From a virus (taxonomy: Duplodnaviria; Caudoviricetes): DNA of 64,000 bases. Location: IMG/VR virus record IMGVR_UViG_3300025723_000017, positions 64,001 through 128,000 of that record. The stretch is one strand, 5' to 3'. Of this stretch, positions 1 through 64,000 are shown one piece after another. How positions within the stretch are numbered: position 1 is the stretch's first letter; each line of letters begins with the position of its first letter. Both the position numbers and the translations under genes were made by a program. The notes below the pieces were generated by a model. It was given only the letters and a program-made list of their open reading frames with translations. It searched no databases and was not told the origin of the DNA.

Positions 1-1
1 A

Positions 2-586
2 CATTAGTTGTGTACGATGTAATCCTTTGACATTCGAATCTGTACAATATTCTGCCGAATAGTATGAGAACCTTAACCAATCCAAATCTCCCACCATCCA
101 ATCAATTTGCACGCCTGCATCAATGTCATTTAACTGTGCATCTTTTTGTGGAAATAGAGTAAACATTCCGCCTACGTCTACTTTCTTTTCATTGCAATGT
201 ATACTAGTAGCATTTTTATTGATATATTTGGTCAAATGAATCAGGAACGCCTTAATACGTAATTGATCGTCTGTAGAAGTGATCGCCCTGCGTTTAAGTT
301 TATTAAAAGTAATAGATACTTCTGATGGATCAATGTTCCATTGCGCTACTGCATTGTCTGACAAATCTTTATCTAATATAGTTGAAGGGGCAACCCCCAA
401 ATCGATATCACCTGACTGGGGCTTCTTGCCAGTAGATCCTAGTGATTCAAATTGAATATTATTAAAAATATCTGCTTTATTTGGAAACAATTCACACAAT
501 TCAGAAAAATATGCAGACAATGTTGGCTTGATATTTTCTCTTAAAATTGGGGTTGTTTTACCAGTAAAGACATTGCCGCCCATCAT
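2..586 (-). CDS. Putative nucleotidyltransferase (Pol-beta superfamily), 3' end runs off the window
   Basis: Not in the ORF track. Manual translation gives MMGGNVFTGKTTPILRENIKPTL...LGSTGKKPQSGDIDL...VQIDWM (GS-x-DxD motif plus a third Asp). AGGAG RBS upstream. Confidence 0.6.
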   Translation of the reverse strand, partial: MMGGNVFTGKTTPILRENIKPTLSAYFSELCELFPNKADIFNNIQFESLGSTGKKPQSGDIDLGVAPSTILDKDLSDNAVAQWNIDPSEVSITFNKLKRRAITSTDDQLRIKAFLIHLTKYINKNATSIHCNEKKVDVGGMFTLFPQKDAQLNDIDAGVQIDWMVGDLDWLRFSYYSAEYCTDSNVKGLHRTQLM

Positions 587-708
587 AAACTCCTAAAATT
601 CGTATTATACATATTATAAATGATAATTAATATTACGTCAATATTTGAGTGTAGCATATTTGCAACGCACTAAATATCATGCTAAAATACAAAATTATAG
701 GAAATAAT

Positions 709-936
709 ATGTCAACAGCAATAGTATGGTCAAAAGATGGATGTCCATTTTGTGATCAAGCAAAATCATTATTAAAAATAAAAGGTATTGAATTTGAAGA
801 ACGCAATGTTTCTCAAGATTGGACCAAAGAACAGTTATTAGAAGCTGTGCCAACGGCTACAACTGTACCACAAATCTTCCTAGATGATGCTTACATAGGC
901 GGATTTACAGAATTACGCAAACATTTGCAAGGGTAA
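709..936 (+). CDS. grx: Glutaredoxin
   Basis: CPFC active site, TVPQIF and YIGGF motifs. Start at 709 after AGGA; TAAATA late-type motif at 671. Confidence 0.92.
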   Translation: MSTAIVWSKDGCPFCDQAKSLLKIKGIEFEERNVSQDWTKEQLLEAVPTATTVPQIFLDDAYIGGFTELRKHLQG

Positions 937-937
937 T

Positions 938-1240
938 ATGAACATAGAAAAAGACACAGTATATACATTTAAGTTAAGCAATGCTGACGAAATTGTTTGT
1001 AAAGTAGTTGAGATTACAGATGATTCATACATTGTATCAAGTCCATTGAGTGCAGTGCCTACTGAGAAAGGGGTACAGCTTATTTTTACTATTTTCACAG
1101 GCGATCCGCGTGAAAATGTGACTATAAATAAAGCTACAGTGGCAATGGTCTGCACTACACGAGATGAAGTTAAAGATCATTACCTTGAAGCTACAACAGG
1201 TATTAAACCTATTCGTAAGCCTTCAATCATAATGGGATAA
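938..1240 (+). CDS. Sm-like fold phage protein
   Basis: FKLSNADEIVCKV N-terminus and Y...TTGI C-terminus, typical of T4-like phage Sm-like proteins. Confidence 0.55.
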   Translation: MNIEKDTVYTFKLSNADEIVCKVVEITDDSYIVSSPLSAVPTEKGVQLIFTIFTGDPRENVTINKATVAMVCTTRDEVKDHYLEATTGIKPIRKPSIIMG

Positions 1241-1243
1241 TAT

Positions 1244-1522
1244 ATGGCAGGCGGCGTGGTAAGAGTTACAGATCCAAATTCATGTGGTGGATTTCCAGTC
1301 AATGGAGTTCCTTCTGTGCGTGTTAACGGAGTACCTATTGTAGTCAGTGGAACTTTAGTCACTCCGCATGTTAATTACCATTCCCCTCACACATCTGCGC
1401 ATACTATATCAGGTAGTCCTAATGTTAGAGCGGGTGGTATTCCTATAGTAACTGCCTCAGATTTTGACTCATGCGGACATCCTAGAGTTAATGCCAGCCC
1501 TAATGTTAGAGTAGGGTCATAA
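1244..1522 (+). CDS. PAAR-like tail spike tip protein (gp5.4-like)
   Basis: Repeated SVRVNGVP / GSPNVRAGG / ASPNVRVG strands; Cys/His metal ligands (DSCGH). Confidence 0.85.
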   Translation: MAGGVVRVTDPNSCGGFPVNGVPSVRVNGVPIVVSGTLVTPHVNYHSPHTSAHTISGSPNVRAGGIPIVTASDFDSCGHPRVNASPNVRVGS

Positions 1523-2518
1523 ATGGCCCAGTCTGCTAGTTTATTAACTCCTTTTCAATTAACTGTTACTGATAGTTTATTACATAACGTAGGCATATCA
1601 GTTAATGCTGCATTTGTAACTGCCGAAGCTACCTTTAATTCTTTACCTTATGTAACCGCATTAAATTCAGCTATAGCTGCCTCTGGTGCTGTACCTGAAT
1701 TATCTAAGCCCATTTTTCTTCAATTGTATAATATAGGGGTAGGTAATTGTTCTACCTTAGGTGATAGCATACCTGTACATTCGGGAAATAATGTATATCC
1801 CAATAATATTTTATTTTCAAATTTGTTACTGGACACAGCATATTCTTATATGGGGCAAGGTGCCACTGGAGGCAATAAAGATTTAAGTATTTTCTGTCAA
1901 GGATTCGGGGCACTTGTCGGTTATAACGGTATTACCAATAATTTTATTAATTCAGCGGTTAACAGCCAAACATATTTAAGCGGAACTTATACCAACGCTG
2001 ATAATATGGTCAGTGGTGGTATTACTAGTGTTAATCTTTGTACTGAACAATGGGGTAATGATCTTGCTAAATTAGGTGGACTAATTGACCTCAGCAATCT
2101 TAGTGAGCTTGGCACTCCACTGGCTTTAGTTAAACAATTAGCCAAAGTTGGCGGTATTACGCCAGATCTTACATTATATTTTTCAAACGCAGGAGTCAGC
2201 TTAGATGTGGTAGTAAATTTATCATCACTGAATCTTACTGCAACTGATGCTGATCAAAAAGCCATGTATAATGCGATGACGCAGATTACTGGAACAGCAT
2301 TAACACAAATATTAAAAATATTAAATGTCACAACTGCCAATATTAACACAATGGCTGATTTACTAAATCCTTATAAAATATTTCCAAATAGTTTCCAGAC
2401 GCTAACATTCACTGGAACAAATGGAGTTAGTCAAAATATTTACTTGAATGCCAGCGGAACTGTCAATGATACTATACAACAGTATTTGCCAAGAATAGCA
2501 GTGAGCACATTATCATGA
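1523..2518 (+). CDS. Putative virion/baseplate structural protein
   Basis: 331 aa, T/N/S/G-rich, directly downstream of PAAR. Confidence 0.5.
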   Translation: MAQSASLLTPFQLTVTDSLLHNVGISVNAAFVTAEATFNSLPYVTALNSAIAASGAVPELSKPIFLQLYNIGVGNCSTLGDSIPVHSGNNVYPNNILFSNLLLDTAYSYMGQGATGGNKDLSIFCQGFGALVGYNGITNNFINSAVNSQTYLSGTYTNADNMVSGGITSVNLCTEQWGNDLAKLGGLIDLSNLSELGTPLALVKQLAKVGGITPDLTLYFSNAGVSLDVVVNLSSLNLTATDADQKAMYNAMTQITGTALTQILKILNVTTANINTMADLLNPYKIFPNSFQTLTFTGTNGVSQNIYLNASGTVNDTIQQYLPRIAVSTLS

Positions 2519-3474
2519 CTGCATTAGATCGTTTAAGTCAAATTATTCCTCCTGCACAAGCTCTAGCTAATAAAGCATTGTCAGTTGCATTACAACAAAT
2601 AACAAATATAGCATCTTTAAACCTGCCACAATTTGCTAATGCTGTTAGTGGGGTACAGACTAATTATGGATTGCCACTAGTTAATTCGCAAACTACCGCG
2701 GTAGATCCAGCAGTGGCACAAAATCTGATTAATACATTAGGAACAGGCTCAGGTCCTAATGGTACACTTACCATAGATGATTCAATGGGGTTGGCAGCTG
2801 GAGTCGTAGTTACTGGTGCGCTAACCAATACAATTACAATACTTAATTCGATGAATTTATCTAATCTAGTTAGTATATACAATGACATAACAGCCACTGC
2901 CACTGGCACGTATGGTCCTCCGACTGGACCAATTACTATTACAACTGGGCCAGCTATTGGAACTTATGATAATATAGACGCAGCATTTGCAGGACAAACA
3001 GCGAATCTAACAAGTAATACTGCCGGAGGAAAAGGGCTTATCCCATCAGTTAATTCAAATGTTATTCCCGCCATTATTACATTATATCCAAGTCAAACCG
3101 CTAATTTAAATACAAATTGGAATAACATGATGACTCAGTTGAATAATGAAAAAACTATTCAAAAGAGTGCTAGTATCCAATTCGCTAATATGACTGCCAG
3201 TAGTAATCCTGCAATATATAGTTTTGTTTTATCCCTACCATATTATGGACAAGACACCATAGCCAATGGAGCTTTTCAATATCTCGAATCAGTGGCCGAT
3301 ACAAGTACTCTCGGCGGACAAACTCTAATTGCAGCGTTGCGCCAAGGACAGTCAAACATCAGTACTTCAGGATTGGTTACTACTAGTAATATACCATTGG
3401 CACCAAACCCCCCTGCACCAACTGCTAATTTAACTGTATCTCAGTATCCATACCCACTACCGCCTGCTAGCTAA
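2515..3474 (+). CDS. Putative virion/baseplate structural protein
   Basis: 319 aa, T/N/G-rich, ATGA overlap with the previous gene. Confidence 0.5.
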   Translation: MTALDRLSQIIPPAQALANKALSVALQQITNIASLNLPQFANAVSGVQTNYGLPLVNSQTTAVDPAVAQNLINTLGTGSGPNGTLTIDDSMGLAAGVVVTGALTNTITILNSMNLSNLVSIYNDITATATGTYGPPTGPITITTGPAIGTYDNIDAAFAGQTANLTSNTAGGKGLIPSVNSNVIPAIITLYPSQTANLNTNWNNMMTQLNNEKTIQKSASIQFANMTASSNPAIYSFVLSLPYYGQDTIANGAFQYLESVADTSTLGGQTLIAALRQGQSNISTSGLVTTSNIPLAPNPPAPTANLTVSQYPYPLPPAS

Positions 3475-3491
3475 TCTAACTAAATAATTGT

Positions 3492-4184
3492 ATGAGAGCA
3501 AAAGAATTTATCACTGAATTGACATTTATGGGAAGTCCATGCACTAAAGATTGTAGTGGACATCGAGCGGGATATGAATGGGGCAAATTAAATGGACAGG
3601 AAGCCGTAACACCTAGTCAAAGTTTTAATAAAGGCACTTATATATCACAAAACTATAAAGAAAGACAACAAGGTGGCGGAAAAGTTAAAGGTCAACTAAG
3701 CCAAAGCCCCAGTGCTATACGTAGACGAGAACAACGTGCGCAGTCTCGACAACCAACTGCTCCTGTAGCCGAAGCAACAGGCGACGCAAGTTTTGATCAA
3801 ATGATGCAAAATATTACAAATCCAAATGCATTAGATGCACATGCTCGAGATGAACGTGTTAGAACTGCTGATCATGAATTTTTACAATTAGGTGATCATA
3901 TATGGGCGCATTTAGAAAAATTAGGTAAGCAAATACTTAATAAACCACAAAGACTTAACTGGTACAACCAATCAATTAAGTCAGGTGATTACGATGCAAT
4001 ATCCGATTGGCTAACACAAGTACTAGGCATCAGCCACGAAATTTTAGAAAAATTAAATCAACTGTGTTATGAATGGGGTCGTCCACTAATAGAATTTGTC
4101 GAATCTGTACAAGAAGGTACCTTTGCACAGGATTATATGCAGCATTGGAAACAATATAAATTACATGCCGAGGGCAGCGATTAA
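3492..4184 (+). CDS. Putative internal head protein with capsid-targeting-like N-terminus
   Basis: Starts MRAKEFITE; TAAATA late-type motif immediately upstream; CTKDCSGH motif. Confidence 0.55.
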   Translation: MRAKEFITELTFMGSPCTKDCSGHRAGYEWGKLNGQEAVTPSQSFNKGTYISQNYKERQQGGGKVKGQLSQSPSAIRRREQRAQSRQPTAPVAEATGDASFDQMMQNITNPNALDAHARDERVRTADHEFLQLGDHIWAHLEKLGKQILNKPQRLNWYNQSIKSGDYDAISDWLTQVLGISHEILEKLNQLCYEWGRPLIEFVESVQEGTFAQDYMQHWKQYKLHAEGSD

Positions 4185-4187
4185 GTC

Positions 4188-4240
4188 GTTGCACACTCAC
4201 AACATTACCAATTGACACTTAATTACCAAATTGCTATAAT
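4188..4240 (+). promoter_or_regulatory. Sigma70 promoter with upstream GTTG-N8-CAAC palindrome
   Basis: GTTGCACACTCACAAC 4188-4203; TTGACA 4212-4217, 17 bp spacer, TATAAT 4235-4240. Confidence 0.8.
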
Positions 4241-4268
4241 TTGATATTATAACAATTTGGGATTTAAC

Positions 4269-4868
4269 ATGGACAACAAATTATTGTCTTATATTGTGTT
4301 TGGTCTAGCCGCAGTTTTTGTAGTTCATACGGAAATACGTATGGATAAAATCGAAGCTCGTATAGAAAGACTTGAATCTCGCGTAGATAAAATCGAACGT
4401 CAATTTGATCGTATCGAACGACAAATGGATCGTATTGAAGAAAAATTAGACGAAATTATCCATATCAAAGAATCGATTGTATATACTCCCAAAGAATTAG
4501 AATGTCTAACTAAAAATATTTACTATGAAGCCGGCATTGAAGATCGTACAGGTAAGTATGCAGTGGCCAATGTTACTGTCAATCGTATGAAGTCAGGTAA
4601 ATGGGGCAAAGATTTATGCAAGGTCGTATATGCACCTAAACAGTTTAGTTGGACGATAAAAAGTCATTTGCCTAAACCCTACAAAGATTTGTGGGAAGAT
4701 TCACAACAGATTGCAGTTGATGTTCTGTCAGGTGCCCGGGTACGCGGGTTAAAGGATAGTTTATTTTATCACGCAAATTATATCAAAGTACCAAATTGGG
4801 CCGATGCAAATGAATATGTTATTACCATCGGTCGACATATTTTTTACAATCGTGCAAAACTAGCTTGA
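4269..4868 (+). CDS. Cell-wall hydrolase, SleB/Hydrolase_2 family, with TM anchor and heptad coiled coil
   Basis: CLTKNIYYEA, AVANVTVNR, QFSW, FYHA and IGRHIFY motifs; RIERLESRVDKIERQFDRIERQMDRIE repeat. Confidence 0.88.
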   Translation: MDNKLLSYIVFGLAAVFVVHTEIRMDKIEARIERLESRVDKIERQFDRIERQMDRIEEKLDEIIHIKESIVYTPKELECLTKNIYYEAGIEDRTGKYAVANVTVNRMKSGKWGKDLCKVVYAPKQFSWTIKSHLPKPYKDLWEDSQQIAVDVLSGARVRGLKDSLFYHANYIKVPNWADANEYVITIGRHIFYNRAKLA

Positions 4869-4923
4869 CAATTAGTTGTTAGTTAGTTATAATATTCATA
4901 TAATTAATCAATCAGGTTGTGTT

Positions 4924-5634
4924 ATGTATAATTTTCAAGCTCGTAGTACACCTTACACATATCGTAAATCAGTGAACAAAAAAATTCCTATTGTAGTTAA
5001 TTTAGTTCCAGCTGACCAAGTGTGGGCCACCGCAGCCTATGCTGACCGCGTTAACGGTGGATTTTACTTTAAAGAAACTCAGTACGAAAACGAAGTTGTT
5101 AAATATGATGCTAATCGCACGATTATAAATCGTCTACTAGACCCTAGCTATATTAATAAAGATATTACAGAAGCAGATTATGAAATGGGCAGACTTGCTC
5201 GTGATTGGCACAAAGGTCGTACATTGATGGCAGCTATTAAACGTCCACTATCTGGCTTTGAATCTAACCTAGCAAAAGCTGCTAGTATGGATGAATTTGC
5301 GCTGGAAGTACATAAATTAGAAATTGCCACCATTGCCAGTCAGATCCGCAGCTACCGTCTTGGTGTAGTGGAAGAAGAAAAGATGTGGGGTACTGATACT
5401 ACGCCGCTAGCTGAGATTGGTGCAAAAGTACAATGTGAAATCGAAGTTATTAAATCAATTTACAGCCCGGCATATGACTGTGTTTTTATTCGCGCACTTA
5501 CGGTTGATACAAAAAAAGTATTACTGTTTACCTACCGTGAACCGTTTGTGGTTGGAACTATAATTACAATCAAAGGCACAGTTAAAGGACATCACCCAGA
5601 CTGTACTCAACTTAATCGTGTAAAGGTGTTATAA
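4924..5634 (+). CDS. Hypothetical protein, possible C-terminal OB fold
   Basis: Ends IKGTVKGH...TQLNRVKV; own sigma70 promoter at about 4865. Confidence 0.55.
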   Translation: MYNFQARSTPYTYRKSVNKKIPIVVNLVPADQVWATAAYADRVNGGFYFKETQYENEVVKYDANRTIINRLLDPSYINKDITEADYEMGRLARDWHKGRTLMAAIKRPLSGFESNLAKAASMDEFALEVHKLEIATIASQIRSYRLGVVEEEKMWGTDTTPLAEIGAKVQCEIEVIKSIYSPAYDCVFIRALTVDTKKVLLFTYREPFVVGTIITIKGTVKGHHPDCTQLNRVKVL

Positions 5635-6056
5635 TGGGATTAGATCAATACGCTTATGTCGCAACCAACGCTGGTATGCATGAGTCTTACTATTCAGATG
5701 AGAATTATGATAAAGAAGAAGATGATCCAACTAAGATCGCCGAGCCACGTGAATTGGCCTCCTGGCGCAAGCATCCGAATCTTCAGGGCTGGATGGAACG
5801 ACTTTGGGTAGAAAAAAACCCAGGTGCCGATGAAGAGACTGGGTATATGTTTAATGGTGTTGAACTAGAACTTACATGGGAAGACCTTGATAGGTTAGAA
5901 GCTGATGTAATAGCCGGGCAATTGCCTGATACTAAGGGATTCTTTTTTGGAAATAATGCAGACGATTATTATCGAGAATCCGATTTAAAATTTATTAGAG
6001 AAGCCAAAGCAGAAGTTTTTCTTGGACTTCGTGTATTTTACAACTCAAGTTGGTGA
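5634..6056 (+). CDS. Conserved hypothetical phage protein
   Basis: MGLDQY...WRKHPNLQGWM...GFFFG...YNSSW pattern. Confidence 0.6.
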   Translation: MGLDQYAYVATNAGMHESYYSDENYDKEEDDPTKIAEPRELASWRKHPNLQGWMERLWVEKNPGADEETGYMFNGVELELTWEDLDRLEADVIAGQLPDTKGFFFGNNADDYYRESDLKFIREAKAEVFLGLRVFYNSSW

Positions 6057-6058
6057 TT

Positions 6059-6361
6059 ATGCATTACGAATTCATCGGATGGAATACAAACGGCAACAGT
6101 GATAAGATCTGGGCAGTTGCCATGCTTTCTGGTACTGTCTATACCCAGTTAAATCATAAATGGATTATAGTATGGGGTCGGCGCGGTAAAAATCTACAGC
6201 ATAAAATAGTAGAGAGTGCCGACTGGGAGATTCGAACTCGAATTAATCAACAATTGCAGTCAGGATATCGAGAAATTAGCTACGATAATGTAGATGGCGT
6301 ATATCCAGGATTATCAGAGGCCTTGGAAAAAGTTTTTACTTGGGCATTATTAAAAATATAA
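6059..6361 (+). CDS. WGR-domain protein
   Basis: NSDKIW...WGRRG...GYRE signature; lies next to the DNA ligase. Confidence 0.65.
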   Translation: MHYEFIGWNTNGNSDKIWAVAMLSGTVYTQLNHKWIIVWGRRGKNLQHKIVESADWEIRTRINQQLQSGYREISYDNVDGVYPGLSEALEKVFTWALLKI

Positions 6362-6394
6362 CTGTATTATGACACAACGAGATTACTAAATATT

Positions 6395-7762
6395 ATGAAC
6401 ACACAAATTGATTATAGTGCAACAGGGTTTGAAGGAATTAAATTGGCAGCAGATTGGATCCGTGACCTTGAAAGTGACAACAGTAGATTGCACAAGGAAG
6501 CTGTGATTGAAAAAGCCCTAATGGCAGCAAAATTAGGTTCAACCAATGCACAATGTTTTTTATTCAATTGTTACCAAGCGTACAATCCATATTATGTATT
6601 CGGTGTTAAAAAAATTCCTGAAACTGATGGATTAGTAAATCGACCTAATTCCTGGCCTAAGTTTTGGGCGTTGTTGGAAGGATTGCGTACCCGTAGTCTA
6701 ACTGGGCATGCTGCTCGAGATGCTATTGAGGATGTGAGTCAACTATTTGATTCTGTTGAATGGAATCAATTATGTCGCCGTGTGTTGATTAAAGACTTAC
6801 GATGCGGTATTACCGAACGAACATTGAACAAAATTTTAGGCAAGACTGAATGGGCCATTCCTGTATTTGAATGTCAATTAGCAACGGATTCAAATAAACA
6901 TGTAGCTAAAATGAAAGGTCGTAAACGCTTGGAACAGAAATTAGATGGCGTAAGAGTATTGGCTGTGGTATCTAGTACAGGAGTACGATTGTTTAGTCGT
7001 AATGGTAAACCATTCGACAATTTCCCACATATTGCCAAAGCTATCGACGATTGTTCCTATAATAAAATGCCGGGTACAAGCTATGTATTAGATGGTGAAG
7101 TTATCGGTGCCAGCTTCCAGGCGTTGATGAAACAGGCACAACGCAAAACCAATGTTGACTCTGCTGATATGGTGTATAATGTATTTGATTACATTCCGCT
7201 GGCAGATTTTGAACGAGGTTATTGGAATACACAGCAACACAAACGTTTAGATATATTGGAAAAATTACGTCCTGTATTTGACACTACTGATTGTATTAAC
7301 ATAATGGACGGCATCGAAGTTGACCTTGATACATGTGAGGGTCATAATCAACTAAAACGCTATGCCAATGATGCCGTATTGGCTGGATTTGAAGGCATTA
7401 TGATTAAAGATATTGATGCCCCATATGAATGTAAACGTTCAAGCTTCTGGATGAAATGGAAACCTGTTATCAGTGTAGACTTAAATATAGTTGGATTTGA
7501 AGAAGGAACAGGTCGCAATTTAGGTAGACTTGGTGCTATAATATGTGAAGGTGTTGACGATGGTAGAGATATTAAAGTTAATGTTGGAAGTGGATTATCT
7601 GATGCCGATAGAGATGAATATTGGCTTAACAGGGACACCCTAATGGGTAATGTAGTGGAAGTAGCAGCAGATGCCGTAACTCAAAATCAAGACGGAACGT
7701 ATAGCCTTAGGTTTCCAAGGTTTGTTAGATTCCGAGGATTTGAACCCGGTGAGAAATTATAA
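6395..7762 (+). CDS. lig: ATP-dependent DNA ligase
   Basis: KLDGVR adenylation motif, SRNGK, LDGE, EGIMIK, KWKP, SLRFPRF. Confidence 0.96.
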   Translation: MNTQIDYSATGFEGIKLAADWIRDLESDNSRLHKEAVIEKALMAAKLGSTNAQCFLFNCYQAYNPYYVFGVKKIPETDGLVNRPNSWPKFWALLEGLRTRSLTGHAARDAIEDVSQLFDSVEWNQLCRRVLIKDLRCGITERTLNKILGKTEWAIPVFECQLATDSNKHVAKMKGRKRLEQKLDGVRVLAVVSSTGVRLFSRNGKPFDNFPHIAKAIDDCSYNKMPGTSYVLDGEVIGASFQALMKQAQRKTNVDSADMVYNVFDYIPLADFERGYWNTQQHKRLDILEKLRPVFDTTDCINIMDGIEVDLDTCEGHNQLKRYANDAVLAGFEGIMIKDIDAPYECKRSSFWMKWKPVISVDLNIVGFEEGTGRNLGRLGAIICEGVDDGRDIKVNVGSGLSDADRDEYWLNRDTLMGNVVEVAADAVTQNQDGTYSLRFPRFVRFRGFEPGEKL

Positions 7763-7775
7763 AAAGGAAAGTAAA

Positions 7776-7970
7776 ATGACACAAAAATATGAATTTGAAC
7801 TATTACCAGAAATAAAAGATGGCGAGACTTTGATTATTCACGTACCAGTCGGTAATCTGCCTACAGAGGCAGCAGAAGCTTATGTCGAGCAATTTAAAGA
7901 ACGTTTCTTAACAGAAATAGAACATCAATCGACAACTGCAAAATATTTTTTTGTACCAAAACGTAGTTAA
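7776..7970 (+). CDS. Small protein resembling the clip segment of T4-type portal (gp20)
   Basis: IHVPVGNLPTEAAEAYVEQFKERF...YFFVPKR; AAGGAA RBS. Confidence 0.5.
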   Translation: MTQKYEFELLPEIKDGETLIIHVPVGNLPTEAAEAYVEQFKERFLTEIEHQSTTAKYFFVPKRS

Positions 7971-7986
7971 TCTTAAAGGGAATTAC

Positions 7987-8154
7987 ATGGCTGTGAAATC
8001 GTGGTATTTAACCGTAGTAGAAACCGGCACCAATAAAAAAGTTTTTGATAAACTATTTTTTACCGCCCCAGTAATGAACAAATATATCAAGGAAGAAAAG
8101 ATCCTAGAGAAATATCCTAAACCACAATATTATATTGTGAAGGAAAATTACTAA
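7987..8154 (+). CDS. Hypothetical protein
   Basis: ORF with RBS in a tightly packed operon. Confidence 0.55.
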   Translation: MAVKSWYLTVVETGTNKKVFDKLFFTAPVMNKYIKEEKILEKYPKPQYYIVKENY

Positions 8155-8426
8155 TGAAAGTAAAACGACGAAAATTTAACATTTTCGAACAATTAGAATT
8201 AGCGCATGCCGATGCAACTGCATCAGGTCCAGTAGAAGAATATATACTGACCCCTGAAGAATTTCATGAATTCCAGCTGGATGCAAAGAATCGACCCGGC
8301 ACAAGTTTTCGAGTAGTCAAAGGTCGACCTGGGGATATGTTAGGTGGCGACTGGTATTTTCGCGGTGCTATTATATCAGTAGAAGAATATATTAAACCCA
8401 AGCGCAATGTCAAATCAAAATCATGA
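8154..8426 (+). CDS. Hypothetical protein
   Basis: TAATG overlap, operon context. Confidence 0.55.
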   Translation: MKVKRRKFNIFEQLELAHADATASGPVEEYILTPEEFHEFQLDAKNRPGTSFRVVKGRPGDMLGGDWYFRGAIISVEEYIKPKRNVKSKS

Positions 8427-8808
8427 TCACGACGAATTAATACGTCATTTGCGTGGTATACAATATGTCGTAATTAATTCCCAGCATGGTGGGTTTGGAC
8501 TTAGTAAAGAAGCTAGATATCTTTATTTACAGCTAGCTGGAATCGATTATACAACTACCTCGAACCGAGATCGTGATACTGAAAATTGGTACGGTCACAG
8601 TATTATAGTAAATGGTTCGCAATGGCATGAAAACGACATTGCTCGAGATGATCCTGCACTAGTAAATGTAGTTCGCCAATTAGGTAGCAAAGCTGATGGT
8701 AGATTTGCTAAACTAAAGATTGTAGAAGTCCCTGCTGGGGTCAAATGGCGCATAGCCGGGTATGACGGCATCGAATGGGTAGAAGAAGTACACAGAACTT
8801 GGAGCTAA
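8407..8808 (+). CDS. Conserved hypothetical phage protein
   Basis: VVIN...GGFGLS...RDDPALV...LKIVEVP...YDGIEWV pattern. Confidence 0.6.
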   Translation: MSNQNHDHDELIRHLRGIQYVVINSQHGGFGLSKEARYLYLQLAGIDYTTTSNRDRDTENWYGHSIIVNGSQWHENDIARDDPALVNVVRQLGSKADGRFAKLKIVEVPAGVKWRIAGYDGIEWVEEVHRTWS

Positions 8809-8816
8809 ATAATTAA

Positions 8817-10481
8817 ATGATATTTGGATTAATAACTTTATTTACGGCAATCGCAATCAGTATTTCGGCGGCAATATATTCAATTTTAGGGCTAACTGCC
8901 ATATTTTCTGCTGCCTATTGGCCCATAGTTATACTCGGCGGATCTCTTGAGTTTGGCAAAATTATAACTACATTATGGTTACATAAGTATTGGAAAGAAG
9001 CTGAACTACAATATAAATTATATTTGTCATTTTCAGTATGTGTTTTAATGGTAATGACATCAATGGGTGTATTTGGTTTCTTGTCAAAAGCACATTCAGA
9101 TCAAGCAGTACCAACAGGCGATATCGCAGCTCAAATAGAGTTAATAGATACTAAAATTCAAACTCAACGGGAGAATATCAATGCAGCACGTAAAGTTCTT
9201 ACTCAAATGGATGGCTCAGTTGATGAAGTGTTGTCACGTAGTAAAACCGAACAAGGTGCACGTAATGCCAACACACTTAGACAACAACAAGCCAAAGATC
9301 GTACGAAACTTGCGACTGATATTGGCCAGGCGCAGACTGAAATCGCAAAACTCAATGAACAAAAAGCTGTAATATCTAAGGACTTGCGTAAAGTAGAAGC
9401 TGAAGTTGGTCCAATTAAATATATTGCGGCGTTGATATATGGCGATAACCCTGACACTAATTTACTAGAGAAAGCTGTTCGCTGGGTAATCATATTGATT
9501 GTATCAGTGTTTGACCCACTTGCCATCACATTATTATTAGCTGGTACCAAGGCGTTTGACTGGGAACGTGAAAAAAGAAAAAAGCTAGATGAATCTAAAA
9601 TTGATGCCGATCACTACGATAAATTGATTAAAAATCTTACAGATAACAATAATCAATTGCAACAAGAAAATGCTAATTTAATATCTAGCATTAATAATAT
9701 TGAAACAACGACAGTATCTGATACAGCGCAACAAGACATGTATACAGAATTGAACGAAAAAATTAAAGAATTTTATGCAGACCCCGAAGTTGTTGTTTTT
9801 GAAACTCAAGATCCTGCTACTGCAAAAGGGTCAACGGTAACCAACTTACCAGCGTATGAACCTGATGATGGTCCATTAACTGATGATCAAATTGAACAGA
9901 TTAAAGAACTAGTAAAAAACGAACTACCTGCAGATGAATTGATTGCCAAAGATTCATTATTTCCGGAAGAAATATATGAAGATATAAAACCTTATGGTAA
10001 TGAATTGCAACAACATGCCATGAAAGTTTGGAAAACAAATAACCTAGACAAAACATACAGAGAATATATTGAACAATATAATGCAGGAAAAATAACAGAG
10101 TTACCTTGGGATCATCCAAGTCATGTAGATGGACTTAATTTAAGCGATAGAGATTTGATTACTCTCAAGTTGGGGTTAGAAGCTGACAATGATCCTAATG
10201 TTGGCGAATTAAAAGGATTCGGTGTTGAATTTCCTAAATCTGCAAAGAAAAGTGATATGTTCCTTCGTGTAGATAATTTACCAAGCATGCTTTACAAATA
10301 CAATGGTAGTCAATGGATAAAAGTAAATAAAAATTTAAGTGACAGCTATATATACGATGATGCGTATATCAATCATCTAATTGAAAAAATTGGAACAGGA
10401 GAATATGATCCTGATCTGTTGAGCGATGCTGAACGCGACCGTATTGCATTACAACTCAAGAATACATCTGACCTAGGATAA
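8817..10481 (+). CDS. Multi-pass membrane protein with long coiled coil
   Basis: N-terminal TM helices, GFLSKAH, EVGPIKYIA, FDPLAI; TAAATA upstream. Confidence 0.65.
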   Translation: MIFGLITLFTAIAISISAAIYSILGLTAIFSAAYWPIVILGGSLEFGKIITTLWLHKYWKEAELQYKLYLSFSVCVLMVMTSMGVFGFLSKAHSDQAVPTGDIAAQIELIDTKIQTQRENINAARKVLTQMDGSVDEVLSRSKTEQGARNANTLRQQQAKDRTKLATDIGQAQTEIAKLNEQKAVISKDLRKVEAEVGPIKYIAALIYGDNPDTNLLEKAVRWVIILIVSVFDPLAITLLLAGTKAFDWEREKRKKLDESKIDADHYDKLIKNLTDNNNQLQQENANLISSINNIETTTVSDTAQQDMYTELNEKIKEFYADPEVVVFETQDPATAKGSTVTNLPAYEPDDGPLTDDQIEQIKELVKNELPADELIAKDSLFPEEIYEDIKPYGNELQQHAMKVWKTNNLDKTYREYIEQYNAGKITELPWDHPSHVDGLNLSDRDLITLKLGLEADNDPNVGELKGFGVEFPKSAKKSDMFLRVDNLPSMLYKYNGSQWIKVNKNLSDSYIYDDAYINHLIEKIGTGEYDPDLLSDAERDRIALQLKNTSDLG

Positions 10482-10482
10482 T

Positions 10483-11673
10483 ATGACTGAAAAAATTAAT
10501 CACTGCTCATTTTGCGGCAAACATAAAAATTCAGTAGTGAAATTAATAGTTGGACACAATGTTGCTATTTGTAATGGATGTATCGAATTTTGTGACAAAT
10601 TATTAAAAAATAAACAAAGCACAGAAAAATCTGCTACTATGATGGACATACCAAATCCACAAGATATCAAAAATTATTTAGATCAATACGTTGTAGGGCA
10701 AGATAATGCTAAGATAGTGTTATCAGTAGCAATTACTAATCATTACAAACGTATTGGCAATAGTGATAACGAAATCGATAAAGCTAATATTTTAATGGTT
10801 GGTCCTACTGGAACAGGTAAAACTTTGTTGGCTAAAACAGTGGCAGAATATTTAAATGTTCCGTTTGCCATAGCTGATGCTACTACACTAACGGAAGCAG
10901 GGTATGTTGGGGATGATGTTGATTCAGTAATAATGAGACTATATCAAAATGCTGATTCAGATGTTGAAAAAACACAGCGTGGTATTATATTTTTAGACGA
11001 AATAGATAAAATTGCTCGCAAAAGTGAAAGTGCCACTGTTAGTAGAGATGTGTCGGGAGAAGGGGTACAACAGGCTTTACTAAAATTAATCGAAGGCACT
11101 AAAATTAAAATTAGTCCAACTAATTCACGTAGAACTGAAACCACAGTAGAAATTGATACTTCTAATATTTTATTCATTGCCGGGGGTGCATTTGTTGGGC
11201 TCGATAAAATTATAAAAAATCGTGTACGTGGCACTGCGATGGGGTTCGGTGCCGAACTCACTAAAGATGATGCAGATGAAACTGTTAACACTATGCCAGA
11301 TGATTTAGTTAAATATGGTATGATTCCTGAGTTTGTGGGAAGATTTAGTAATTTGGTAAATTTAGAAGAGCTTAGTAAAGATCAACTGATCAGTATTTTA
11401 ACAGAGGTTAAACATAATTATGTAGGGCAATATCAATGGTTGTTTAGTCAAGATGGGGTCGATCTTAATTTTGAAAAAGATTCTCTTAATTTAATTGCTG
11501 AACGCACACTTAAGACTAAAACAGGTGCCCGTGGTTTGCATACGGAATTAGAACGTATACTACTTCCACACATGTTTGATTTGCCAAAATATCGCAAACA
11601 AAGTATATTATCAGTAGCAATTACGTTAAATTTAGTAAATACTCCAGTGACACTTGCACAGGAGAATGAATGA
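10483..11673 (+). CDS. clpX: ATP-dependent Clp protease ATPase subunit ClpX
   Basis: C4 zinc-binding domain, Walker [40 protein letters not shown] loop, GARGL. Confidence 0.97.
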
Positions 11674-11891
11674 AACTTTATGGACACACCGTAATCGTCA
11701 GCGATGATAACGTAGAACGAGCATTAAGAAAATTTAAGAAGAAAATTCAAGACTCTGGATTACTCGATGAACTAAGAGCAAGAGAAACTTTTGAAAAACC
11801 CACAACAGAACGTAAACGAAAAAAAGGTGCAGCTAAATCACGTTGGCGCAAGAAACTTCGTTCACAAGAACTTCCAAAAAAATTATATTAA
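11670..11891 (+). CDS. rpsU: 30S ribosomal protein bS21
   Basis: [12 protein letters not shown]...[19 protein letters not shown]. Confidence 0.93.
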
Positions 11892-11943
11892 TTTTGCCAA
11901 ATAATATATATAGTTAATGATTTTACAGTATAATAAATACTGT

Positions 11944-11996
11944 TGTAGGTGCCGATGGTCGGGCTTACACTATGTCACTTCGTTTAATTAAAGGAG
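11944..11996 (+). promoter_or_regulatory. ROSE-like structured 5'UTR (putative RNA thermometer)
   Basis: Hairpin TGTAGGTGCCGATGGTCGGGCTTACA, then CTTCGTTT pairing with AAAGGAG (SD) around a bulged G. Confidence 0.55.
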
Positions 11997-12002
11997 AAAA
12001 CA

Positions 12003-12449
12003 ATGACAAAAATCACTACCATGGATCTCAATCCATTCTATCGTAACTCTATTGGTGTAGATCAATTATTTGATCGTATTTTAAATCAAATGGATCGACA
12101 CAGTAACGACAGCACTAATTATCCCCCATATAACATTATTAAAACAGGCGACAATACTTTTGAAGTTCAAGTAGCAACTGCCGGATTTAATGAGGGAGAG
12201 GTTAATGTAGAAGTTAAAGACAATACTCTTATTGTCAATGGCACAAAACAAGATAAAGAGTTGCCTGAAGGACATGAATATTCATTCAAAGGCATCAGTG
12301 CCCGCAATTTTATACGTACATTTAGCCTAGCTGATTATGTAGAAGTTGTAAGTGCTTCATCGAAAAACGGTATCATAACTATTAAGTTAGTACGTAATAT
12401 TCCAGATGCTCTGCAACCTAAATCAATTGCAATCACATACGAATCATAA
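12003..12449 (+). CDS. ibpA: Small heat-shock protein, Hsp20/IbpA-like
   Basis: NYPPYNI, AGF, GISARNFIRTF, NGIITI, P-x-I-x-I tail. Confidence 0.93.
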   Translation: MTKITTMDLNPFYRNSIGVDQLFDRILNQMDRHSNDSTNYPPYNIIKTGDNTFEVQVATAGFNEGEVNVEVKDNTLIVNGTKQDKELPEGHEYSFKGISARNFIRTFSLADYVEVVSASSKNGIITIKLVRNIPDALQPKSIAITYES

Positions 12450-12517
12450 TACAATGTAATTTAGTAAATACAGTACGGGATATGTTGTCCCGTACTTAAC
12501 AATCATAAGGAACTGGT

Positions 12518-12826
12518 ATGTCACAGCAAGATATAATTACAAAAATTGATGTCAATCATGAGCTTAAAGAACCGCCACTATTTAAAGTTATATATTTAAA
12601 TGATAACGGCACAACAATGGAATTTGTAGTTGAATCTTTAATAAAAGTTTTCGACTATAATACTGATACTGCTGTAAAAATTACTCAAGATATACATGAA
12701 GCAGGATCAGCTGTAGTGGCTGTATTGCCTTATGAAATTGCAGAACAAAAAGGTGTCGAAGTTACAATGTCGGCTCGCAGAGTAAACATGCCTTTACAAG
12801 TTAAACTGGAACCCGAAACCGATTAA
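12518..12826 (+). CDS. clpS: ATP-dependent Clp protease adaptor ClpS
   Basis: PPLFKVIYLND..TTMEFVV...IHEAGSAVV..YEIAEQK. Confidence 0.92.
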   Translation: MSQQDIITKIDVNHELKEPPLFKVIYLNDNGTTMEFVVESLIKVFDYNTDTAVKITQDIHEAGSAVVAVLPYEIAEQKGVEVTMSARRVNMPLQVKLEPETD

Positions 12827-13611
12827 ATTTGTATAGTAATACGTTTTGGATAATACATAGATTGTGAATATAGTGTATCCTCGTTATCACGAGGATTACT
12901 TACATATCTAATTCCATCAATAACAGTATCTATGGGCCTATGATAATGGCCAAAACACCATAATTTTATTTTATTTTCTAGATCCATTGGAAGTACAGTT
13001 TGCATATATCTGTTTCCCATAGTATTAAATTTCCAAGAGTTAATTAATTCTAAATCATGTTGTATAATACTGGGAATAGGTACAGTATGTGTAACTACAA
13101 TTATAGACTTTACATCCTTGTAAGTTTGTAATTTAGAGATACTGTTGTTTATATAGCCAGCATCTCGATATGACACTCCGTGTATGTTTATAGCATCTGT
13201 CTGACTCATATTATCATTATATTGAGCCCATGCCACTGATTGATCTAAATCTAAATGCGGGTCAAAATCATAGCTCCACCATCCATTAGTTGCTATTATA
13301 GCTAGTCCATTCATAATTACAATATTATCTTGCGTATAAATTACATTTTTTATTGGCTTGATAAGTTCAGCTAATTCAGTATAACTTCGATTTAAATTTT
13401 CAATATGATTTTTATGTTCTTCATTTCCATCAATATAAAATACTCCAGTATAAACTTGTCCCAGTTGTTCTAATGTGTCAACTACAAGAGAACGATCTCT
13501 TGCTATATCTCCAGCAACTATACAATATTGTGAAGTTGGTTGCCCCTGCCAATCGAAATCAGGCCAAGTTTCGCGATGCAAATCGCTTATGAGATCAAAA
13601 GTAAAATTCAT
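12823..13611 (-). CDS. Calcineurin-like metallophosphoesterase
   Basis: SDLH, AGD, GNEE, THTVP, GHYH and SNP motifs. Confidence 0.85.
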   Translation of the reverse strand: MNFTFDLISDLHRETWPDFDWQGQPTSQYCIVAGDIARDRSLVVDTLEQLGQVYTGVFYIDGNEEHKNHIENLNRSYTELAELIKPIKNVIYTQDNIVIMNGLAIIATNGWWSYDFDPHLDLDQSVAWAQYNDNMSQTDAINIHGVSYRDAGYINNSISKLQTYKDVKSIIVVTHTVPIPSIIQHDLELINSWKFNTMGNRYMQTVLPMDLENKIKLWCFGHYHRPIDTVIDGIRYVSNPRDNEDTLYSQSMYYPKRITIQI

Positions 13612-13674
13612 TTAAGTGTATCTTTTTTGTGGGTGGATGTGTATTCATGATAATTATTTAACAGGAGATACATC

Positions 13675-14028
13675 ATGAATATAATTTTCGGCACCGCAGA
13701 AGCAACAAAAATACAAGAAAAATACATTGTACTTGAGTTAGATATGATAACCATTAAAAGTAGCGATCCTATTAATACATATTGCGTATTAGAAACTGTG
13801 CCACTTGAGGAGTTAGCAGGAGTTGAAATTTTTAAAAAATTACACGCTGATTTAATTTTAAACTATCGAAATCGTAATTGGGATTTTTGTAATCAGGCAC
13901 TAGATCAATTAATAGGACGATGGGGAAAAGAAATTGATTCATTTTATGAAATATTAAAAAATCGTATAGTTAGTTTTAGGGAACAAGAACCAACGGATAA
14001 TTGGACTTATGTAATAGCCAAATCTTAA
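13675..14028 (+). CDS. Hypothetical protein
   Basis: 117 aa ORF with AGGAG RBS. Confidence 0.6.
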   Translation: MNIIFGTAEATKIQEKYIVLELDMITIKSSDPINTYCVLETVPLEELAGVEIFKKLHADLILNYRNRNWDFCNQALDQLIGRWGKEIDSFYEILKNRIVSFREQEPTDNWTYVIAKS

Positions 14029-14068
14029 CCATTTAACAATAAATACTGTTAACTAAAGGATTTAAAAA

Positions 14069-14653
14069 ATGGCTTTGATAGATACAGTTTTATCCATGAT
14101 AACAAGAAAAAATAAAAATGATATTATGACTCCGCCTGCAAAAGGTAGTCGTAGCGAGCGCGAAGCAAAAATTAAAGATAAAGCAGGTATGGTAATCAAT
14201 GTATTTGCTTTATTGCTGGCAGTCAACACTTATTTTAGTAATGGATATAGCAGCTTAATACTTAACAATACTATCAAAGCCAACGATACTTGGAGTTTCT
14301 ATCAAGCAAAAGCACTAAAACAAACCCTAGCCGAATATGCTCTTGACAGTGCCGTTAAATCTCAGGATCATGTGCGTATTAAAGAATTAACTGCACGTAT
14401 TGAACGATATGAAACGGAACCAGTTGAGGGAAAACGTGATTTAATGGCACATGCTATTAAACTAGAGAATGATCGTGACGAAGCCAAAAAGAAATCACCT
14501 TGGACTAATTATGCATCAACTGCATTTCAATTAAGTATTGTTTTATTATCAGCTAGTATATTAGCTGTTAGTATGACACTATTCTGGGGAAGTTTTGTCG
14601 TGGCAGGAATAGGAGTATTCTTAATGAGTCAGGGAATTTGGTTGTGGTTTTAA
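14069..14653 (+). CDS. Membrane protein, DUF4337-like
   Basis: ANDTWSFYQAK motif; TM helices at both ends. Confidence 0.65.
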   Translation: MALIDTVLSMITRKNKNDIMTPPAKGSRSEREAKIKDKAGMVINVFALLLAVNTYFSNGYSSLILNNTIKANDTWSFYQAKALKQTLAEYALDSAVKSQDHVRIKELTARIERYETEPVEGKRDLMAHAIKLENDRDEAKKKSPWTNYASTAFQLSIVLLSASILAVSMTLFWGSFVVAGIGVFLMSQGIWLWF

Positions 14654-14677
14654 GTAGCTGATTAAAAAATTTGCAGT

Positions 14678-15586
14678 TTATTTTTCATTATCGTCTTCGT
14701 CTCTAGAATGAAAGTAACTTTTAATATCTTCTAGTAACTTAGGTTTATTTGCTCTAAGTTTAATTAACCCATTATCCCGATATCCTAGATCTTCGATAGG
14801 ATTAAACTTGTTTTCGCTAAGTATTTTCCAACGCCAGTTATAACCACGATTACTTTTCTTACCATGCCAATTATGATTTATTGTGACTGGTACATACCCT
14901 ACATTTCCAGCTACGCATTCTTCACATTTATCAGCCCACTGCTGTATTGCTGCACTACTATATCCGCCGCTCTTGCTATCTAAACTAGAATCTTTAATTT
15001 GTCTAGTAAGTGCAAATGCCATAAACCAATCACCAGATCCAACAATACCCCAGTCTATTAACCCACCTGTGTGATTTAATGCAGTTCGTGTAGCAGCCCA
15101 TGCTAAGCCTGATCGGCCACGTTTTTTAGGATTCCAATCATTATTGACCCAACGATTTATAAAACTTTTTTCAGTGCTAATGATTTCACCGTCTGGCCCT
15201 AAGTCATTAGCCTGTTCAAACATTTGTACAAACGGATGGTTATCTAATGCATCTATAGTATCTTGGACCCATGTGTCATTATCAAAATGTACATCAGCAT
15301 CAATCCAAGCAATATATTTGGCATCCGCTGGTAAATGATTTATTCCAATATTCAATAAATTTTCTTTATACCAAAGTATTTCATCAGTTGTAAGTTGTAT
15401 ATGGTGGTTACAATCGGCATCAGTTACTGAAAATTTTTGTCCCTCAAAAATAAGTTCTACTGTCCATAGTTCTATATTTTTGAATTGCTTCATGTAGTTT
15501 ACAAAATTATGATATAACCTGTACCTAGATTGATAACCTTCCGGATTAAATACGCAGGTTACGATATACAGCTTATCATTCTTCAA
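14678..15586 (-). CDS. Putative GT-A glycosyltransferase
   Basis: WYKENLLNIG, WIDAD (DxD), GSGD, HNWHG. Confidence 0.65.
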   Translation of the reverse strand: MKNDKLYIVTCVFNPEGYQSRYRLYHNFVNYMKQFKNIELWTVELIFEGQKFSVTDADCNHHIQLTTDEILWYKENLLNIGINHLPADAKYIAWIDADVHFDNDTWVQDTIDALDNHPFVQMFEQANDLGPDGEIISTEKSFINRWVNNDWNPKKRGRSGLAWAATRTALNHTGGLIDWGIVGSGDWFMAFALTRQIKDSSLDSKSGGYSSAAIQQWADKCEECVAGNVGYVPVTINHNWHGKKSNRGYNWRWKILSENKFNPIEDLGYRDNGLIKLRANKPKLLEDIKSYFHSRDEDDNEK

Positions 15587-15752
15587 TTAAATCTCCGTTG
15601 TGCTGACATAGCATTTGTGCATTAAAATATTATTTATATTAATAAAAAAATGAATTAAAAACTGGTTACGAGTTCCAGTGACATTCTATTGGTATGTCCG
15701 ATTGCATTTATTTATTGATATAGCAGTATATTATTATTGCTATTTTATTACA

Positions 15753-16775
15753 CTAGCAGTTCCATTTACGCAACGATTTATTGATGCGGCTATTAGGATC
15801 ATGCGCTGTTTTCGACCCAGTTCGATGTTTCTTCATTCCCTTCATACGAGCACAGAAACTTTTACGACGTTTAGCTGCTTTACTGCCCTTTTTAAGTTTA
15901 CTGGGTTTAGTAGTTACGGCAGTTTGCAATTTCGAACCAGGATGTTCTCGCCGATAACTGGCTACACCTTTTTTGTTTAGCCCACCATTTTTATTTTTGC
16001 CTGATGATTTTTGCCAGGCTGCTGCCTCGGCTAATAATTCCTCATCTGATGCAGATTCTAATAAATCCCAAATTGTATCAGAATCAACTCCTGCTTCTTC
16101 GGCGAGATAATCAACCATGGATTCTATCTGGTCAAATTGCTCATCTTCTGTTACCTGCTTGGGTTTTATATGTTGCTTTTTCATATTAACCGCAATAGCT
16201 GCTTGCTGGGCTGCATTGGCTGCCTCAGTCATTTCGTCGTCGTTAATTAGTTTGTAATTCAGTTTGCTTGCAATATGCGACCATGCTGTTGGATTTTCAT
16301 TATTACCCCCTATAAATAATGCCGGCTTCAGGTTTGGCTCATTTTGCATCAATTGTTCTGTCGTTTGTTTGATAGCCAATTCTAATACACCTTTATACGG
16401 GCCGGTAACAACATCCCATAGGTACACTCCGACATATCCGTCTTCGATTAATGCGTCGCCAATAACAGTTAACTCACCATTCTCGCTTTCTACCCCATCG
16501 CCTCTTAACTGAAATTTACCCTGCGGATATTTTTTCTTAAGAATTTCCAGTAGATTTTGGCAAAAATCTACATTTGATTCTATTTTTTTCGCATTATTAA
16601 CCGCAATAGCTGCTTGCTGGGCTGAGGCGCCGTCTTCCTCTATACTTTCGTTGGGTACACAGTTGTTGACCCTAACTCCACCTTTGATCTTGGTGCCAGT
16701 CTTATGCTTGCCTTTCCAGCAATGTGCATCAAGTCTCTGCTTGATTGCTTCATTTATGAATTCATTCGCTCTCAT
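15753..16775 (-). CDS. Mosaic putative internal head protein with capsid-targeting-like N-terminus
   Basis: MRANEFINE; CWKG...NNCVP; basic C-terminal RRKSFCARM...SLRKWNC module; internal 29-bp direct repeat. Confidence 0.6.
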   Translation of the reverse strand: MRANEFINEAIKQRLDAHCWKGKHKTGTKIKGGVRVNNCVPNESIEEDGASAQQAAIAVNNAKKIESNVDFCQNLLEILKKKYPQGKFQLRGDGVESENGELTVIGDALIEDGYVGVYLWDVVTGPYKGVLELAIKQTTEQLMQNEPNLKPALFIGGNNENPTAWSHIASKLNYKLINDDEMTEAANAAQQAAIAVNMKKQHIKPKQVTEDEQFDQIESMVDYLAEEAGVDSDTIWDLLESASDEELLAEAAAWQKSSGKNKNGGLNKKGVASYRREHPGSKLQTAVTTKPSKLKKGSKAAKRRKSFCARMKGMKKHRTGSKTAHDPNSRINKSLRKWNC

Positions 16776-16777
16776 GA

Positions 16778-17035
16778 TTACTGTTGGTTATTTTGTAAAG
16801 CCCCGCATCCCGCAGTCAACCCTAGATCGTGCTGTTCGTGAATCGCCACTGCCATGGAATCGTTCTGTATATCTATCACATTCAAATCGTCCGGAAACGA
16901 ATATGAACTACCGTTTAAATCCAAAGCCAATCCAGCCTGCGCCAATTGAAACATAACCCAATGTAATTTTCTCTCTAAATCGCGCAAAGGTGTTCCTTCT
17001 TCTATGCGCGGATCATGCTTGAAAAAATCATCCAT
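16778..17035 (-). CDS. Hypothetical protein
   Basis: AGGAG RBS and TAAATA upstream on the minus strand. Confidence 0.55.
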   Translation of the reverse strand: MDDFFKHDPRIEEGTPLRDLERKLHWVMFQLAQAGLALDLNGSSYSFPDDLNVIDIQNDSMAVAIHEQHDLGLTAGCGALQNNQQ

Positions 17036-17099
17036 ATCTATCTCCTATACAAATATTTAGTTATTTTTTTCATAATCTAATTAATGAATAAGTAATAGC

Positions 17100-17660
17100 A
17101 TGAATATACAATGGATTCTTGCTGATAATCTTATTTTAGATCCCGATATTGATATCGATCGAATGAAAAGTGCCGGGGCATTCTGGGGCTCCTGGAAAAC
17201 ATGGCGAGCATATAATACTGATAATGTAGTTTGTCATGATATATCAAAAGCACAGGAATTGATCAAAAGAGCTTTTCAAGCCAACTGCAATTTTTATATC
17301 GCTAACTCAACATATTTGACACTAGGACGTCCGCAAGGAGTTAAGTTATATGAAGGCGACTTCATGGGACACAATGTTAAAAATCAAGATGAATTGGTAG
17401 CTATGAATTTAGCTGCAAGTATTTGTGATGTTGTATTATTAATGGGATTCAATTGGGAAAATCCCCCATCGACTGCTGATAAAATAGAAGAAGTCAAAGC
17501 CAATAATTACTTAGGATTAGTACACCAAGCTATAAAATCAACCCCCCACGTACAGTGGATATTGATAGATCACACTGCTGACATTCGACAAGATCTATTA
17601 ACCTTACCAAATCTTGAGCAAGATACTTTCGAAAACGTTTTGGCTATTCTTGGTAGTTGA
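17100..17660 (+). CDS. Hypothetical protein
   Basis: 186 aa ORF. Confidence 0.6.
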   Translation: MNIQWILADNLILDPDIDIDRMKSAGAFWGSWKTWRAYNTDNVVCHDISKAQELIKRAFQANCNFYIANSTYLTLGRPQGVKLYEGDFMGHNVKNQDELVAMNLAASICDVVLLMGFNWENPPSTADKIEEVKANNYLGLVHQAIKSTPHVQWILIDHTADIRQDLLTLPNLEQDTFENVLAILGS

Positions 17661-17714
17661 CAAATAACAAATAAGACAGTATTATAACATTATGATGACT
17701 AAGGAGGTCTCAAA

Positions 17715-18041
17715 ATGTTTAAAGATATGTTAGCAATTTTAGGCAGTGTTATCTTAGGAGCACTGCTACTTTTCGGTATCAGCTTTGGCGGATATCAAAT
17801 GTACAAATTCCTTGCACCAAAATATCGTGCTGTAGATAATATGGTGTTCAAAGAAAGCGAACAATATAATGATGGTATGATTCGTGATCTGGAAAATCTC
17901 CAGATGGAATATGTCAACGGTGATGCAGATAAAAAACAAGCACTTCGTGCTATTGTATTGCATCGTTTTAGCGTATATCCACAAGATCGTATGCCACCAA
18001 ATCTTCGTAATTTTTATAATCAACTTAAATCAGGATATTAA
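17715..18041 (+). CDS. Membrane-anchored hypothetical protein
   Basis: N-terminal TM; AAGGAGG RBS; sigma70-like promoter upstream. Confidence 0.65.
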   Translation: MFKDMLAILGSVILGALLLFGISFGGYQMYKFLAPKYRAVDNMVFKESEQYNDGMIRDLENLQMEYVNGDADKKQALRAIVLHRFSVYPQDRMPPNLRNFYNQLKSGY

Positions 18042-18043
18042 TC

Positions 18044-18532
18044 ATGGTTGAAACATTTGTGCTTTTTGCATCCACTTGGTTTATTACCTGGCAAGTACTA
18101 GTAGCATTTTGTATCTTTGGCGTGTGGAGTGAACATTGTGAATCTAGAGGATTTGCGGTATTTTGGGCACTTGCTGCTGCTGTATTGGGATTCTTTTACT
18201 TTAAGATGCCACTAATCCAAGTTGCGATGTATGCTGGAGCATATCTAGTAGTTGGAATTGTATGGAGCTTTTATCGTTACAAACGATTTATCGTTGCTAA
18301 GATTGAATCCATGAAGGAAATGAATCATCGAATGGATCGGATTAGTAATTATCATCCAAGTAATATGCTTAACGCCATTGCAGCATGGATCATTATATGG
18401 CCGTTTAGCTTGATCGAAAATCTGTGTGGGGATATAATTAATGGGATCGAAACACTAGTTAAGAAAGTATTCAAAGGTGTGTATAATCGTATTTACGAAA
18501 ATGCAGTCAAACAAATCAACGTTACCGAATAA
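18044..18532 (+). CDS. Integral membrane hypothetical protein
   Basis: Several hydrophobic segments; WIIIWPFS. Confidence 0.6.
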   Translation: MVETFVLFASTWFITWQVLVAFCIFGVWSEHCESRGFAVFWALAAAVLGFFYFKMPLIQVAMYAGAYLVVGIVWSFYRYKRFIVAKIESMKEMNHRMDRISNYHPSNMLNAIAAWIIIWPFSLIENLCGDIINGIETLVKKVFKGVYNRIYENAVKQINVTE

Positions 18533-18542
18533 GGAATTTGAA

Positions 18543-19037
18543 ATGAAATTAAAACTAATTGCAGTATTCTTCATGGCTTTGGTATTAGCCGGATGCGATG
18601 TACAACAACCAAGTGGCACATCGATTGAACGCAAAAAACAAGCAGAATTAAGCCTGCAAGCAATGCAAACAGTGGGTATGCCAGCCATCGTAAACTTTGC
18701 TGAAAAGCGTATGATGAAAGATATCATGGAATTGCGTGATCAAAATGTAGCAACAACAACTTACATTGTTGACATGAACGGAAAACTACACAAGATTTGT
18801 AATTCGGTCGGGTACGGATTACCCTATGCGACCCAATATACCAATCCACAAATGCCACAAAGAACATATGACGGAGGTTCAGTTTATGTACTGCCACAAG
18901 CCGATCCAAACGGCCTATATAGTCCTGCATCGGCGGATGGTACATGGATATTGTGTGTTGATGGCAAAACTGGTAAACCATCCCCTGTGTTTATGGAACC
19001 ACGTGTTATTGTTAGCCCGATTGCAATCGGCGAATAA
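18543..19037 (+). CDS. Putative lipoprotein
   Basis: Lipobox LAGC; GYGLPYATQYTNP...QADPNGLY. Confidence 0.7.
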   Translation: MKLKLIAVFFMALVLAGCDVQQPSGTSIERKKQAELSLQAMQTVGMPAIVNFAEKRMMKDIMELRDQNVATTTYIVDMNGKLHKICNSVGYGLPYATQYTNPQMPQRTYDGGSVYVLPQADPNGLYSPASADGTWILCVDGKTGKPSPVFMEPRVIVSPIAIGE

Positions 19038-19060
19038 TGATTGTATAATTAGAAAAGAAC

Positions 19061-19267
19061 TTGCTTACTTTACTTTCTAAACATCCAGTCAACTTAGACC
19101 AGTTGGGAAAAATGGTTAAATATTGTAGACAAACTTTAGGCGAACGTGGCAAGCAATGGGACTATGACGGCGGATTCCGAGTACGATTTAATTTCAAAGA
19201 AGAAAAAGATCGTACTTGGTTTTATTTTATTTTTGCACCTTACTTAGAAGATCCACATGAAAGGTAA
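19061..19267 (+). CDS. Divergent member of the FxL[RK]W small-protein family
   Basis: YCRQTLG...WDY...FNFKEEKDRTWF. Confidence 0.45.
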   Translation: MLTLLSKHPVNLDQLGKMVKYCRQTLGERGKQWDYDGGFRVRFNFKEEKDRTWFYFIFAPYLEDPHER

Positions 19268-20303
19268 ACTAGGATTCGCTTGTAAATGGATTGATACTCC
19301 AGAACAAGTTAATGGCATTAAAGCAACAGACGATGCTAAGAAGTACAACACAGGTGGAACTACAGTAGCTTGGCTTAGTCGCCAATCTAAAGTAGTTGCT
19401 GAACAAAAGCTATGGGATTTAATGACTCAAAACATTGAGTCAACCTATCAACTAGTTAAAAGGGTAAGTGAATTAGATGAGCAGCTTCGCATGGTTCGTA
19501 TTAGTAGTGATATCCTACCAGTGTATACTCACCGGGATTGGAGTTATTTTTGGTGTCAGTCTGACGTTAGGCATTATGCTGAACAGGCGTTTGCTAAAAT
19601 TGGCATGTTGGCTCGTGAGCGTGGGGTGCGTCTTAGCTTTCATCCTGGCCAGTTCACAGTTTTGGCTTCAGATAGTGAAGACATTGTTTCTAGATCAATA
19701 GAGGAGTTTGAATATCATGCAGACATGGCTAGATGGATGGGCTACGGCCAAAAATTCCAAGACTTTAAAATCAACGTCCACATTGCTGGGCGGCAAGGGC
19801 CAGAAGGAATCAGGCGTGTATTGGGACGCCTTAGCCCCGAAGCCCGTAATACCATTACTATTGAAAACGAAGAAAACGCTTGGGGATTAGATGATTGTCT
19901 TACTATCAGTGATATCGTGCCTATTGTTCTTGACGTCCATCACCATTGGTGTCGTGAGGGCGAATACCTCGCAACTGGGGATGATCGCGTACAACGTGTG
20001 CTGGATAGCTGGCGTGGTGTTAGGCCTACTATGCACTATTCTGTAAGCCGCGAAGATTGGCTTCCTGGACATGACGTAACCACATTACCTGATTACAAAT
20101 CATTATTAGAATCTGGACACAAAAAACAGAAACTTAGGGCGCATAGTGATTTTTATTGGAATCGTGCTGTTAACACTTGGGCTTTGGGATTTTTAGATCA
20201 ATTTGATATCATGTGTGAATCAAAAGGTAAAAATCTATCTAGTTATACATTATATGAGCAAATGAAAAATGGAATGGATCACGCCAGTTTGGCAGTATAT
20301 TAA
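19257..20303 (+). CDS. uvsE: UV DNA damage endonuclease
   Basis: LGFACK, RISSD, RLSFHPGQF, INVH, IENEE, LDVHHH, AHSD, MCESKGK. Confidence 0.93.
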   Translation: MKGKLGFACKWIDTPEQVNGIKATDDAKKYNTGGTTVAWLSRQSKVVAEQKLWDLMTQNIESTYQLVKRVSELDEQLRMVRISSDILPVYTHRDWSYFWCQSDVRHYAEQAFAKIGMLARERGVRLSFHPGQFTVLASDSEDIVSRSIEEFEYHADMARWMGYGQKFQDFKINVHIAGRQGPEGIRRVLGRLSPEARNTITIENEENAWGLDDCLTISDIVPIVLDVHHHWCREGEYLATGDDRVQRVLDSWRGVRPTMHYSVSREDWLPGHDVTTLPDYKSLLESGHKKQKLRAHSDFYWNRAVNTWALGFLDQFDIMCESKGKNLSSYTLYEQMKNGMDHASLAVY

Positions 20304-20559
20304 ACAAGATTGGAACAGTAATCGAACGAGATTTCTCGCGGAAGTATTTGCTTGGACCTGTTCTGTAGTTAGTGCTCTGATATTTGCTTTTACTGCGCCT
20401 AATATTCCTATTGTACCACTTTATATGATTTTTATTAGCGGGTGTTGCGCAAGTGGATGGGCATGTTGGACCAGACGGAGCTTCGGTCTAATGGCAAACT
20501 CCGTCTTTTTGGTCACTATTGATTCAATTGGATTAATTCGTATGCTGATTATTCAGTAG
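20269..20559 (+). CDS. Small membrane protein
   Basis: Three hydrophobic helices. Confidence 0.6.
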   Translation: MEWITPVWQYIKQDWNSNRTRFLAEVFAWTCSVVSALIFAFTAPNIPIVPLYMIFISGCCASGWACWTRRSFGLMANSVFLVTIDSIGLIRMLIIQ

Positions 20560-20830
20560 TTTTCTTAGCACGTTTTGTAGCTGGTTTCTTTTCAGACGGA
20601 GCTTTTTTTGCAGCCGTCTTTTTTACGGATGACTTTTTAGCTTTTGTCACTGCTGACTTTACTTCAGCAACAGTATCAATACCTAGGTCTGCTGCTTTTG
20701 CAACTACCGCTGGTGCAATAGTAACCTTGACCCCTTCTACTACAATGGGTGGTTCAATCTTATATGGTGCTGCTGGCGTAGTATCTACAGTTTTAATTCC
20801 AAATACACGCTTAATAAATGTTAATAGCAT
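20549..20830 (-). CDS. Lys/Ala-rich, histone-like tail protein
   Basis: C-terminal KAKKSSVKKTAAKKAPSEKKPATKRAKK; AGGAG RBS. Confidence 0.6.
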   Translation of the reverse strand: MLLTFIKRVFGIKTVDTTPAAPYKIEPPIVVEGVKVTIAPAVVAKAADLGIDTVAEVKSAVTKAKKSSVKKTAAKKAPSEKKPATKRAKKTTE

Positions 20831-20879
20831 AATGCTCTCCTGTTATATTATATTTAACTCTTTTGACGTATAGTTATAA

Positions 20880-21344
20880 TTATTCTACAATAAAGTAGTT
20901 TGATTTTTGATTATTTTCAAAATAAGGAATGACACGAAGATTATTCTCTACATGGAGACCGCATACCAAAGGATGCCTTAGTGGCACAATATGATCAACG
21001 TGATAGGCAATACCTGTTTCTTTAGTTAGCCTTTTGGCTTCTTTATAAAATTCTTTAATGGCATTTTTATCTGCCCACTTCGGTGTGACAAATGATTTTA
21101 AGTTTATTCCATATCTTGCACAACGCCAGTCATTAGTTGGTTTATTTCCAGATTTCACACTATCAGCATCGATTAATTTTACACCTGGTATTGTCATAGC
21201 TATACCATTTTTCCAATCAGATCTTGGAGGCTTAATAGCTGGCATAGAAGGAAGCATTCCTATACCTCTTTCTTTTTTAATTCTTTTAGGCAATATAGGA
21301 CCAACAAAAGTTCTTTTAAATTTAGCGTATTCTCTACTATTCAT
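20880..21344 (-). CDS. HNH endonuclease
   Basis: HVDHIVPL...VCGLHVENNL...N..KSN. Confidence 0.8.
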   Translation of the reverse strand: MNSREYAKFKRTFVGPILPKRIKKERGIGMLPSMPAIKPPRSDWKNGIAMTIPGVKLIDADSVKSGNKPTNDWRCARYGINLKSFVTPKWADKNAIKEFYKEAKRLTKETGIAYHVDHIVPLRHPLVCGLHVENNLRVIPYFENNQKSNYFIVE

Positions 21345-21389
21345 AAAATTATTTATGTTTATCTTGAAAGAACATAGTATAATTACTAA

Positions 21390-21409
21390 TTATGTGCAGC
21401 CGCACATAA
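21390..21409. promoter_or_regulatory. Palindromic TGC-N4-GCA operator (PhaR-box-like)
   Basis: TTATGTGC-AGCC-GCACATAA inverted repeat. Confidence 0.45.
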
Positions 21410-21449
21410 ATAAATACTAGTAGAAGTACTAATATAAGGAAATCACAAA

Positions 21450-21608
21450 ATGAAAACTTTTTTAAAATGGATCACAAGTCTATTCGCAACACCAACTTAC
21501 GGCCAACGTTTAGAAGCGTTCATTGTAAGTAAACACCCGGTTAATCATGCAGATGTTGAGCACTGGGCAAATGCATTTGAACGTGCCACAAGCAAAGGAT
21601 TAGTATAA
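21450..21608 (+). CDS. Small hypothetical protein, possibly DUF3563-like
   Basis: 52 aa, below the ORF-track cutoff: MKTFLKWITSLF...RLEAFIVSKHP...DVEHWANAFER; AAGGA RBS. Confidence 0.55.
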   Translation: MKTFLKWITSLFATPTYGQRLEAFIVSKHPVNHADVEHWANAFERATSKGLV

Positions 21609-21715
21609 TGAAAAAATTCTTGAAAAACATTTGGGAAGTATTTGTGGAATCAAGAATGGCAGCTGCCAAAGCTACTATTCGTTACTATAATTATTAATCA
21701 TATTGTTCAAACTAC

Positions 21716-21813
21716 TTGACAAAAATGTGCAGTTGCAATATAATATAAATAAGATAGAGAACAGTTAGTGCCGAATGGGTCGGGCTAACATAAAAGCTCG
21801 CTTAATTTAGGAG
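21716..21813 (+). promoter_or_regulatory. Composite promoter (sigma70 plus T4-late TATAAATA) with TGC-N4-GCA box and ROSE-like 5'UTR
   Basis: TTGACA 21716, TGCAGTTGCA in the spacer, TATAAT 21739, TATAAATA 21744, hairpin GTTAGTGCCGAATGGGTCGGGCTAAC, CTCGCTT...AGGAG. Confidence 0.65.
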
Positions 21814-21819
21814 TTCACT

Positions 21820-22062
21820 ATGGAATTTATGAAAACACTTAATGAAGTACTTGATCCAATTAAAATGATTGATCAAGCTGAAAAAAACATGTCCTACATG
21901 ATTGGATATGTACAACCAAAGGAATTGGCATCTGCACTGACAAAGTTGACAGAAGCTAATGCTAAGTTTGCCAAAACTAATTTAGAAACTTTGAAAACTG
22001 TTGTTGACGTAGTTAAAGATAACACAACAAAGTTTACTAAGAGTTTTGACAAAACTGCCTAA
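21820..22062 (+). CDS. Phasin-like amphipathic helical protein
   Basis: 80 aa, appears all-helical, K/T/A-rich, no Cys/Trp; regulatory context resembles phaP. Confidence 0.45.
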   Translation: MEFMKTLNEVLDPIKMIDQAEKNMSYMIGYVQPKELASALTKLTEANAKFAKTNLETLKTVVDVVKDNTTKFTKSFDKTA

Positions 22063-22083
22063 TAATTAGTATATCCCTGATAC

Positions 22084-22116
22084 AAAAAGCCCTTATACAA
22101 CAAAGGGCTTTTTTTT
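22084..22116 (+). terminator. Intrinsic terminator
   Basis: AAAAAGCCCTT-loop-AAGGGCTTTTTTTT. Confidence 0.8.
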
Positions 22117-22192
22117 GATTGACATTTGGCTTGATTTTGAGTATAATATAGTAGTAATAATTTTTTTCCATTAATCAATCAAGGAACTTGAC

Positions 22193-22483
22193 ATGAAATC
22201 AGGTATTTTAATTTTAGCGGTAAGCGTTGCTATTGTGTCTTTGGCAGGATGCAGTTCAACTCCTGAGTATCATGCTGTAACACAGGAATCTGTTGCGGTA
22301 TATGAAAGACATGATTTTAGAGAAATTCAACAACGTGCAAGACTAAAGGCCATGGCACAGGCACGAGCTCGCGGTGCAAGTAGAGTAGAAGCTGAAACTA
22401 TCGGAGCCGATGCAGGTAATCGCGCAGGTGTAGCAGCTTTTGAAGAATTCAATAGTCCACGAAAGTATGCACGCGGAAATTAA
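22193..22483 (+). CDS. Putative lipoprotein
   Basis: Lipobox LAGC; own TTGACA/TATAAT promoter. Confidence 0.7.
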   Translation: MKSGILILAVSVAIVSLAGCSSTPEYHAVTQESVAVYERHDFREIQQRARLKAMAQARARGASRVEAETIGADAGNRAGVAAFEEFNSPRKYARGN

Positions 22484-22573
22484 TCAATAAATTTTGGTTG
22501 ACATTACGACTATTCGATAGTATAATGTCTTGTAGTAGTAAAACAATTTTTCACTTAACTATAAAGGTTTATT

Positions 22574-23365
22574 ATGAAACAACGTATTTTAATGTTATTA
22601 ACAGTTGGTGTATTTGCACTAATCACTGGCTGTACATCAGCACCACAAAAACATACTGTATCATATGATACAAAGTCAACTCAAGAAGATGCTACTAGAT
22701 ATAATGACAGTGACGACTCAAGTGAAACTGCATCAGCTGACTCTGAGGCACAGGGTGATAATGCTCGTGGTGCTATTGCTGACCAACGTTTGGCCATGTC
22801 TGAATTTAAGAAAGATGGTGTAAAAATTATTTACGATCTTAAAGGACGTATTGTAGCCATCGAAGTTACGGGCTATGCAGCCACGTGGGGAGGTTCACAT
22901 AATGCAGGACGTGAAGCGTATCGTATCGCTGAACTGGAAGCTAAAAAATCCCTAAATGATTTTATTCATAAAGAAACTATTATTTCCAAAACTTCGGTTG
23001 TTATGATCTCTGAAAATTTAGAACATGCACAAGATAATGTAGATAATAAATTATCCACTAGTAAGAAATCTAAAAACAACGAAGAGAAATCTGTCGACGA
23101 ACTAGTGGCTACAGATGATGACGCACGTAATCGAATTGAGAACGAACAGGTTGATGATCAATCTCAAACACTGCGTAACAATGCGGCACGTATTGCCAAC
23201 CGACTGCGTACCACCATCATTGCATCCAATCGAGGTATTATCTCAGGGCTGTACTATAAAGAAGGTGGCATTATCGATGGTGGCAAAGCTGTCAAGGTTG
23301 TGATGCGTTGGGATAAAAAACATAATTCATCGCGCCTTGAAATTGGCCGTATGATGAATATGTAA
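22574..23365 (+). CDS. Putative lipoprotein (LPP20-like)
   Basis: Lipobox ITGC; AYRIAELEAKKSL; own promoter. Confidence 0.6.
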   Translation: MKQRILMLLTVGVFALITGCTSAPQKHTVSYDTKSTQEDATRYNDSDDSSETASADSEAQGDNARGAIADQRLAMSEFKKDGVKIIYDLKGRIVAIEVTGYAATWGGSHNAGREAYRIAELEAKKSLNDFIHKETIISKTSVVMISENLEHAQDNVDNKLSTSKKSKNNEEKSVDELVATDDDARNRIENEQVDDQSQTLRNNAARIANRLRTTIIASNRGIISGLYYKEGGIIDGGKAVKVVMRWDKKHNSSRLEIGRMMNM

Positions 23366-23369
23366 TATC

Positions 23370-24443
23370 ATGTTAAGATACGTTGCATCTTTAGTTCTGG
23401 CTTTACTGACTTCAGTGAGCCAGGCTCAAATATTACCCATAGTAGCACAAGTTCCATTTGGCACAATCGTCACTATTGGACGCTGGCTTACTGAAAATCC
23501 CGATCCAGTTTACTATATAGAAGTTGTGGGTGTGGGCCGTACCGTAGAAGAATCCAAATTAAATGGATTTAGATTGGCAGTGGAACAGGCTGTGGGTTCT
23601 GTACTGGCATCCGAAACAGTGGTAAATGATGCACGGTTAACTCGTGATGAAATTATTTCCTATGCATCCGGATACATAACTCAATTTACTATAGTTGATC
23701 AAACATACGATGCCAATAACGCATCGCGTACAACAATGAAGGTATGGATTAAGAAAAGTATTCTTGCCAATCGTCTGCTACATGAAAGCTCAGCCGCAGG
23801 TGATTTAGAAGGAGCCAAAGCTGCTGTTAATTTGTCATCGTTCCAGTATGAACGAGAGCAAGGGGACAGACTAGTTGGCACTGTGTTAAATGATTTTTAT
23901 CGAATGGGAATGAATATTGAGCTAAAGCCAGCACGTATATCCTTTGATGACGAACGTAACGGCCTAGTGGAAATTCCTTTTCGATTAAGCTGGGATTCTA
24001 AATATATCAATTCACTGTTGGCAGCATATCAAGCCACTGCCCAAAATTCCAGTTACAACCTATGCAGAATCAATTGCAACGGTATCATATCGAATGTCAA
24101 TATATCAGGCATAGTATTGCAGTTTTCCGATGCTGCCAAAGTACAGGCCTTAATTGATGTTATGATATCATCTGAGCCTCAAATTGAACTTACTCTAAGT
24201 TCACTACAGGGTCAAGTGGTGGTTAAACAATGTTTTCATTGGCCTGAATTGGATCATGTGGAAAACGGGCATGTACGTGGTGGGTATTTTGTTACCGTTT
24301 CTCCTATAAGTCCCAATAACGTAGCCGTGAATGGTAATTTTTATATGAATTCTGCGGTTCAAATTAAAACTTCTGCCGAACAATTGAAATTGGCCAGCAA
24401 GGTACAATTGAAATTAGTGCCAGCAGCCAAGTGTTCTGCTTAA
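23370..24443 (+). CDS. Secreted protein
   Basis: Sec signal peptide (SQA cleavage); GVGRTVEE...AVEQAVG motif. Confidence 0.6.
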   Translation: MLRYVASLVLALLTSVSQAQILPIVAQVPFGTIVTIGRWLTENPDPVYYIEVVGVGRTVEESKLNGFRLAVEQAVGSVLASETVVNDARLTRDEIISYASGYITQFTIVDQTYDANNASRTTMKVWIKKSILANRLLHESSAAGDLEGAKAAVNLSSFQYEREQGDRLVGTVLNDFYRMGMNIELKPARISFDDERNGLVEIPFRLSWDSKYINSLLAAYQATAQNSSYNLCRINCNGIISNVNISGIVLQFSDAAKVQALIDVMISSEPQIELTLSSLQGQVVVKQCFHWPELDHVENGHVRGGYFVTVSPISPNNVAVNGNFYMNSAVQIKTSAEQLKLASKVQLKLVPAAKCSA

Positions 24444-24528
24444 ATTTTGTCACATGATATGTGCCATAAATATTTGCTGTTGGCCCGATCTACAGTAAAA
24501 TATATGCAGTTAACCTAGCAGAGCAAAT

Positions 24529-25110
24529 ATGACATCAACTATCTCAGAAGCAGACATCAGTAGCAAAGAACCTGGACAATTATTACAAGATTCGGGTATG
24601 TATGTATTCATGGATGAAGTGAATAATGAAACTATCAAACCCATTGTTGAATGGATACTCTGTGCCAATCATACGGCAAAGAAAAAACGTAAAGAATTAT
24701 TATTGATGATTTGCAGCGAAGGTGGCAGTATGGATCATGCATTTGCCCTAATTGATGTCATGCGTAGCAGCTCCATACCAATTAAAACAGTGGGCTTAGG
24801 TACAATTGCCAGTTCTGGATTGCTGATATTTTTAGCCGGTACTCGGGGTCGTAGAATATTAACTCCCAATACCAGTATATTAAGTCATCAATATTCAGCA
24901 TATACCGAAGGCAAACACCACGAATTATTTTCCATAGCCAAAGAATTTAATTTAGCCAATGAACGTATGGTGGAACATTATCGTGAAACTACAGGTTTAG
25001 ATGAAGCCACTATTAAATCGCAACTACTGCCCACTAGTGATGTTTGGCTTACAGCAGAAGAAGCATTGGCCTTGGGCATTTGCGACTACATAAGTGACCT
25101 TAAAAAATAA
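24529..25110 (+). CDS. Divergent ClpP-like serine protease
   Basis: ICSEGG, GLGTIASSG (Ser), ILSHQ (His), DVWLTAEEALALGICD (Asp). Confidence 0.85.
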   Translation: MTSTISEADISSKEPGQLLQDSGMYVFMDEVNNETIKPIVEWILCANHTAKKKRKELLLMICSEGGSMDHAFALIDVMRSSSIPIKTVGLGTIASSGLLIFLAGTRGRRILTPNTSILSHQYSAYTEGKHHELFSIAKEFNLANERMVEHYRETTGLDEATIKSQLLPTSDVWLTAEEALALGICDYISDLKK

Positions 25111-25120
25111 TAAATAACTA

Positions 25121-26545
25121 ATGCGTTATTATGAATTCCGTTATCTAATAGAAGGTTATCCACAAGCACAAGCTGCTTTTATACAAGCAGGTGCCGACAC
25201 AGCCTCTGTACAAAAAACTATAGCCGACTTCAAACAATTAGTTACACGCAATCAAATAAAAGACATTAATCAAAAGAACATAGACTGGTGGGCAAAACAA
25301 GGTTGGGATAAGTTTAGCCAATTTGTCAATCAAGCAGCAGCCGTACCCAGTAAATCTCAAATTGAAAAAAAGAAATTACCCGGACAAAGTATTAATTTAG
25401 TTGATAATGCTCAATGGTTTATAGTAATTCCACTTGATAAAGATGCCAGTTGTTTTCATGGGAAAAATTCAGATTGGTGTACTACAAAAGTACATCAAAG
25501 TTATTTTGAACAATATTTTTATAATAGACAAGTAACTCTAATATATTGCTTTAATAAATCAACCGGCGGTATGTGGGCCATAGCCGTACATAAAGACACA
25601 GATAAATTCGAAATGTTTGATCAGAAAGATAGAAGTTTAACAGTAGATGAATTTAAACGACAAACCGGGTTAGATCCTGCTCAACTACGTGATATGGCCT
25701 TAGGTGATGTACATCAACCTAAAGTACAAGCCACACGTGATAAATGGAAAGATTCCAAAGCATTGACTAATAAATTATTGAATGACTTACCAGAAAAAAC
25801 TAGATCATCTGAGATAGAAAAACAATTGCTATATAATAAATCTAGAAATGAATGCCTGAAGTATATTCGCAAGATCGGATCAATTGATTCTAATGATTTT
25901 CCATTGGCAATAGAGATAGCAGCAGTTTCACTAGATAGTCATGCAATACAACATATTAAAAATCCAAAACCTATTGTGCAAAAAACAGCAGTTTCACAAT
26001 ATGGTGGAGCAATACAATATATTATCGAAGCTGGTATTACACCCACGGAAGCAGTACAAATAGCAGCAGTTTCAAATGATGGTAGTGCAATAGTTTATAT
26101 TATCGACGCTGGTATTACGCCTAGTGAAGCGGTACAACGGGCAGCAGTTTCACAATATGGTGGAGCAATACTATATATTATCCGCGCTGGTATTACGCCT
26201 AGTGAAGCGGTACAAAAGGCAGCAGTTTCAAATGATGGTAGTGCAATAGTTTATATTATCGACGCTGGTATTACGCCTAGTGAAGCAGTGCAAATAGCAG
26301 CAGTTTCACAATATGGTGGAGCAATACTATATATTATCCGCGCTGGTATTACGCCCACGGAAGCGGTACAAAAAACAGCAGTTTCACAACTTGGTCGTGT
26401 AATACGATATATTATCGACGCTGGGATTAAACCCACGGAAGCAGTACAAATAGCAGCAGTTTCAAATGATGGGCTTGCAATAGAATTTATTATCGACGCT
26501 GGTATTACGCCCAGTAAAGCGGTAAGGCGAGCGTATTACAGCTAG
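25121..26545 (+). CDS. Protein with capsid-targeting-like N-terminus and 25-aa tandem repeats
   Basis: MRYYEFRYLIE; SDWCT motif; about 8 repeats of AAVSxxGxAIxYIIxAGITPSEAVQ. Confidence 0.7.
   Translation: MRYYEFRYLIEGYPQAQAAFIQAGADTASVQKTIADFKQLVTRNQIKDINQKNIDWWAKQGWDKFSQFVNQAAAVPSKSQIEKKKLPGQSINLVDNAQWFIVIPLDKDASCFHGKNSDWCTTKVHQSYFEQYFYNRQVTLIYCFNKSTGGMWAIAVHKDTDKFEMFDQKDRSLTVDEFKRQTGLDPAQLRDMALGDVHQPKVQATRDKWKDSKALTNKLLNDLPEKTRSSEIEKQLLYNKSRNECLKYIRKIGSIDSNDFPLAIEIAAVSLDSHAIQHIKNPKPIVQKTAVSQYGGAIQYIIEAGITPTEAVQIAAVSNDGSAIVYIIDAGITPSEAVQRAAVSQYGGAILYIIRAGITPSEAVQKAAVSNDGSAIVYIIDAGITPSEAVQIAAVSQYGGAILYIIRAGITPTEAVQKTAVSQLGRVIRYIIDAGIKPTEAVQIAAVSNDGLAIEFIIDAGITPSKAVRRAYYS
25915..26540 (+). 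repeat. 75-bp in-frame tandem repeats
   Basis: Units GCAGTTTCA...GCTGGTATTAC alternate between SQYGGAI and SNDGSAI variants. Confidence 0.85.
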
Positions 26546-26647
26546 TGAAGCAGTAATCCAAGCAGCTGGCAAAAGATAACCATACCGTTTGACAATATAA
26601 TGTAGCCGTGTTACTATAACTTAACATTAACATTATAAGGAAGTTGA

Positions 26648-27244
26648 ATGCCCAGTTTAATCCCCATGGTAGTAGAGCAAACCTCAAAAGGCGAAAGATC
26701 CTACGATATCTATAGTCGGCTATTACGAGACCGTATTGTTATGCTGGATACAGATGTCAATGAAACTAGTGCAAGTCTAGTAGTGGCACAGATGTTATTT
26801 CTCGAAGCCGAAGATCCCGCTGCAGACATCCTATTTTATATTAATTCACCAGGTGGGTCAGTTACAGCGGGCATGGCTATTTACGATACCATGCAGTTTA
26901 TTCAGTGTGACGTTTCAACTATTGTCATGGGACAGGCCTGTAGTATGGGTAGTCTACTGGCACAAGCAGGCACCGCTGGCAAACGTTTAATCCTTCCCCG
27001 CGCTAGACATATGATTCATCAACCATCAGGTGGTGCACGTGGACAAGCTACGGACATGCTGATTCAAGTTAATGAAATTCTCAAGATGAAACGGGAGTTA
27101 ACTGGAATCTACGTGACGCATAATTCTGCAAACAAGACATACAGTGAACTGGAACAGGATATGGAACGGGACAACTTTATGTCAGCCGAAGAAGCTGTGG
27201 CATATGGTCTAGCTGACAAAATTGTTGCCAAACGAGGACAGTAA
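26648..27244 (+). CDS. clpP: ATP-dependent Clp protease proteolytic subunit
   Basis: [44 protein letters not shown]. Confidence 0.97.
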
Positions 27245-27308
27245 CCTTCTGCGTCTGACTATTGAACTAGAGAACTAAGGCGCGAAGCGCCCTAGCTCCT
27301 GAGCCACA

Positions 27309-27539
27309 ATGAAAAAAGTTTTAATTGATCCCGATAGTTATAAACCCATTAATCCCGGTCGGCTGTCTGAGATGATGACAGATTGGTGTAAACTGCAAAA
27401 TCTAGAATACGGACATGACTATGCCTGGAGTTATCGACCCATATCTCTAAATAACCTTCCTCACATAGTAATGGAATTTCGTTTTTACAACGATGACAGC
27501 AACGTAGCAACCATGTTTGCACTAAAATGGCGTAGATAA
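27309..27539 (+). CDS. FxL[RK]W family small protein
   Basis: Ends FRFYNDDSNVATMFALKWRR. Confidence 0.7.
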   Translation: MKKVLIDPDSYKPINPGRLSEMMTDWCKLQNLEYGHDYAWSYRPISLNNLPHIVMEFRFYNDDSNVATMFALKWRR

Positions 27540-27760
27540 ATGATAGATAAAGAACTTACGGGAAAGTATACCGACGAAGAAATACAGCAAATAGGCCTAT
27601 GGTTAGATCAGTATATGCCCAATCCGCCCTTATCTCTTAAACAACGATGGAGTGTGGGACATCACTGGATACAAAATGATGAATTCTCCTTCGGCAGATG
27701 GGCATACAGTTTACTGATGATCGAGATGCTACACTATTCGCACTACGCTGGGAAAAATAA
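27540..27760 (+). pseudogene. Frameshifted FxL[RK]W family gene (or sequencing indel)
   Basis: Adding one G at about 27700 gives ...RWGIQFTDDRDATLFALRWEK*. Confidence 0.6.
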
Positions 27761-27807
27761 CAGTCCAGGATGACAATGAAATCGTGGATTTACCTGGGAG
27801 GGAATAG

Positions 27808-28023
27808 ATGATTATAGTTAAAATACCACATAATGATACTCAGTTACTTGCTACTAAACGTGCCATTAAAATGAGTAATTGGTGTAAGGAAAACGGACTA
27901 GTACATAGTAAGGACTATGATTGGGCATTTAGGAATCTGTCAAATGAAATACACTTTAGATTCTATAGTGATGATCAAAGCCTAGCCACCATGTTTGCAC
28001 TATTATTTAACAAAGGCAGATGA
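27808..28023 (+). CDS. FxL[RK]W family small protein, paralogue of 27309
   Basis: WCKENGL..SKDYDW...FRFYSDDQSLATMFALLF. Confidence 0.7.
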   Translation: MIIVKIPHNDTQLLATKRAIKMSNWCKENGLVHSKDYDWAFRNLSNEIHFRFYSDDQSLATMFALLFNKGR

Positions 28024-28168
28024 CTAAATTACTGTATCTAGATGATACTGTAAGTATGATTCTATACAGTGTGGAGATAGAAAAATTTGTGGCCAAAATT
28101 TTTTGATCAGCTGATTTAAATCCTGATGAAGTTTTTGACCCCTGGGGTCCTACATAGTGGAAGAAGAT

Positions 28169-28221
28169 TGATTTATACGATCCAGGATTGACAAAATTGA
28201 TTTATACGATCCAGGATTGAC
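28169..28221. repeat. Direct repeat GATTTATACGATCCAGGATTGAC x2
   Basis: Near-identical copies at about 28169 and about 28199. Confidence 0.7.
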
Positions 28222-28413
28222 GCAAAGCTAGTATACATACAATGTATTGTAGCTAAAAAACAACACCGGGGTGTCCGAAGTTTTTGAAATAGCTAAATTA
28301 TAGCATGTAATTTTATAAAATGCAAGCGCATAAAATGCAAGCGCATAAAATGCACGCTGTAACGCATTAGTACAGCGTAGTGTACATAATGCGTTACAGC
28401 GTGCTTGCTACGC

Positions 28414-29028
28414 TTACAGCGTGCTTGCTACGCTTACAGTTTGCTTGTTAGCTGTAATGCTAACTAAGTTAGCTAGTGCAATAGTGCGCACTTTTACAGT
28501 ATGTAACACGTTGTTAGCTACGTTGTGCGTTACAGCACTTTGCGCTAGCAGTTTGTTGCGTGCGCTAGCAGTTAAGTATTGTGCTACTTGTAGCTTAGTT
28601 GCTAATTGGCCGTTAATAAAATACATACTGCTAGCGTTGTTAAATATAGCGTATAAGTACAGCGCATTAGTTTGCTTGTGCTTAACTATGCTATGTACGT
28701 TAGTGTGTGTAAAATAGTTACTTTGCGTTGTAAAGTTAGCTACGTTGCTAGCGTTGTTAGCTTCAATATTATTTGCACTTTTTTGTACAGCGTTAGCGTA
28801 AACGTTAGTAAATGCGCTAATGTTGCTAAAAAGTTGCACGTTAGCACTAACTACTTTTTTAATGCTAACTAAGTTGTGTTTTGCGCTAGTAGCTACTTGC
28901 GTAACGTAGCATACGTTAGCAAACGTAGTGCTTTTGTTAGCAAGTAATACTTGTATAGTTTGTGCGCTAATTGTGTTAGCGTTAGCGTGTGCTGTAAGTG
29001 CTTGTTGTGCTTGCTGTAAATTTAACAT
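28414..29028 (-). CDS. Early hypothetical protein lacking D/P/W
   Basis: 204 aa; three stacked promoters upstream; one E and one G only. Confidence 0.7.
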   Translation of the reverse strand: MLNLQQAQQALTAHANANTISAQTIQVLLANKSTTFANVCYVTQVATSAKHNLVSIKKVVSANVQLFSNISAFTNVYANAVQKSANNIEANNASNVANFTTQSNYFTHTNVHSIVKHKQTNALYLYAIFNNASSMYFINGQLATKLQVAQYLTASARNKLLAQSAVTHNVANNVLHTVKVRTIALANLVSITANKQTVSVASTL

Positions 29029-29074
29029 TTTTGTTTACGCTTATAAAATGTGTTTAAGTTGTTTACTGCAACTA

Positions 29075-29282
29075 AATTATACTGCTAACTGCGCTAATTT
29101 GCAAGTGCTACTTTGTTGCAAAAAAACAACGCTTGCTAACTGCTGTACTGCTTACTATGCAGTAATTATACTGCTAACTGCGCTAATTTGCAAGTGCTAC
29201 TTTGTTGCAAAAAAACAACGCTTGCTAACTGCTGTACTGCTTACTATGCAGTAATTATACTACTTGCGTAGCTAATACGCAA
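29075..29282 (-). repeat. 89-bp tandem repeat of stacked promoters (TTGCAA-N17-TATAAT) with GTTG-N8-CAAC
   Basis: Units start at 29075, 29164 and 29253; related copies at about 29697 and 29788. Confidence 0.85.
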
Positions 29283-29297
29283 GTAGTATTTTGTAAG

Positions 29298-29645
29298 TTA
29301 TGCGCTAGCAAATAAGCGCAACAATACGCTATTGTTGTCCGTTGTTACAATTTGCGCATTGTAACGCTTTGCAATAATTAGCAAGTTAGTGCATACTTGC
29401 GCTTTAGCTACTTTAACTGCTATAAACTTAGCACGCAAGTTAGTATAAACACGCTTAGTAAAATATTGTGCTTGTACTGCTTGCGCTAGTGCTTGCGCTT
29501 GTGCGTGTTGTTCGTTTGTGTACAAGTGCGCATTTTTTGCATTTTGCGCTTGCACTTGTAACACGCTTATATAACGTGCGTGCTTTACAGCGTTGTTTTT
29601 TGTTGTTAAAACAACGTGCGCTACTGCTTGAGGCTTTTTTTGCAT
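29298..29645 (-). CDS. Early hypothetical protein
   Basis: Two promoters upstream; leader AAGCGTAAACAAAATG shared with the 29028 gene. Confidence 0.65.
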   Translation of the reverse strand: MQKKPQAVAHVVLTTKNNAVKHARYISVLQVQAQNAKNAHLYTNEQHAQAQALAQAVQAQYFTKRVYTNLRAKFIAVKVAKAQVCTNLLIIAKRYNAQIVTTDNNSVLLRLFASA

Positions 29646-30002
29646 TTTGTTTACGCTTTATAAAATGTTGTTAAGCTACTTGTTTACTGCAAGCTAAATT
29701 ATACTGCTAACTGTGCTAATTTGCAAGTGCTATTTTGTTGCACGTTTACAACACTTGCTAACTGCTGTACTGCTGTACTGCAAGCTAAATTATACTGCGC
29801 ATTGTTTTAATTTGCAAGTGCTATTTTGTTGCAAAAAAACAACGTAATTAACGCTTGCAATTTAGCGCAAACGACTTTACAATGTAGTTGTTGTTAGCAG
29901 TTAGCAGTTAGCAAGTGTTGTTTTTTTGCAACAAAGTAGTGCTTGCAAGTTAGCGCAAAATGCGTTACAATGTAGTTGTTGTTAACAAAAAGGAGCTGTA
30001 CT

Positions 30003-30233
30003 ATGTTAAATAGCACAAACGTTCGTCGCCTAGGCGAGATGGCGGCAGAATTTGGCCTTGATTCTTTTTTCAGCACAATGCGAGTGTTGCATAATTGCGA
30101 CAACAAAGACCAGCTTAATACGCAGGACGAAGCTGTACTGTATAACATAGCAGAGGAAGCTGTGCAATACGTTGTGCAGTATCAAATGTCAGCACTAAAA
30201 GAAGCTTTAGCAGAACTTAACGCTAAAGTGTAA
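30003..30233 (+). CDS. Early hypothetical protein
   Basis: TTGCAA-N17-TACAAT promoter, AAGGAG RBS. Confidence 0.65.
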   Translation: MLNSTNVRRLGEMAAEFGLDSFFSTMRVLHNCDNKDQLNTQDEAVLYNIAEEAVQYVVQYQMSALKEALAELNAKV

Positions 30234-30321
30234 CAAAAAAGCACTTGCGTTTTAATAGCGCAAGTGCTACAATGTAGTTGTTGTGCAGTAAGTAGTTTAA
30301 CTTTTAACAAAAGGATCTACT

Positions 30322-30555
30322 ATGAGCGTAAAACGCCTAGCTGTTTTTGCCCGTGAACGCGGCCTGGATGACTTCTGTGACGTCATGCTGACACTGGACC
30401 AAATGGATCAGAAGGGAGACCTGATGCCAGGAGACCCCATCTTTGATCTGCTCGAGGATGTTAACGAAGAGTTAACACGCTTTATGAGCCTGTACCGAAC
30501 CCGCATGCTCAAACCCGAATACGTGCAGACCTATCCCGAGACTGCACTGGCTTAA
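30322..30555 (+). CDS. Early hypothetical protein, weak paralogue of 30003
   Basis: VKRL...E.GLD.F; own promoter and RBS. Confidence 0.65.
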   Translation: MSVKRLAVFARERGLDDFCDVMLTLDQMDQKGDLMPGDPIFDLLEDVNEELTRFMSLYRTRMLKPEYVQTYPETALA

Positions 30556-30558
30556 ACC

Positions 30559-30580
30559 AAGGGGCTCGGGCCCCGTTTTT
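30559..30580 (+). terminator. Intrinsic terminator
   Basis: GGGGC-TCGG-GCCCC followed by a T run. Confidence 0.7.
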
Positions 30581-30646
30581 AGGTTGAAATCTGCAGGCCA
30601 AATTCTGCAGACCAAATTCTAGGATCAAATTTCTCAGGAGAACTAC

Positions 30647-30844
30647 ATGGCTTCAGTAGAAGGCAAGACCGTCAAGGTGGGTGACTACGTTTGTTTTAAA
30701 TCAGACTTTGAGCAAACGGGCAAAATTGTCAAAATTAACGGCAATAACTTGACCCTGTTCAGGGATGACGAGGGGTTTGGCGGCGACTACATTGGCGGCG
30801 AGAACTACACAACGGTACACGCCGCCGACTGTTGGATCGATTAG
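30647..30844 (+). CDS. Small SH3-like hypothetical protein
   Basis: VKVGDYVCFKSDFEQTGKIVKI; AGGAG RBS. Confidence 0.6.
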   Translation: MASVEGKTVKVGDYVCFKSDFEQTGKIVKINGNNLTLFRDDEGFGGDYIGGENYTTVHAADCWID

Positions 30845-30848
30845 TCCA

Positions 30849-30869
30849 GGGGCTCAGGCCCCATTTTTT
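30849..30869 (+). terminator. Intrinsic terminator
   Basis: GGGGC-TCAG-GCCCC-ATTTTTT. Confidence 0.7.
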
Positions 30870-31246
30870 GTTTATTTTCTTGGCCTCAAAATCTAGGATG
30901 AAATTCTCAGAGTCAAATTCCCAGGGTCAAATTCTTGACCCTCATCTCCATTATCAAATCTGCTAGACCAATCTCTCGTCAGCCTCTGACTCCACAGGCG
31001 AAATTCCCAGGGTCAAATCGTCATGGCGAAGGTCATACACAAGGCCAAATCTTTAACGCTACACGACAGAATCCTAACCTTGACATCACCTCTAGCCGTT
31101 GATGTTGGTCTACGAAGTCTAGTTCTGTCTACGACAGGGTCAAATCGTCTCGCCAATATTAAATCCCTGAAGGGATTTTGTAGAATTGACCTTTGCTGTC
31201 AAAGGTCTCGGCTAATGTCTAAGCCTCTGTTTCGCAGGGTCAAATC

Positions 31247-31453
31247 TTAGACTGAAGTCTGCTGCCTAAGTCTCAGGATAAAGGCTTCGTGTAGCTCGTC
31301 AACTTCTTCCTGCCAAAGATACAGGTCAGTTCTGGGATCGTAGTATTGACCTTCACGTACATCATAGTAAAGAACACGCCCTGTGGCAAAGGCATAGGGA
31401 CCTTCTAATCCCGGGCGAGGTTTGTAAGGCCAAGTTGCAGATTTCTGTCGCAT
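31247..31453 (-). CDS. Hypothetical phage protein
   Basis: GLEGPY...GRVLYYD..EGQYYDPRTD. Confidence 0.55.
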   Translation of the reverse strand: MRQKSATWPYKPRPGLEGPYAFATGRVLYYDVREGQYYDPRTDLYLWQEEVDELHEAFILRLRQQTSV

Positions 31454-31655
31454 AATAAAGTCTCGATATTGAAATTTCAAACGTGTCGTCTAAGACGAAA
31501 AGTCTAAGATTGAAGTCTAAGATTGAAGTCTATTTGGGAAAACATCGCCCTAGGATCGAGGCCACAAGCATAACACCTAGAACTGCCAGTGCAGGATAAG
31601 TTAGATAAAATATCAAGTTTAACACGTTTGTCTCCCCTGCCTGTAGGCTGAGCTG

Positions 31656-31823
31656 TTAACTGTTGATGGTGCGGAAGGGACTGTAAATGTCTTCAACCAA
31701 TCGTTGCTGTGCAGTGGGACTCCACTGGCTGAAATCCTTAACTGACCCAGCCTCAAGATATATTCCTGTCTCCTGCTGCTGTGTATAGTCAGGGTCTTCG
31801 TATACTACTTCGAATGATGTCAT
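31656..31823 (-). CDS. Early hypothetical protein
   Basis: ATG at 31823 downstream of a cassette promoter. Confidence 0.55.
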   Translation of the reverse strand: MTSFEVVYEDPDYTQQQETGIYLEAGSVKDFSQWSPTAQQRLVEDIYSPFRTINS

Positions 31824-31872
31824 TGCGTCAATCCTGGTTAAAATATTATTATACTGTCTGGGCTCCTGTCTG

Positions 31873-32139
31873 TCAAGCCCAGGTGATTTCGGTACCCTGG
31901 ATGGTGTGATCCAGTCCCTGCTCGATGACATAGAGGTCTACGGTATAGCCATTCCGCTTCAATAGTTTAGAGGCCAAATACCATTCGTTACTAGAGGGGC
32001 GCGACCAAAAAGAACCCCCCAATCGAATACCTCGTTTTCCTGACTCCGCGGCATCTTTGATCAAGGGATAAACTGCCTCCACCTGTTTTATATGGTCTGA
32101 TTCCATTAACTGTTTAGCCTCGGCTGCTGTGATCTTCAT
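31873..32139 (-). CDS. Early hypothetical protein (ITA..A family)
   Basis: Paralogue of 32894-33162 and 48086; stop codon lies in the next -35 box. Confidence 0.65.
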   Translation of the reverse strand: MKITAAEAKQLMESDHIKQVEAVYPLIKDAAESGKRGIRLGGSFWSRPSSNEWYLASKLLKRNGYTVDLYVIEQGLDHTIQGTEITWA

Positions 32140-32213
32140 AGCGGATTCCTGTTGGGTTACTTAACAGTGATTATAACTGACAATGATGTAATTGTCACCC
32201 GATAAGATAAGGT

Positions 32214-32447
32214 CTACTCCAGCTCTTTGGTCCGCATCGCTGCGTATATCAATGCCGCGCTGTCGCGATTGCCCTTTAGGTATGCTTCAACGTAAGGTCG
32301 TAACTCCTCGTCAAAATTGGTAAGGTCGTAGTGCTTACAGCCCCCGCATCCGCCCATTGAATGCTGAATACTTGCGTCCATCATCGCTCGTGCAACCCGT
32401 TCCCCAAATTCTTTGACTTCCTCTGATGGGTAGTTGGGCACATTCAT
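32214..32447 (-). CDS. Early hypothetical protein
   Basis: Cassette promoter and GAGG RBS; CGGC motif. Confidence 0.6.
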   Translation of the reverse strand: MNVPNYPSEEVKEFGERVARAMMDASIQHSMGGCGGCKHYDLTNFDEELRPYVEAYLKGNRDSAALIYAAMRTKELE

Positions 32448-32530
32448 ATTAAATCCTCGCTTTCGTTCTTTAGTGTACTGTGATTATACCCAAAATTGAC
32501 GTAATTGTCAACCCCTGTTGAAGAAGTTGA

Positions 32531-32833
32531 CTATTCTGTTGCCGGTTGTCTAGCGGCAACGGCTGCAAGTTCAGCGGCATTGTGCTGTTGAGCAGCCACT
32601 GTACGCTTGGCTTCCTCATGTATACGAGTTCGCTGTTCTATCATAGCCGCCGCCACCATACGCTTGGCTTCCTCATGTATGCGAGTTCGCTGTTCCATCA
32701 TAGCCGCCGCCACCTCATATGCCTTTTCCGCTAGACGGTCGTTATCTATTCGTGTTCCGACTCGGGCCAACAGTCCCGTCATAGCATGGGCTGCCAACTG
32801 ATCTAACATCTCACGTTTTTTGTCATCGATCAT
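32531..32833 (-). CDS. Early hypothetical protein with internal duplication
   Basis: DQLAAHAMTGLL...AYEVAAAMM; EQRTRIHEEAKR x2. Confidence 0.65.
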   Translation of the reverse strand: MIDDKKREMLDQLAAHAMTGLLARVGTRIDNDRLAEKAYEVAAAMMEQRTRIHEEAKRMVAAAMIEQRTRIHEEAKRTVAAQQHNAAELAAVAARQPATE

Positions 32834-32893
32834 AGTCTTGCTCCGTATCGTTTAGTGTATAACTATTATAGCCGTTTTTGATTTAATTGTCAA

Positions 32894-33162
32894 CTACCAG
32901 GATATTTGGGTACCTGTATCTTCTGTCCGATGTAATGACCGTAAAGACTTCACCTTGAACCCTTGTTTTCTTAATAGGTCACAGGCTACAACCCATAGTA
33001 CTTCGGGAGGATTACTGTCTCCGCCAGTCCAAAAAGGACCCCCAATCGAATACCCCCGTGACCTTTTGCCGCGGCCTCTTTAATATAAGTATACACCTTA
33101 GCTACTTCTTTCTCTGCTTGCTGGAGGGCAAGTTTTCTAGCTGCCTCTGCTGTGATCGTCAT
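32894..33162 (-). pseudogene. Frameshifted paralogue of 31873 (or sequencing indel)
   Basis: MTITAEAARKL...GIRLG; one extra G in the G5 run at about 33040 restores GPFW...GTQISW*. Confidence 0.6.
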
Positions 33163-33367
33163 TGAGGATTCCTGTTTGTTTACTGTATAGCTATAATAAC
33201 TGACAATGATTTAATTGTCAATACCACAATGTTCTAATAGTGCCTGCGACAATTCGTCACTTAACGTAGGGTTGACGTTGGATTTGATATGTGCTGCCCA
33301 CACCCTGTACCACCCCTCTCTTACGCGGTCCAGGACCGCTTGGCCCTCAGGGGTTTCAATCCAGTCA

Positions 33368-33643
33368 TCATTGATGCACGTCATCATCTACTCCAGTTGT
33401 TAATGTACTGTGATTATAACACCTGACTATTAAATTATCAACTGACACAACCGCTGTGTCAAAGCCCTGTACATACCCCTCCTGGTGACTCAGGGTCATG
33501 TGGTGATGAATCCAGGCTTGGAATCCTGCTAGGTCTACCTCCTGAGTTTTTACCCACTCGTACATCTGGACTTCGGTGATGTCTGCCATCGCATAGGTTT
33601 TATTTTTACTTGCTATCTGGTTAGATGAACGAATGTATCGCAT
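33368..33643 (-). CDS. Early hypothetical protein
   Basis: ATG at 33643; RBS and first codons are duplicated in tandem (33620-33694). Confidence 0.5.
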   Translation of the reverse strand: MRYIRSSNQIASKNKTYAMADITEVQMYEWVKTQEVDLAGFQAWIHHHMTLSHQEGYVQGFDTAVVSVDNLIVRCYNHSTLTTGVDDDVHQ

Positions 33644-33741
33644 AATAACTCCTTTTCTGGTTAGATGAACGAATGTATCGCATAATAACTCCTTTGAGTG
33701 GTAGTCTACTGCTATTATAAACAGAGACGTCGTAATTGTCA

Positions 33742-33893
33742 AATGGTAGAGGGATTCGAACCCTCACAGACGAGTCGGTCGTGTTCGCTCGTCCCAACAG
33801 TTTTTGCCATGAACACGAGGGATGGGGTTACCCGTCATCTCCTATCCGTATCGGCTCGTCCACGTCGGCGGATACCATTTTCGCCATACCATA
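33742..33893 (-). ncRNA. tRNA-like RNA with a multibranch domain replacing the anticodon arm (about 150 nt)
   Basis: Acceptor ATGGTA/TACCAT, D arm GCG-AAAATGGTATC-CGC, T arm GAGGG-TTCGAAT-CCCTC; inner stems GACGAG/CTCGTC and TCGTGTTC/GAACACGA. Confidence 0.65.
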
Positions 33894-33984
33894 TTGAAAT
33901 ACACTTACTGGATAAACTTGCTACGACTGGGCGTAGTCACCTCTAGTTGGCTTTATCACATCCACTAATAAATGTACTTCAATA

Positions 33985-34100
33985 TGGTGTCTAACGTGGG
34001 ATTCGAACCCACAATGTGCAACGGTGTCGATGACGTTACCATCATCGGGGGGTTTAAGCATCCCACCGCCGTCTGCGACTCTCCAGATCGCCGGATAGAC
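33985..34100 (-). ncRNA. tRNA-like RNA with expanded anticodon/variable region and encoded CCA (116 nt)
   Basis: Acceptor GTCTATC/GTTAGAC + A-CCA, D arm GCGA-TCTGGAGAG-TCGC, T arm GTGGG-TTCGAAT-CCCAC, GTAA-tetraloop hairpin. Confidence 0.7.
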
Positions 34101-34184
34101 AAGGTATTAAAATACATTACGCTGGTCTACGTCCAGTTGCGCTTTTGACTTCCATCGCATATAAATGTATTTCAATATAACTAG

Positions 34185-34213
34185 ATTATACTAGATGTTG
34201 ACGTAGTTGTCAA
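34185..34213 (-). promoter_or_regulatory. Sigma70 promoter for the tRNA-like pair
   Basis: TTGACA-17-TATAAT. Confidence 0.8.
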
Positions 34214-34347
34214 CCCGCTTCAGTAATGAAACCCCTAAGCTTCTGCTCCGGCACCGACTGTAACAACTCCGCCAGGGCAGTCAAGTCTTCATTTCTAATG
34301 TCAACCTGTATCTGCAATAACACCATGTCAATTAGGCTGCTGTCCAT
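34210..34347 (-). CDS. Small early protein (45 aa)
   Basis: MDSSLIDMVLLQIQVD...; GGGAG RBS, own promoter, stop in the next -35 box. Confidence 0.55.
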   Translation of the reverse strand: MDSSLIDMVLLQIQVDIRNEDLTALAELLQSVPEQKLRGFITEAG

Positions 34348-34474
34348 CGTCTACTCCCGTTTGTTTACTGTAACTAAATTATACTGAGAATTCCTCAGTC
34401 AGTCAAGCGTCGGCAATATTACTCTGCCGACAGATCAACTATGCCGGCAGAGGATACTGGGGATTACAATGTTG

Positions 34475-34756
34475 TTAATACATTACAATGTTGCTGATAC
34501 GCAAATACGTGTCGTAACTGCAATAATCACGCTTTGCAGGCATTACACGCACGCGAGCCTGGGGATAGAGTGCTTGCAAAGCATCAGCAACAAATTGTAG
34601 CTGTGCTGGACTAGTGCTGTGATAAAAGCCGTAGGCTACGCTACGCTTGTTAGCGTCTAGACGACTTGTTTTGTTAGTGTAAGTACACGTAGGGGAGAGG
34701 TTAGCGTAGTCTAAGAACTTTTTTGCACTGCTGCGCACTTGTGTAACTGTTGGCAT
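34475..34756 (-). CDS. Early hypothetical protein
   Basis: Cassette promoter/RBS; GA/TC-poor codon usage. Confidence 0.6.
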   Translation of the reverse strand: MPTVTQVRSSAKKFLDYANLSPTCTYTNKTSRLDANKRSVAYGFYHSTSPAQLQFVADALQALYPQARVRVMPAKRDYCSYDTYLRISNIVMY

Positions 34757-34811
34757 TACTAGCTCCTGTTTGTTTACTGTAAAGTTATTATACTGCGGGT
34801 CCGGCCGATTG

Positions 34812-35081
34812 TCAAGCGTTATTTTGCATTAGCTTTTTTAATACTGCTTTGTTGCAGTCAACCAATGTCAACGCTGTATTACTGCGTTGTTGCAATTTAG
34901 CAATGGCGTCAGCAAGTTGACCAGAGGTAGCAGTATCACTAAGAGTAGCGTAGTATAACGCATTTCTAGCGTTAAAATTGTTATGTATGTCAGCAGTAAC
35001 AACGAAAAACTGCGCACTTAAATTCTTCTTAAGACGAACAGTTGCGTACAGTGTATTCTGTGCAGAGTTTGTGTTTAACAT
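34812..35081 (-). CDS. Early hypothetical protein
   Basis: AAGCG-type leader as in the 29-kb genes; no Glu. Confidence 0.6.
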   Translation of the reverse strand: MLNTNSAQNTLYATVRLKKNLSAQFFVVTADIHNNFNARNALYYATLSDTATSGQLADAIAKLQQRSNTALTLVDCNKAVLKKLMQNNA

Positions 35082-35173
35082 TTTTGTCTACGCTTATGAA
35101 AAATTGTTTAACTTGTTACTGTAAAACTATTATACTGCCTAACTAACTAATAGTCAAGCAGTATAACATTACG

Positions 35174-35500
35174 TTAGCAAAAAATGTCGTCATGCAGTGC
35201 ATAGTCCATGTACATAGTGCCGTCTTCTAGCACCACTACGCTTACATTGTTAGTGTAGCAACTTGTGCTGCCGCTCATATCGCCCATTACTGCCAACGCC
35301 TCTACTACTTGCACGCTAACAATTTTGTCTGCAATATTAGCAAAGTCCTGCACTGTGTCGTATGCGTCCTCGTCCAGTGTGTAGCACGCCAGCAACGCTG
35401 TGTCGTCTCCGTCATAGTCTTTAACATCGTCTGCTATGTCAGTGTTTTTAACTTGCGTTAGCTTAATAAACTGCTTGCCCAAATCTTGTGCTATAAACAT
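35174..35500 (-). CDS. Acidic early protein
   Basis: Asp-rich 108 aa; TTGCAA-type promoter. Confidence 0.6.
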   Translation of the reverse strand: MFIAQDLGKQFIKLTQVKNTDIADDVKDYDGDDTALLACYTLDEDAYDTVQDFANIADKIVSVQVVEALAVMGDMSGSTSCYTNNVSVVVLEDGTMYMDYALHDDIFC

Positions 35501-35734
35501 ATACGCTCCGTTTTGTTTACTGTAACTAAATTATACTGCTAACTACGCTAATTTGCAAGTAGTGTTTTGTTGCTGCTCAACAACACTAACTAACTGCACT
35601 ACAACTAGATTATAAAGCAGTATTATTAAAAAGTCAACCCCTTCAAAGTGTTGTATGTATACAACATTGATAAAGCTCTTGACAATTACGTCATTATGCA
35701 CTATAATTATTTAAGTTAACAAACGGGACAAATT

Positions 35735-35965
35735 ATGTTGCAAAACACTATTGTAGTCAACAATAACTCTGTAACTGTTGCTAATGCGCAACGCCCTTTT
35801 AGTAACAATTTTTTGTTTAACCGTGCAATTAAAACAGTACGTACCCGCAACGGCCGTGACGCTTATGTTGTTAGCGTAACGTGTGCAGCTGACAGCAACG
35901 AGCCAGGGCGTGTGTATTTTTGTACATATACAGCAAAAGGCACACTCTTAGAGTGCCTATGCTAA
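35735..35965 (+). CDS. Early hypothetical protein
   Basis: TTGACA-17-TATAAT at 35679. Confidence 0.6.
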   Translation: MLQNTIVVNNNSVTVANAQRPFSNNFLFNRAIKTVRTRNGRDAYVVSVTCAADSNEPGRVYFCTYTAKGTLLECLC

Positions 35966-36041
35966 AGTAGTAAAATACTGCTTGACTATTGACCGGTCCT
36001 GCAGTATAATAACAGTACACTTAAACAATTGGAGCGAACCC

Positions 36042-36293
36042 ATGTTTGATATCTCTCGTATTGCCCGTGTTTACAACGGGCGGATTGGTTGTATGTGCGG
36101 CTGTAACGGCAAGTACAGCTACAATGAGGGCGTGCCGCACGAGGACTGGCAAGGTGAAGTCAACGTGCGTAGCGTTAAAATCATTGCTGGCAAAGTGTTT
36201 AAGAATCCAAAGGCCAACTACACAGAAAGCCCAACGTATGTATTCGTTGAGGACCGAGCCAGGAATCGTATGCAGGTAGTTTACTTCAAGTAA
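36042..36293 (+). CDS. Early hypothetical protein (GCMCGC motif)
   Basis: Own promoter at 35982, GGAG RBS. Confidence 0.65.
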   Translation: MFDISRIARVYNGRIGCMCGCNGKYSYNEGVPHEDWQGEVNVRSVKIIAGKVFKNPKANYTESPTYVFVEDRARNRMQVVYFK

Positions 36294-36295
36294 TC

Positions 36296-36320
36296 AAAAT
36301 GGGGCCGAGGCCCCATTTTT
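36296..36320 (+). terminator. Intrinsic terminator
   Basis: AAAATGGGGC-CGAG-GCCCCATTTTT. Confidence 0.75.
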
Positions 36321-36663
36321 CAGTAGGTATTTGACTGCACAGGGTCAAATTCTGATGTCAAATTCTATCGGCCAATTCTACAGGCCAATTCCCACACTTG
36401 AATCCGCATCATTCCTGCCGCTTGAGAATCTTCCCATCTAAGGGTTAAGTATTAGTCCTGAGATTTAAGTCGTGTATATGAATGATATGCCCTCATCAGA
36501 CTGGTGGTGTCAATACAGAATTAGTTCTTCCCGCCAGCTGACTAATCTCTCATCATGAATCAAGGTTAGCCTGGGGCTAACCTTGATGGTGTCGTCTAGG
36601 ATTTGAATTCTACAGACCAATTCTAACCCGCAAATTTTAGAATTGACGTCTGCAATATCAAAT

Positions 36664-37248
36664 CTAGGATTTGAATTCTAACTGCGGAATCTCGTTGTCT
36701 TCTTCTTCCCACTCTGACATCGTCACGCTGATATTAAACGCATGGTCGATATCTTCAGGCACGTTCTCCTCAACCCAGTCGCTATTGCCCTGGATTGTAA
36801 TAGTGTTTTCACCTGAACCCGTATTGTACTCGCCGCAAAAGCCTACTCCTGGCTCATAGTACATGGCTTCAATGTGAAAGCCCAGCTCCTCCAATTCCCG
36901 ATATGCTTCGACCGGAGGTGACCACGCTGATTCAAAGTTTAACTGCAATCCGTTTTCAATGTCCTGCCATCCCTCGCCGCCCACGTCCCATTTGGTACCC
37001 CATTTGTCCACGCAAAAGTCATACCACGTAGCATAACCGTAAACAGATAAATTTCGTACAATTTTGGCTTGGTTGGCTGCTTCCTCGACATCATCACCAA
37101 ACGAACCTGACACCGTGTCTTCAAGGTCTCGGGGAATGGGAATAAAGGTCTGTAATAGCTTACCCTCCTTGAACCCGTCTCTAGCACGAGACGTCATTGA
37201 GGGATCTTTGTGTGTTAGCACTACTGCGTTCTGGCACCAATTGGGCAT
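36664..37248 (-). CDS. DUF1281/YubB-like ferredoxin-fold protein
   Basis: MPNWCQN, WYDFCVDKWGTKWD, FESAWSPP, YYEPG.GFCG. Confidence 0.7.
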   Translation of the reverse strand: MPNWCQNAVVLTHKDPSMTSRARDGFKEGKLLQTFIPIPRDLEDTVSGSFGDDVEEAANQAKIVRNLSVYGYATWYDFCVDKWGTKWDVGGEGWQDIENGLQLNFESAWSPPVEAYRELEELGFHIEAMYYEPGVGFCGEYNTGSGENTITIQGNSDWVEENVPEDIDHAFNISVTMSEWEEEDNEIPQLEFKS

Positions 37249-37313
37249 ATCAGCTCCTGATGTGTTGAATAATTGTCACTACAACTACATTATACTCGAT
37301 ATTGACGAAATAG

Positions 37314-37517
37314 TCAATACAGAGATTCTAGAGCCATTTCCTGTGCTACGTCTGGGTACTCTTCACTGAGCTCGTCTAACTCGTCAGCAGTGAGTGAGGT
37401 ACCATCCATAAAGGCGGCATAGCTAAAGTAAGTATCAACAAAGTCAGGATAATCTTTGGTATCGACACCATCAACCTCTAAACTATTGCGATCTACTTCG
37501 CGTCCGTTTATTTGCAT
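37314..37517 (-). CDS. Small acidic early protein
   Basis: DGVDTKDYPDFVD...LTADELDEL. Confidence 0.6.
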   Translation of the reverse strand: MQINGREVDRNSLEVDGVDTKDYPDFVDTYFSYAAFMDGTSLTADELDELSEEYPDVAQEMALESLY

Positions 37518-37596
37518 GTTACTGCTCCTGTAGGTTTACTTAACTAGATTATACTGGATATTGACGAACTAGTCAATGGGGCTTGCGCCCCATTGT

Positions 37597-37860
37597 TTAG
37601 GAAAACTCGTAAATGTTAACTGTGGGGTCCAGTGCCAACAATTCCTTGGCTGCTGCCATTAAGAATCGATATCTGCGAGCTACTTCTGCACGGGGCAACT
37701 CGCCATCGCATGTCAAGTTTTCTGGACTCAACTGTGAATCAATAATCCCTGCAATTCTCTGACGATCCTGTGCATTCTGCAAGCTGAGTTGTGGACGATT
37801 AAATGCGCTAGCAAATGCATTTTCTTTGTCTACTAAAGCAGTGAGTTTGGTAACTTTCAT
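37597..37860 (-). CDS. Early hypothetical protein
   Basis: LSPENLTCDGEL motif; hairpin terminator at 37574-37595. Confidence 0.65.
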   Translation of the reverse strand: MKVTKLTALVDKENAFASAFNRPQLSLQNAQDRQRIAGIIDSQLSPENLTCDGELPRAEVARRYRFLMAAAKELLALDPTVNIYEFS

Positions 37861-37914
37861 TTAGTTCTCCGTTTGTTTACTGTACTGCTATTATACTCGA
37901 TATTGGCGGAAATG

Positions 37915-38310
37915 TCAATCGGCATCCATGACCAGTCGGCCGTAAGTCTTGTAAAACCAGCTAAATTCAGATAACTTACCAGGATTATACCAAGGTAGAT
38001 ATTGCATGGATCCCAATTTCATCAAGGCCACGGGAAACAATGAGTCAGCTACCTTGGGAGGAATACTGCGCAATAGTGCTTCATATTCAACGGAACTTAG
38101 TCGTTTCCAATGACGCATAATGTTTGACGCATCTTCCTGAATTTTGTCAGTCGTAGACTCGGGAGCAGGAAAATTCTCCCTGCAGTACTTCAACAGGGCA
38201 TTAATTTTCGGATATAATTCTGGGCCGTCATCGACACCACGGCAGTCATCCAACAACTGCAATGCAGTAGTATATCGTATATTATTGTCGAGAGTTTGAT
38301 CGCTGTTCAT
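37915..38310 (-). CDS. Early protein, paralogue of 40699 without the signal peptide
   Basis: Shared ALLKYCRENFPAPEST and RSIPPKVADSLFPVALMKLG. Confidence 0.65.
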   Translation of the reverse strand: MNSDQTLDNNIRYTTALQLLDDCRGVDDGPELYPKINALLKYCRENFPAPESTTDKIQEDASNIMRHWKRLSSVEYEALLRSIPPKVADSLFPVALMKLGSMQYLPWYNPGKLSEFSWFYKTYGRLVMDAD

Positions 38311-38315
38311 TTATT

Positions 38316-38717
38316 TTACTTAGCCTTTGCTTTGGTGACAACGTATCCTGAAGTCTGTAGGTATCGGACCATGTGATTTATTGTCTGCTCTTCTGCGGCC
38401 TCTACATTAGACGTATATAGGTCGTGTTCAACCTGGTCGCATGCGGATACAAATTTGGCAAGTTGAGGAATGAGCATGGATTCTAACGTGGCATAGACTA
38501 TATCACCCCACTCGCCCATGGCCATTTCCGTTAAATTTTTAGTGAATTCGGCCACGAACTTTTCGTCTGCATAGATGGATTTGGCCAACTTGCCGGCCGC
38601 AGGCACCTTGGCCTTTTTTAGGGCTTCGTCAGCGAAATTATCATGCAACGTATTCCTGATGTGTGAAGCAAGTAGGTCAGTGACGAATTTGTCTTTGATG
38701 GTGATGGTGATTGGCAT
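38316..38717 (-). CDS. Early hypothetical protein
   Basis: Cassette promoter upstream. Confidence 0.6.
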   Translation of the reverse strand: MPITITIKDKFVTDLLASHIRNTLHDNFADEALKKAKVPAAGKLAKSIYADEKFVAEFTKNLTEMAMGEWGDIVYATLESMLIPQLAKFVSACDQVEHDLYTSNVEAAEEQTINHMVRYLQTSGYVVTKAKAK

Positions 38718-38779
38718 TTTTAGATCCCGTAAGTTGTGATATATGTATTATACTCGATATTGATTCAACAGTCAAGTAT

Positions 38780-39052
38780 TTAGACTGCGGTTTCGACCTT
38801 GCGACCTCGAGGTTTGAGACGATCAATTTCGCTTTGCAATGCCAATACTATCTCAGCGTTGCCACAATCAAAGTTATTTGACAACAGGTACTGACAGGCT
38901 GTGTCTTTGTTCATTGGCGCTGGTAATTCAATAAGGGCAATGTCTTTGTGTCCGGCACGTTCAAGCACGCGAGCGCGGTCCAGTGAGTTAGCGAAACGTG
39001 CGGTTAATCCAGTGGTTCTACGGCTTACACCAGCGACTTTGAAAAGTTTCAT
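38780..39052 (-). CDS. Early hypothetical protein
   Basis: MKLFKVAGVS...RFAN...GHKDIALIELP..M.K; GGAG RBS. Confidence 0.6.
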   Translation of the reverse strand: MKLFKVAGVSRRTTGLTARFANSLDRARVLERAGHKDIALIELPAPMNKDTACQYLLSNNFDCGNAEIVLALQSEIDRLKPRGRKVETAV

Positions 39053-39119
39053 ATACTGCTCCATGAGAAAAAAAATTAATAATGAGAAACCACAATCAAT
39101 GGGGCTTTCGCCCCATTGT

Positions 39120-39407
39120 TTATACAGCGTCTTCGACAATCGACAGCATATTGGCTGGCACTTTCCAAAGTCCGTCTATGGTCTTAACCGTTACAAACTT
39201 CTGTGCAATCTTAGTCACATGGCCAGTGATGTTTCTGCCAGTGCGGCTGCTGGTAAAGTTCACGTTCACGCCCAGCGAAAGTTCACGCTTGACATCCTTG
39301 ACCAACTCACTACGAGCATACCTAATAGCTTCTGACAGTAAGTTTAATTCGTCGTTGTTAAAGTTACTGAATTGAATAGCATAGCGAACTTCTTGTAATG
39401 TCTTCAT
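39120..39407 (-). CDS. Early hypothetical protein (SH3-like C-terminus)
   Basis: GHVTKIAQK...WKVPANML. Confidence 0.6.
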   Translation of the reverse strand: MKTLQEVRYAIQFSNFNNDELNLLSEAIRYARSELVKDVKRELSLGVNVNFTSSRTGRNITGHVTKIAQKFVTVKTIDGLWKVPANMLSIVEDAV

Positions 39408-39454
39408 CTTCAACTCCGTTGTGTTAGTGTATAACTATTATAACCAAAATTGAA

Positions 39455-39910
39455 TCAATTGTCAACCAGTTCAGCTTGCAAGTCTGGACCCAGCTCAACA
39501 AAATCGCGACCATAAGAACGATAGTACCATACGCCATCGTTGCGCAGGATGTAATCAAATTCCTTACTGCGCCCGGAGATTTTATACATGCCAAAGTCCC
39601 AATAACTCTGGGCTTGACACTTTGTCTCACCACGATCACGAGCGTAAAACGTAGTCATTTTGTCGTATAACCGATCATACTCCCGTAAGTCCATGCCTGC
39701 CTCGGCGGCACTGAACGGATGCTGAACCCCAATCGTCGGGGCTAGGCTGCTGATGTCGCCCAGATCAATAAGCTGGCGCAATTGAGTAGGGTCCGAGTAA
39801 TGATCCCGCAATAGCCGCCCATTAAAACTCAAATAGCCATCCCAGTGGCAGTACACTTGTTTAACTGTACCGTCTGCGAGTTCGATTGCGATAGTTGACC
39901 GTGTTGCCAT
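39455..39910 (-). CDS. Conserved hypothetical phage protein
   Basis: MATRSTI...VYCHWDGY; ends VDN* inside the next -35 box. Confidence 0.7.
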   Translation of the reverse strand: MATRSTIAIELADGTVKQVYCHWDGYLSFNGRLLRDHYSDPTQLRQLIDLGDISSLAPTIGVQHPFSAAEAGMDLREYDRLYDKMTTFYARDRGETKCQAQSYWDFGMYKISGRSKEFDYILRNDGVWYYRSYGRDFVELGPDLQAELVDN

Positions 39911-39981
39911 TTGTTACTCCTGTAGGTTTACTGTACTGCTATTATAACCGAAAACGACGTAATTGTCTAGTGATATTTTCA

Positions 39982-40206
39982 CTAGCAATAAAACGACTCG
40001 TCTCTTTCTTCTGCACCAATCGCCGTATATACAGCTTCCCGAACCGCTGTATCCAGGGCCTCGGCCCGACCGGGTTGCTGTGCCAACTTCTCCAGGAGTT
40101 TATAAGTTTCGTACCAGGAAAGCCGCTGAGCTAGACTCAGCGAAACAATATTGCCCACTGCTAGATTACCCTCTGGGGTGTACATTTCGTAATCTTTTGT
40201 ATCCAT
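39982..40206 (-). CDS. Early hypothetical protein
   Basis: Cassette promoter/RBS; EALDTAVRE. Confidence 0.6.
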   Translation of the reverse strand: MDTKDYEMYTPEGNLAVGNIVSLSLAQRLSWYETYKLLEKLAQQPGRAEALDTAVREAVYTAIGAEERDESFYC

Positions 40207-40272
40207 TTCGTTTACTCCCGGTGTGTTTACTGTACCAGTATTATAACCGATAACGATTTATTTGTCAAGCCG

Positions 40273-40470
40273 TTATTCAATAATCAATATAGGATGATCA
40301 AGGTCCAGTGTGTCAAGCATCACTTCGAGATGTTCGTCACAGTTAAGAATCATACCCGCAACAGGTATGGTTTCATCAATAATACTGTTATATACCGTTA
40401 CGTTTGAGTCTAACTGCTCTTCTGAGAGTGTTGAGATCCACTGGGCTAACTCTCGATAAGTTGGTGTCAT
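40273..40470 (-). CDS. Early hypothetical protein
   Basis: AAGGAG RBS. Confidence 0.55.
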   Translation of the reverse strand: MTPTYRELAQWISTLSEEQLDSNVTVYNSIIDETIPVAGMILNCDEHLEVMLDTLDLDHPILIIE

Positions 40471-40482
40471 TTCGTTTACTCC

Positions 40483-40644
40483 TTAGTATGCAATTTTGTG
40501 AACATTTTCATTTTTGCCGACATAAAATGTTCGGCCATTCATTAACATTCGCGCAGTACGGGTTGACTGTTTGCGGTAGTCGTTGCCGTTCAAGTGGAAC
40601 AATTGTCCTATTTTAAGTTCTGCAAATAGCCAAGTATTGTACAT
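40483..40644 (-). CDS. Small early protein (53 aa)
   Basis: MYNTWLFAELKIGQLF...; cassette promoter/RBS. Confidence 0.55.
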   Translation of the reverse strand: MYNTWLFAELKIGQLFHLNGNDYRKQSTRTARMLMNGRTFYVGKNENVHKIAY

Positions 40645-40698
40645 CTCTGCTCCCGTTTGTTTACTATACTGCTATTATAACCGAAAACGATTTAATTG

Positions 40699-41145
40699 TC
40701 AATAGGCATCTAGGACCAGTTGGCAGTAAGTCTTGGCAAACCAGCCAAATTCAGATAACTTACAGGGGTCAATAAGATCAGCTAGTTGATAATGAGCTAA
40801 GCCCAATTTCATCAAGGCCACGGGAAACAGTGAGTCAGCTACTTTGGGAGGAATACTGCGAAGGAATGCTTCATGTTCAATTGAACTCAACTCCCCTCGT
40901 TTCAGGATGTTCCGCATATCTTCCCGAAGATCGAGTGTAGACTCGGGAGCAGGAAAATTCTCCCTGCAGTACTTCAACAGGGCATCAACCCGTGTATGGA
41001 CTTCTGCGACGTCATCGATGCCTCGGCAGTTATCCAACAACTGCAAGGCAGTATGATATCGTGTGGGAATTCCTGCATTGGCGGCACCAACACTGGCGGC
41101 TGCGGCCAGTGCCATAATACTGCCAAGAAAATGTCTGCGATCCAT
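40699..41145 (-). CDS. Twin-arginine (Tat) signal protein
   Basis: MDRRHFLGSIMALAAAASVGAANA signal. Confidence 0.65.
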   Translation of the reverse strand: MDRRHFLGSIMALAAAASVGAANAGIPTRYHTALQLLDNCRGIDDVAEVHTRVDALLKYCRENFPAPESTLDLREDMRNILKRGELSSIEHEAFLRSIPPKVADSLFPVALMKLGLAHYQLADLIDPCKLSEFGWFAKTYCQLVLDAY

Positions 41146-41193
41146 TTACTGCTCCTGTTGGTTTAATGTACTGCTATTATAACCAAAATTGAA

Positions 41194-41406
41194 TCAATTG
41201 TCAAATGATTCTTCGCCAATTTCTGTCACCGTCTCGTCAACGACTTGAACCCCAATGATGCGATATGTTTGCGTCAGGTCACTGACGCCAACAAACGCCT
41301 CTGTAAAGTCTTGGTCCCTGGCAAGGAAGTTCAATACTGCCTGTTTATCTGCACCTTCGGGAACTTCAATTTCTTGACGAATTACTGTGGTGACGTATGC
41401 TTTCAT
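41194..41406 (-). CDS. Early hypothetical protein
   Basis: Ends FDN* in the -35 box. Confidence 0.6.
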   Translation of the reverse strand: MKAYVTTVIRQEIEVPEGADKQAVLNFLARDQDFTEAFVGVSDLTQTYRIIGVQVVDETVTEIGEESFDN

Positions 41407-41514
41407 TATTGACTCCTGTGTGTTTACTCAACTGCTATTATAACCAGAATTGACGGAAATGTCAAGTGTTGGTGACGGGAACGTGCATTATACTCGCACC
41501 CGCCACCCCTAGCC

Positions 41515-41850
41515 TTAGTCTGCTCTGCTTCCGCTGTAGGCTTTAAGTCCCAGTCGTTCGCGCAATATCTCCGCGCAGGCATCTGCACCTACTTCTTTAA
41601 TGTCCATGCTTTGTGTTGGCAAACCGCTGGGGTTCCACAATTGTAACCCACCGCCATAGGCTTTGCTAAACCCGTATCGGGCCAACAGTTTACCCAGCTT
41701 GCTATTACTGCGCACGCCATAGACTGTACACCATGCAAACCCACAATAAGCAGGCTCGCCATGCTGTGCCAAATAAGCCCGGGCACGTTGCTGGGCAGTT
41801 TCAATGGATTCTTTAATAACAATTTCTGCTACTGCGAGATCTTCAACCAT
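41515..41850 (-). CDS. Conserved hypothetical phage protein (CGFAW motif)
   Basis: YCGFAW...QSMDIKE.GA.A. Confidence 0.65.
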   Translation of the reverse strand: MVEDLAVAEIVIKESIETAQQRARAYLAQHGEPAYCGFAWCTVYGVRSNSKLGKLLARYGFSKAYGGGLQLWNPSGLPTQSMDIKEVGADACAEILRERLGLKAYSGSRAD

Positions 41851-41905
41851 CTTCAACTCCTGTTTGTTTACTGTACTGCTATTATAACCAAAATTGAATC
41901 AATTG

Positions 41906-42094
41906 TCAAGCCTGGGGTAACAGTGCTCCATCGACGGCATCACGTAGTTGAATATAATTATTCATGACGAAGGTATATTCCTCGTCACTTAGACCAGTGG
42001 CCCGACATGCTCGTGGGTCAAACATATTCCACTTGCCCGACATCTGTACCCGACGGTAACTACTGAAATTCTTTAACTGTTTTTCTGTAAACAT
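41906..42094 (-). CDS. Early hypothetical protein
   Basis: VQMSGKWNMFDP...TGLS. Confidence 0.6.
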   Translation of the reverse strand: MFTEKQLKNFSSYRRVQMSGKWNMFDPRACRATGLSDEEYTFVMNNYIQLRDAVDGALLPQA

Positions 42095-42096
42095 GA

Positions 42097-42300
42097 TTAC
42101 TTACTCCCAACCAATAACCTTGCCAAGATTGCAATGCCCCAAGCCTGCAACCATGTGATGTCTTGTAGACCCACGATAGCATCTACTAAACAGTTATTCC
42201 ACAACGTCATTACCGGCCAACTAAGTACGAGCCCGACTGCTAACACCAGCATGACACCTAAAACGAAACCACCTAATGCTTTGTATAGTTCTTCCATCAT
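42097..42300 (-). CDS. Small membrane protein
   Basis: Hydrophobic; LWN...ITWLQAWG. Confidence 0.6.
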   Translation of the reverse strand: MMEELYKALGGFVLGVMLVLAVGLVLSWPVMTLWNNCLVDAIVGLQDITWLQAWGIAILARLLVGSK

Positions 42301-42352
42301 CGACTCCTGTAGGTTTACTCAACTGCTATTATAACCAAAATTGAATCAATTG

Positions 42353-42703
42353 TCAAGCCCGCAGATACTGATAAGGCAGGCCCAGTAGGTACTCTAGATA
42401 ACTAGCATCACCCTGCGTGTCGTTAGCCTCATGCAGCCAACGCAGGGCCATAGCGCGATCACGGGCACCTGACTCCAGTAGTGTTAGAACTGTGCGTTCG
42501 AAGCGATCTGTGGCCTCTGCTTCAGCCTGTGCCCTGTGGACCGCATTCAGGCGACAGACCTCAGCTAAGGTCTCGAACTCCTTATCGAAATCCTGCAGAG
42601 TCCAGTTCTGGGTATTACTGGCGCGAGGGCGCACACCATACGCTTCCTTATAAAAGTCCCAGTAGGTGTTCTGCGCTTCTTGCAATTGATCTAGTTCTAA
42701 CAT
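42353..42703 (-). CDS. Early hypothetical protein
   Basis: DFYKEAYGVRPR...GARDRAMALRW. Confidence 0.65.
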   Translation of the reverse strand: MLELDQLQEAQNTYWDFYKEAYGVRPRASNTQNWTLQDFDKEFETLAEVCRLNAVHRAQAEAEATDRFERTVLTLLESGARDRAMALRWLHEANDTQGDASYLEYLLGLPYQYLRA

Positions 42704-42758
42704 AGCTGGCTCCTGTTTGTTTACTCAACTGCTATTATAACCAAAATTGAATCAATTG

Positions 42759-42932
42759 TCAAGCCGTTTGTTTGACGTGATGCCTGAGGTCAGGATCCTG
42801 GCGAAGTATTTTTCTCCAGTCCCATTTAGCCTGTGTGTATGCTTCGCGGCTCAGTGTAAATGAGGGGTTCTTTGCCGTAGCCCAGTTAACGAAATTTATA
42901 CGTTCAATATGACTTCTAAATAGCACGGTCAT
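42759..42932 (-). CDS. Small early protein (57 aa)
   Basis: Cassette promoter, AGGAG RBS, stop in the next -35 box. Confidence 0.5.
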   Translation of the reverse strand: MTVLFRSHIERINFVNWATAKNPSFTLSREAYTQAKWDWRKILRQDPDLRHHVKQTA

Positions 42933-42986
42933 CTCCTGTTGTTTACTGTATAAACATTATAACGGCAATAGTGTTGATTGTCAATA

Positions 42987-43084
42987 TGGAATCCATTGTG
43001 AGTAGGCCTCGAACCTACATGTGGTGTTTATTTCCACCGGCTCCTATCCGAGCCTATGTCTACCAATTCCATCATCACGGATTC
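42987..43084 (-). tRNA. Atypical tRNA-Leu-like RNA (6-nt anticodon loop, bulged acceptor stem, ends in CCA)
   Basis: D arm ATG-GAATTGGTAGA-CAT, GGCTC-GGATAG-GAGCC, long variable arm, GTAGG-TTCGAGG-CCTAC; own promoter 43144-43172. Confidence 0.6.
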
Positions 43085-43253
43085 TTGGGGTCATGACTTC
43101 CCAATATGGACAGGGTAATTACTCCTGTTTTCGCCATATTTATATTATACTGAGGTTTGTCTTGTATGTCAAGTCACTTACTTCATCATCGTCTCCGTTA
43201 GAGGCAGTACCGCCGGTGGGGTTCTCCCCCACCTTTATGAATGGTCTAGAAGA

Positions 43254-43484
43254 TCAAGCTCCGATTGCGTAATGACGCAGTGTCTGTTGATATTGTTGAT
43301 AGTTAGCGTGTCTCTTGGCATTGCCCTGCCACGCGACTACTACTGTGCCTGAAGGCTTAATACCCCAAAATCTCCCGCGATACAGGGCGGCATTCTCACC
43401 TGTATAGACCCATTGTCCTGGCTGAAGTCGGCGCATTTCAGCTGGTGTCATACTGCCAATGTCAACTGTCGGGGTGTATTTCAT
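43254..43484 (-). CDS. Early hypothetical protein
   Basis: LQPGQWV...RGRFWG. Confidence 0.6.
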   Translation of the reverse strand: MKYTPTVDIGSMTPAEMRRLQPGQWVYTGENAALYRGRFWGIKPSGTVVVAWQGNAKRHANYQQYQQTLRHYAIGA

Positions 43485-43551
43485 TTGGGGCTCCGTAGGT
43501 TTACTGTAACTAAATTATAGCTGTAATTGGAGTAAGAGTCAAGTCCAGTGA

Positions 43552-43902
43552 TTAGGACAGTGTAAGACTGCGATTCAGCACTGCCATTACATTGTGCAGG
43601 GCCTGAGAATTAAATCCGCCCACGTGCCACTCGTATTCCTCTGTGGGTGTGCTGGGCTCTTTCCAATCATAAATCGTAGCAACTACGCCGTCGCTAAACT
43701 GAATGATCCATTCTTGTGTGACTTTATCACCGGGTCCTCTGCTGGGACCAAACACCTCAACTAGACGTTGGTATCGTGTAGTGACCGTGCCCTGCAGATG
43801 TGTTCCCGACGCAGAGGACGAGCTGACGGGTTGAAATGTTATACTGGGTTTAATTCCCAACGGGGTCATACCGGGAATAGCTGCCACTTGTGGTGTTTTC
43901 AT
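43552..43902 (-). CDS. Conserved hypothetical phage protein
   Basis: GTHLQG...DKV..EW...ATIYDWK...WHVGG. Confidence 0.65.
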   Translation of the reverse strand: MKTPQVAAIPGMTPLGIKPSITFQPVSSSSASGTHLQGTVTTRYQRLVEVFGPSRGPGDKVTQEWIIQFSDGVVATIYDWKEPSTPTEEYEWHVGGFNSQALHNVMAVLNRSLTLS

Positions 43903-44140
43903 ATCGCGCTCCTGTTCGTTTACTGTAACTAAATTATAGCTGTAATTGGACTAAATGTCAACTAATCTGCCAGAAGATTAGGGGATTGAGCTGCTTACGT
44001 TTAGTCCAGTAAGGCAAAGCCCATTCTATATTAGTTTCAATTACCAAGGGCCTGGTGCGGCCTTTAATGTATACCGTCATCACGAGGTCTGCTCCTGTTC
44101 GTTTACTGTAACTAAATTATAGCTGTAATTGGACTAAATG

Positions 44141-44551
44141 TCAAGCAGTATGCAGGTATGGTTTGTTCCACTGCCCAATGTTGACGTCCACATACCAGCC
44201 CACGCAAAAGTAGTCTGACTGGGCGTCACTGCGATCGTAATTGCCCTGGTTCATTACAGTAAAGACTTCGGTTAAAAAGTCTAAAGCCCGGCCAGTAAAG
44301 TGTTCTTGATACCAGTAGGGGTTAACCTGCAGGTACCGTATTGGAGGCTGATGCTCCTGGCGATGTTGGCTGTCCCAGCCCTGCCGTCGATCCTGACAGT
44401 TGCCGATAAAGTCAATATCTCCACTACGGATGTTGAGTACGAGGGTGCTGTGATTACGAACTGCCAACGACGCCTTGACTCTGTAGCGTCTCAAAATCTC
44501 TCGAATTTGGGGTGCAATCTCTGCTTTCTTTTGTTGGCTCATGTAGGCCAT
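44141..44551 (-). CDS. Conserved hypothetical phage protein
   Basis: MAYMSQ...YDRSDAQSDYF.VGWYVDVNIGQW. Confidence 0.65.
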   Translation of the reverse strand: MAYMSQQKKAEIAPQIREILRRYRVKASLAVRNHSTLVLNIRSGDIDFIGNCQDRRQGWDSQHRQEHQPPIRYLQVNPYWYQEHFTGRALDFLTEVFTVMNQGNYDRSDAQSDYFCVGWYVDVNIGQWNKPYLHTA

Positions 44552-44605
44552 ATTTCGCTCCAGTTGTTAACTTACCCAGTATTATACGTGATTGAGCCCC
44601 AGAGG

Positions 44606-44791
44606 TCAACCCTCCGGGGTCTCGTCTATGTCGAAGTGACAATAGTCAGTTACCCCACGATCGTATCCCGCACGGAAAGCCGATTGCTCTACTGACGTCA
44701 TGGTTTCCCACCCGTCATACTCTTCTTGTCCCACTACCCGACCCTGATAGTATCCCAAGGCATAAGCATACTCGCGTCCTGCTGTATTCAT
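44606..44791 (-). CDS. Early hypothetical protein
   Basis: YALGYYQGR...FRAGYDRG. Confidence 0.55.
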   Translation of the reverse strand: MNTAGREYAYALGYYQGRVVGQEEYDGWETMTSVEQSAFRAGYDRGVTDYCHFDIDETPEG

Positions 44792-44849
44792 AGCCGCTCC
44801 AGTTGTTTAGTGTACTGCTATTATAGCAGAGTTGACCGCCGGGGTCAAC

Positions 44850-45212
44850 TCAAAGATACTGCAAATCACTGAGAATTTCCGCAGAGGCTGCCAGTTCATA
44901 TTGTTCCATGAGATTGCTGGTAGGACTGGTACTTTGTGCAGGATAACGGCTTTTATGCAGTACACGATCCTGTAGACAATTGCCCACCTGCACTACTGTA
45001 CTGCCCTCTGCCAACGCCGTAATCACTTGATGACATACTTTGAGTCGGGCAGCAGAGGCGAACACGCGGTTGCTCCAGGTCAACGCATGTGCAGGGTCTG
45101 AGACCAGAGACCCTCTGAAGGTGTTAACGACCTCTTGATCAGAATCAATTAACCGTTGCAGTCGCTTTGATAATGACTGGGCTGTTAACTCTTTCTCTGT
45201 ATGAATTTGCAT
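44850..45212 (-). CDS. Early hypothetical protein
   Basis: Cassette promoter/RBS. Confidence 0.6.
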   Translation of the reverse strand: MQIHTEKELTAQSLSKRLQRLIDSDQEVVNTFRGSLVSDPAHALTWSNRVFASAARLKVCHQVITALAEGSTVVQVGNCLQDRVLHKSRYPAQSTSPTSNLMEQYELAASAEILSDLQYL

Positions 45213-45268
45213 TTCGCGCTCCCTAATTGTTTACTGTACTGCTATTATAGCAGAGCTTGACCTAATCG

Positions 45269-45490
45269 TCAAGCATAAAAAGTAGGATCGCAAGGTTGAA
45301 TAAAACCCAATTCTTGCTCTATTTCTTCTAACGATTCTTTTACAGTTATGACCCCACCAGTCCAATATATTTTATTGGCGCTGTATCCCTGAATGCTGTC
45401 CCTACGCAGTTTAATTGGACCGTAAAAATATTGACCATTCCAAGCATCCCGGCACTTTTCCATGTCTTTAACAGTTAGTGTAATAAACAT
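45269..45490 (-). CDS. Early hypothetical protein
   Basis: Cassette promoter/RBS; VKESLEEI. Confidence 0.6.
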   Translation of the reverse strand: MFITLTVKDMEKCRDAWNGQYFYGPIKLRRDSIQGYSANKIYWTGGVITVKESLEEIEQELGFIQPCDPTFYA

Positions 45491-45537
45491 TTCGGCTCCT
45501 GTTTGTTTACTGTAACGTTATTATAGCTGGGGTTGAA

Positions 45538-45732
45538 TTAATTGTCAACCGGCAGGGGCACTTCTAACTGACCTATCTCACGGGCCACAGTATTCAATAC
45601 CACGTACATGGCAGTCATTGCCACTGGATCATTTTTCATGATGTCATGCGCATATTCAAATGCTTCTTCCAGCGTGTCACGACTGGCAAACCAGTTACAA
45701 CGGATTCTAGCTGCTAGTTGGTCTTGTGTCAT
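45538..45732 (-). CDS. Early hypothetical protein
   Basis: Ends VDN* in the -35 box. Confidence 0.6.
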   Translation of the reverse strand: MTQDQLAARIRCNWFASRDTLEEAFEYAHDIMKNDPVAMTAMYVVLNTVAREIGQLEVPLPVDN

Positions 45733-45801
45733 TTCGGCTCCTGTTTGTTTACTGTAACGTTATTATAGCTGGGGTTGATGTAATTGTCAACCCCCTGAAA
45801 C

Positions 45802-46068
45802 TTACCGTGACCAATAAGTCTCGGAACTGGGTGACGCGAAGTAGGGAGTGTCATAACGCTCTTTAAACTCTTGGCCGCTTAACAAGTTCTTACGTGTTAC
45901 ATAAGTCTCATGCAGCTCTAGAACGAAGCCCCGGTCTGCGGGAAACACTTGATGATAATAGTCTAATACAGCACCTTCAGTAGGGGCCGACATTTCTACC
46001 TTTTGGTAAGCACGCAAACCTGACTTAGTACGTGCATCACGACGGAAAACTTCTACTGTATATTGCAT
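45802..46068 (-). CDS. Conserved hypothetical phage protein
   Basis: RKNLLSG..F.E..DTP...SPSSETYWS. Confidence 0.65.
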   Translation of the reverse strand: MQYTVEVFRRDARTKSGLRAYQKVEMSAPTEGAVLDYYHQVFPADRGFVLELHETYVTRKNLLSGQEFKERYDTPYFASPSSETYWSR

Positions 46069-46229
46069 TTCGGCTCCCAGTTGTTTAGTGTACCGTTATT
46101 ATAATTAATCCCCAGCCAATAGTCAAGACTTGACAGCAAAGACTAAATCAGTTATAATTTAACTATAATAAAGCATAGGTTCGATCAGCTAAAATCTGGG
46201 GATGCACAACACCGGCCTAATCCATTTCT

Positions 46230-46505
46230 AATGTTGCAAAACCGCAACAATATACAGGTTGACTATTGGCCCAGAATTCAATAGAGTTTAGGGTTGCGGT
46301 GCAGCTACAGATGCAGTTAACTTTTGGTTGACTTTTCAGTCATTTGATGCTAGCAGTGCTGACCGTTGTGAAAAAACGACAGTGACAGGCTTGACTTTTC
46401 GGTCACTTGATGTTAACTACATTTTCGTTGTATTTTCACAACAGTTGTGAAAAAACAACAGTTGCAAAAATACCTCAGTCGACCCACCGTTGTACAGTCA
46501 CAACA
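46230..46505. promoter_or_regulatory. Cluster of GTTG-N8-CAAC palindromes
   Basis: GTTGCAAAACCGCAAC, GTTGTATTTTCACAAC, GTTGTGAAAAAACAAC, GTTGTACAGTCACAAC. Confidence 0.7.
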
Positions 46506-46673
46506 CCGTCGGAGCCGCACAACCCTACAGCATTGACTTTTGGTACAATACCCAGTATAATCTATATACTAAGGCGTCAGGTTCCCGTGACCCTGGAGGG
46601 AAATCTTAACCGCCGGGCCGCTGACCTCACTGAAATTTTAACCTGTTTAAGTTAATTTAAAGGAACTGTAAGT

Positions 46674-46802
46674 ATGAAAACAATACTGGCATTTATACTG
46701 GGCATTGTGGTAGCATCAATAGGCGTACAAGGTACTGTGCATGCAGTTGAAAATATAGTAGTGGCAATACAGACCTTTGCACAGCATTCGGCAAAACTAT
46801 AA
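46674..46802 (+). CDS. Small membrane peptide (42 aa)
   Basis: MKTILAFILGIVVASIGV...; AAGGA RBS; promoter at 46533. Confidence 0.5.
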   Translation: MKTILAFILGIVVASIGVQGTVHAVENIVVAIQTFAQHSAKL

Positions 46803-46946
46803 ACCCCGTACAGATTACTCAACTAGCTTAGAGACTGCGAGGCTGTGTAGGCAAGTAATAACAGTTGATGTAATAGCTTAGACAGCAGTTTATTACAGTG
46901 TAAATTATACAGCAGAGTGTTACAGTGGAAATTATACGGCAGTTGG

Positions 46947-47090
46947 TCTAGAAACGAAATTTCAGGGACGACGTCTAGAAACGAAATTCAGGAAACGACG
47001 TCTAGAAACGAAATTCTAAGGACGAAATCTTAGAACGAAATTCAGGAAACGAAATTCTAAGGACGAAATCTTAGAACGAAATTCTAAGTA
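46947..47090. repeat. Tandem degenerate ACGAAAT[TC] repeats
   Basis: TCTAGAAACGAAATT, AGGACGAAATCTTAGAACGAAATTC repeated. Confidence 0.85.
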
Positions 47091-47383
47091 CGACCCAGTG
47101 TCAACACAGTATAAACTTGAAATAAAGTCATTTCGCTCGAGTGGAAAGTTAAGAAGCTTTTGCTCAGCGTAGACTATTTGACGTAGAGTCTGTAGTGACT
47201 GCGACGACCTGCAGGCCACAGGGTTATAATAGGGGTATTAGGGTCAGTATTAAAGTCAGTATTACAGTCAGTAATAAAGTCATTTCGCTCGAGTGGAAAG
47301 TTAGAATCTACGGTGTATACTGAGTATACAGTGTGATCAAACAGGCGTTACGGAAGGTGACTGTTGACTATACCCACTATTGA

Positions 47384-47447
47384 AGTCGTAACCAGTCGTA
47401 ACCAGTCGTAACCAGTCGTAACCAGTCGTAACCAGTCGTAACCAGTC
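47384..47447. repeat. Perfect 10-bp tandem repeat (AGTCGTAACC)x6
   Basis: Read directly from the sequence. Confidence 0.95.
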
Positions 47448-47663
47448 CTAGTAGTACCGGCGACAGCAGCAATTTCAAACTGAACCTGTTCGGTGACTGA
47501 ATGTTTTGACACTTTTTTACCCCACCCACTGACTCAATAAAGATTACTGAATTAATTTACACACACAGTATTGACTATTTGTATAGAGTCTTTTATACTG
47601 TATTTTTATCACTTTTATCACTTAAATTAATCGAATTACTTAAATTACTTAAAAGGCCGCTGT

Positions 47664-47897
47664 ATGCAATTACACCCACTAGTTAACGCCACTTATAAAG
47701 AAACAATTATTAAGTCTAGTCCTGAATTTCAGTTGGTATTAAAGCAATATTCGGTTCCTGGATCACAGGATCTCTACAGTATTGGTTTAGAGCATCAAAC
47801 ACTGGTCCACAATCAAGTTACTGACACTGCCATTTATAATTTCCTCATGACTTCAGCAGAGCGACAGCGTTTAGCTGACAGTTTAGTTGCGATTTAG
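47664..47897 (+). CDS. Hypothetical protein
   Basis: ORF with promoter-like upstream sequence. Confidence 0.55.
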   Translation: MQLHPLVNATYKETIIKSSPEFQLVLKQYSVPGSQDLYSIGLEHQTLVHNQVTDTAIYNFLMTSAERQRLADSLVAI

Positions 47898-48085
47898 ACG
47901 ATGACACGTTTATTATTAATCACAGCAGTAATCTTAACTCTATGCGTAGTCACTGGAGTCTTTACTACACCCCGTGGCTTGTGTGTTGGCTTCTGTCGTT
48001 AATGTGTAGACATTGACTACTGGGTCGTTTGGCAGTATAATTGTGTTATTAAATTTTGTTATTAATTATCTACAGGAGTAGAACA

Positions 48086-48394
48086 ATGATCACTGCCAGC
48101 ACAGCAAGACAATTACAGGATCAAAATCATCAACAGGTTCAGTATTTTTTAATGTCAAAAGTTGAACCCCTAGTACGTGATGCGGCGATGCAGGGCAAAA
48201 GCTCAGTATTTGTTCGTTTGGGCTCCGTAGCCGCTGATGAGCCCCTGTATCGCATCATTACCGCCTTACATCGTTCCCTACTTGCACAGCTTGAGTTCTT
48301 GGGATATCGCGCTGATATTGTCGTTAACGGTGGTTTTTATATCGACCCTACAGGGTCACGTGTTAGAAATTACGGCATCTCGATCAAATGGTAA
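48086..48394 (+). CDS. Early hypothetical protein (ITA..A family)
   Basis: MITASTARQL...AAMQGK...LGY...ISIKW; promoter at 48014. Confidence 0.65.
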   Translation: MITASTARQLQDQNHQQVQYFLMSKVEPLVRDAAMQGKSSVFVRLGSVAADEPLYRIITALHRSLLAQLEFLGYRADIVVNGGFYIDPTGSRVRNYGISIKW

Positions 48395-48611
48395 AGTTTT
48401 TTAATTTAATCACGAAAGTTGTAGGGACCACTGACTCGATAAGTATAGAGAAACTGGTAAAATGGTCCTCTGGACACAGAAAAATCACTACAGGGTCACT
48501 GAAATGACGGATAAATTATTTTTTGGTTTATGCTTGGGATGGATGGCTTTATTAACAGGCTCGCCTGGTTGGGCGTTTTTAATCTTTATAATAACCTTAA
48601 TGGAAACTTGA

Positions 48612-48835
48612 TGAATTAATTATTTTAATTTAATTAATTATTCAATTAATTTATTATTTTAATTAATTATTTTATTTAATTATTTTATTTAATTATTTAA
48701 TTCAACTCATCACTAGGTAATTTAAATAAAATTCCTAGCGAGAATTTCGGTCGTGTAGTCCCACCCATTGACAATTGTATCAAACTCACTTATAATAGTT
48801 TTAACTTAACTAACTTAACTAACTTAACTAACTGG
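48612..48835. repeat. Extremely AT-rich low-complexity tract plus TAACTTAAC repeats
   Basis: AATTAATTATTTT repeats; TAACTTAAC x3 downstream of a sigma70 promoter. Confidence 0.7.
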
Positions 48836-48845
48836 GAAACAAAAA

Positions 48846-49007
48846 ATGTTTGGCGTAATTTTAGGTGTCGCGCAGTGGTGTGCAGTGCTTCTTGCTGCTT
48901 GGCTTAGATTCGACTGGCTTGACCTTGTGTCGGCAGTTAGCACAATGGTGCTGGCCGCTTTTGTTTTAAAATTTTTGTTAGACCGAGATGAAGAACTAAA
49001 GAAGTAG
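48846..49007 (+). CDS. Small two-TM membrane protein
   Basis: 53 aa hydrophobic ORF after the promoter at 48768. Confidence 0.5.
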   Translation: MFGVILGVAQWCAVLLAAWLRFDWLDLVSAVSTMVLAAFVLKFLLDRDEELKK

Positions 49008-49048
49008 AATCCAATTAAAACTTAGGGCCTTGCCCACGGGAGTATAAA

Positions 49049-49246
49049 ATGAACGACGAACTAATTGAAAAACTCAAAAAACTAGCCAGTACTAAATGTT
49101 TTTATGACGATGAAGACGAAGATGTCACCATCGATGATTACGCAGGCGGAAATGTTGACGATGCCTTTTATACCGGCGAATGTGCAGGTGAAGTCACCTT
49201 GGCGAGAACGGTGTTGACCGCATTGGCGATTGAGTGGACTGTGTGA
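49049..49246 (+). CDS. Acidic hypothetical protein
   Basis: DDYAGGNVDDAF..G...GE. Confidence 0.6.
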   Translation: MNDELIEKLKKLASTKCFYDDEDEDVTIDDYAGGNVDDAFYTGECAGEVTLARTVLTALAIEWTV

Positions 49247-49248
49247 TT

Positions 49249-49506
49249 ATGAACGAACGAATTAAGCAACTTGGTTTGCAGTGCCGAATTGAAAAATACA
49301 ATCAATTTGGTAATTTGATAGAATTTGGGTTCGATGAAGAAAAATTCGCCCAGTTGATTGTAGAGGAATGTATTGCCAAACTATCCGGGCTTGTCATAGT
49401 GACAAACGACGTCGTATTTGAGAAAGACGCTGCATATGAGCAATGGAACTTGGCTCTTGGGCATGCTGAACTTGAGATTAGAGAACATTTTGGAGTTGAA
49501 GAATGA
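49249..49506 (+). CDS. MNERI...HFGVEE family protein
   Basis: KFAQLIVEEC...EHFGVEE. Confidence 0.7.
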   Translation: MNERIKQLGLQCRIEKYNQFGNLIEFGFDEEKFAQLIVEECIAKLSGLVIVTNDVVFEKDAAYEQWNLALGHAELEIREHFGVEE

Positions 49507-49640
49507 ACGAACAAGAATTTACACCCGAACAAACCGATGCTCCTTGCCCAAACTGCGGTTCGGAACACGAAGATTTGTGCTATCATGAGGGGCATGGCCA
49601 ATACTATTGTGAAACCTGTTGGGATAAGGAAACCGAATGA
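49503..49640 (+). CDS. Small zinc-ribbon protein (45 aa)
   Basis: CPNCGS...YYCETCW; ATGA overlaps at both ends. Confidence 0.6.
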   Translation: MNEQEFTPEQTDAPCPNCGSEHEDLCYHEGHGQYYCETCWDKETE

Positions 49641-49915
49641 ACGAACTTATTAAACAACTTGCCGAACAGGCAGAAGAATACGCCGACAGTGTGGTTGATG
49701 AGGGTGGTGATTTTCACCCTGAATATACCCAAAAACTCGCCGAGTTGATCGTCGGGAAATGTCTGGAACAAATCAAGTATATGCTGGTTGACGAAGATGA
49801 ACAATTGTTTGCACACGACGAAACTACTGATTGTGTCAATGAATCATTAATGGATGCACATCACAACATCGCATTAGAATTTGGATTTGGCAAACAATTT
49901 GGAGTTGAAGAATGA
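49637..49915 (+). CDS. MNERI...HFGVEE family protein
   Basis: MNELIKQLAEQA...LAELIV..C...QFGVEE. Confidence 0.7.
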   Translation: MNELIKQLAEQAEEYADSVVDEGGDFHPEYTQKLAELIVGKCLEQIKYMLVDEDEQLFAHDETTDCVNESLMDAHHNIALEFGFGKQFGVEE

Positions 49916-50160
49916 ACAAAGAACGATTTAACAAACTAAAAGATGAAGCATTCCAAACTACCGAATGGGAAGATAGGGATTATGATAAAATTCTCGAAAG
50001 AATAGTTGAGTTAACTGTGAGGGAATGTGACGCACTGTGTCAAAAACATGCTCGTGATCATGCTGAAAAAATGATGGGTATAGGGCACGTTCCAACCGAG
50101 CAAGTAGTTGCAAGAAAAATGGGACTTAAGATTAAAGAACACTTCGGAGTTGAAGAATGA
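49912..50160 (+). CDS. MNERI...HFGVEE family protein
   Basis: ELTVREC...EHFGVEE. Confidence 0.7.
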   Translation: MNKERFNKLKDEAFQTTEWEDRDYDKILERIVELTVRECDALCQKHARDHAEKMMGIGHVPTEQVVARKMGLKIKEHFGVEE

Positions 50161-50366
50161 ACGAACGAATTCAGGAACTAATGAGGCAGGCCACTAATCC
50201 AGACTATGACGGTGATGATGGTCCAGCAAACGAACTCAACATTGAAAAATTCGCCGAGTTGATTGTCAAGGAATCTGTCCAAATGTTTGCTGAGAATGGA
50301 TATGACGAAAGTTGTGATATGCTTATTGAACATTGGGATATTGATCCAAGAACATTTCGGAGTTGA
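50157..50366 (+). CDS. MNERI...HFGVEE family protein
   Basis: KFAELIVKE; GGAGTTGAAGAATGA junction present but out of frame. Confidence 0.65.
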   Translation: MNERIQELMRQATNPDYDGDDGPANELNIEKFAELIVKESVQMFAENGYDESCDMLIEHWDIDPRTFRS

Positions 50367-50369
50367 AGA

Positions 50370-50561
50370 ATGACACGCAGAGCAATTAAATTAGAAGGTA
50401 CTGATGTGATTTTAGAATTATCTAAATTTGCAACACCAAGAGTTCAAACAGAGTTTATTCATTTAGATAAACTGCCTGACGGAACGTGGCGTTTGTTATA
50501 TAATGTTAAAGATACTGATATTAAAGATATCACTGCCTTAACAATTGTGAGAGAAGAATGA
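50370..50561 (+). CDS. Hypothetical protein
   Basis: Operon context. Confidence 0.55.
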   Translation: MTRRAIKLEGTDVILELSKFATPRVQTEFIHLDKLPDGTWRLLYNVKDTDIKDITALTIVREE

Positions 50562-50776
50562 CAATTTTTATACTACGTGAGAAATTTTCCTCAAATTTAT
50601 TGGCCATTCCCTTTAAAAAAATCGACCAAATTGTCTGGGTTGACAACGTCGTCGATTGTGATCTGTCGGGAATCAAAGTAAATGGTATCTGGGTTGAGGG
50701 AGATAGGGATCGATTTATTCATATGATTAAGACAATGGGTTCAATGGAAATATTGGCGTCAAATTTCAAGGTTTAA
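50558..50776 (+). CDS. Hypothetical protein
   Basis: ATGA overlap. Confidence 0.55.
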   Translation: MTIFILREKFSSNLLAIPFKKIDQIVWVDNVVDCDLSGIKVNGIWVEGDRDRFIHMIKTMGSMEILASNFKV

Positions 50777-50793
50777 CTTCAAGGAGCAGCACA

Positions 50794-51126
50794 ATGCAAG
50801 GTTATTTAGGCGAAACACCAATTGATATATCTGATACAGCATATAGTGAATATACTCCCAAGGATTGGGCATTGTTTTATATTAAAAAATATGGAGGTAT
50901 CGACGGCGCACATCATAAAGATTGGGTACTGGACCAAGTTGTACGATTGTTGACGGGTGCGGTGCCCAAATTCTCATTACGCAAATGGGCGAATGGACAG
51001 GAAGAGCTGACTTTTGACGAGTCAGAAATGACAACTCCTGAATATGAAGCATTTGTATTAGAGTACGAAGACCGTGATGAAAATGGTGAAGTACAATATG
51101 AATACAATACGGGAATTGCTCCATGA
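50794..51126 (+). CDS. Conserved hypothetical phage protein
   Basis: GGIDGAHHKDWVLDQVVR...GIAP. Confidence 0.65.
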   Translation: MQGYLGETPIDISDTAYSEYTPKDWALFYIKKYGGIDGAHHKDWVLDQVVRLLTGAVPKFSLRKWANGQEELTFDESEMTTPEYEAFVLEYEDRDENGEVQYEYNTGIAP

Positions 51127-51350
51127 ATAAGAAAATTTCTCATCTCTACAAACTAGCATGGATCATGACAGCGGATGCAGCAGTTAAATCAAGTGCTTCG
51201 ATATCACAGGAAAGCGTCTTGGAACAATTTACCGAGCTAGTGCTTGCTGAATGTGCTGATGCAATTCTTGCGGCGGAAACTCGCATGTGTAGTTATTACG
51301 TGGCCCTGATAGAAACTCGCTTTGGCTATCCACAGGGCCATTTTGAATGA
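51123..51350 (+). CDS. Divergent MNERI family protein
   Basis: EQFTELVLAEC...RFG. Confidence 0.55.
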   Translation: MNKKISHLYKLAWIMTADAAVKSSASISQESVLEQFTELVLAECADAILAAETRMCSYYVALIETRFGYPQGHFE

Positions 51351-51769
51351 GCGAGTGGAGTCACTTACCCAATGCCGCGCATATAGATCGTATTATAGTT
51401 GATTTGGCCCTCAATACTAAAAATTGGGCGGAAGTATGGCCTTCGACATGTAATGAATGCCAACAAGTGGCATCAAAGATCTGGGTGGTCAGGAATGCGT
51501 TCCGGGATGCGGCTTTGTCTGCGCTCAATACTCTAGCTTGGAGTTCGGATGGGAATACTGCTCGGAGTTCTGTTCGGAGTTCAGATAATCAGGCGGCAGT
51601 GGGCGCAGCCAGATATCCGATAACAGCCTTAATTGCTTGGCCAGAATCAGCTGAATATCTATCATTACCTCGGGATCAAGTACAGGTCATGGCGGCATTG
51701 GGCGATCAACGAGCGATATTGATGTTACCGGCAGTTATGGCATTTGCCAAATCACGGGAGTTGGCATGA
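51347..51769 (+). CDS. WSHLPNA family protein, copy 1
   Basis: WSHLPNAAHIDRI...ALIAWPES..YLSLP. Confidence 0.7.
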   Translation: MSEWSHLPNAAHIDRIIVDLALNTKNWAEVWPSTCNECQQVASKIWVVRNAFRDAALSALNTLAWSSDGNTARSSVRSSDNQAAVGAARYPITALIAWPESAEYLSLPRDQVQVMAALGDQRAILMLPAVMAFAKSRELA

Positions 51770-52179
51770 CCACAGCTTGGCATCATCTGCCCAATGCCGC
51801 ACATATAGATCGCATCTTAGCTGATCTAAAACTCAATTTTAATAATTGGTCAGCAGTTTGGCATTCACTGATATCTCGGATTGATGATTTTGATGCAGGA
51901 TTTGATGTGGCTGACGATAAGATTGATGAAATGGGCAATACAAAGGAGTGGGATGCGCTGTGGGATGCAGTTTATGGTGTAGCAGAACAAACGTATTGGT
52001 ATGGAGCTCGTGAGGCGGCTAGGCATTCTATAATGTCCTTAATTGCTTGGCCTGAATCAGGCGATTATCTATCATTACCTGTGGATCAAGTACGGGTCAT
52101 GGCTGAGTTGGGTGACCATCGAGCCCGATTAATGTTGCCAGCAGTTATGGCATTTAACATGTACAGGAAAGATGTATGA
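51766..52179 (+). CDS. WSHLPNA family protein, copy 2
   Basis: Same conserved ends, divergent middle. Confidence 0.7.
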   Translation: MTTAWHHLPNAAHIDRILADLKLNFNNWSAVWHSLISRIDDFDAGFDVADDKIDEMGNTKEWDALWDAVYGVAEQTYWYGAREAARHSIMSLIAWPESGDYLSLPVDQVRVMAELGDHRARLMLPAVMAFNMYRKDV

Positions 52180-52577
52180 CTACAGCTTGGAGTCACTTAC
52201 CCAATTCCGCACATATAGATCGCATCTTAGCTGATATAGAAACCAATTCACATAATTGGCGTAAGCCTTTTGGGACTGAGACTGACGGTGCATCTTATAA
52301 GGTGGCTACCGATTTGCTCTACACGTGGGATAAGTCTAAGCATATAGTTTATAATATTATCAGCAGGGAGGCCCAGACGGTGGCTAGGGCCAATCTGGCG
52401 GCCTGGGATGCGGCCTGGTATGCAGCTTGTTTTGCCATATTGGCCTTGATTGCCTGGCCCGAATCAGGTGATTATCTATCATTACCTCGTGATCAAGTGC
52501 AGGTGTTGTCGGCACTGGGTGATTCCAAGGCCACCTTATTATTACCAGCCATTGGAGTGTTGTCATGTGTCAATTGA
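52176..52577 (+). CDS. WSHLPNA family protein, copy 3
   Basis: Same conserved ends; AAWDAAWYAA. Confidence 0.7.
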   Translation: MTTAWSHLPNSAHIDRILADIETNSHNWRKPFGTETDGASYKVATDLLYTWDKSKHIVYNIISREAQTVARANLAAWDAAWYAACFAILALIAWPESGDYLSLPRDQVQVLSALGDSKATLLLPAIGVLSCVN

Positions 52578-52804
52578 ATCTATTGCTCAATGATCAATTG
52601 GGAGATCTATGGTTTACTCACTCACTCCCCACCTATGATGACCATGGCGGACTGTGTGACTATTGGTATAATTTTCTTACCCAAACAGACTCGGCCGGTG
52701 GCGACCCAGATGATCTACTATGTTGGTCGGCTAGGCTAGTTGATGACACGATATATTTCCACAGCGAATCTGCTAGAACATTATTTTTGCTGAGATTTGC
52801 ATAA
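52565..52804 (+). CDS. FxL[RK]W/F family small protein
   Basis: Ends IYFHSESARTLFLLRFA. Confidence 0.65.
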   Translation: MCQLNLLLNDQLGDLWFTHSLPTYDDHGGLCDYWYNFLTQTDSAGGDPDDLLCWSARLVDDTIYFHSESARTLFLLRFA

Positions 52805-53058
52805 TGCAGCCATGTGTGCAACCTGGACTTCTTCCTGACCCTCAATACCTGTCCGTTTATTCCCACAAACTATACCTATACCAGGGTATCCTTTTTAAGG
52901 CTCATAGTTATACTGAGAATTTTTCCCGGTATCTCAGAACCAATCAATTGAATATAGATAAGGTGTTACGGGAGGATTTTAATGCAATTCAATATTACGG
53001 AGCATTTAGATTTCAGCAGGAGCAGGATCTTACTTTATTTTTATTAAAATTTTCCTAA
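52804..53058 (+). CDS. FxL[RK]W/F family small protein
   Basis: Ends FRFQQEQDLTLFLLKFS. Confidence 0.7.
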   Translation: MQPCVQPGLLPDPQYLSVYSHKLYLYQGILFKAHSYTENFSRYLRTNQLNIDKVLREDFNAIQYYGAFRFQQEQDLTLFLLKFS

Positions 53059-53059
53059 C

Positions 53060-53362
53060 ATGTGGCCAATATACATAGCAGTCCCCACTACATATCCCTA
53101 TCGTTTCGACAGACGAGCCAACTATGCAGAAGATGCGTTATCACGCGAGTTTAATCTACCCGTTCATTTTGTAACAAACGAAGGGATTAAGTTTGGTCAT
53201 CCAGCTACTGATGTGTACCGTGTGGAATTACCCAGTGAGCAGGACCAATTATTTTTCCTACTAAAATATAATTTCGTGCTGTTGGATAATAAGCTGGTAG
53301 ACGACTATATTCAATATGAGTTTAACGAAAACGCCAAGTTCCAACTATTTCATTCATTATAA
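53060..53362 (+). CDS. FxL[RK]W/F family protein with C-terminal extension
   Basis: Internal VELPSEQDQLFFLLKY. Confidence 0.6.
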   Translation: MWPIYIAVPTTYPYRFDRRANYAEDALSREFNLPVHFVTNEGIKFGHPATDVYRVELPSEQDQLFFLLKYNFVLLDNKLVDDYIQYEFNENAKFQLFHSL

Positions 53363-53670
53363 ATGATTGACAATTACAGCATTTGGTTTTATAATTAATT
53401 TTTAATTAAACAATTTAAATTTGAGACGTGACGAATGATCGCCATAATTATGCTTTATATTATTGGATTGCTGGGGTTTTTTACACTATTAATGGTGCCT
53501 TCTGCATATAAAGAACAGGGAATTGCGTCTGCCATTTTACACATAATTGTTGCGATGACGATTTTATCAGTTCCTGTTTTTGTTTTGATACTGTAATAAT
53601 TAATATTTTTGTTTGACAATTAAATCATCCTCATTTATAATTAACTTATATTAAACAAACGGAGTATGTA

Positions 53671-53871
53671 ATGAACGAGCAAATTCTAAAACTTTTAGAG
53701 CAATCGGGACTACAGCCTTATTATCCAGCTCAAGAACAACAAATTGAACAATTTGCTCAGTTGCTGGTTCGGGAATGTCTAACAGTAATCAATCAACCCA
53801 ATGGTGTTGGCGATGATGATGTTATTCGAATCAGTAATGATGTACAACAATATTTCGGAGTTGAAGAATGA
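53671..53871 (+). CDS. MNERI...HFGVEE family protein
   Basis: QFAQLLVREC...YFGVEE. Confidence 0.7.
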   Translation: MNEQILKLLEQSGLQPYYPAQEQQIEQFAQLLVRECLTVINQPNGVGDDDVIRISNDVQQYFGVEE

Positions 53872-54098
53872 ACGAACTTATTCGACAACTGGCTGAACAG
53901 GCTGGAATGATTATTGGTGATACTAGTGAGTTTGATATGGCAAAAATCATGCCGAAGGAACTAAAGTTCGCCCAGTTGATTGTAGAAGAATGTATTGCCA
54001 AAATCTCACAAGAGCAGGACTTAGCTGAACAAAATTGGCTTTGTGATAATGGTGTACACATTTGTCACGAACTAACAAAACATTTCGGAATTGAATGA
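53868..54098 (+). CDS. MNERI...HFGVEE family protein
   Basis: KFAQLIVEEC...HFGIE. Confidence 0.7.
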   Translation: MNELIRQLAEQAGMIIGDTSEFDMAKIMPKELKFAQLIVEECIAKISQEQDLAEQNWLCDNGVHICHELTKHFGIE

Positions 54099-54246
54099 TG
54101 ACACAGATTAGAGTGATTCCGAGATATGTTGATCATCTATGGTATCCTATACTTGTAAAAACCACAACAGGTTATAATCGAATCATAGAAATGCAAGGTC
54201 GTGCTGTGAATGAATGGAACGACAAAATAAGAAATGGGAGAAGATT

Positions 54247-54408
54247 ATGAAAGTCTATATCGGCTATGAATGCTATAACAACTATGCTGACATTTTGAAA
54301 ACTGTAGTAAAGGTGTTTGACGATGAAGTCAAAGCTCTTGTATGGAAAGAAGAATTCGTAGAAACAGAAACAGAGTTTCGTGAATATACTGTGATGACGG
54401 TAGAATAA
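54247..54408 (+). CDS. Hypothetical protein
   Basis: GGGAG RBS before MKVYIG. Confidence 0.5.
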   Translation: MKVYIGYECYNNYADILKTVVKVFDDEVKALVWKEEFVETETEFREYTVMTVE

Positions 54409-54462
54409 AGTTGACAGTTAAAACTTTATCCACTATAATGAATTATGAATAAGGAGATGGCG

Positions 54463-54918
54463 ATGAAGAAAGGCGAAATGTTAGGCAAGATGTTAGTACT
54501 GGTCACCAATGCCCATGCAGGACAGTTTGATCGTGGTGGCTCGCCCTACATCCTCCACCCCCTGAAGGTCATGCACTACCTCAAGAGCGATGATGAAGAG
54601 CTGATGGTGATGGCTCTAGGGCACGATGTTATTGAGGATACTAATGTGACTTACGAGGACCTTCGTCAAGCGGGCATCAGCGAGCGAGCAATCAAAGGCA
54701 TTGCTGCACTGACTAAACTGCCTGGGCAGACTCTAGACGAGTACAAGGAAAGGGTCTTCGCTAACCCAGACGCAATGCGTGTTAAGCTAGCTGATCTACG
54801 TCACAATACAGACATTCGCAGACTCAAGGGTGTTACCGAAAAAGACATTGCACGTATGGCCAAGTATCACACATTCTTCATGGAAATACAGGCTAGACTG
54901 GTCGACAATAAAATCTAG
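54463..54918 (+). CDS. HD-domain (p)ppGpp hydrolase-like protein (small alarmone hydrolase type)
   Basis: AHAGQFDRGGSPYILHP, GHDVIEDT, VKLADLRHN. Confidence 0.8.
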   Translation: MKKGEMLGKMLVLVTNAHAGQFDRGGSPYILHPLKVMHYLKSDDEELMVMALGHDVIEDTNVTYEDLRQAGISERAIKGIAALTKLPGQTLDEYKERVFANPDAMRVKLADLRHNTDIRRLKGVTEKDIARMAKYHTFFMEIQARLVDNKI

Positions 54919-54941
54919 AATGAACGAACGAATTCGGCAAC

Positions 54942-55262
54942 TTGCTAAAAGAATACTACATGGGTTCTAACTCCTATTACATTATCCAACGACCAATGGA
55001 AGATTCTGAACTTGAATGGTATGATGATTCTTCTGTTTGTTATGTCGCTGGTCAGCCCTCTTACCTTGATTGGGTTATGGACCCACTGGACGCTCGGCGA
55101 TTTAAATCTATTACCGAGATTCGACGTTATATTACCAATGTATTGAAATTTAACCCACTTAGTGTGATTAACCTTAAGGCCTGGGAATTTCATCTAATCA
55201 CTATGATTCCTCCAACAGACATCTTCACTGGAGCGCACACTATGGGCTTGCTTAAAATATGA
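54942..55262 (+). CDS. Hypothetical protein (start uncertain; possible frameshift from MNERIRQLA at 54920)
   Basis: ORF track; upstream MNERI-type start in another frame. Confidence 0.5.
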   Translation: MLKEYYMGSNSYYIIQRPMEDSELEWYDDSSVCYVAGQPSYLDWVMDPLDARRFKSITEIRRYITNVLKFNPLSVINLKAWEFHLITMIPPTDIFTGAHTMGLLKI

Positions 55263-55483
55263 CCCACATCTCCATGTGGGATTCCCTTCGTCTGAACCGA
55301 AGCAGACAATATCATAATTTCATTCAGTATCTGCAGCGGCAACACGAACCGGCTCTTGTCACATTGGATTTCGTTATTGAAATACTTCGCCGAGATTGGC
55401 ACTGTCAATTACTGAAGGAAATGGGTTTATTTATTTTTGAAAACGACGCCGATGCCACAGTATTTTTACTGAAGTTTAGTTAA
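55259..55483 (+). CDS. FxL[RK]W/F family small protein
   Basis: Ends FIFENDADATVFLLKFS. Confidence 0.7.
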   Translation: MTHISMWDSLRLNRSRQYHNFIQYLQRQHEPALVTLDFVIEILRRDWHCQLLKEMGLFIFENDADATVFLLKFS

Positions 55484-55556
55484 TTGTCAATATTGACAAT
55501 TACATCAATTCAGCTTATAATAACTATAACTTAACAAAACCTATTAGAGGTCAATA

Positions 55557-55736
55557 ATGGATACAGAATTACGTGAGCAATTTTTACAATTTCTTCGCGA
55601 AGAGTTAACTATTGATGTTACTACCGAAAGTGTTTATAGTGGCGGTATGTTTGGTGATAGCATGTATAGTAAGGTTCGTACATTGAACATTATGCTTGGT
55701 AATGAGGTTATTTCGTCTATCTGCCTTGACAGTTAA
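55557..55736 (+). CDS. Hypothetical protein (59 aa)
   Basis: GAGG RBS, own promoter. Confidence 0.5.
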   Translation: MDTELREQFLQFLREELTIDVTTESVYSGGMFGDSMYSKVRTLNIMLGNEVISSICLDS

Positions 55737-55764
55737 TTAAATCCAGTATAAGGAATTATTAATC

Positions 55765-55971
55765 ATGCTACAACTAGTAGAATTTATCAAAACATTTTAT
55801 CGCGCTATAAAATATGGCTATTTTGAATGTGATTGGATAGGTAGAGACACCTGGCCCCAAAAATCTTATTTCGCCATTGATGCAACTTATTATGATGGTT
55901 ATTGGGCTTCAATTAATATTTACAAATTATATATTGGATGGGTGCCGCACCTGCCTGACTGTCAGAATTAA
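55765..55971 (+). CDS. Hypothetical protein
   Basis: AAGGA RBS; YYDGY. Confidence 0.5.
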   Translation: MLQLVEFIKTFYRAIKYGYFECDWIGRDTWPQKSYFAIDATYYDGYWASINIYKLYIGWVPHLPDCQN

Positions 55972-56019
55972 AAATTTGACAATTAATACACGTGTCTTTA
56001 TAATTAACTGTTAATTAAC

Positions 56020-56229
56020 ATGACTGCGCCTATCACTATTTCCTCTACTGTATTAACTCGTGCGGTGCGTAGTCTATTACATGAGGGTGAGCAGTTGCCT
56101 ATCCGGGAAGAAATTCTATATCAGGCTTTTGATATTGCAGCAATAATGGATGATTATAACTCTCACGGATTCACTGTATTATTCAAATCAGAATATGCAG
56201 CTACTATGTTTTTATTAAGGTTTTCGTGA
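56020..56229 (+). CDS. FxL[RK]W family
   Basis: FKSEYAATMFLLRFS. Confidence 0.7.
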   Translation: MTAPITISSTVLTRAVRSLLHEGEQLPIREEILYQAFDIAAIMDDYNSHGFTVLFKSEYAATMFLLRFS

Positions 56230-56230
56230 T

Positions 56231-56494
56231 ATGATAATCACTGTGCCAGATAAAGTGTTTCGGCGTGCTACTGCTTCTATCGGAGCGCATTACGAGTTTC
56301 CTACATTACGTACCACTGCTACTATTGGAACATCTGACCTGTATCCTGACTTCTTTAGCATTTACAATATTAAAAATTATAAGTTAATTCCACAAATTGA
56401 CGAATTTAACGATTCGGAACCCTTCATTGTGATGTGGCGTATTGAGTTTAAATCAGATGCCGACGCTGCTTACTTTTTACTGAAGTTTAGCTAA
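56231..56494 (+). CDS. FxL[RK]W family
   Basis: FKSDADAAYFLLKFS. Confidence 0.7.
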   Translation: MIITVPDKVFRRATASIGAHYEFPTLRTTATIGTSDLYPDFFSIYNIKNYKLIPQIDEFNDSEPFIVMWRIEFKSDADAAYFLLKFS

Positions 56495-56495
56495 C

Positions 56496-56759
56496 ATGGC
56501 TAACATGACATCAGAACATCTAGCTGAACTGGCAGAAGAAATTAATCTAACAATAGATTGGGAAATTCTTTGCACATTAGACCCGACTAGAAAAAATTGG
56601 ATAAGGATAAAATTTGCTTCCCAAACCAAATCGATAGACAGAGGTGCGATTGATACTTGGTGCCAACAGACGTTTGTTGGTGGCTATTATATAATTAGAG
56701 ATCATATATATATTTCCAGAGAAGAAGATGTTGTAATGTTTAAACTGAAGTGGGCGTGA
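56496..56759 (+). CDS. FxL[RK]W family
   Basis: ISREEDVVMFKLKWA. Confidence 0.75.
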   Translation: MANMTSEHLAELAEEINLTIDWEILCTLDPTRKNWIRIKFASQTKSIDRGAIDTWCQQTFVGGYYIIRDHIYISREEDVVMFKLKWA

Positions 56760-56763
56760 TAAA

Positions 56764-57108
56764 ATGAATAGTCACCAAAGAAGAATTGCAAAGCGTAAGA
56801 GCATGCAGGATCGGCGTAAAAGGATAGATATACTATTTGAAAAGATCGTCCCGTTCTACTACGCTTCTGTTTCGCCGGTATACACCATTACTCTTAATAT
56901 TCGTTTTCCTAATTTCACTATTGTAGACCATGCAATGTATGATTATGTACCCGACAACTATTGCATAGTGCAGGTACTGTCAAAGGTTGCTGATTGGATA
57001 GAACAGCAGGATATTACACTTTGGAAACCTGATGATTCCAACAACCATCTTCAGAGATATATTATATCCAATGAGTTATATTCATTGATGGCATTAAGGT
57101 GGTCATGA
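56764..57108 (+). CDS. FxL[RK]W family variant
   Basis: ISNELYSLMALRWS. Confidence 0.65.
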   Translation: MNSHQRRIAKRKSMQDRRKRIDILFEKIVPFYYASVSPVYTITLNIRFPNFTIVDHAMYDYVPDNYCIVQVLSKVADWIEQQDITLWKPDDSNNHLQRYIISNELYSLMALRWS

Positions 57109-57356
57109 TGGTCACTGATAACCAACGTAGATTAACTCATCAGGTTGTAATAGCTCCTGCACCTTATGCTAAAATACAACAAATATGCACATGGTGTCAA
57201 AATCAATTTGGAAAGAGTTTTGGTATTATTGATAGTGACATTGATGGGACGTGGAGAGGTGTATATCATGAGATATCATCTGGTGTACCAATTTCATATA
57301 AATTCTTATTCGATCACGAAGATGATGCTGTACTTTTTGCGTTGAAATGGTGTTAG
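57105..57356 (+). CDS. FxL[RK]W family
   Basis: FDHEDDAVLFALKWC. Confidence 0.75.
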   Translation: MMVTDNQRRLTHQVVIAPAPYAKIQQICTWCQNQFGKSFGIIDSDIDGTWRGVYHEISSGVPISYKFLFDHEDDAVLFALKWC

Positions 57357-57357
57357 T

Positions 57358-57603
57358 ATGTCTTATTATACAGATAATTTAACAAAACACAATACAGAAT
57401 ATACCGCACGCGGCGAAGGTATTCGATATCGTACTCGCTCAATGTTTATGGGTCAGGTTTACAAATGGTTAAACGAACACAATATTGAATATACATGGGT
57501 AGGCCACCAGACTAGTGAGAGAGGCAGTATTACAACTTATTACCTCACTGTGAGTATACTTAATGAGCATGACGCCATGCTGTTTATGTTAGCATGGAAA
57601 TAG
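57358..57603 (+). CDS. FxL[RK]W family
   Basis: ILNEHDAMLFMLAWK. Confidence 0.7.
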   Translation: MSYYTDNLTKHNTEYTARGEGIRYRTRSMFMGQVYKWLNEHNIEYTWVGHQTSERGSITTYYLTVSILNEHDAMLFMLAWK

Positions 57604-57604
57604 A

Positions 57605-57838
57605 ATGAAGAATTTGGGATTTAATTATAAAATATCCGCAGAGGTGGGCAATTACCACCAACTCGATAATATGTTTACATGGTGTAATGAAACATTCGGC
57701 CCTAGATATGGTTCATTTAGTAACAACCAAGGCAGGTGGGCTTGTTTGTGGCAACAATACCAAAAGACACATGGATATTTCTGGTACTTTAGACAGGAAG
57801 AAGATGCTGCATTTTTTACACTGAGGTGGATAAAATGA
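57605..57838 (+). CDS. FxL[RK]W family
   Basis: FRQEEDAAFFTLRWIK. Confidence 0.75.
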   Translation: MKNLGFNYKISAEVGNYHQLDNMFTWCNETFGPRYGSFSNNQGRWACLWQQYQKTHGYFWYFRQEEDAAFFTLRWIK

Positions 57839-58020
57839 AAAATGATAATTTTATGGTTAGTAAACCGGGGGAAATTTATATTAGGGTGCCTACAATAACC
57901 AAGGAAATACTCATGTGGCTTGACAATTATGAAGGAGATGGTACATATTCACGAGGATGGTATGGTATATATTTTACTAGAGAAGAAGATGCTGTCATGT
58001 TTAGCCTGAGGTGGATATGA
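57835..58020 (+). CDS. FxL[RK]W family
   Basis: FTREEDAVMFSLRWI; close paralogue of 60503. Confidence 0.75.
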   Translation: MKNDNFMVSKPGEIYIRVPTITKEILMWLDNYEGDGTYSRGWYGIYFTREEDAVMFSLRWI

Positions 58021-58250
58021 GTCAATATAGTCAAGATTCTTTATCACGACGTACATATCACGATAATTGGATTCTGATCCAGTTACCTCGTCTACTTTCG
58101 CTTGACTGTATTGTATGGTGTTATGAGAAATTTGGTGAAGAACGAATATTACGTGGGACTTGTACGGGTAAGTGGCTTCATCGTGGCGCAGGTAACATTG
58201 AATTTGAGCGTGAGGAAGACGCTGTATTATTTACCCTGAGGTGGCTATAA
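58017..58250 (+). CDS. FxL[RK]W family
   Basis: FEREEDAVLFTLRWL. Confidence 0.75.
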   Translation: MSQYSQDSLSRRTYHDNWILIQLPRLLSLDCIVWCYEKFGEERILRGTCTGKWLHRGAGNIEFEREEDAVLFTLRWL

Positions 58251-58489
58251 TGTACTATGTCAAGAAATCTAGAATCCGTCTACAGATATCACGATTATAT
58301 CAAAATTGGACAAACATACTTGGTCCTTCCTGGTTCTTTTATACGTTTGAAGAAAGGTATCAACAGTTTGATGTGTGGATGGAGAGAGAACATGGTATAA
58401 TAACAATTCGTTCGAATAATAAAAGCCAAACAAAACTTGGATTTAAGAGCCAAGGTGACTTTTTAATGTTTATGCTACGCTGGAGTTAA
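58250..58489 (+). CDS. FxL[RK]W family
   Basis: FKSQGDFLMFMLRWS. Confidence 0.75.
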   Translation: MYYVKKSRIRLQISRLYQNWTNILGPSWFFYTFEERYQQFDVWMEREHGIITIRSNNKSQTKLGFKSQGDFLMFMLRWS

Positions 58490-58554
58490 AATACCACTTA
58501 CTATAGAGTTAACTTTTTGTTGACATTTAATTCATTCTTAATTAAAATTGATAT

Positions 58555-58908
58555 ATGTATACCGAAAACCTATTGATTGATTTTCACAACCTAACGAGTG
58601 TTAATCTCCCTCAACACACTTGCATATCTCTACAGCAATATCTGCTAAAGGGATGGGATCCAGGTGGATTCCTCAGTGCAGTTCTTATGAATGATATGAT
58701 GTTGGCTGTGACTCGCGCAGATCCGGTTAACCGCAAGTTTTTATGGGATATCGGACGTTGGGTCTACACTCAAGCGCCACCTGGCAGCTGGGGCAGTAGA
58801 GAAATGGTACTGAATTGGATGAATGATCTAGGCGGTCATAGAAGTAAGTACGCAAACACTATAGAACATGAACACTTAATCCATGTGTTAAAGAGGCCTG
58901 AGCCATGA
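58555..58908 (+). CDS. Conserved hypothetical phage protein, unrelated to the array
   Basis: PGGFLSAVLMND...RAD...PPGSWGS; own promoter at about 58520. Confidence 0.65.
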   Translation: MYTENLLIDFHNLTSVNLPQHTCISLQQYLLKGWDPGGFLSAVLMNDMMLAVTRADPVNRKFLWDIGRWVYTQAPPGSWGSREMVLNWMNDLGGHRSKYANTIEHEHLIHVLKRPEP

Positions 58909-59153
58909 AAAAAACTTCTACGTTACCTCGTAACGGACAGTATGAAATCTTTAGTAATGCAGGAAGAACCTATTGTTTTGATGATCCTGGATTTAAATGG
59001 ATGTACACACCTGAGGGTATGTTTGATTGGATCAGAGCACAAGATCCAGCATTATGGACAGACATGACCCAACTGCATGGATGGCGTGATGATAATTCGG
59101 CTTTTTATCTACAACCTAAACTTTATCTATTGTGGAAATTGAGATGGGTATGA
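58905..59153 (+). CDS. FxL[RK]W family variant
   Basis: LQPKLYLLWKLRWV. Confidence 0.65.
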   Translation: MKKTSTLPRNGQYEIFSNAGRTYCFDDPGFKWMYTPEGMFDWIRAQDPALWTDMTQLHGWRDDNSAFYLQPKLYLLWKLRWV

Positions 59154-59413
59154 TTTCTGTGCCTGTGGGTACTTATAACTATCATTATCCTACTTCTGGT
59201 GTAATTGTTGTAATTGCTGAGATTCCGCAAGCGTTTCAACATGCGCATCATGCTATAATAGCCAAACGCGGTATTCCTACGACTGGTCAATGGTTGAAAA
59301 CAATGAAGCAGTTGTGGTGGGAAGAATATGGCGTTACTGTTATCAAAGACTGGTTTGCACTTGAGTTTGCAACTGAACAAGAATTGACTATGTTTTTGTT
59401 GAGGTGGTCATGA
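59150..59413 (+). CDS. FxL[RK]W family
   Basis: FATEQELTMFLLRWS. Confidence 0.75.
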   Translation: MISVPVGTYNYHYPTSGVIVVIAEIPQAFQHAHHAIIAKRGIPTTGQWLKTMKQLWWEEYGVTVIKDWFALEFATEQELTMFLLRWS

Positions 59414-59616
59414 AGATTCGAATTCCAGTTGAAGGCAAGTGTTTTGACAAAATTATTCAATCATGTGTTGAATCGACATCTACTACTTTGGATATATGGG
59501 ATTTTATAGAGAACCAGACAGGGGCTCGACGTAAATGGAGTTGGTGGCATCAACAAAATTACTTGGTATTTACATCAGAGAAAGATTATGTCATGTTTTT
59601 GTTGAGGTGGTCATGA
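59410..59616 (+). CDS. FxL[RK]W family
   Basis: FTSEKDYVMFLLRWS. Confidence 0.75.
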   Translation: MKIRIPVEGKCFDKIIQSCVESTSTTLDIWDFIENQTGARRKWSWWHQQNYLVFTSEKDYVMFLLRWS

Positions 59617-59858
59617 GAATTTATACTAAAGTGATAGTACCTAGACATTATAATCGAACGGAACATTCTACCATGCGAAACTGGTGTAAGGAAAACTTCG
59701 GCGTTAGCAACAGTAAGAAAGATAAGGATCTTGGTTACCAAAATCCTTGGTATGCTCGTAGCGACTGGTATCTGATTAACAGACAATATGAGCGGGCGTC
59801 ATGCTTTTGTTTTCGCAATCCTGCGCATGCCACATTATTTGCCCTGAGGTGGTCATGA
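59613..59858 (+). CDS. FxL[RK]W family
   Basis: FRNPAHATLFALRWS. Confidence 0.75.
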   Translation: MRIYTKVIVPRHYNRTEHSTMRNWCKENFGVSNSKKDKDLGYQNPWYARSDWYLINRQYERASCFCFRNPAHATLFALRWS

Positions 59859-60049
59859 AATTTTACACAGTAAAGATGCCAGAGGCGTATGCCAGAATAC
59901 AATGGTGTAGAAAGACCTTTGGACCACCATTTCAAAATTTACCAAGGGAACAACGCCAGTGGAGTAATATACGTTGGTATCGTTGTTATGGCTCTCTTTG
60001 TTTTCGTGAAGAATCAGATTATCTGTTATATTTGTTAAGGTGGGCATAA
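59855..60049 (+). CDS. FxL[RK]W family
   Basis: FREESDYLLYLLRWA. Confidence 0.75.
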   Translation: MKFYTVKMPEAYARIQWCRKTFGPPFQNLPREQRQWSNIRWYRCYGSLCFREESDYLLYLLRWA

Positions 60050-60255
60050 TGACTGAATGGCATGCGGTAATGTATAACTTTCCATCATATGATACCCTAA
60101 CCAGAATTGAATACGCAAGGAATATGCAAACATGGTTTAAGGAAAACAATATTGAAGATTGGCATACTCTACGCGATGAAGACGATAATATGATGATCGG
60201 ATATGCCTTTAAACATGAGCGTGATGCTATAATGTTTTCATTGAGGTGGTTATGA
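60049..60255 (+). CDS. FxL[RK]W family
   Basis: FKHERDAIMFSLRWL. Confidence 0.75.
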   Translation: MTEWHAVMYNFPSYDTLTRIEYARNMQTWFKENNIEDWHTLRDEDDNMMIGYAFKHERDAIMFSLRWL

Positions 60256-60506
60256 TGGCGCGTGTCGAACAATCTAGATTAGAATATCCTGTGGTAATAA
60301 AAGTCATATCTTCAGATGAGCTTAACGAAATCGCAACCTGGTGTCATGAACAGTTTGGCCTGAAGGTTACTGTCGATATTCATGCCAATTATATCTTTGA
60401 CAGAACATGGCGATTAAGTAGCAACTCTAATTATTTCTCCGGATACTCATTCTCATTTGATCGAGAGCAGGATGCTATTTTATTTGCACTGAAGTGGGTG
60501 AAATGA
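60252..60506 (+). CDS. FxL[RK]W family
   Basis: FDREQDAILFALKWVK; resembles 57105. Confidence 0.75.
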   Translation: MMARVEQSRLEYPVVIKVISSDELNEIATWCHEQFGLKVTVDIHANYIFDRTWRLSSNSNYFSGYSFSFDREQDAILFALKWVK

Positions 60507-60691
60507 AAAATAATGATTTTGTAATTGGTAAACCGGGAGCAATTTATGTTAGGTCGGGCTCGTTAATAACTAACGAAATAATTGCATGGCTCGATGCCTA
60601 TGAAGGGAAAGGAGTGTATTCGCGAGCTTTGCATGGTATATATTTTTCTAGAGAAGAAGATGCTGTCATGTTTAAACTGAGGTGGGCGTAG
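60503..60691 (+). CDS. FxL[RK]W family
   Basis: FSREEDAVMFKLRWA. Confidence 0.75.
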   Translation: MKNNDFVIGKPGAIYVRSGSLITNEIIAWLDAYEGKGVYSRALHGIYFSREEDAVMFKLRWA

Positions 60692-60692
60692 T

Positions 60693-60917
60693 GTGAGAAT
60701 ATTATTATTTAAACCTACTAACGTTAATCCCACGTGGTGGTATAATTTCCTAGATGCGCACCCAGGGTATACAAATACTGTTGAGCAAATAAATCTAGTT
60801 TTATCGCCATTTAATTGTAGATTTTCTGTGAATAATACAAAGAAGGGGTATGGAGCTAGGTATTTACATTTCAAAACAAAAAGTGATTATCTTATGTTTA
60901 TACTGAGGTGGTCATAA
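60693..60917 (+). CDS. FxL[RK]W family
   Basis: FKTKSDYLMFILRWS. Confidence 0.75.
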   Translation: MRILLFKPTNVNPTWWYNFLDAHPGYTNTVEQINLVLSPFNCRFSVNNTKKGYGARYLHFKTKSDYLMFILRWS

Positions 60918-61123
60918 TGCATAAGCTCAAGACAGCAGCAGGCCTATGGACTATACTTCAGACACAACCCAATAGTAACATTCGTGAAATTAACCAATGG
61001 GCTCGAGATACTTTTGGTTCATCTGAAGTAGCATGGCCGCCACGTTGGATGTACTTATCTGGTGATAACTACGGATTTCTGTTTGAAGAAGATGCTATGC
61101 TTTTTAGCTTGAGGTGGCTATGA
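60917..61123 (+). CDS. FxL[RK]W family
   Basis: FLFEEDAMLFSLRWL. Confidence 0.75.
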   Translation: MHKLKTAAGLWTILQTQPNSNIREINQWARDTFGSSEVAWPPRWMYLSGDNYGFLFEEDAMLFSLRWL

Positions 61124-61353
61124 GTTTACCAGAGCGAGATCGTTGGCCCCACGTGCTACGTTTGCCTGATTATCGCCGATACATCACAGATGCGTTAGAG
61201 GCGAAGGACCCTAGGGTAATATGGTGCCGTGAGAATTTAAAATCCAATCAATGGCGTTATGATGGGTGGCATCCCATAAATTTTCGATTCAAGAATCGTG
61301 CAGATGCTGTTATGTTTTCCTTGAGGTGGATATGCATAAACCCATTGTATTAA
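61120..61353 (+). CDS. FxL[RK]W family with read-through tail
   Basis: FKNRADAVMFSLRWI-CINPLY. Confidence 0.75.
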   Translation: MSLPERDRWPHVLRLPDYRRYITDALEAKDPRVIWCRENLKSNQWRYDGWHPINFRFKNRADAVMFSLRWICINPLY

Positions 61354-61577
61354 CCCCAGAAGTAACCACTCGAATTTGGAAAAATTGGCTGATCAAGGTA
61401 GAAGGTGAGACTGGCCGAATCCCTCATAGTATGCGCTATAGTTACGACGCTCCTCATCACGATCGGTTTCAATCCTGGTTATGGAATCAAGGTGCGGTAC
61501 TTCGAAAAATCAATAAAAACTATCATATTGAAGCATATGATTCCGATGCAACTATGATTTCTTTGAAGTGGGGATAG
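61332..61577 (+). CDS. FxL[RK]W family
   Basis: AYDSDATMISLKWG. Confidence 0.7.
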   Translation: MHKPIVLTPEVTTRIWKNWLIKVEGETGRIPHSMRYSYDAPHHDRFQSWLWNQGAVLRKINKNYHIEAYDSDATMISLKWG

Positions 61578-61631
61578 ACAATTGATTAATTTTCGTTTAT
61601 AATCACAATAATGTAATCAATTGAGATCAGC

Positions 61632-61820
61632 ATGGCTATAAGACATTTTCCATATAAAGTTGCAGTCAGCGGGTCATACCAACGACAGGATATACATGAA
61701 TGGTGCGATAAAAATATCGGCGAATATGGTATCATGTGGGGACGTATGGTCATGTCCAACAAACCCTACCGATTCCGGTTTAAGCGTGATGCGGTGCTGT
61801 TTACTCTGAGGTGGGCATAA
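61632..61820 (+). CDS. FxL[RK]W family
   Basis: FRFKRDAVLFTLRWA. Confidence 0.75.
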   Translation: MAIRHFPYKVAVSGSYQRQDIHEWCDKNIGEYGIMWGRMVMSNKPYRFRFKRDAVLFTLRWA

Positions 61821-62053
61821 TGTATGTCGCATTTTCAGGGCTGAGGCATGTACATGAAACTCCATCATGGTTTCAAAACTTTCTCGTGGAATTAACAAAA
61901 AAGACAAATTCCTCCCGACTTTCTGTTAAAACTCTAGGCGAAGAATTGGCATTATATGGAGCAGTTTATAGAGTTCCTAACATTAACATCGGGGCCTCCT
62001 TGGAATTCACTACAGAGCAGGATTATCTTATGTTTGTATTGAGGTGGTCGTGA
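61820..62053 (+). CDS. FxL[RK]W family
   Basis: FTTEQDYLMFVLRWS. Confidence 0.75.
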   Translation: MYVAFSGLRHVHETPSWFQNFLVELTKKTNSSRLSVKTLGEELALYGAVYRVPNINIGASLEFTTEQDYLMFVLRWS

Positions 62054-62226
62054 TAACCAGAATCTATATTCCCGGCATGGTGTCAGCGGAGATGAATACT
62101 ATATTTAAATGGTGTCTAGATCATTTCGGTGAATATCGTGATCAATGGAATTACAATATTATGACTGGTGTCTGGGAGTTTAGAAAATCCAGTGATGCTA
62201 TGCTTTTTAAATTGAGGTGGGCATGA
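62050..62226 (+). CDS. FxL[RK]W family
   Basis: FRKSSDAMLFKLRWA; GTG start. Confidence 0.7.
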   Translation: MITRIYIPGMVSAEMNTIFKWCLDHFGEYRDQWNYNIMTGVWEFRKSSDAMLFKLRWA

Positions 62227-62411
62227 AGATTATATTGTATATGAATCACAGAGACGACGCAATATTGCAATGGATTATAGACAATAATATTCGGCATACA
62301 GTATTAGAAATAAACGTGCATTATCGTTCCTTTGAACTGGTGCCTACAGTAATTGAAATTCCAGACGACTCTGTGGATTTAGATCTTTATTTGTTGAGGT
62401 GGTCACAATGA
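62223..62411 (+). CDS. FxL[RK]W family variant
   Basis: IPDDSVDLDLYLLRWSQ. Confidence 0.7.
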   Translation: MKIILYMNHRDDAILQWIIDNNIRHTVLEINVHYRSFELVPTVIEIPDDSVDLDLYLLRWSQ

Positions 62412-62641
62412 ACGCAAAACAGCGACGAATTTGGAGAAGAGGGTTTGATCATAAGGTAATACTTGAGTATAAGGTAATATTTGATTCTGATATTACCTAT
62501 TGGAGTGAGTATGAAGCAAGAGCATGGTGTCGTGAAATTTTCGGAGAAGATTTTAAAGATTGGGGACACATACATGGAGAAGGCATTTTTTATTTTCGTA
62601 AACCAGAACATGCAACTTTATTCAGGTTGAAATGGACATAA
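62408..62641 (+). CDS. FxL[RK]W family
   Basis: FRKPEHATLFRLKWT. Confidence 0.75.
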   Translation: MNAKQRRIWRRGFDHKVILEYKVIFDSDITYWSEYEARAWCREIFGEDFKDWGHIHGEGIFYFRKPEHATLFRLKWT

Positions 62642-62883
62642 CAACTCAGTATACTAAAGATGGCTATTGGGTTGTTGTTCCCCCACTTGTAACTCCTTCG
62701 TGGTATGTTCGACTATTTGATGAGGCGATTAAACAAGCCCGGCAAAAAAGGTCAAGTGCGCATTACATGCTTGCACAACTGTTGAGTCAGTATAATGCCC
62801 ACTATTGTTTTAGCAATGATGGGTTTAGGATTAGATTTGATCACGAACAGGATTATATAATGATGTTATTAAAATGGAGTTGA
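62632..62883 (+). CDS. FxL[RK]W family
   Basis: FDHEQDYIMMLLKWS. Confidence 0.7.
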   Translation: MDITTQYTKDGYWVVVPPLVTPSWYVRLFDEAIKQARQKRSSAHYMLAQLLSQYNAHYCFSNDGFRIRFDHEQDYIMMLLKWS

Positions 62884-62892
62884 TGATTATTT

Positions 62893-63126
62893 GTGAAATA
62901 TACTAATTTCTATAAAGGATGGCATTATATTCAAATGTCCAGTGACATGGATGTAGTGAAATGGGGAGACTGTTATCAATGGTGTAGTGAGATATTTGGA
63001 TTCGAACATCACACAAATTCTAGATGGGCTTATGTTGGAAACGGAGCATTTTATTTTGCCGACGAACATGATTTTCTATTAGTAACATTAAAATTTCCAC
63101 ATTCCTACATAATAAATAAAGTATGA
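62893..63126 (+). CDS. FxL[RK]W family
   Basis: WCSEIFG...RW...FADEHDFLLVTLKF. Confidence 0.7.
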   Translation: MKYTNFYKGWHYIQMSSDMDVVKWGDCYQWCSEIFGFEHHTNSRWAYVGNGAFYFADEHDFLLVTLKFPHSYIINKV

Positions 63127-63704
63127 AGATAATTTATATACACGGAGCAAACGCCACTAGTGAAAGTTTTACTAGGATTAGAGAACACATCAAACAAGAC
63201 GACTTGGTTATTGATTATGATAGTCGTAATGGATTTGACTATAATCTCGATCAAATGGTTGATACATTACGAGATTTTGACAATTTGTTCTTTGTAGGAC
63301 ACAGCTTGGGCGGAATTTACGCATTATATCTAGCGGCTAAATTTTATTCTCACAAAACCCTAGGTGGGATAACACTCAGTACTCCCTACGGAGGATGTCA
63401 ACAGGCTGACTATGCCAAATATTTTGTACCCTGGAATAGATTAATGCGTGATATTGGAATAATTAGTCCAGTTATGCAGGGTGTTAAAGATTTGGTATTG
63501 CCCTCAATTTGGGCTAATATTGTTACAACATCAGGAACCAGTCCTTGGATATTAGAACCAAACGATGGTGTCGTTACACATGCCAGTATGCGGGCTCGTG
63601 CTGACATGGAATTAATTGAATTGCCATTAAATCATTACGAAGTAGTTATCAGTAATCGCACTATTACAACAATACAACATCAAATTGATTTGACAAATCG
63701 TTAA
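63123..63704 (+). CDS. Alpha/beta hydrolase (lipase/esterase-like)
   Basis: YIHGA oxyanion region, GHSLGG nucleophile elbow, STPYGG, NDGVV, NHYE. Confidence 0.85.
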   Translation: MKIIYIHGANATSESFTRIREHIKQDDLVIDYDSRNGFDYNLDQMVDTLRDFDNLFFVGHSLGGIYALYLAAKFYSHKTLGGITLSTPYGGCQQADYAKYFVPWNRLMRDIGIISPVMQGVKDLVLPSIWANIVTTSGTSPWILEPNDGVVTHASMRARADMELIELPLNHYEVVISNRTITTIQHQIDLTNR

Positions 63705-63761
63705 TTTATTGCTATCATAGCAATATATGATAACTCAATATCTTTTACATATTAGCAACGC

Positions 63762-63977
63762 ATGATAGCGGCCGAAATCGAAACCGTTCAATTTAATCAT
63801 ATTGACACAATACATATAGAACGATGGTGTAGCGAGATGCTGGGCCCAAAAGCTATATTTCGTGATCAAGTCTCAGATGAGTATCCGTGGACAGTTAGTT
63901 ATTCAGGACTTGGCACTTATCTGTGGCACTTTGCTCATGCAGAATCAGCTACTTTATTTGCTCTTAGATGGCGATGA
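63762..63977 (+). CDS. FxL[RK]W family
   Basis: WCSEMLG...FAHAESATLFALRWR. Confidence 0.75.
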   Translation: MIAAEIETVQFNHIDTIHIERWCSEMLGPKAIFRDQVSDEYPWTVSYSGLGTYLWHFAHAESATLFALRWR

Positions 63978-64000
63978 GCTATAAAACAGATCTAAACAAG

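Follow-up and report, generated by a model that had tools for sequence, protein, structure and literature searches.

Two early expression cassettes of a T4-like jumbo phage, together with a divergent promoter block, have been rewritten by selection, promoters and terminators as well as encoded proteins, in such a way that the double-strand step 5'-GR-3'/5'-YC-3' has been removed. This tract is located at positions 28287–29991 (1,705 bp) of the window, the whole 64,000-nucleotide stretch analysed here, which is part of a 154,059-bp contig. The reading that we favour, at a probability of roughly one in three, is that a single reader is responsible, namely a mark that sits on G in the 5'-GR-3' context of DNA and is not handled by the host RNA polymerase.

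Composition and boundaries of the purged tract

A preliminary description of this DNA, made by eye, had reported that GA, TC, GG and CC are nearly absent from 28291–29990, and exact counting bears this out. These dinucleotides occur 9 times in the tract compared with ~316 expected (Poisson P(X ≤ 9 | 316) ~1e-120); in 28291–29990, GA, TC, GG and CC were found 2, 3, 2 and 2 times, respectively, whereas base composition predicts 91, 105, 70 and 50. When the contig was scanned in 500-bp windows, the tract was at 0.01–0.10 of expectation and every other window was at 0.38 or above, making it the sole stretch of its kind. As also claimed, eight of the 9 residual steps are located at codons, namely those for G140 and E89 in the gene for a 204-aa protein and those for D103 (plus junction), E45 and P5 in the gene for a 115-aa protein, and the ninth, a GA at 29873, resides inside the spacer of a rightward promoter.

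The G+C content of the tract is 37%, compared with 38% for the genome. The GC dinucleotide is enriched three-fold, AC is enriched too, TT is found 237 times (222 expected), and the message of the tract remains C-rich (C > G). The abundance of the palindromes TGCA, GCGC and AGCT, which had been remarked upon, was reproduced for all three (27, 23 and 13 copies versus 5.6, 2.0 and 5.6 expected, respectively), and GCTAGC occurs 5 times versus 0.2 expected. In general, palindromic 4- and 6-mers composed of allowed steps are several-fold commoner in the tract than expected.

Both edges of the tract are abrupt. On the left, as first described, CC, GG and GA reappear at a terminator-like hairpin (28262–28285). 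The gradual fading described for the right side was not found; the tract ends there at the AAAGGAG ribosome-binding site at 29992, which belongs to the gene at 30003–30233. The tract is internal to the contig, with the late operon and late genes on one side and a long early region on the other, and appears not to lie at a fixed genome end. The terminase of the phage is of the T4 type, which suggests headful packaging and permuted genome ends. The phage is uncultured, originates from freshwater and encodes a UvdE endonuclease. In searches of near and distant DNA and of the proteins of cultured phages, neither the tract nor the 204-aa family had a relative, and a literature search found no published description of such a dinucleotide purge. 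The features of the tract and its flanks are as follows.

28262–28285, minus strand: short hairpin and U-run closing the leftward unit, terminator-like; left boundary (sequence and folding)
28343–28413, minus strand: long perfect hairpin directly 3' of the stop codon of the 204-aa gene, allowed dinucleotides only, followed by AUUUUAU repeats
28394–28453: three tandem 20-nt repeats
28414–29028, minus strand: gene for the 204-aa protein, which lacks D, P and W and has a single E and a single G (homologues and predicted fold)
29029–29052, minus strand: leader of the 204-aa gene, with UAAGCG where the Shine-Dalgarno sequence would be
29075–29252, minus strand: two identical 89-bp promoter modules (TTGCAA-N17-TATAAT; -35 at 29104 and 29193) upstream of the 204-aa gene
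29255–29283, minus strand: hairpin CTACTTGCG..CGCAAGTAG 3' of the 115-aa gene, allowed dinucleotides only (read from the sequence)
29298–29645, minus strand: gene for the 115-aa protein, which has one D, one E, one P and no G or W (predicted fold)
29646–29669, minus strand: leader of the 115-aa gene, identical to that of the 204-aa gene
29697–29817, minus strand: two more copies of the promoter module (-35 at 29726 and 29817), driving the 115-aa gene
29846–29991, plus strand: two rightward promoters, TTGCAA-N17-TACAAT (29855 and 29943), and the leader of the gene at 30003–30233
30003–30233, plus strand: first gene beyond the tract, of normal composition and with a strong AAAGGAG site; right-boundary marker

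Promoters, leaders and terminators

All six promoters of the tract, which derive from copied modules, have an N17 spacer and carry TTGCAA in place of the -35 consensus TTGACA, a change of the -35 box that had been noticed before. The block at 29846–29991 is an inverted copy of the leftward promoter module, and its purge may have come with the copying instead of being selected anew. Since direct and inverted copies of one module make up the promoter blocks, the purge of untranscribed promoter DNA was given less weight as evidence for a reader acting at the DNA level. In the leaders of the two leftward genes, UAAGCG stands where GGAG would be expected, in agreement with the AAGCG leaders described earlier. 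The rightward unit has a purged leader of 100 nt followed by a coding region of normal composition, with a strong AAAGGAG site, that would be strongly translated. The terminators of the tract are composed solely of allowed steps, and for the region of the long hairpin at 28343–28413, the predicted fold of the whole 186 nt has an energy of -70.3 kcal/mol (z -6.7).

Proteins encoded by the tract

The 204-aa product, whose amino acid composition is as first described, is a real folded protein with a predicted Sm-like small barrel. It has >300 metagenomic homologues, its model is confident (pLDDT 89; pTM 0.83), and the longest ORF produced by chance in a Markov simulation was 135 codons. In structure comparison, the top match of the model was YaeO/Rof (6jie_A; Z 5.9, rmsd 2.3, 69 of 77 residues), which was tied with WYL and Hfq folds and is below the Z of ~8 that is common by chance. 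By sequence, the 204-aa protein had no match in Pfam, PHROGs or PDB. The model of the 115-aa protein (pLDDT 78) consists of two helices and an alpha/beta sandwich, and its structural matches were common alpha/beta sandwiches only (Z ≤ 6.5). Neither tract protein, nor any of ten acidic proteins of sister cassettes (see below), could be assigned to a family with Pfam, PHROGs, PDB sequence profiles, Foldseek (PDB) or the ESM Atlas, and the BFVD matches were uncharacterised viral proteins only.

Purged homologues of the 204-aa family, which are 51–68% identical to one another, contain 0–9 forbidden steps each. Distant homologues (L002, L005 and L018–L020) were examined for D, E, G and P, a check proposed in the preliminary description, and have a normal content of these residues, which shows that the 204-aa family was recoded. 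The replacements in the purged family (D to N or A; E to Q, T or S; W to Y) are not simple transitions. The selection against 5'-GR-3'/5'-YC-3' that had been postulated is thus upheld: the purge is kept at 51–68% identity and overrides amino acids, the -35 box and the Shine-Dalgarno sequence while G+C is retained.

Many cytosine deaminases act in a YC context, and a purge of both strands could in principle be the footprint of hypermutation by such an enzyme, or else an assembly artefact. These explanations, to which we assign practically no probability, are refuted by the retained G+C content with its three-fold enrichment of GC, by ORFs that are intact and conserved in >300 independent assemblies, and by amino acid replacements that are not the products of C-to-T or G-to-A changes.

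Sister cassettes and the strand rule

The depletion had been said to recur partly at 34.5–36 kb. GA and GG are indeed missing from the plus strand at 35099–35607, but TC and CC are normal on that strand, and the recurrence is thus strand-specific. The message of this leftward cassette is free of TC/CC over 509 nt and has a near-normal content of GA/GG.

35099–35607, minus strand: sister cassette purged on the message strand only, with tandem promoters and a GGAG site
35174–35500, minus strand: very acidic 108-aa protein of the sister cassette

In 18 related loci, the primary rule is the loss of TC/CC from the message strand, and the loss of GA/GG occurs only on top of it. Low message-strand YC was found in 61 ORFs and low GR alone in 3, which are probably spurious. 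Across the purged cassettes, the rule follows transcription, i.e. TC and CC are always off the message strand, which is the same as GA and GG being off the template strand. Every purged cassette has also lost message-strand GA and GG from its regulatory DNA, as have genes able to spare D, E, G and W; the regulatory DNA from -90 to 0 is free of both dinucleotide sets even in 'YC-only' cassettes. These YC-only sister cassettes carry strong GGAG sites, and the very acidic proteins that they encode match no family. In 8.3 kb of a related locus (L012), 71 of the 76 YC are in hairpins between units. The genome contains ~80 sigma70-type cassettes, only a few of which are purged; ~70 others with consensus TTGACA-N17-TATAAT promoters are unpurged. 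Because GR and YC are exact reverse complements, one double-strand step with a strand-dependent weight would be more economical than two RNA readers.

Two simple causes were rejected. In related purged cassettes, TC/CC are reduced to 2–6% of expectation in each of the three codon phases as well as in the non-coding leaders, which excludes a codon or tRNA cause, and the asymmetry flips with gene orientation, which excludes an effect of a fixed genome strand (replication or packaging).

The first explanation offered in the preliminary description was that a first-injected genome end dodges host restriction or phosphorothioate sites; an anti-defence island that avoids double-strand sites, including PAMs such as CC, TTC and NGG, would be similar. 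The purge of both strands in the tract would suit such a reader, and many PAMs and restriction sites include one of the four steps. However, the tract, unlike T5 FST and the T7 early end, appears not to lie at a fixed genome end but is internal to the contig of a phage with a T4-type terminase, and relatives have the same cassettes inside arrays. In addition, palindromes of allowed steps are over-represented rather than depleted, no reader of double-strand sites predicts a purge confined to the message strand and oriented with the gene, as in the sister cassettes, and cuts elsewhere in the genome would kill the phage regardless. We consider site avoidance very unlikely.

Avoidance of damage hot spots, i.e. 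of UV photoproducts at TC/CC (the third option raised initially) or of oxidation of the 5' G in GG/GA, is more improbable still, and its UV form was rejected. TC and CC are sites of (6-4) photoproducts, guanine is most easily oxidised in GG and GA, and this reading would fit a freshwater phage with a UvdE endonuclease. However, the tract has the expected number of TT, at which most dimers form, few cassettes are affected, and damage at any one site would be much too improbable to drive the removal of single sites where amino acids are lost in return. Moreover, it is on the template strand that blocking dipyrimidine lesions have an effect, whereas the strand purged first is the message.

Candidate readers of the message

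Rho is neutralised by phage proteins such as Psu of P4. It is conceivable, though in our view unlikely, that the purge serves the evasion of Rho: early RNAs that are weakly translated and lack the 5'-YC-3' dinucleotide of the primary site would not allow Rho to load, and the 204-aa protein may be a Rof-like antagonist that frees the early genes. The rule that follows gene orientation is exactly the absence of a pyrimidine before C on the message, accompanied by enrichment of AC and GC, and this is the dinucleotide read on the nascent message by Rho primary sites, whose PBS clefts bind 5'-YC (PMC12360218, PMC11018626). The message of the tract has 4 YC in ~1.5 kb and that of the cassette at 35099–35607 has none, as expected of a rut-free transcript. 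The combination of a purged leader and a normal, translated coding region in the rightward unit is the predicted protection of untranslated RNA, and the lack of Shine-Dalgarno sequences would leave the RNA of the tract genes poorly covered by ribosomes. Added Rho limits T4 transcription in vitro to immediate-early RNA (PMC2988021), and the top structural match of the 204-aa model is a Rho inhibitor. However, Rho reads RNA only, and the loss of GA/GG at the cost of the Shine-Dalgarno sequence, D, E, G and W is left unexplained. Rho also requires clusters of YC, and a reduction of single sites to zero, for which all proline is given up, seems excessive. Ribosomes should shield the YC-only cassettes, which have strong GGAG sites, the message remains rich in C, and the Rof match is weak, being shared with WYL and Hfq barrels at a Z within the range of chance. 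The early region of T4 (first 50 kb), used as a control, contains no islands or anything similar. The purge also extends into promoter DNA, but the modules there are duplicates or inverted duplicates, so that this speaks neither for nor against Rho.

The purge is all-or-none per cassette and affects few of the ~80 cassettes, a pattern better explained by a single-hit reader than by a graded effect. A similarly doubtful candidate is a dinucleotide-specific enzyme that disables ordinary transcripts or exposed single strands, from which site-free cassettes (e.g. one encoding an antidote) would survive. Such a reader could be an abortive-infection ADP-ribosyltransferase or HEPN RNase of the host, or a phage shut-off factor of the T4 Alc/EndoIV kind. 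Known readers of this type include CmdT, a defence against T-even phages that ADP-ribosylates GA in single-stranded mRNA (PMC11618068), DarT2, which marks TNTC in single-stranded DNA, and ScARP, which marks G and C (PMC12945103, PMC11543638). CmdT and DarT2 resemble the reader sought here in being single-hit readers of two- to four-base motifs in single strands that act against T-even-like phages, but neither targets YC or GR/YC, they are capsid-triggered late in infection, and no antidote was recognised in the tract. On DNA whose cytosine is unmodified, T4 Alc causes polymerase to terminate at many discrete sites (PMC2988021). It thus shares with the present case a T4-type phage origin, coupling to transcription, a per-site reading (of cytosine status) and the sparing of DNA without the signal; T4, however, escapes by modifying all of its cytosines and not by removing sites. 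The very acidic proteins of the sister cassettes could be DNA-mimic anti-defence proteins. It would nevertheless be a coincidence if two independent RNA readers had specificities that are exact reverse complements, DNA upstream of the likely transcription starts is also purged (perhaps by inheritance), no NADAR gene was found, and tblastn searches of the genome and its relatives with T4 DenB and Ndd, which are of low sensitivity, gave no match. We know of no enzyme that targets YC or the GR/YC pair.

A proposed mark on the G of GR

In the reading based on a DNA mark, one reader would act on the GR/YC step site by site. A bulky mark on the G of GA/GG would be placed by the phage's own modification system or by an anti-phage enzyme of the host. 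Host sigma70 RNA polymerase would fail to initiate at a marked promoter, where either strand would count (e.g. the G of TTGACA), and a marked template strand would be poorly read. The few purged cassettes would be the genes that are still readable while the remaining DNA is marked, and their products (the Sm-like 204-aa protein, the 115-aa protein and the acidic proteins of the sister cassettes) may be the first or most protected tools of infection.

The idea of such a mark is supported by a purge that is selected, acts at the nucleotide level (all codon phases and leaders) and follows gene orientation, as well as by the removal of both dinucleotide sets from -90 to 0 and the tolerance of forbidden steps in hairpins between units. 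A further support is the published precedent of DpdA and 7-deazaguanine, together with preQ0-type genes in two related jumbo genomes. In CAjan, phage DpdA places dPreQ0 at GA and GGC (PMC7544227), and in iggy strictly at GA (PMC10484667); the target is thus a G before a purine in a dinucleotide-sized context equal to the purged step, and nearly all sites are modified, giving a per-site effect. In vitro, bulky 7-substituents of 7-deazaguanine leave the RNA polymerases of E. coli and B. subtilis with hardly any transcription; they act mainly at initiation, with the -35 G named, and do not shorten the transcripts (PMC4838386).

Several results weaken the case for the mark. The modification genes whose search had been recommended were not found in the contig (45% complete): no DpdA/TGT, FolE, QueD, QueE or QueC gene was detected in it, nor any C5 or N6/N4 methyltransferase or thymidylate-synthase-like gene. 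With the PF01702 profile, which divergent DpdA subfamilies may escape, DpdA/TGT was likewise not detected in 18 records behind loci L001–L020 or in 14 records of the same terminase clade; these 32 related records are mostly fragments, one being 100% and one 91% complete. Genome G018 encodes FolE, QueD and a weak QueC-like match and G014 encodes FolE and a radical-SAM gene, but neither contains a purged stretch of ≥200 nt. As controls, the complete or near-complete relatives G018, G019 and G014 had neither a purged stretch nor DpdA, which is neutral as regards an association of the two. The GA-modified CAjan, whose whole genome served as a control, contains no islands, its longest GA-free run being 159 nt (about chance level), and a few small genes reach only 0.40–0.64 of the expected message-strand TC. 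The ~70 consensus cassettes also count against the mark, because a polymerase-blocking mark would silence those too. In addition, a 7-deazaguanine effect at initiation does not predict a purge of gene bodies, and that of untranscribed DNA may be inherited with the copied and inverted promoter modules. For these reasons, the second option of the preliminary description, that the tract must stay free of a G modification specific to GA/GG, stands as the best single idea but is unproven, and the modified base is hypothetical here.

We tentatively suggest, as a possibility of lower probability, that freshwater T4-like giant phages possess an undescribed system, without a recognisable DpdA, that marks each G preceding a purine, and that a handful of 'pioneer' cassettes written in a 12-dinucleotide code are the only ones readable by the host polymerase on the marked DNA. 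If so, the purge would be a sequence-only read-out of the specificity of the mark, and the purged genes, with their Sm-like and very acidic products, would encode factors that unlock the rest of the genome.

Relation to known compositional footprints

Avoidance of restriction sites and other oligonucleotides in phages, and of TC (APOBEC3) and CpG (ZAP) in eukaryotic viruses, are known footprints in which a sequence-specific reader shapes viral composition by selection. The principle that a sequence is avoided because something reads it is the same here, but the purge concerns a single two-base step in single cassettes, is local, essentially absolute and oriented with transcription, and has done away with five amino acids as well as the consensus -35 box and the ribosome-binding site. 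Its strength implies a very potent reader of GA/GG (or TC/CC) in widespread uncultured giant phages or their hosts. Such a purge is detectable in sequence data and flags the most protected phage genes, which are candidate anti-defence or takeover factors. The parts of the tract are ready-made promoters, terminators and genes that would be blind to tools or defences needing GA, GG, TC or CC, and the purged proteins are natural cases of a fold that dispenses with D, E, G, P and W.

Dinucleotide composition of the tract

Exact counting identified nine GA, TC, GG or CC dinucleotides in the 1,705 bp at 28287–29991 (Poisson P ~1e-120). Within 28291–29990, the numbers of GA, TC, GG, and CC were 2, 3, 2, and 2, respectively, whereas base composition predicts 91, 105, 70, and 50. 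This fully confirms the near-elimination claimed in the preliminary description, which holds more widely than was stated there. Eight of the nine leftover steps are located at rare G, E, D, or P codons of two minus-strand ORFs, and the ninth falls within the spacer of a promoter. In a scan of the whole viral source contig (154,059 bp; CheckV completeness, 45%; the window corresponds to its bases 64001–128000), which the same description had proposed, tract windows alone fell to 0.01–0.10 of expectation, and all others were at least 0.38, the next lowest value. The G+C content is maintained (37% versus 38% for the contig) and the GC dinucleotide is three-fold enriched, indicating a constraint on neighbouring bases and not a loss of C or G through hypermutation. 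An assembly artefact was likewise rejected because hundreds of assemblies carry these ORFs in conserved form. Palindromes made of allowed steps are several-fold over-represented. The left edge, marked by a small hairpin and a U-run, is as abrupt as first described, but the depletion does not fade rightward, since the right edge is equally sharp and coincides with the AAAGGAG site of a gene (30003–30233) of normal composition.

Gene organization of the tract

The phage is a T4-like myovirus encoding a gp15-like tail protein, a T4-type terminase, UvsW- and DnaB-like helicases, ribonucleotide reductase, ligase, ClpX/ClpP, and UvdE, a UV damage endonuclease (19257–20303; Pfam E 5e-39). The plus-strand late genes end at 28023, to the left of the tract. 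In the normal-composition DNA between this operon and the tract, GATTGATTTATACGATCCAGGATTGAC (~27 nt) is present in two direct copies (28160–28225).

Features of the tract
28414–29028, minus strand, gene for the 204-aa protein
29298–29645, minus strand, gene for the 115-aa protein
Upstream of each gene, minus strand, two tandem promoters, TTGCAA-N17-TATAAT
Leader common to both genes, UAAGCG in the position where other cassettes (promoter, leader, gene, and terminator units) carry GGAG
Hairpins built of allowed steps only, a very stable one being 3' of the 204-aa gene
29855 and 29943, plus strand, rightward promoters, an inverted copy of the leftward promoter module

TTGCAA, the -35 box, reads the same on both strands, and the promoter module occurs four times in direct and twice in inverted orientation (29075–29988), so that a single module serves both directions. 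A 20-nt unit, TTACAGCGTGCTTGCTACGC, is repeated three times in tandem at 28394–28453, across the stop codon and last codons of the 204-aa gene, and forms one arm of its large 3' hairpin. Two Cys- and Leu-rich antisense ORFs (plus strand, 28421–28717 and 28928–29254; 98 and 108 aa) are probably not genes, because their lengths are within chance for TGA-free composition (simulation mean 79, maximum 135 codons).

Both tract genes are real. In simulations based on the dinucleotide statistics of the tract, chance ORFs never exceeded 135 codons, and the 204-aa protein has >300 homologues in public metagenomes and a confident AlphaFold model (pLDDT 89, pTM 0.83). For the 115-aa protein, eight close homologues were found, together with relatives in two loci of related phages (L002 and L003), and its model is fair. 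Family, profile, and structure-database searches assigned neither protein to a named family. An Sm-like small barrel is present in the 204-aa model, for which the Rho inhibitor YaeO/Rof scores highest, at Z 5.9, in a tie with WYL domains and Hfq; this predicted likeness is a lead, not an assignment.

Recoding of homologues

D, E, G, P, and W are absent from nearly all of the best 120 of the >300 homologues of the 204-aa protein, whereas five distant homologues (39–52% identity) are normal in composition, with D, E, G, and P abundant. Most homologous genes lie in purged DNA (20 IMG/VR loci), and three contain none of the four dinucleotides in ~600 nt. Purged proteins substitute D with N, A, or S; E with T, S, or Q; G with N or K; P with A or K; and W with Y at positions where an acidic residue, G, P, or W is common to the normal ones. 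These replacements are chemically sensible and unlike the output of a single kind of mutation. Identity among the purged homologues is only 51–68%, so the ban was maintained through long divergence; the purge is both selected and old. L002 pairs a normal 204-family gene with a purged neighbour related to the 115-aa gene, indicating that the ban is a property of the cassette, not of the protein family.

Strand dependence of the ban

ORFs were called in 18 loci and scored on the message strand.

Dinucleotide loss on the message strand
TC/CC and GA/GG both lost, 29 ORFs
TC/CC lost, GA/GG halved, 15 ORFs
TC/CC lost, GA/GG near normal, 17 ORFs
GA/GG alone lost, 3 ORFs, which look like antisense artefacts

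The asymmetry tracks gene orientation both ways, excluding a fixed genome strand. In genes that lost only TC/CC, these steps are at 2–6% of expectation in all three codon phases, codon junctions included; avoidable GA/GG at junctions are merely halved there, as against 2–3% in genes that lost both sets. The former genes encode very acidic products and retain the GGAG site; the one in the window (35174–35500) has zero TC/CC in 509 nt including its leader. In regulatory DNA (-90 to 0), both sets are scarce in both classes. Since every codon phase and the leaders are purged, a codon or tRNA effect was rejected.

The ban is all-or-none per cassette: in this genome, only the tract, the 35.1–35.6 kb cassette, and partly its two neighbours are affected, and ~70 other TTGACA-N17-TATAAT cassettes are normal. 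In the related locus L012, 11 consecutive early cassettes (3174–11515) almost lack message-strand TC/CC over 8.3 kb, and 71 of the 76 exceptions belong to a conserved CCCC...GGGG hairpin between the terminator and the next promoter. The order is a bidirectional terminator (AAAAGCAAGC..GCTTGCTTTTTTT), ~60 nt, the hairpin (CGCGCCCC..GCCCCGCTGC..GGGGCAC), an AT-rich stretch, and a TTGCAT-N17-TATAAT promoter. This hairpin could serve as an insulator, in Rho loading, or as a point of recombination.

Candidate readers of the banned dinucleotides

The selection against a GR/YC target proposed in the preliminary description is right, with a strand rule tied to the message. Two of its explanations did not hold. 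Avoidance of host sites by a first-injected end, like generic restriction avoidance, conflicts with the abundant palindromes, the internal position of the tract, the T4-type terminase, and sister cassettes purged on one strand only. UV avoidance is contradicted by normal TT levels and because the strand purged first is the wrong one. This leaves a transcription-coupled reader that counts sites singly. Its candidate site is C after a pyrimidine on the message (or on the non-template strand), equivalent to a template-strand G followed by a purine.

The leading, though unproven, explanation (probability roughly 0.35) is that a mark on the G of GA/GG in DNA would be what is read, the second proposal of the preliminary description. 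The purged sets are mutual reverse complements, making one double-strand step the economical reading, and the purge of regulatory DNA extends to both strands. Phage DpdA enzymes, TGT-family transglycosylases placing 7-deazaguanines, target the G of GA alone or of both GA and GGC (PMC7544227, PMC10484667). With bulky 7-substituted 7-deazaguanines in the DNA, bacterial polymerases transcribe almost nothing, the G of the -35 box being named (PMC4838386), which fits the switch from TTGACA to TTGCAA. However, this block acts in vitro at initiation, not elongation (PMC4838386), and the many unpurged consensus promoters speak against a polymerase-blocking mark. The proposed gene search detected no TGT/DpdA in 33 records, including one 100% and one 91% complete relative; preQ0-pathway genes were confined to two relatives, both without purge; and a whole-genome control scan of CAjan, a phage with DNA modified at GA, found no purged islands. 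The searches and this control weaken the modified-guanine idea without replacing it. A host-inflicted mark would escape four of the objections (absent DpdA, preQ0 distribution, CAjan, and unpurged promoters). To our knowledge, no such mark with GR/YC context has been exemplified. DarT1 has no clear motif (PMC11543638).

Rho primary sites bind exactly 5'-YC (PMC12360218, PMC11018626), and a message without 5'-YC would escape them. Such evasion would suit the rightward unit, with its purged leader and normal translated body, the tract genes without a ribosome-binding site, and the fold match of the 204-aa protein. It is nevertheless unlikely, as the GA/GG ban is left unexplained, Rho requires clusters rather than single sites, and the T4 early region (first 50 kb scanned) contains nothing similar. 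Equally doubtful is a dinucleotide-specific toxin or phage shut-off factor: CmdT, which acts at GA in mRNA (PMC11618068), DarT2, which acts at the short motif TNTC, and T4 Alc, which acts on cytosine DNA (PMC2988021), are precedents that fit the all-or-none pattern, but all lack the GR/YC specificity. The remaining probability falls to minor rivals and the unknown.

The ban is undescribed in the literature searched; it represents a new, extreme variant of sequence avoidance, the mechanism of which is now open to direct testing.

Related phages and CAjan

In a related 327-kb phage contig (G014), L024:8247–13658 encodes FolE fused to an N-terminal extension, a phosphoribosyltransferase, an IMPDH/GMP-reductase-like protein, a weak radical-SAM match, and an FkbM-type methyltransferase. 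This cluster contains no TGT and may represent a purine or deazapurine pathway. The relative G018, complete at 363 kb and bearing terminal repeats, lacks purged cassettes throughout its genome; FolE, QueD, thymidylate synthase, and SpoVR-like genes lie close together (L025; G018:57000–74000), with a weak QueC-like match at 202.6 kb. In CAjan (L165), low-TC regions were found at 24091–25334 and 39243–39483: five small minus-strand genes (gp26–gp30) have message-strand TC at only 0.40–0.64 of expectation, and a stretch of 241 nt is TC-free (~0.007 expected by chance). This shortage may be a faint version of the tract effect.

Follow-up and report, generated by a model that had tools for sequence, protein, structure and literature searches.

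A tRNA-Leu-derived RNA with a six-nucleotide loop and a closed acceptor end in the early-type cassette array of an uncultured jumbo phage

Phage T4 produces two small stable RNAs of unknown function, RNAs C and D (species 1 and 2), which are encoded within its tRNA operon. The YrlA and Y RNA modules are non-decoding RNAs which mimic the elbow of tRNA and have Ro60 (TROVE) as their partner, the 5' and 3' ends of YrlA being located in the Ro-binding stem. Such tRNA-like modules have also been found in some jumbo phages (PMC7824862). In Bacillus cereus, the pseudo-tRNA known as tRNA-Other has been recruited as the tRNA-like element of a regulatory RNA, and the same work argues that inactivated tRNAs are open to recruitment for new roles (PMC3399842). 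Phage tRNAs have also been described which evade tRNA-targeting defences by means of changes in the anticodon loop (PMC10264068; PMC11555353; PARIS/AriB, PMC12409363).

The RNA described here (the focal RNA) is encoded in the window, the 64,000-nt stretch of DNA that was analysed, and the source is an IMG/VR record of 154 kb, belonging to an uncultured jumbo phage (CheckV completeness 45%), from which the window takes in bases 64001-128000. The focal RNA is located in an early-type array on the minus strand, at 31.8-46.1 kb of the window, consisting of approximately 33 cassettes. Most of these possess a sigma-70 promoter matching the consensus at 12/12 or 11/12 positions, followed by a leader of approximately 30 nt and a single small ORF. 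Only three of the ~33 cassettes are without an ORF, with promoters at 43172 (focal RNA), 34213 (RNA1 and RNA2) and 35157, the last of these cassettes occupying window positions 34816-35128 (minus strand, 313 nt) and having no SD-led ORF. Few terminators are present in the array and read-through is therefore to be expected. Elements resembling tRNA were found at only two of the ~33 cassette junctions.

The focal cassette lies between the genes of a 76-aa protein (upstream) and a 55-aa protein, each of which has its own consensus promoter. The proteins flanking the cassette have no known function and no tRNA-related protein was found nearby, with neither TROVE nor PTH2 being found in the 154-kb record (45% complete). 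Plus-strand ORFs running across the focal RNA (83 and 41 aa) gave no Pfam or PHROG match. A first-pass annotation of this DNA had described a perfect promoter upstream of the RNA, and the sequence at 43172-43144 does agree with the consensus at 12/12 positions (Table 1), transcription most likely starting near 43138-43136. As every cassette in the array has a consensus promoter, however, this promoter is no sign of selection for the focal RNA. The same annotation had placed two hairpins between promoter and RNA; hairpin 1 stands out from shuffled sequences (z = -3.2), but hairpin 2 is no better than them (z = 0.0). It was also observed that hairpin 1 pairs the SD-like CAGGAG of the cassette leader, which would keep ribosomes off this ORF-less transcript.

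Table 1. Coordinates of the focal RNA, its structural elements and the adjoining signals (window positions).
Feature	Position	Strand	Description
Focal RNA, tRNA-Leu-derived, 98 nt	42987..43084	(-)	Class-II cloverleaf, 27/27 pairs Watson-Crick
Outer helix, 5' strand	43079..43084	(-)	6 bp GAAUCC/GGAUUC, partner 42994-42989
Inner acceptor helix, 5' strand	43075..43078	(-)	GUGA/UCAC, partner 43001-42998; stacks on T stem
U8-G9 and D arm	43056..43074	(-)	19-nt word identical in canonical phage tRNA-Leu; Leu-type D loop, 3-bp D stem AUG/CAU
Anticodon-arm equivalent	43039..43054	(-)	5-bp stem, 6-nt loop GGAUAG at 43049-43044; 10-mer common to RNA2 at 43050-43041
Long variable arm	43021..43037	(-)	4 bp, 9-nt loop
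T arm	43002..43018	(-)	5 bp, 7-nt loop UUCGAGG; T54-Psi55-C56 and A58 positions kept
AAU bulge, 3 nt	42995..42997	(-)	On 3' strand between inner and outer acceptor helices
Outer helix, 3' strand (42994-42989), then CA	42987..42994	(-)	Letters CCA at 42989-42987, first C paired
Sigma-70 consensus promoter (predicted)	43144..43172	(-)	-35 = 43172-43167, 17-nt spacer, -10 = 43149-43144; 12/12 consensus match
Leader hairpin 1	43104..43139	(-)	z = -3.20, significant; contains 11-nt word common to RNA2 (43138-43128)
Leader hairpin 2	43086..43103	(-)	4 bp, 10-nt loop; z = -0.02, no better than shuffles; doubtful
-35 box of next cassette	42979..42984	(-)	Two bases past last A of focal RNA; cassette boundary, outside RNA

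Using the default settings of ARAGORN, no tRNA was called anywhere in the 154-kb record, the window included. At 97% stringency the focal RNA was the sole call in the record, reported as "tRNA-?" with a 6-nt loop and a two-base "anticodon", for which Ile/Tyr was the guess. No accepted match to the focal RNA was obtained from Rfam, with RF00005 silent at E <= 10. An identity as a C/D-box snoRNA was considered and rejected, as the weak matches in this direction trace back to GUGAUGA, a word in the U8-D-stem region. All of the parts which had been attributed to the RNA on first inspection are present on the minus strand, namely the Leu-type body, the long variable arm, the T arm, the 6-nt loop without U33 and the bulged acceptor. 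The folding energy was calculated to be -34.5 kcal/mol compared to -23.1 +/- 3.2 in shuffles (z = -3.57), and none of 200 shuffles was as good.

The acceptor and T stems of the focal RNA make up a 15-bp helix with a bulge. A K-turn at this AAU bulge was rejected, the pairs beyond the bulge being Watson-Crick. The outer helix, formed by six contiguous pairs between leader and trailer, has a chance probability of 0.0019, and six or more such pairs were found in only one of 72 canonical genes. Both the discriminator position and the C that opens CCA are taken up by this helix. Thus, the acceptor had been correctly described as ending in the letters CCA, but with its first C paired there is no free single-stranded CCA in the drawn structure. 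Everything that builds the tRNA L-shape is kept in the focal RNA and both of its working ends have been rebuilt. It had been argued that stems so intact speak against random decay; this is fair given that all 27 of 27 pairs are Watson-Crick, but the intactness of stems is weak evidence when taken by itself.

A covariance model of the family (R2) scored the focal RNA at 44.9 bits, compared to 76-88 bits for real tRNA-Leu. In the R2 alignment the body of the focal RNA aligns in full, with the acceptor and the anticodon loop failing to do so. There is no register in which the acceptor offers a 7-bp stem together with G1 and A73, position 73 being G, U or absent depending on the register chosen. 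With the anticodon stem as it presently pairs, the only single-base insertion that creates U33 (an inserted U) yields the anticodon GAU, which is not that of Leu. A shift of the register by two would allow one additional U to create a Leu(UAG) loop of textbook form, at the cost of mismatches in two of the five stem pairs. The earlier description of the RNA as non-decoding is upheld by the 6-nt loop, which lacks U33 and the family-invariant A35 position. For this reason decoding is excluded, and as far as can be judged from its sequence the focal RNA cannot decode. It is not a decoding tRNA-Leu, the defining features of such a molecule having been looked for and found to be absent. A search of the literature on 6-nt anticodon loops found nothing relevant.

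The LeuRS of the E. coli type ignores both the anticodon and the variable arm, and requires A73 and the D/T tertiary core as well as an accessible acceptor end (PMC9976931). The point made in the first-pass annotation that LeuRS does not read the anticodon is accordingly true, but the charging that it implied is unlikely, as the A73 needed by the enzyme is absent from the focal RNA and its acceptor forms part of the bulged 15-bp helix. From these established identity rules, the RNA would be expected to be a poor or null substrate of LeuRS.

The origin of the focal RNA can be traced through the 19-nt word at 43074-43056, which occurs exactly in more than 119 loci of IMG/VR. Among 97 distinct loci with this word, 73 are canonical tRNA-Leu genes (UAA 48, UAG 13, CAA 10, AAG 2). 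The remainder include six loci with introns, approximately nine that are truncated or aberrant and one that was called with a 6-nt loop (L257). The aberrant fraction among phage loci with the same D-arm word is approximately 10%, some of these having disrupted arms and others being truncated. In the cultured phages (50,697 records) only the D arm was matched, and the annotated tRNA-Leu of Bacillus phage Thrax4 and of cyanophages S-RIM32 and S-CAM9 serve as canonical comparison genes. In an alignment of 61 canonical genes, U8, G9, U33, A35 and A73 are invariant and G1 is nearly so. The focal RNA shares with canonical phage tRNA-Leu the identical U8-G9 and D-arm word, the long variable arm, the UUCGAG-type T loop and a 3' end which adjoins the next promoter. 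It differs in having a 6-nt loop, in being without U33, A35, G1 and A73, and in possessing an acceptor of 4 bp, a bulge and 6 bp rather than one of 7 bp.

The genome G012 is a close relative (78% identity in the 396-aa ATPase) with 26 tRNA genes at 1.2-12 kb, among them Leu(UAA) at L165:4672-4757 and Leu(UAG) at L165:5254-5338. The best alignment of the focal RNA was to the Leu(UAG) gene of this phage (z = 8.3), with Leu(UAA) reaching z = 4.5, and a single-sequence model of the focal RNA (R1) matched Leu(UAA) of G012 at 33.5 bits. The real Leu(UAG) gene of G012 also shows the same tRNA-then-promoter junction as the focal RNA. These alignments make the focal RNA a paralogue of tRNA-Leu genes belonging to the phage lineage itself, the UAG isoacceptor being the nearest to it. 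In G012 and G043 the tRNA cluster is located approximately 140 kb from the ATPase gene, a position that would be past the end of the focal contig. The focal RNA is located approximately 30 kb from the ATPase gene, outside the position of the tRNA cluster, which marks it as a copy that has been displaced rather than as what is left of a local cluster.

The tRNA region of G012 has further features of its own. At L165:4640-5250, a consensus promoter precedes an HNH-type ORF which appears to enter the 5' acceptor strand of tRNA-Leu(UAA), and a tRNA 3'-half fragment follows that tRNA gene, both features pointing to turnover of the tRNA cluster driven by an endonuclease. A permuted tmRNA gene was called by ARAGORN at L165:10958-11375.

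A number of other unusual tRNA-like loci were also found. Three unrelated metagenomic sequences (L075:2263-2375; L078:5659-5805, which equals L076:1831-1976; and L322, minus strand, near 2379), one of them from a viral contig of 30 kb and another from a Dehalococcoidia MAG, have the acceptor, D arm, T arm and A73 of a bacterial-type tRNA-Leu, with the anticodon arm turned into GGATAG plus an insert of 50-100 nt. These may form a family; L075 and L078 scored 47-54 bits with model R2, and an Rfam scan of L075 and L076 gave no match. Phage-type tRNA-Leu scaffolds with the exact D-arm word are present at L202:6268-6397, L315:1627-1752 and L277:4854-4990, where 45-75 nt replace or interrupt the anticodon arm, a length too short for group I introns. 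Loops of 6 nt were seen at L257:5788-5880 (UUAGUC, on a Leu body) and at L152:1942-2015 of G039 (GUUGAA, on a class-I body), both of which are found in ordinary tRNA clusters and have a normal 7-bp acceptor.

Leu-type class-II bodies with non-Leu anticodons (e.g. L233) were identified with GUU at five loci, GUG at two and AUC at one, with at least one GUU copy having G at position 73 and ending in G-CCA. They would be candidates for mis-pairing tRNAs, provided that it is the body which determines their charging. Over-long "tRNA-Ile" genes of 88-95 nt (UAU or GAU) occur at L165:6079-6173 in G012 and at L152:1578-1669 and L152:2190-2277 in G039, with a second anticodon-like hairpin in at least L165:6079-6173 and L152:1578-1669. 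The first of these, from G012, holds the 10-mer ACGGATAGGA, which it has in common with RNA2.

A direct search of ~670 kb of the five closest relatives (G005, G011, G012, G015 and G028) found no orthologue of the focal RNA, the only matches being the two genuine tRNA-Leu genes of G012. A search with the RNA model over 50 relatives gave almost no matches, its first-pass filter missing even the real tRNA-Leu of G012. In IMG/VR, the exact 16-mer of the anticodon arm was present at 12 loci, all of which were coding or chance occurrences and none tRNA-like. A pattern of the D arm, 8-9 N and GGATAG recovered no orthologue from IMG/VR, and neither did the D arm, 8 N and GGATAG from genome_contigs or the search of the 50,697 records of cultured phages. 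Relatives reached through the flanking 116-aa genes and the 474-aa gene were distant phages or fragments, with no match to the focal model or sequence. Scanning IMG/VR with the 76-aa upstream neighbour gave one weak match, and an identical 76-aa protein is recorded on 21 contigs. A motif match in G036 was rejected as a homologue, being coding DNA, as was the occurrence of ATGGCGAAAA at 116 kb in G012, which was attributed to chance. Synteny with the relatives is good up to window base 28,000, after which there are scattered matches at 30-50% identity. From these comparisons, the early region around the focal RNA is hyperplastic and not conserved. The focal RNA is known from one genome only.

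In the first-pass annotation the focal RNA had been linked to the pair of RNAs at 33.7-34.1 kb. For RNA2 this link proved to be real, with two exact words occurring in the same order in both. The word CGGAUAGGAG, which had been noticed inside RNA2 (33.8 kb), is indeed there, occurring exactly twice in the window compared to 0.01 expected. The 11-mer at the 5' start of the focal transcript (43138-43128) is also present twice in the window, compared to 0.02 expected, and together with the internal 10-mer it is found, within the 154-kb record, only in the focal transcript and in RNA2. A long hairpin followed by a tRNA-like body in a genuine tRNA cluster of G043 (L149:1411-1599) was identified as the orthologue of the module in the window that combines RNA2 with a hairpin of its own (hairpin 2 of that module), with an alignment score of 68 against 27 +/- 4.7 in shuffles. 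Part of this locus (L149:1501-1599, 20 bits) had been a candidate orthologue of the focal RNA and was rejected as such, belonging to the orthologue of the hairpin-plus-RNA2 module. The words common to the focal RNA and RNA2 are absent from the G043 orthologue of RNA2, and may reflect recent recombination within the genome.

The interpretation towards which we lean, tentatively and with a little less than even confidence, is that the focal RNA is a functional non-decoding tRNA mimic which acts in trans. In such a case it would be transcribed at once after infection from its ORF-less early cassette, and its closed ends would make it a stable, uncharged and tRNA-shaped molecule. It would then tie up a factor, from either host or phage, whose recognition of tRNA depends on shape (the elbow and the class-II arm). 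A defence nuclease directed at tRNA, or an enzyme of tRNA processing such as RNase P, would be the first candidates. It would probably work alongside RNA2, given the two exact words that they have in common. This interpretation is favoured by the quality of the fold (27/27 Watson-Crick pairs, z = -3.57) and by D and T loops that are unchanged, as well as by a closed 6-bp terminal helix that is unlikely by chance (0.0019; 1/72 real genes). The dedicated consensus promoter without an ORF, the two words colinear with RNA2 and the site outside the tRNA cluster also point in this direction. Against it stand the lack of an orthologue in the relatives and collections searched, and hence of conservation or covariation of the odd features, together with the hyperplastic nature of the region, the presence of a promoter on every cassette, the ~10% background of aberrant loci, the loss of both RNA2 words from the G043 orthologue and the absence of a tRNA-related neighbour.

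It is less probable, while still to be taken seriously, that the focal RNA is a dead paralogue, a copy of tRNA-Leu which was moved into the early array by cassette-shuffling recombination, lost its loop and acceptor end and has been carried passively. A singleton without an orthologue in the relatives or collections searched, lying in a region of fast turnover, is what such a history would leave behind. Of the phage loci of tRNA-Leu type ~10% are aberrant, whether through a 6-nt loop (one locus), disrupted arms (several) or truncation, and a tRNA remnant lies beside Leu(UAA) in G012. The leader still has a degenerate SD, as in the protein cassettes, and the single U missing from the canonical Leu(UAG) loop in the shifted register fits a simple lesion. 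However, the body has not decayed, all 27 pairs being Watson-Crick and both the D-arm word and the T loop being unchanged. The 6-bp outer helix would have needed matched changes on both sides (chance 0.0019), and the anticodon stem, which would have two mismatches in the ancestral register, pairs perfectly in the new one, a pattern that looks like re-fitting and not like drift. In addition, junk is quickly shed by phage genomes. Of the features that mark a pseudogene, descent and the loss of decoding and charging features were found, but unconstrained decay (broken stems, lost tertiary nucleotides) was not. Were the focal RNA a dead copy, it would be a record of how the hyperplastic early regions of giant phages relocate and wear down tRNA genes, and it would be a warning that "stems intact" alone is no proof of function.

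A role in cis seems improbable. Here the tRNA shape would be a cleavage handle of the RNase P/RNase Z type, cutting read-through transcripts between the 76-aa and 55-aa genes, and plant mitochondrial t-elements (PMC1920247) are a precedent for processing signals of this tRNA-like kind. Read-through is expected in an array with few terminators, the real tRNAs of G012 are positioned directly between ORFs and the next promoters in the same layout, and the elbow and acceptor/T helix, the parts which RNase P reads, are those that were kept. Yet a cut is not needed for the expression of flanking genes that have consensus promoters of their own, only two of the ~33 junctions carry tRNA-like elements, and both the leader/trailer pairing and the paired CCA would be expected to hinder bacterial RNase P.

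That the focal RNA is a working decoder is very hard to credit, whether by reason of one base dropped in the assembly (the anticodon then being GAU with the stem as it now pairs, or Leu-UAG after the shift of register) or by way of unconventional decoding with a 6-nt loop. In favour of this reading, the loop does contain the triplets UAG and GAU, ARAGORN guessed Ile/Tyr and 6-nt-loop tRNAs do occur in other phage tRNA clusters (L152:1942-2015 and L257:5788-5880). Against it, restoring a base leaves the acceptor unrepaired (no 7-bp stem, G1 or A73), the Leu(UAG) register has 2/5 stem pairs mismatched, and with the stem paired as at present U33 can come only from an inserted U, which places GAU on a Leu body.

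If the focal RNA is a working mimic, the phage would have disabled both ends of its own tRNA-Leu and sealed the termini, giving an inert decoy at the start of infection. This would bear on how phages meet tRNA-targeting immunity, and would do so with an RNA that is small and easily synthesised. A broader and unlikely version of the same idea is that the focal RNA, RNA1 and RNA2 are three early and strongly promoted mimics, which would jointly serve as decoys, drawing off a host factor that recognises the shape of tRNA (e.g. a tRNA-directed immune nuclease). They would then be part of a wider, undescribed phage habit in which the tRNA-Leu scaffold is rebuilt at the anticodon arm (L075, L078, L202, L277, L315, L322).

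When compared with the described systems, the focal RNA would resemble RNAs C and D of T4, compared here by description only, as small stable phage RNAs which are made with or beside tRNAs, those of T4 lying inside the tRNA operon unlike the focal RNA. With YrlA and Y RNA it has in common that of a non-decoding RNA mimicking the tRNA elbow, but the 5' and 3' ends of the focal RNA are at its acceptor end. An identity of the YrlA type was rejected, with no TROVE gene in the record (45% complete) and no Rfam match. In the phage tRNAs that evade host defences, as in the focal RNA, it is at the anticodon loop that the main difference from ordinary tRNA lies, and the context is one of conflict with the host. 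Those tRNAs nevertheless keep a 7-nt loop, a normal acceptor and decoding, whereas the focal RNA, on the features given above, cannot decode; the decoy role is one that we infer for the focal RNA and is absent from the papers on defence evasion. By analogy, the focal RNA would work most like the pseudo-tRNAs that have been recruited to other roles, as in the case of tRNA-Other (PMC3399842). Both are tRNA-derived genes outside translation, transcribed with extended 5' and 3' sequence. The B. cereus gene is chromosomal, flanks a genomic island, is iron-regulated and is backed by genetic evidence, and its counterpart here, read from sequence alone, is placed in the early cassette array of a phage.

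Follow-up and report, generated by a model that had tools for sequence, protein, structure and literature searches.

Gene Content and Organization of the Array

The window analyzed here, a stretch of 64,000 nucleotides, comes from an uncultured jumbo phage represented by a 154-kb IMG/VR record (CheckV completeness of 45%). Approximately 36 genes in the window, and 48 in the whole record, encode proteins with a C-terminal F.F..E.DA..F.L[RK]W sequence. These proteins form an undescribed, phage-only domain of approximately 65 residues, which we name the LRW-tail family. All family genes are on the + strand, the majority inside 17 kb, and the array continues past the window as far as record position 133,678, adding 15 members. 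Between 56.0 and 63.1 kb, 29 family genes lie back to back, broken by one unrelated 117-aa gene (58555-58908). The features of the window are as follows.

Outlying genes and sub-operon 1
19061..19267, +, degenerate family member; YC..TLG and F.F..E.D retained, LRW absent
27309..27539, +, family gene, distant outlier (…FALKWRR)
27808..28023, +, family gene, distant outlier, degenerate tail (…FALLFNKGR)
52565..52804, +, family gene, upstream outlier (…FLLRFA)
52804..53058, +, family gene (…FLLKFS)
53060..53362, +, possible degenerate member by our own reading, missed by the profile; internal LFFLLKY, then 40-residue extension
55259..55483, +, family gene (…FLLKFS)
55493-55521, 12/12 promoter, 3' of family gene 55259..55483
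55976..56004, +, consensus sigma-70 promoter, TTGACA-17-TATAAT, 12/12, heads sub-operon 1 (56020-58489)
56020..56229, +, family gene (…FLLRFS)
56231..56494, +, family gene (…FLLKFS)
56496..56759, +, family gene (…FKLKWA)
56764..57108, +, family gene, 114 aa, basic N-terminal extension (…MALRWS)
57105..57356, +, family gene, WC.E.FG subtype; modelled, b-a-b-b-a, pLDDT 82
57358..57603, +, family gene (…FMLAWK), first in old 3-gene segmental duplication
57605..57838, +, family gene, WC subtype (…FTLRWIK)
57835..58020, +, family gene, closest paralog pair with 60503-60691 (64% identity)
58017..58250, +, family gene, WC subtype; L009 ortholog 71% identical
58250..58489, +, family gene, ends sub-operon 1; no adjoining start, Arg codon CGC rather than AGG

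Sub-operons 2, 3, and next
58520..58548, +, sigma-70 promoter, 11/12, heads sub-operon 2
58555..58908, +, unrelated 117-aa lead gene of sub-operon 2; no Pfam match
58905..59153, +, family gene (…WKLRWV)
59150..59413, +, family gene (…FLLRWS)
59410..59616, +, family gene (…FLLRWS)
59613..59858, +, family gene, WC subtype (…FALRWS)
59855..60049, +, family gene, WC subtype (…YLLRWA)
60049..60255, +, family gene (…FSLRWL)
60252..60506, +, family gene, WC subtype (…FALKWVK)
60503..60691, +, family gene (…FKLRWA)
60693..60917, +, family gene, GTG start, P.W[FY]..F subtype (…FILRWS)
60917..61123, +, family gene (…FSLRWL)
61120..61353, +, family gene, 7-residue tail beyond LRW containing the next gene's start
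61332..61577, +, family gene (…ISLKWG), ends sub-operon 2
61575..61603, +, sigma-70 promoter, 11/12, heads sub-operon 3
61632..61820, +, family gene, WC subtype (…FTLRWA)
61820..62053, +, family gene, P.W[FY]..F subtype; second modelled, pLDDT 90
62050..62226, +, family gene, GTG start overlaps stop; L023 ortholog 90% identical
62223..62411, +, family gene (…YLLRWSQ)
62408..62641, +, family gene, WC subtype (…FRLKWT), basic N-terminal extension
62632..62883, +, family gene, P.W[FY]..F subtype (…MLLKWS)
62893..63126, +, family gene, WC subtype, 9-residue extension beyond LKF
63123..63704, +, alpha/beta-hydrolase gene (Abhydrolase_6) within array, non-member
63690..63718, +, sigma-70 promoter, 11/12 with extended -10 TG, heads next sub-operon
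63762..63977, +, family gene, WC subtype (…FALRWR), last in window

Degenerate copies are scarce (e.g., 19061, 27808, and perhaps 53060). The old segmental duplication relates the three genes at 57358-58020 to those at 60049-60691.

A scan for [FLMIVY].[LM][RKA][WF] at most 8 residues from the stop in ORFs of at least 45 aa found 34 of 271 ORFs on the + strand of the window and 2 of 266 on the - strand; the C-terminal motif counts for the 154-kb record are 49 and 3, respectively. A profile built from the copies detects 47–48 members in the record, all of them on the + strand. These motif, strand, and profile counts confirm the original prediction of an array with a fixed C-terminal motif, and we are highly confident in the anatomy of the family and array as described. 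The outliers that it listed (19061, 27309 and 27808, 52.5–55.5 kb, and 63762) are all real. Its total of about 38 genes in the window is revised to approximately 36, and the back-to-back run in 56.0–63.1 kb, given as 27 genes, is arranged as described and contains 29. The W-C-x-E-x-F-G core assigned to many members is found in 17 of the 48 in the record and is nearly invariant in the best database relatives.

The gaps of the array contain five 12/12 and three 11/12 sigma-70 promoters, and 37 perfect ones occur across the 154-kb record. Consensus promoters stand ahead of runs of 7–13 genes, and three promoter cassettes in the record lie directly behind terminator-like hairpins. Given that consensus sigma-70 promoters head the sub-operons, the sequence points to the early class, that is, to an early-transcribed array.

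Predicted Fold

AlphaFold models of two subtypes (pLDDT 82/pTM 0.70 and pLDDT 90/pTM 0.77) predict the same small alpha/beta fold, beta-alpha-(alpha)-beta-beta-alpha, as the shared fold proposed in the original prediction would require. In both models F.F..E.DA..F.LRW is the last strand and helix (tail helix pLDDT 91–96). Because the residues kept in the tail are mostly hydrophobic (A, F, L, W), the helix is probably buried in the core of the fold; the 1–3 residues beyond the tryptophan vary (S, A, L, I, C, K, R, G, T). The matches from fold searches are all generic, of ferredoxin/ACT/RRM-like type (best Z 6.4 and 4.8), the best structural neighbor being the ACT domain of Bacillus anthracis TyrA (Z 6.3, rmsd 2.6 over 61 residues), a chance-level score. 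The models have the secondary-structure order of ACT/ferredoxin-like domains, beta-alpha-beta-beta-alpha(-beta), but lack the fourth strand, the ligand-site residues, and any sequence similarity.

Codon Bias at the Gene Junctions

In translational coupling, ATGA or TAATG stop-start overlaps with a Shine-Dalgarno sequence inside the upstream gene are standard operon architecture. The array likewise has stop/start overlaps (23 ATGA, 7 TAATG-like, and 3 GTGA among 46 junctions in the record) with a GAGG-type site 5–8 bases upstream inside the preceding coding sequence; unlike the textbook case, this site coincides with the almost invariant Leu-Arg-Trp of a protein family and recurs at dozens of successive junctions in many phages. 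The Leu-Arg-Trp codons are kept as YTG AGG TGG, giving GAGGTGG five bases ahead of the ATGA overlap. The junction strings quoted previously are present, TTGAGGTGGTCATGA at 59399 and 59602 and CTGAGGTGGTCATGA at 59844.

The proposed comparison with genome-wide arginine codon usage reveals a strong excess: the arginine of LRW is AGG in 23 of 30 cases versus 4.1% of arginine codons in 64 long ORFs (binomial p = 2e-26), and the preceding leucine is NTG in 36 of 50 versus 24% genome-wide, although the copies are related and the codon counts are therefore not independent events. Because the rest of each gene has diverged, simple inheritance of the bias is unlikely. Only Leu(-2) and Arg(-1) show it, the other conserved columns having genome-typical codons. 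Across all loci, AGG encodes the arginine in 116 of 169 genes with an adjoining start and in 0 of 7 without one (Fisher p = 4e-4), and leader genes have ordinary GGAG-type sites. Based on the confinement of the bias to these two codons and of AGG to positions beside starts, GAGGTGG is very probably the Shine-Dalgarno site of the next cistron. Arrays L011, L012, and L027, of low GC content, have AGA in place of AGG, so this role is not universal. No RNA structure gating the junction Shine-Dalgarno site was found.

Distribution, Selection, and Recombination

The LRW-tail family has no match in Pfam, PHROGs, NCBIfam, PADLOC, or PDB sequences. The profile search recovers 2,923 50%-identity clusters (E <= 1e-3), all small metagenomic proteins. 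In 24 viral loci of 20 kb each there are 2–27 members per locus, on a single strand in every locus, and five related jumbo-phage records have 7–37 matches apiece in one cluster; a T4-type capsid gene (gp23) was found in the three such records checked. The suggested search for copy number in relatives thus gives 7–48 copies among jumbo phages and, with close relatives differing by whole-gene indels, bears out the proposed turnover.

Multigene families of large eukaryotic DNA viruses, such as ASFV MGF110/360/505 and the poxvirus ankyrin families, are also tandem diverged paralogs of copy number varying by isolate and are thought to act on the host. The LRW-tail array resembles them in its tandem diverged paralogs and variable copy number and differs in lacking homology, in its far smaller genes, and in its prokaryotic operon structure; a host-directed role would be only inferred here. 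Bacillus phage G offers another comparison, a lineage-specific expansion to approximately 35 zinc-ribbon copies (Iyer et al. 2021, PMC7824862), in which a giant phage genome also has dozens of copies of one small domain of little-known role. Unlike the zinc ribbons, described in one phage, the LRW-tail family is a different, undescribed domain, its members are chained, and it is common to many uncultured jumbo phages.

The paralogs are ancient, as judged from sequence divergence: their median best identity within the genome is approximately 38%, and for 32 of 48 members the nearest relative lies in another phage or contig. The array was described as expandable, and these values do not support reading that as recent bursts. 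Individual paralogs are kept across distinct phages at 40–70% identity, and the pooled dN/dS of 15 orthologs is 0.12; the genes are real and under purifying selection, and this ratio is unlike that of an arms race still under way on that timescale.

Per-gene dS between two related phages spans 0 to 0.64, indicative of mosaic exchange. Among related phages, whole genes are inserted, deleted, or replaced with edges at the junction or 3' block, the indel boundaries in L015/L017 being TTGAG[G/A]TGGNCATGA. L023 is 99.6% identical to the record over 1.15 kb, and the identity begins exactly at the EEDAVLFALRWA-coding block, the upstream part of the gene being otherwise unrelated; this is the one event, in L023 alone, in which a crossover inside the conserved block is directly seen. 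Gene-edge indels would also survive preferentially under selection for intact genes. We consider it likely that the junction is a recombination linker, and codons and breakpoints together support the earlier proposal that one sequence serves as protein end, very probable ribosome-binding site, and homology block.

In T4-type phages, promoter-early stem-loop (PeSL) cassettes, short conserved signals between small nonessential early genes, act as homology for whole-gene insertion, deletion, and replacement between close relatives in modular shuffling of hyperplastic regions (Arbiol et al. 2010, PMC2839356; Comeau et al. 2014, PMC4122927). This record similarly has strong sigma-70 promoter cassettes, some behind terminator-like hairpins. 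Whereas PeSLs are noncoding promoter-terminator elements linking unrelated ORFans, the shared block of the array is the last 12–15 codons with the ribosome-binding site and start codon, and it joins members of one protein family.

Proposed Function

On balance, we favor as the probable explanation an array of at least 48 ancient paralogs, early and translationally chained, in an uncultured jumbo phage with related complete genomes that have T4-type capsid genes. Analogous to a PeSL cassette, the tail would act as a portable linker made of coding sequence, and a gene transferred through recombination at the shared 3' block would be ready for expression on arrival. Conserved residues look like fold determinants, while loops, N-terminal extensions, and charge (pI 4–10) vary freely. 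Given these apparent fold determinants, the variable loops and charge, and the conservation of each paralog across phages, our tentative best guess is a repertoire of single-domain binders that would be made early and act in the cytoplasm, each with a different host or competitor target, and that may serve host takeover or counter-defense.

Other functions would use the same domain differently. An RRM/KH/ACT-like module could make the paralogs sequence-specific RNA or DNA binders steering phage or host expression, in keeping with weak structural neighbors that include RRM, KH, and ACT domains (Z 4.7–6.4) and with basic N-terminal extensions in some members (e.g., 56764-57108 and 62408-62641). 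We find this unlikely: such Z values are what the tool gives for unrelated chains, member pI ranges from 4.1 to 10.0 with 18 of 48 below pI 6, and the alignment has no evident conserved surface basic or aromatic patch. It is quite unlikely that the units are selfish cassettes or a gene nursery, spreading through a recombination-proficient, self-expressing tail, with most copies of little or no use to the phage; the gain, loss, and replacement of whole genes at the junction, the copy-number range, and the dS spread would fit, but the ortholog dN/dS, the retention of single paralogs at 40–70% identity in distinct phages, and the few degenerate copies argue against it.

The original prediction saw in the tail a constant docking helix, by which members would dock on one hub (ClpX/ClpP, RNA polymerase, or the ribosome) while the variable part recruited different clients. 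Only the tail is shared by every member, the phage has a gene for ClpX with its zinc finger (10483-11673), and ClpX and ClpP are noted in T4-related "group 2.2" jumbo phages (Iyer et al. 2021, PMC7824862). Both models nevertheless make the tail the last helix of the domain, with the residues it keeps mostly hydrophobic; the variable residues after the tryptophan are unlike a C-terminal degron, and ClpX, some 45 kb away, is tied to the array by the shared genome alone, so that we judge docking very unlikely.

For the favored translationally chained array, the Leu-Arg-Trp codons are thus very probably where the ribosome binds to translate the following gene, and they probably also mark where whole genes swap.

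Extent and Layout of the Array

The C-terminal pattern of the LRW-tail family (small proteins ending in F.F..E.DA..F.L[RK]W) occurs in 34 of the 271 plus-strand ORFs of at least 45 aa in the window versus 2 of the 266 on the minus strand, and in 49 plus-strand versus 3 minus-strand ORFs across the whole record, so that the gene family proposed from its terminal motif in the original prediction is real. The 34 window copies in alignment A1 give a profile that recovers 47–48 members in the record, all on the plus strand, and none on the minus strand. The nearly continuous run claimed for 56.0–63.1 kb lies where it was placed, with 29 genes by our count rather than the 27 claimed, and the outlying copies named with it exist, the one at 19061 being degenerate. 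Fifteen further family genes lie past the window end, and the array measures about 17 kb in all. The run and other small genes upstream of it are as follows (window coordinates):

56020–63126, plus strand: 29 LRW-tail genes back to back, broken once by a 117-aa gene from outside the family and followed by an alpha/beta-hydrolase gene
49234–50160 and 53671–54098: a second paralog family, five small genes ending in …HFGVEE or …HFGIE (at 49234, 49637, 49912, 53671, and 53868)
51347–52577: a third paralog family, three tandem genes (133–140 aa) that start …W.HLPN[AS]AHIDRI and have …LIAWPESG[DE]YLSLP in common; the copy at 51766–52176 has no Pfam match
54445–54918: a 157-aa protein that matches HD domains weakly (HD_4 at E 8e-5, short of the Pfam cut-off); its gene is preceded by its own perfect promoter and has other early small genes around it

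Junctions and Codon Usage

Each junction consists of the 3' end of a family gene, with its Leu-Arg-Trp codons, and the overlap of its stop with the start of the next gene. Among 46 junctions in the record, the overlap is ATGA in 23, TAATG-like in 7, and GTGA in 3. The array has the sequence features of a translationally coupled operon, namely a stop-start overlap or a gap of at most 4 nt between cistrons and a Shine-Dalgarno-like sequence 5–9 nt before the start, within the upstream gene; the distance from GAGGTGG to the ATG is five bases, a near-optimal spacing for bacterial initiation. Translational coupling in which the upstream gene contains the ribosome-binding site is textbook knowledge; what sets this array apart is that the site coincides with an invariant motif of a protein family and is repeated at dozens of junctions.

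Codon usage at the motif departs strongly from that of the genome. AGG encodes the arginine of Leu-Arg-Trp in 23 of 30 copies versus 4.1% of arginine codons in 64 long ORFs of the record (p = 2e-26), the excess that the original prediction had asked to see checked, and the preceding leucine is NTG in 36 of 50 versus 24% genome-wide, counts that come from related copies and hence not from independent events. At other arginine positions of the family genes the AGG share is 9%. Given protein identities of about 25–40% elsewhere in the copies, synonymous sites should long have been randomised. A per-column codon test confines the bias to the leucine and arginine codons, with weaker preferences for TTT at the conserved phenylalanine (38/39, p = 0.0025) and GCT at the alanine (p = 0.017); the conserved phenylalanine at −13, the glutamate, and the aspartate have genome-typical codon proportions. 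Because the bias is limited to two codons, selection at the nucleotide level appears to target chiefly G-AGG-TGG rather than the block in full. The same restriction led us to reject concerted evolution of the entire 3' block.

The bias follows the presence of a downstream start. Counted over 22 distinct related loci together with the record, the arginine is AGG in 116 of 169 genes whose stop adjoins a start versus none of the 7 in which it does not (Fisher p = 4e-4), and the last gene of sub-operon 1 (56020–58489) uses CGC. Leader genes, which directly follow promoters, have ordinary GGAG or AGGAG sites, which argues that the host uses Shine-Dalgarno initiation. In some low-GC arrays (L011, L012, and L027) the arginine codon is AGA instead of AGG, suggesting that the Leu-Arg-Trp protein motif is kept for its own sake and that the ribosome-binding site is superimposed on it. 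Structure-gated coupling was considered and ruled out, since folding energy and ribosome-binding-site accessibility of the junction RNA equal those of shuffled flanks, with no occluding structure.

Age, Selection, and Turnover

The best paralog match of a member within the record has a median identity of 38%, with 64% over full length in one pair only, and paralogs this divergent rule out a recent accordion-like expansion. For 32 of the 48 members the best match is in another contig, in a sample of 20 kb per contig. Repeats at the DNA level within the array are of three kinds only: 3' blocks of 30–58 nt, promoter cassettes, and a single segmental duplication of three genes, which is old and spaced 2.67 kb apart. 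A diversity-generating retroelement was rejected, as neither an RVT_1 match in the record (45% complete) nor a template/variable repeat pair was found. The pooled dN/dS is 0.12 for fifteen orthologous pairs from two related jumbo phages that are about 91% identical (L015, IMGVR_UViG_3300043418_000072; L017, 3300046092_000062). Within this one array, the dS of individual genes ranges from 0 to 0.64, which suggests frequent gene-by-gene (mosaic) exchange. As judged by these sequence comparisons, the array is an old, maintained repertoire rather than a recent burst.

Gene order and number are not fixed. The record and the related locus L023 are 99.6% identical over 1.15 kb, and the identity starts exactly at the block GAAGAAGATGCTGTG..., which encodes EEDAVLFALRWA; the upstream part of the gene bearing this block is otherwise unrelated between the two, and a stretch of 0.57 kb in L023 corresponds to about 6 kb (roughly 24 genes) in the record. 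L015 and L017 differ by one inserted gene and by a two-gene indel, each flanked at either end by TTGAG[G/A]TGGNCATGA, with homology picking up directly after the ATGA. From these two comparisons we conclude that whole genes come and go at the junction, with at least one crossover within the conserved block. Edges of this kind would also be favored by selection that keeps genes intact. The codon bias, the dependence of AGG on an adjoining start, and the one crossover in the block together support the earlier proposal that the junction serves at once as protein end, ribosome-binding site, and homology block.

The closest described mechanism is the PeSL-mediated modular shuffling of T4-type phages (PMC2839356, PMC4122927). 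The LRW-tail junction works similarly in shuffling, in that indels and replacements are bounded by a common short motif in both the record/L023 crossover and the L015/L017 indels. The PeSL motif is a non-coding sigma-70 promoter and terminator stem-loop; in contrast, the linker of the array is coding, comprising tail, ribosome-binding site, and start, and is the property of a single protein family. Iyer et al. (2021) describe jumbo-phage gene families expanded in particular lineages, among them the zinc ribbons of phage G with about 35 copies, and the passages of that work that were searched do not mention the LRW-tail family; our literature searches found no description of it.

Promoters and Transcription

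The gaps in the array contain sigma-70 promoters at these window positions:

53367, 53613, 54411, 55493, and 55976: 12/12 promoters
58520, 61575, and 63690: 11/12 promoters

Promoters occur only at the heads of sub-operons, each serving a run of 7–13 chained genes. The record contains 37 perfect TTGACA-N17-TATAAT sequences, compared with about 0.05 expected by our own estimate. By analogy with T4-type phages, this layout is probably that of early regions transcribed by the host polymerase. In 55976–56022 and 58520–58557, the sub-operon promoter stops 15 and 6 bases short of the first ATG, respectively, so transcripts of these two sub-operons would be leaderless or nearly so. Several promoters have in common a conserved leader, …ttaaacaaa..ggag.

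Elsewhere in the window, the minus strand of 31876–45790 has 21 perfect TTGACA-N17-TATAAT promoters in 14 kb, each at the head of one or a few small genes. The G+C content of this region is 0.41–0.47 versus 0.33–0.42 across the remaining window, and it looks like a second early module of different composition. Terminator-like hairpins followed by a T run lie directly 5' of a perfect sigma-70 promoter at record positions 32,644 and 148,459 and window position 22119; in arrangement, these composite units resemble the PeSL cassettes of T4-type phages.

Fold and Database Relatives

The members match no characterised domain in the libraries searched: ten had no match in Pfam or PHROGs (v4), and 34 had none in PADLOC or NCBIfam. 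When 1.84 billion cluster representatives were searched exhaustively with the profile, 2,923 clusters matched at E ≤ 1e-3; among the matches listed, the proteins are about 50–140 aa, a few with two tandem domains, and the relatives conserve W-C-x-E-x-F-G, the central tryptophan, F-x-F, D-A, and F-x-L-R-W. Searching 118 of the database relatives against Pfam-A and PHROGs gave scattered single matches only (E ≥ 0.004). Two family domains per protein are found in P0012, P0035, P0106, and P0125 (105–141 aa). Stop loss at a junction, fusing neighboring genes, would give such proteins. Longer proteins in which the domain is fused to others were looked for and not found.

AlphaFold2 predicts the order b1-a1-b2-b3-a2 for the WC-type gene at 57105–57353 (pLDDT 82, pTM 0.70), and the same order with one extra helix for 61820–62050, which has a different N-terminal half (pLDDT 90, pTM 0.77). 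The agreement of the two models suggests that the modelled subtypes share a fold, as had been suggested for a check, in which the conserved tail forms the last strand and helix. Most conserved positions carry an aromatic or aliphatic residue, and the conserved residues are probably fold determinants; loop lengths, N-terminal extensions, and charge (pI 4.1–10.0) vary freely. The best structural Z scores are 6.4 and 4.8 for the first and second model, where values below 8 may reflect only a common arrangement, and structure searches, including VIA, gave generic ferredoxin-, ACT-, and RRM-like alpha/beta neighbors at background scores. Foldseek against the PDB returned nothing at E ≤ 0.001 and a profile search of PDB sequences nothing below E 0.75. 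Matches in BFVD are uncharacterised proteins of uncultured phages, plus weak ones to Atu_ph07 and BcepSauron, and those in the protein atlas are unnamed viral clusters only.

Phage Genome and Distribution of the Family

The record, of which the window covers positions 64,001–128,000, is 154,059 bp with a CheckV completeness of 45%, which implies a genome of about 340 kb. Few large genes have matches, and those that do encode a DNA ligase, a ClpX-type ATPase with a zinc finger, and an endonuclease, proteins of phage replication and maintenance. The phage-encoded ClpX homolog (AAA_2 and ClpX C4 zinc finger) lies at 10483–11673; no tRNA genes were found in the window. The closest cultured relatives are the distant jumbo phages XacN1, SCTP-2, Stenotrophomonas CM1, RsoM2USA, and Pelagibacter phage Mosig, with 25–42% identity over half of one protein. 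The LRW-tail family was not found in XacN1, CM1, RsoM2USA, or Mosig, and SCTP-2 has one marginal partial match.

A pattern scan of IMG/VR identified 24 loci with 2–27 members per 20 kb, on one strand in every locus. In five related jumbo records (265–374 kb) the match counts are 33, 26, 37, 7, and 18, and the matches are clustered together almost without exception. A T4-type gp23 capsid protein is encoded in each of three complete related records that have the family. No copy was detected when 185,579 prokaryote genomes were scanned once with a pattern, neither blastn with the array nor tblastn with two members gave a match in 50,697 phage records, and a word-index protein search returned the window's own proteins only. 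A metagenome scan found no close relative of this phage's array, the best match being 46% identical.

Function and Significance

We posit that the array consists of early operons of chained cassettes in which the structural tail of the family may have acquired further roles, as a ribosome-binding site and as a recombination linker, so that cassettes could be exchanged without loss of expression. Our tentative reading, which we hold with somewhat less than even confidence, is that the proteins are a library of small binders directed against different host or competitor targets. It draws on several features taken together: expression that is probably early, a single domain located in the cytoplasm, a core that is conserved while the surface varies, paralogs that are individually conserved, and presence or absence that varies between phages. 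A constant docking helix, with phage ClpX/ClpP as a speculative partner, had been proposed in the original prediction; both models place the tail as the last strand and helix of the domain, the docking-helix and ClpX ideas are both unsupported for the array, and we regard a shared docking tail as very unlikely. Regulators that bind nucleic acid, a role for which RRM-like folds appear among the background-level structural neighbors, seem to us unlikely. That the genes are largely selfish cassettes, an idea favored by whole genes that come and go and opposed by a pooled dN/dS of 0.12, we judge to be quite unlikely.

The reading as a binder library can be extended to a possible but doubtful picture in which the LRW tail makes the genes integrase-free, promoter-free cassettes. 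Any member would then fit the array of any co-infecting jumbo phage of the clade through homologous recombination in the 3' block of about 45 nt and, with its own ribosome-binding site, be expressed at once. The thousands of metagenome variants would be a shared stock of early binders built on a single scaffold and serving host takeover or anti-defence, from which each phage samples 7–50.

To our knowledge, large paralog families are rarely kept by phages. Here, one tiny domain takes about 5% of an estimated 340-kb genome and is named in no curated library, yet has thousands of metagenome relatives. With tail codons that would serve as both ribosome-binding site and recombination linker, the array may be a compact route to a library that is both shuffleable and expressed. 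If its members are host-directed binders, they would offer many small inhibitors, so far unexploited, of bacterial proteins or defence systems, as well as a natural scaffold for binder design.
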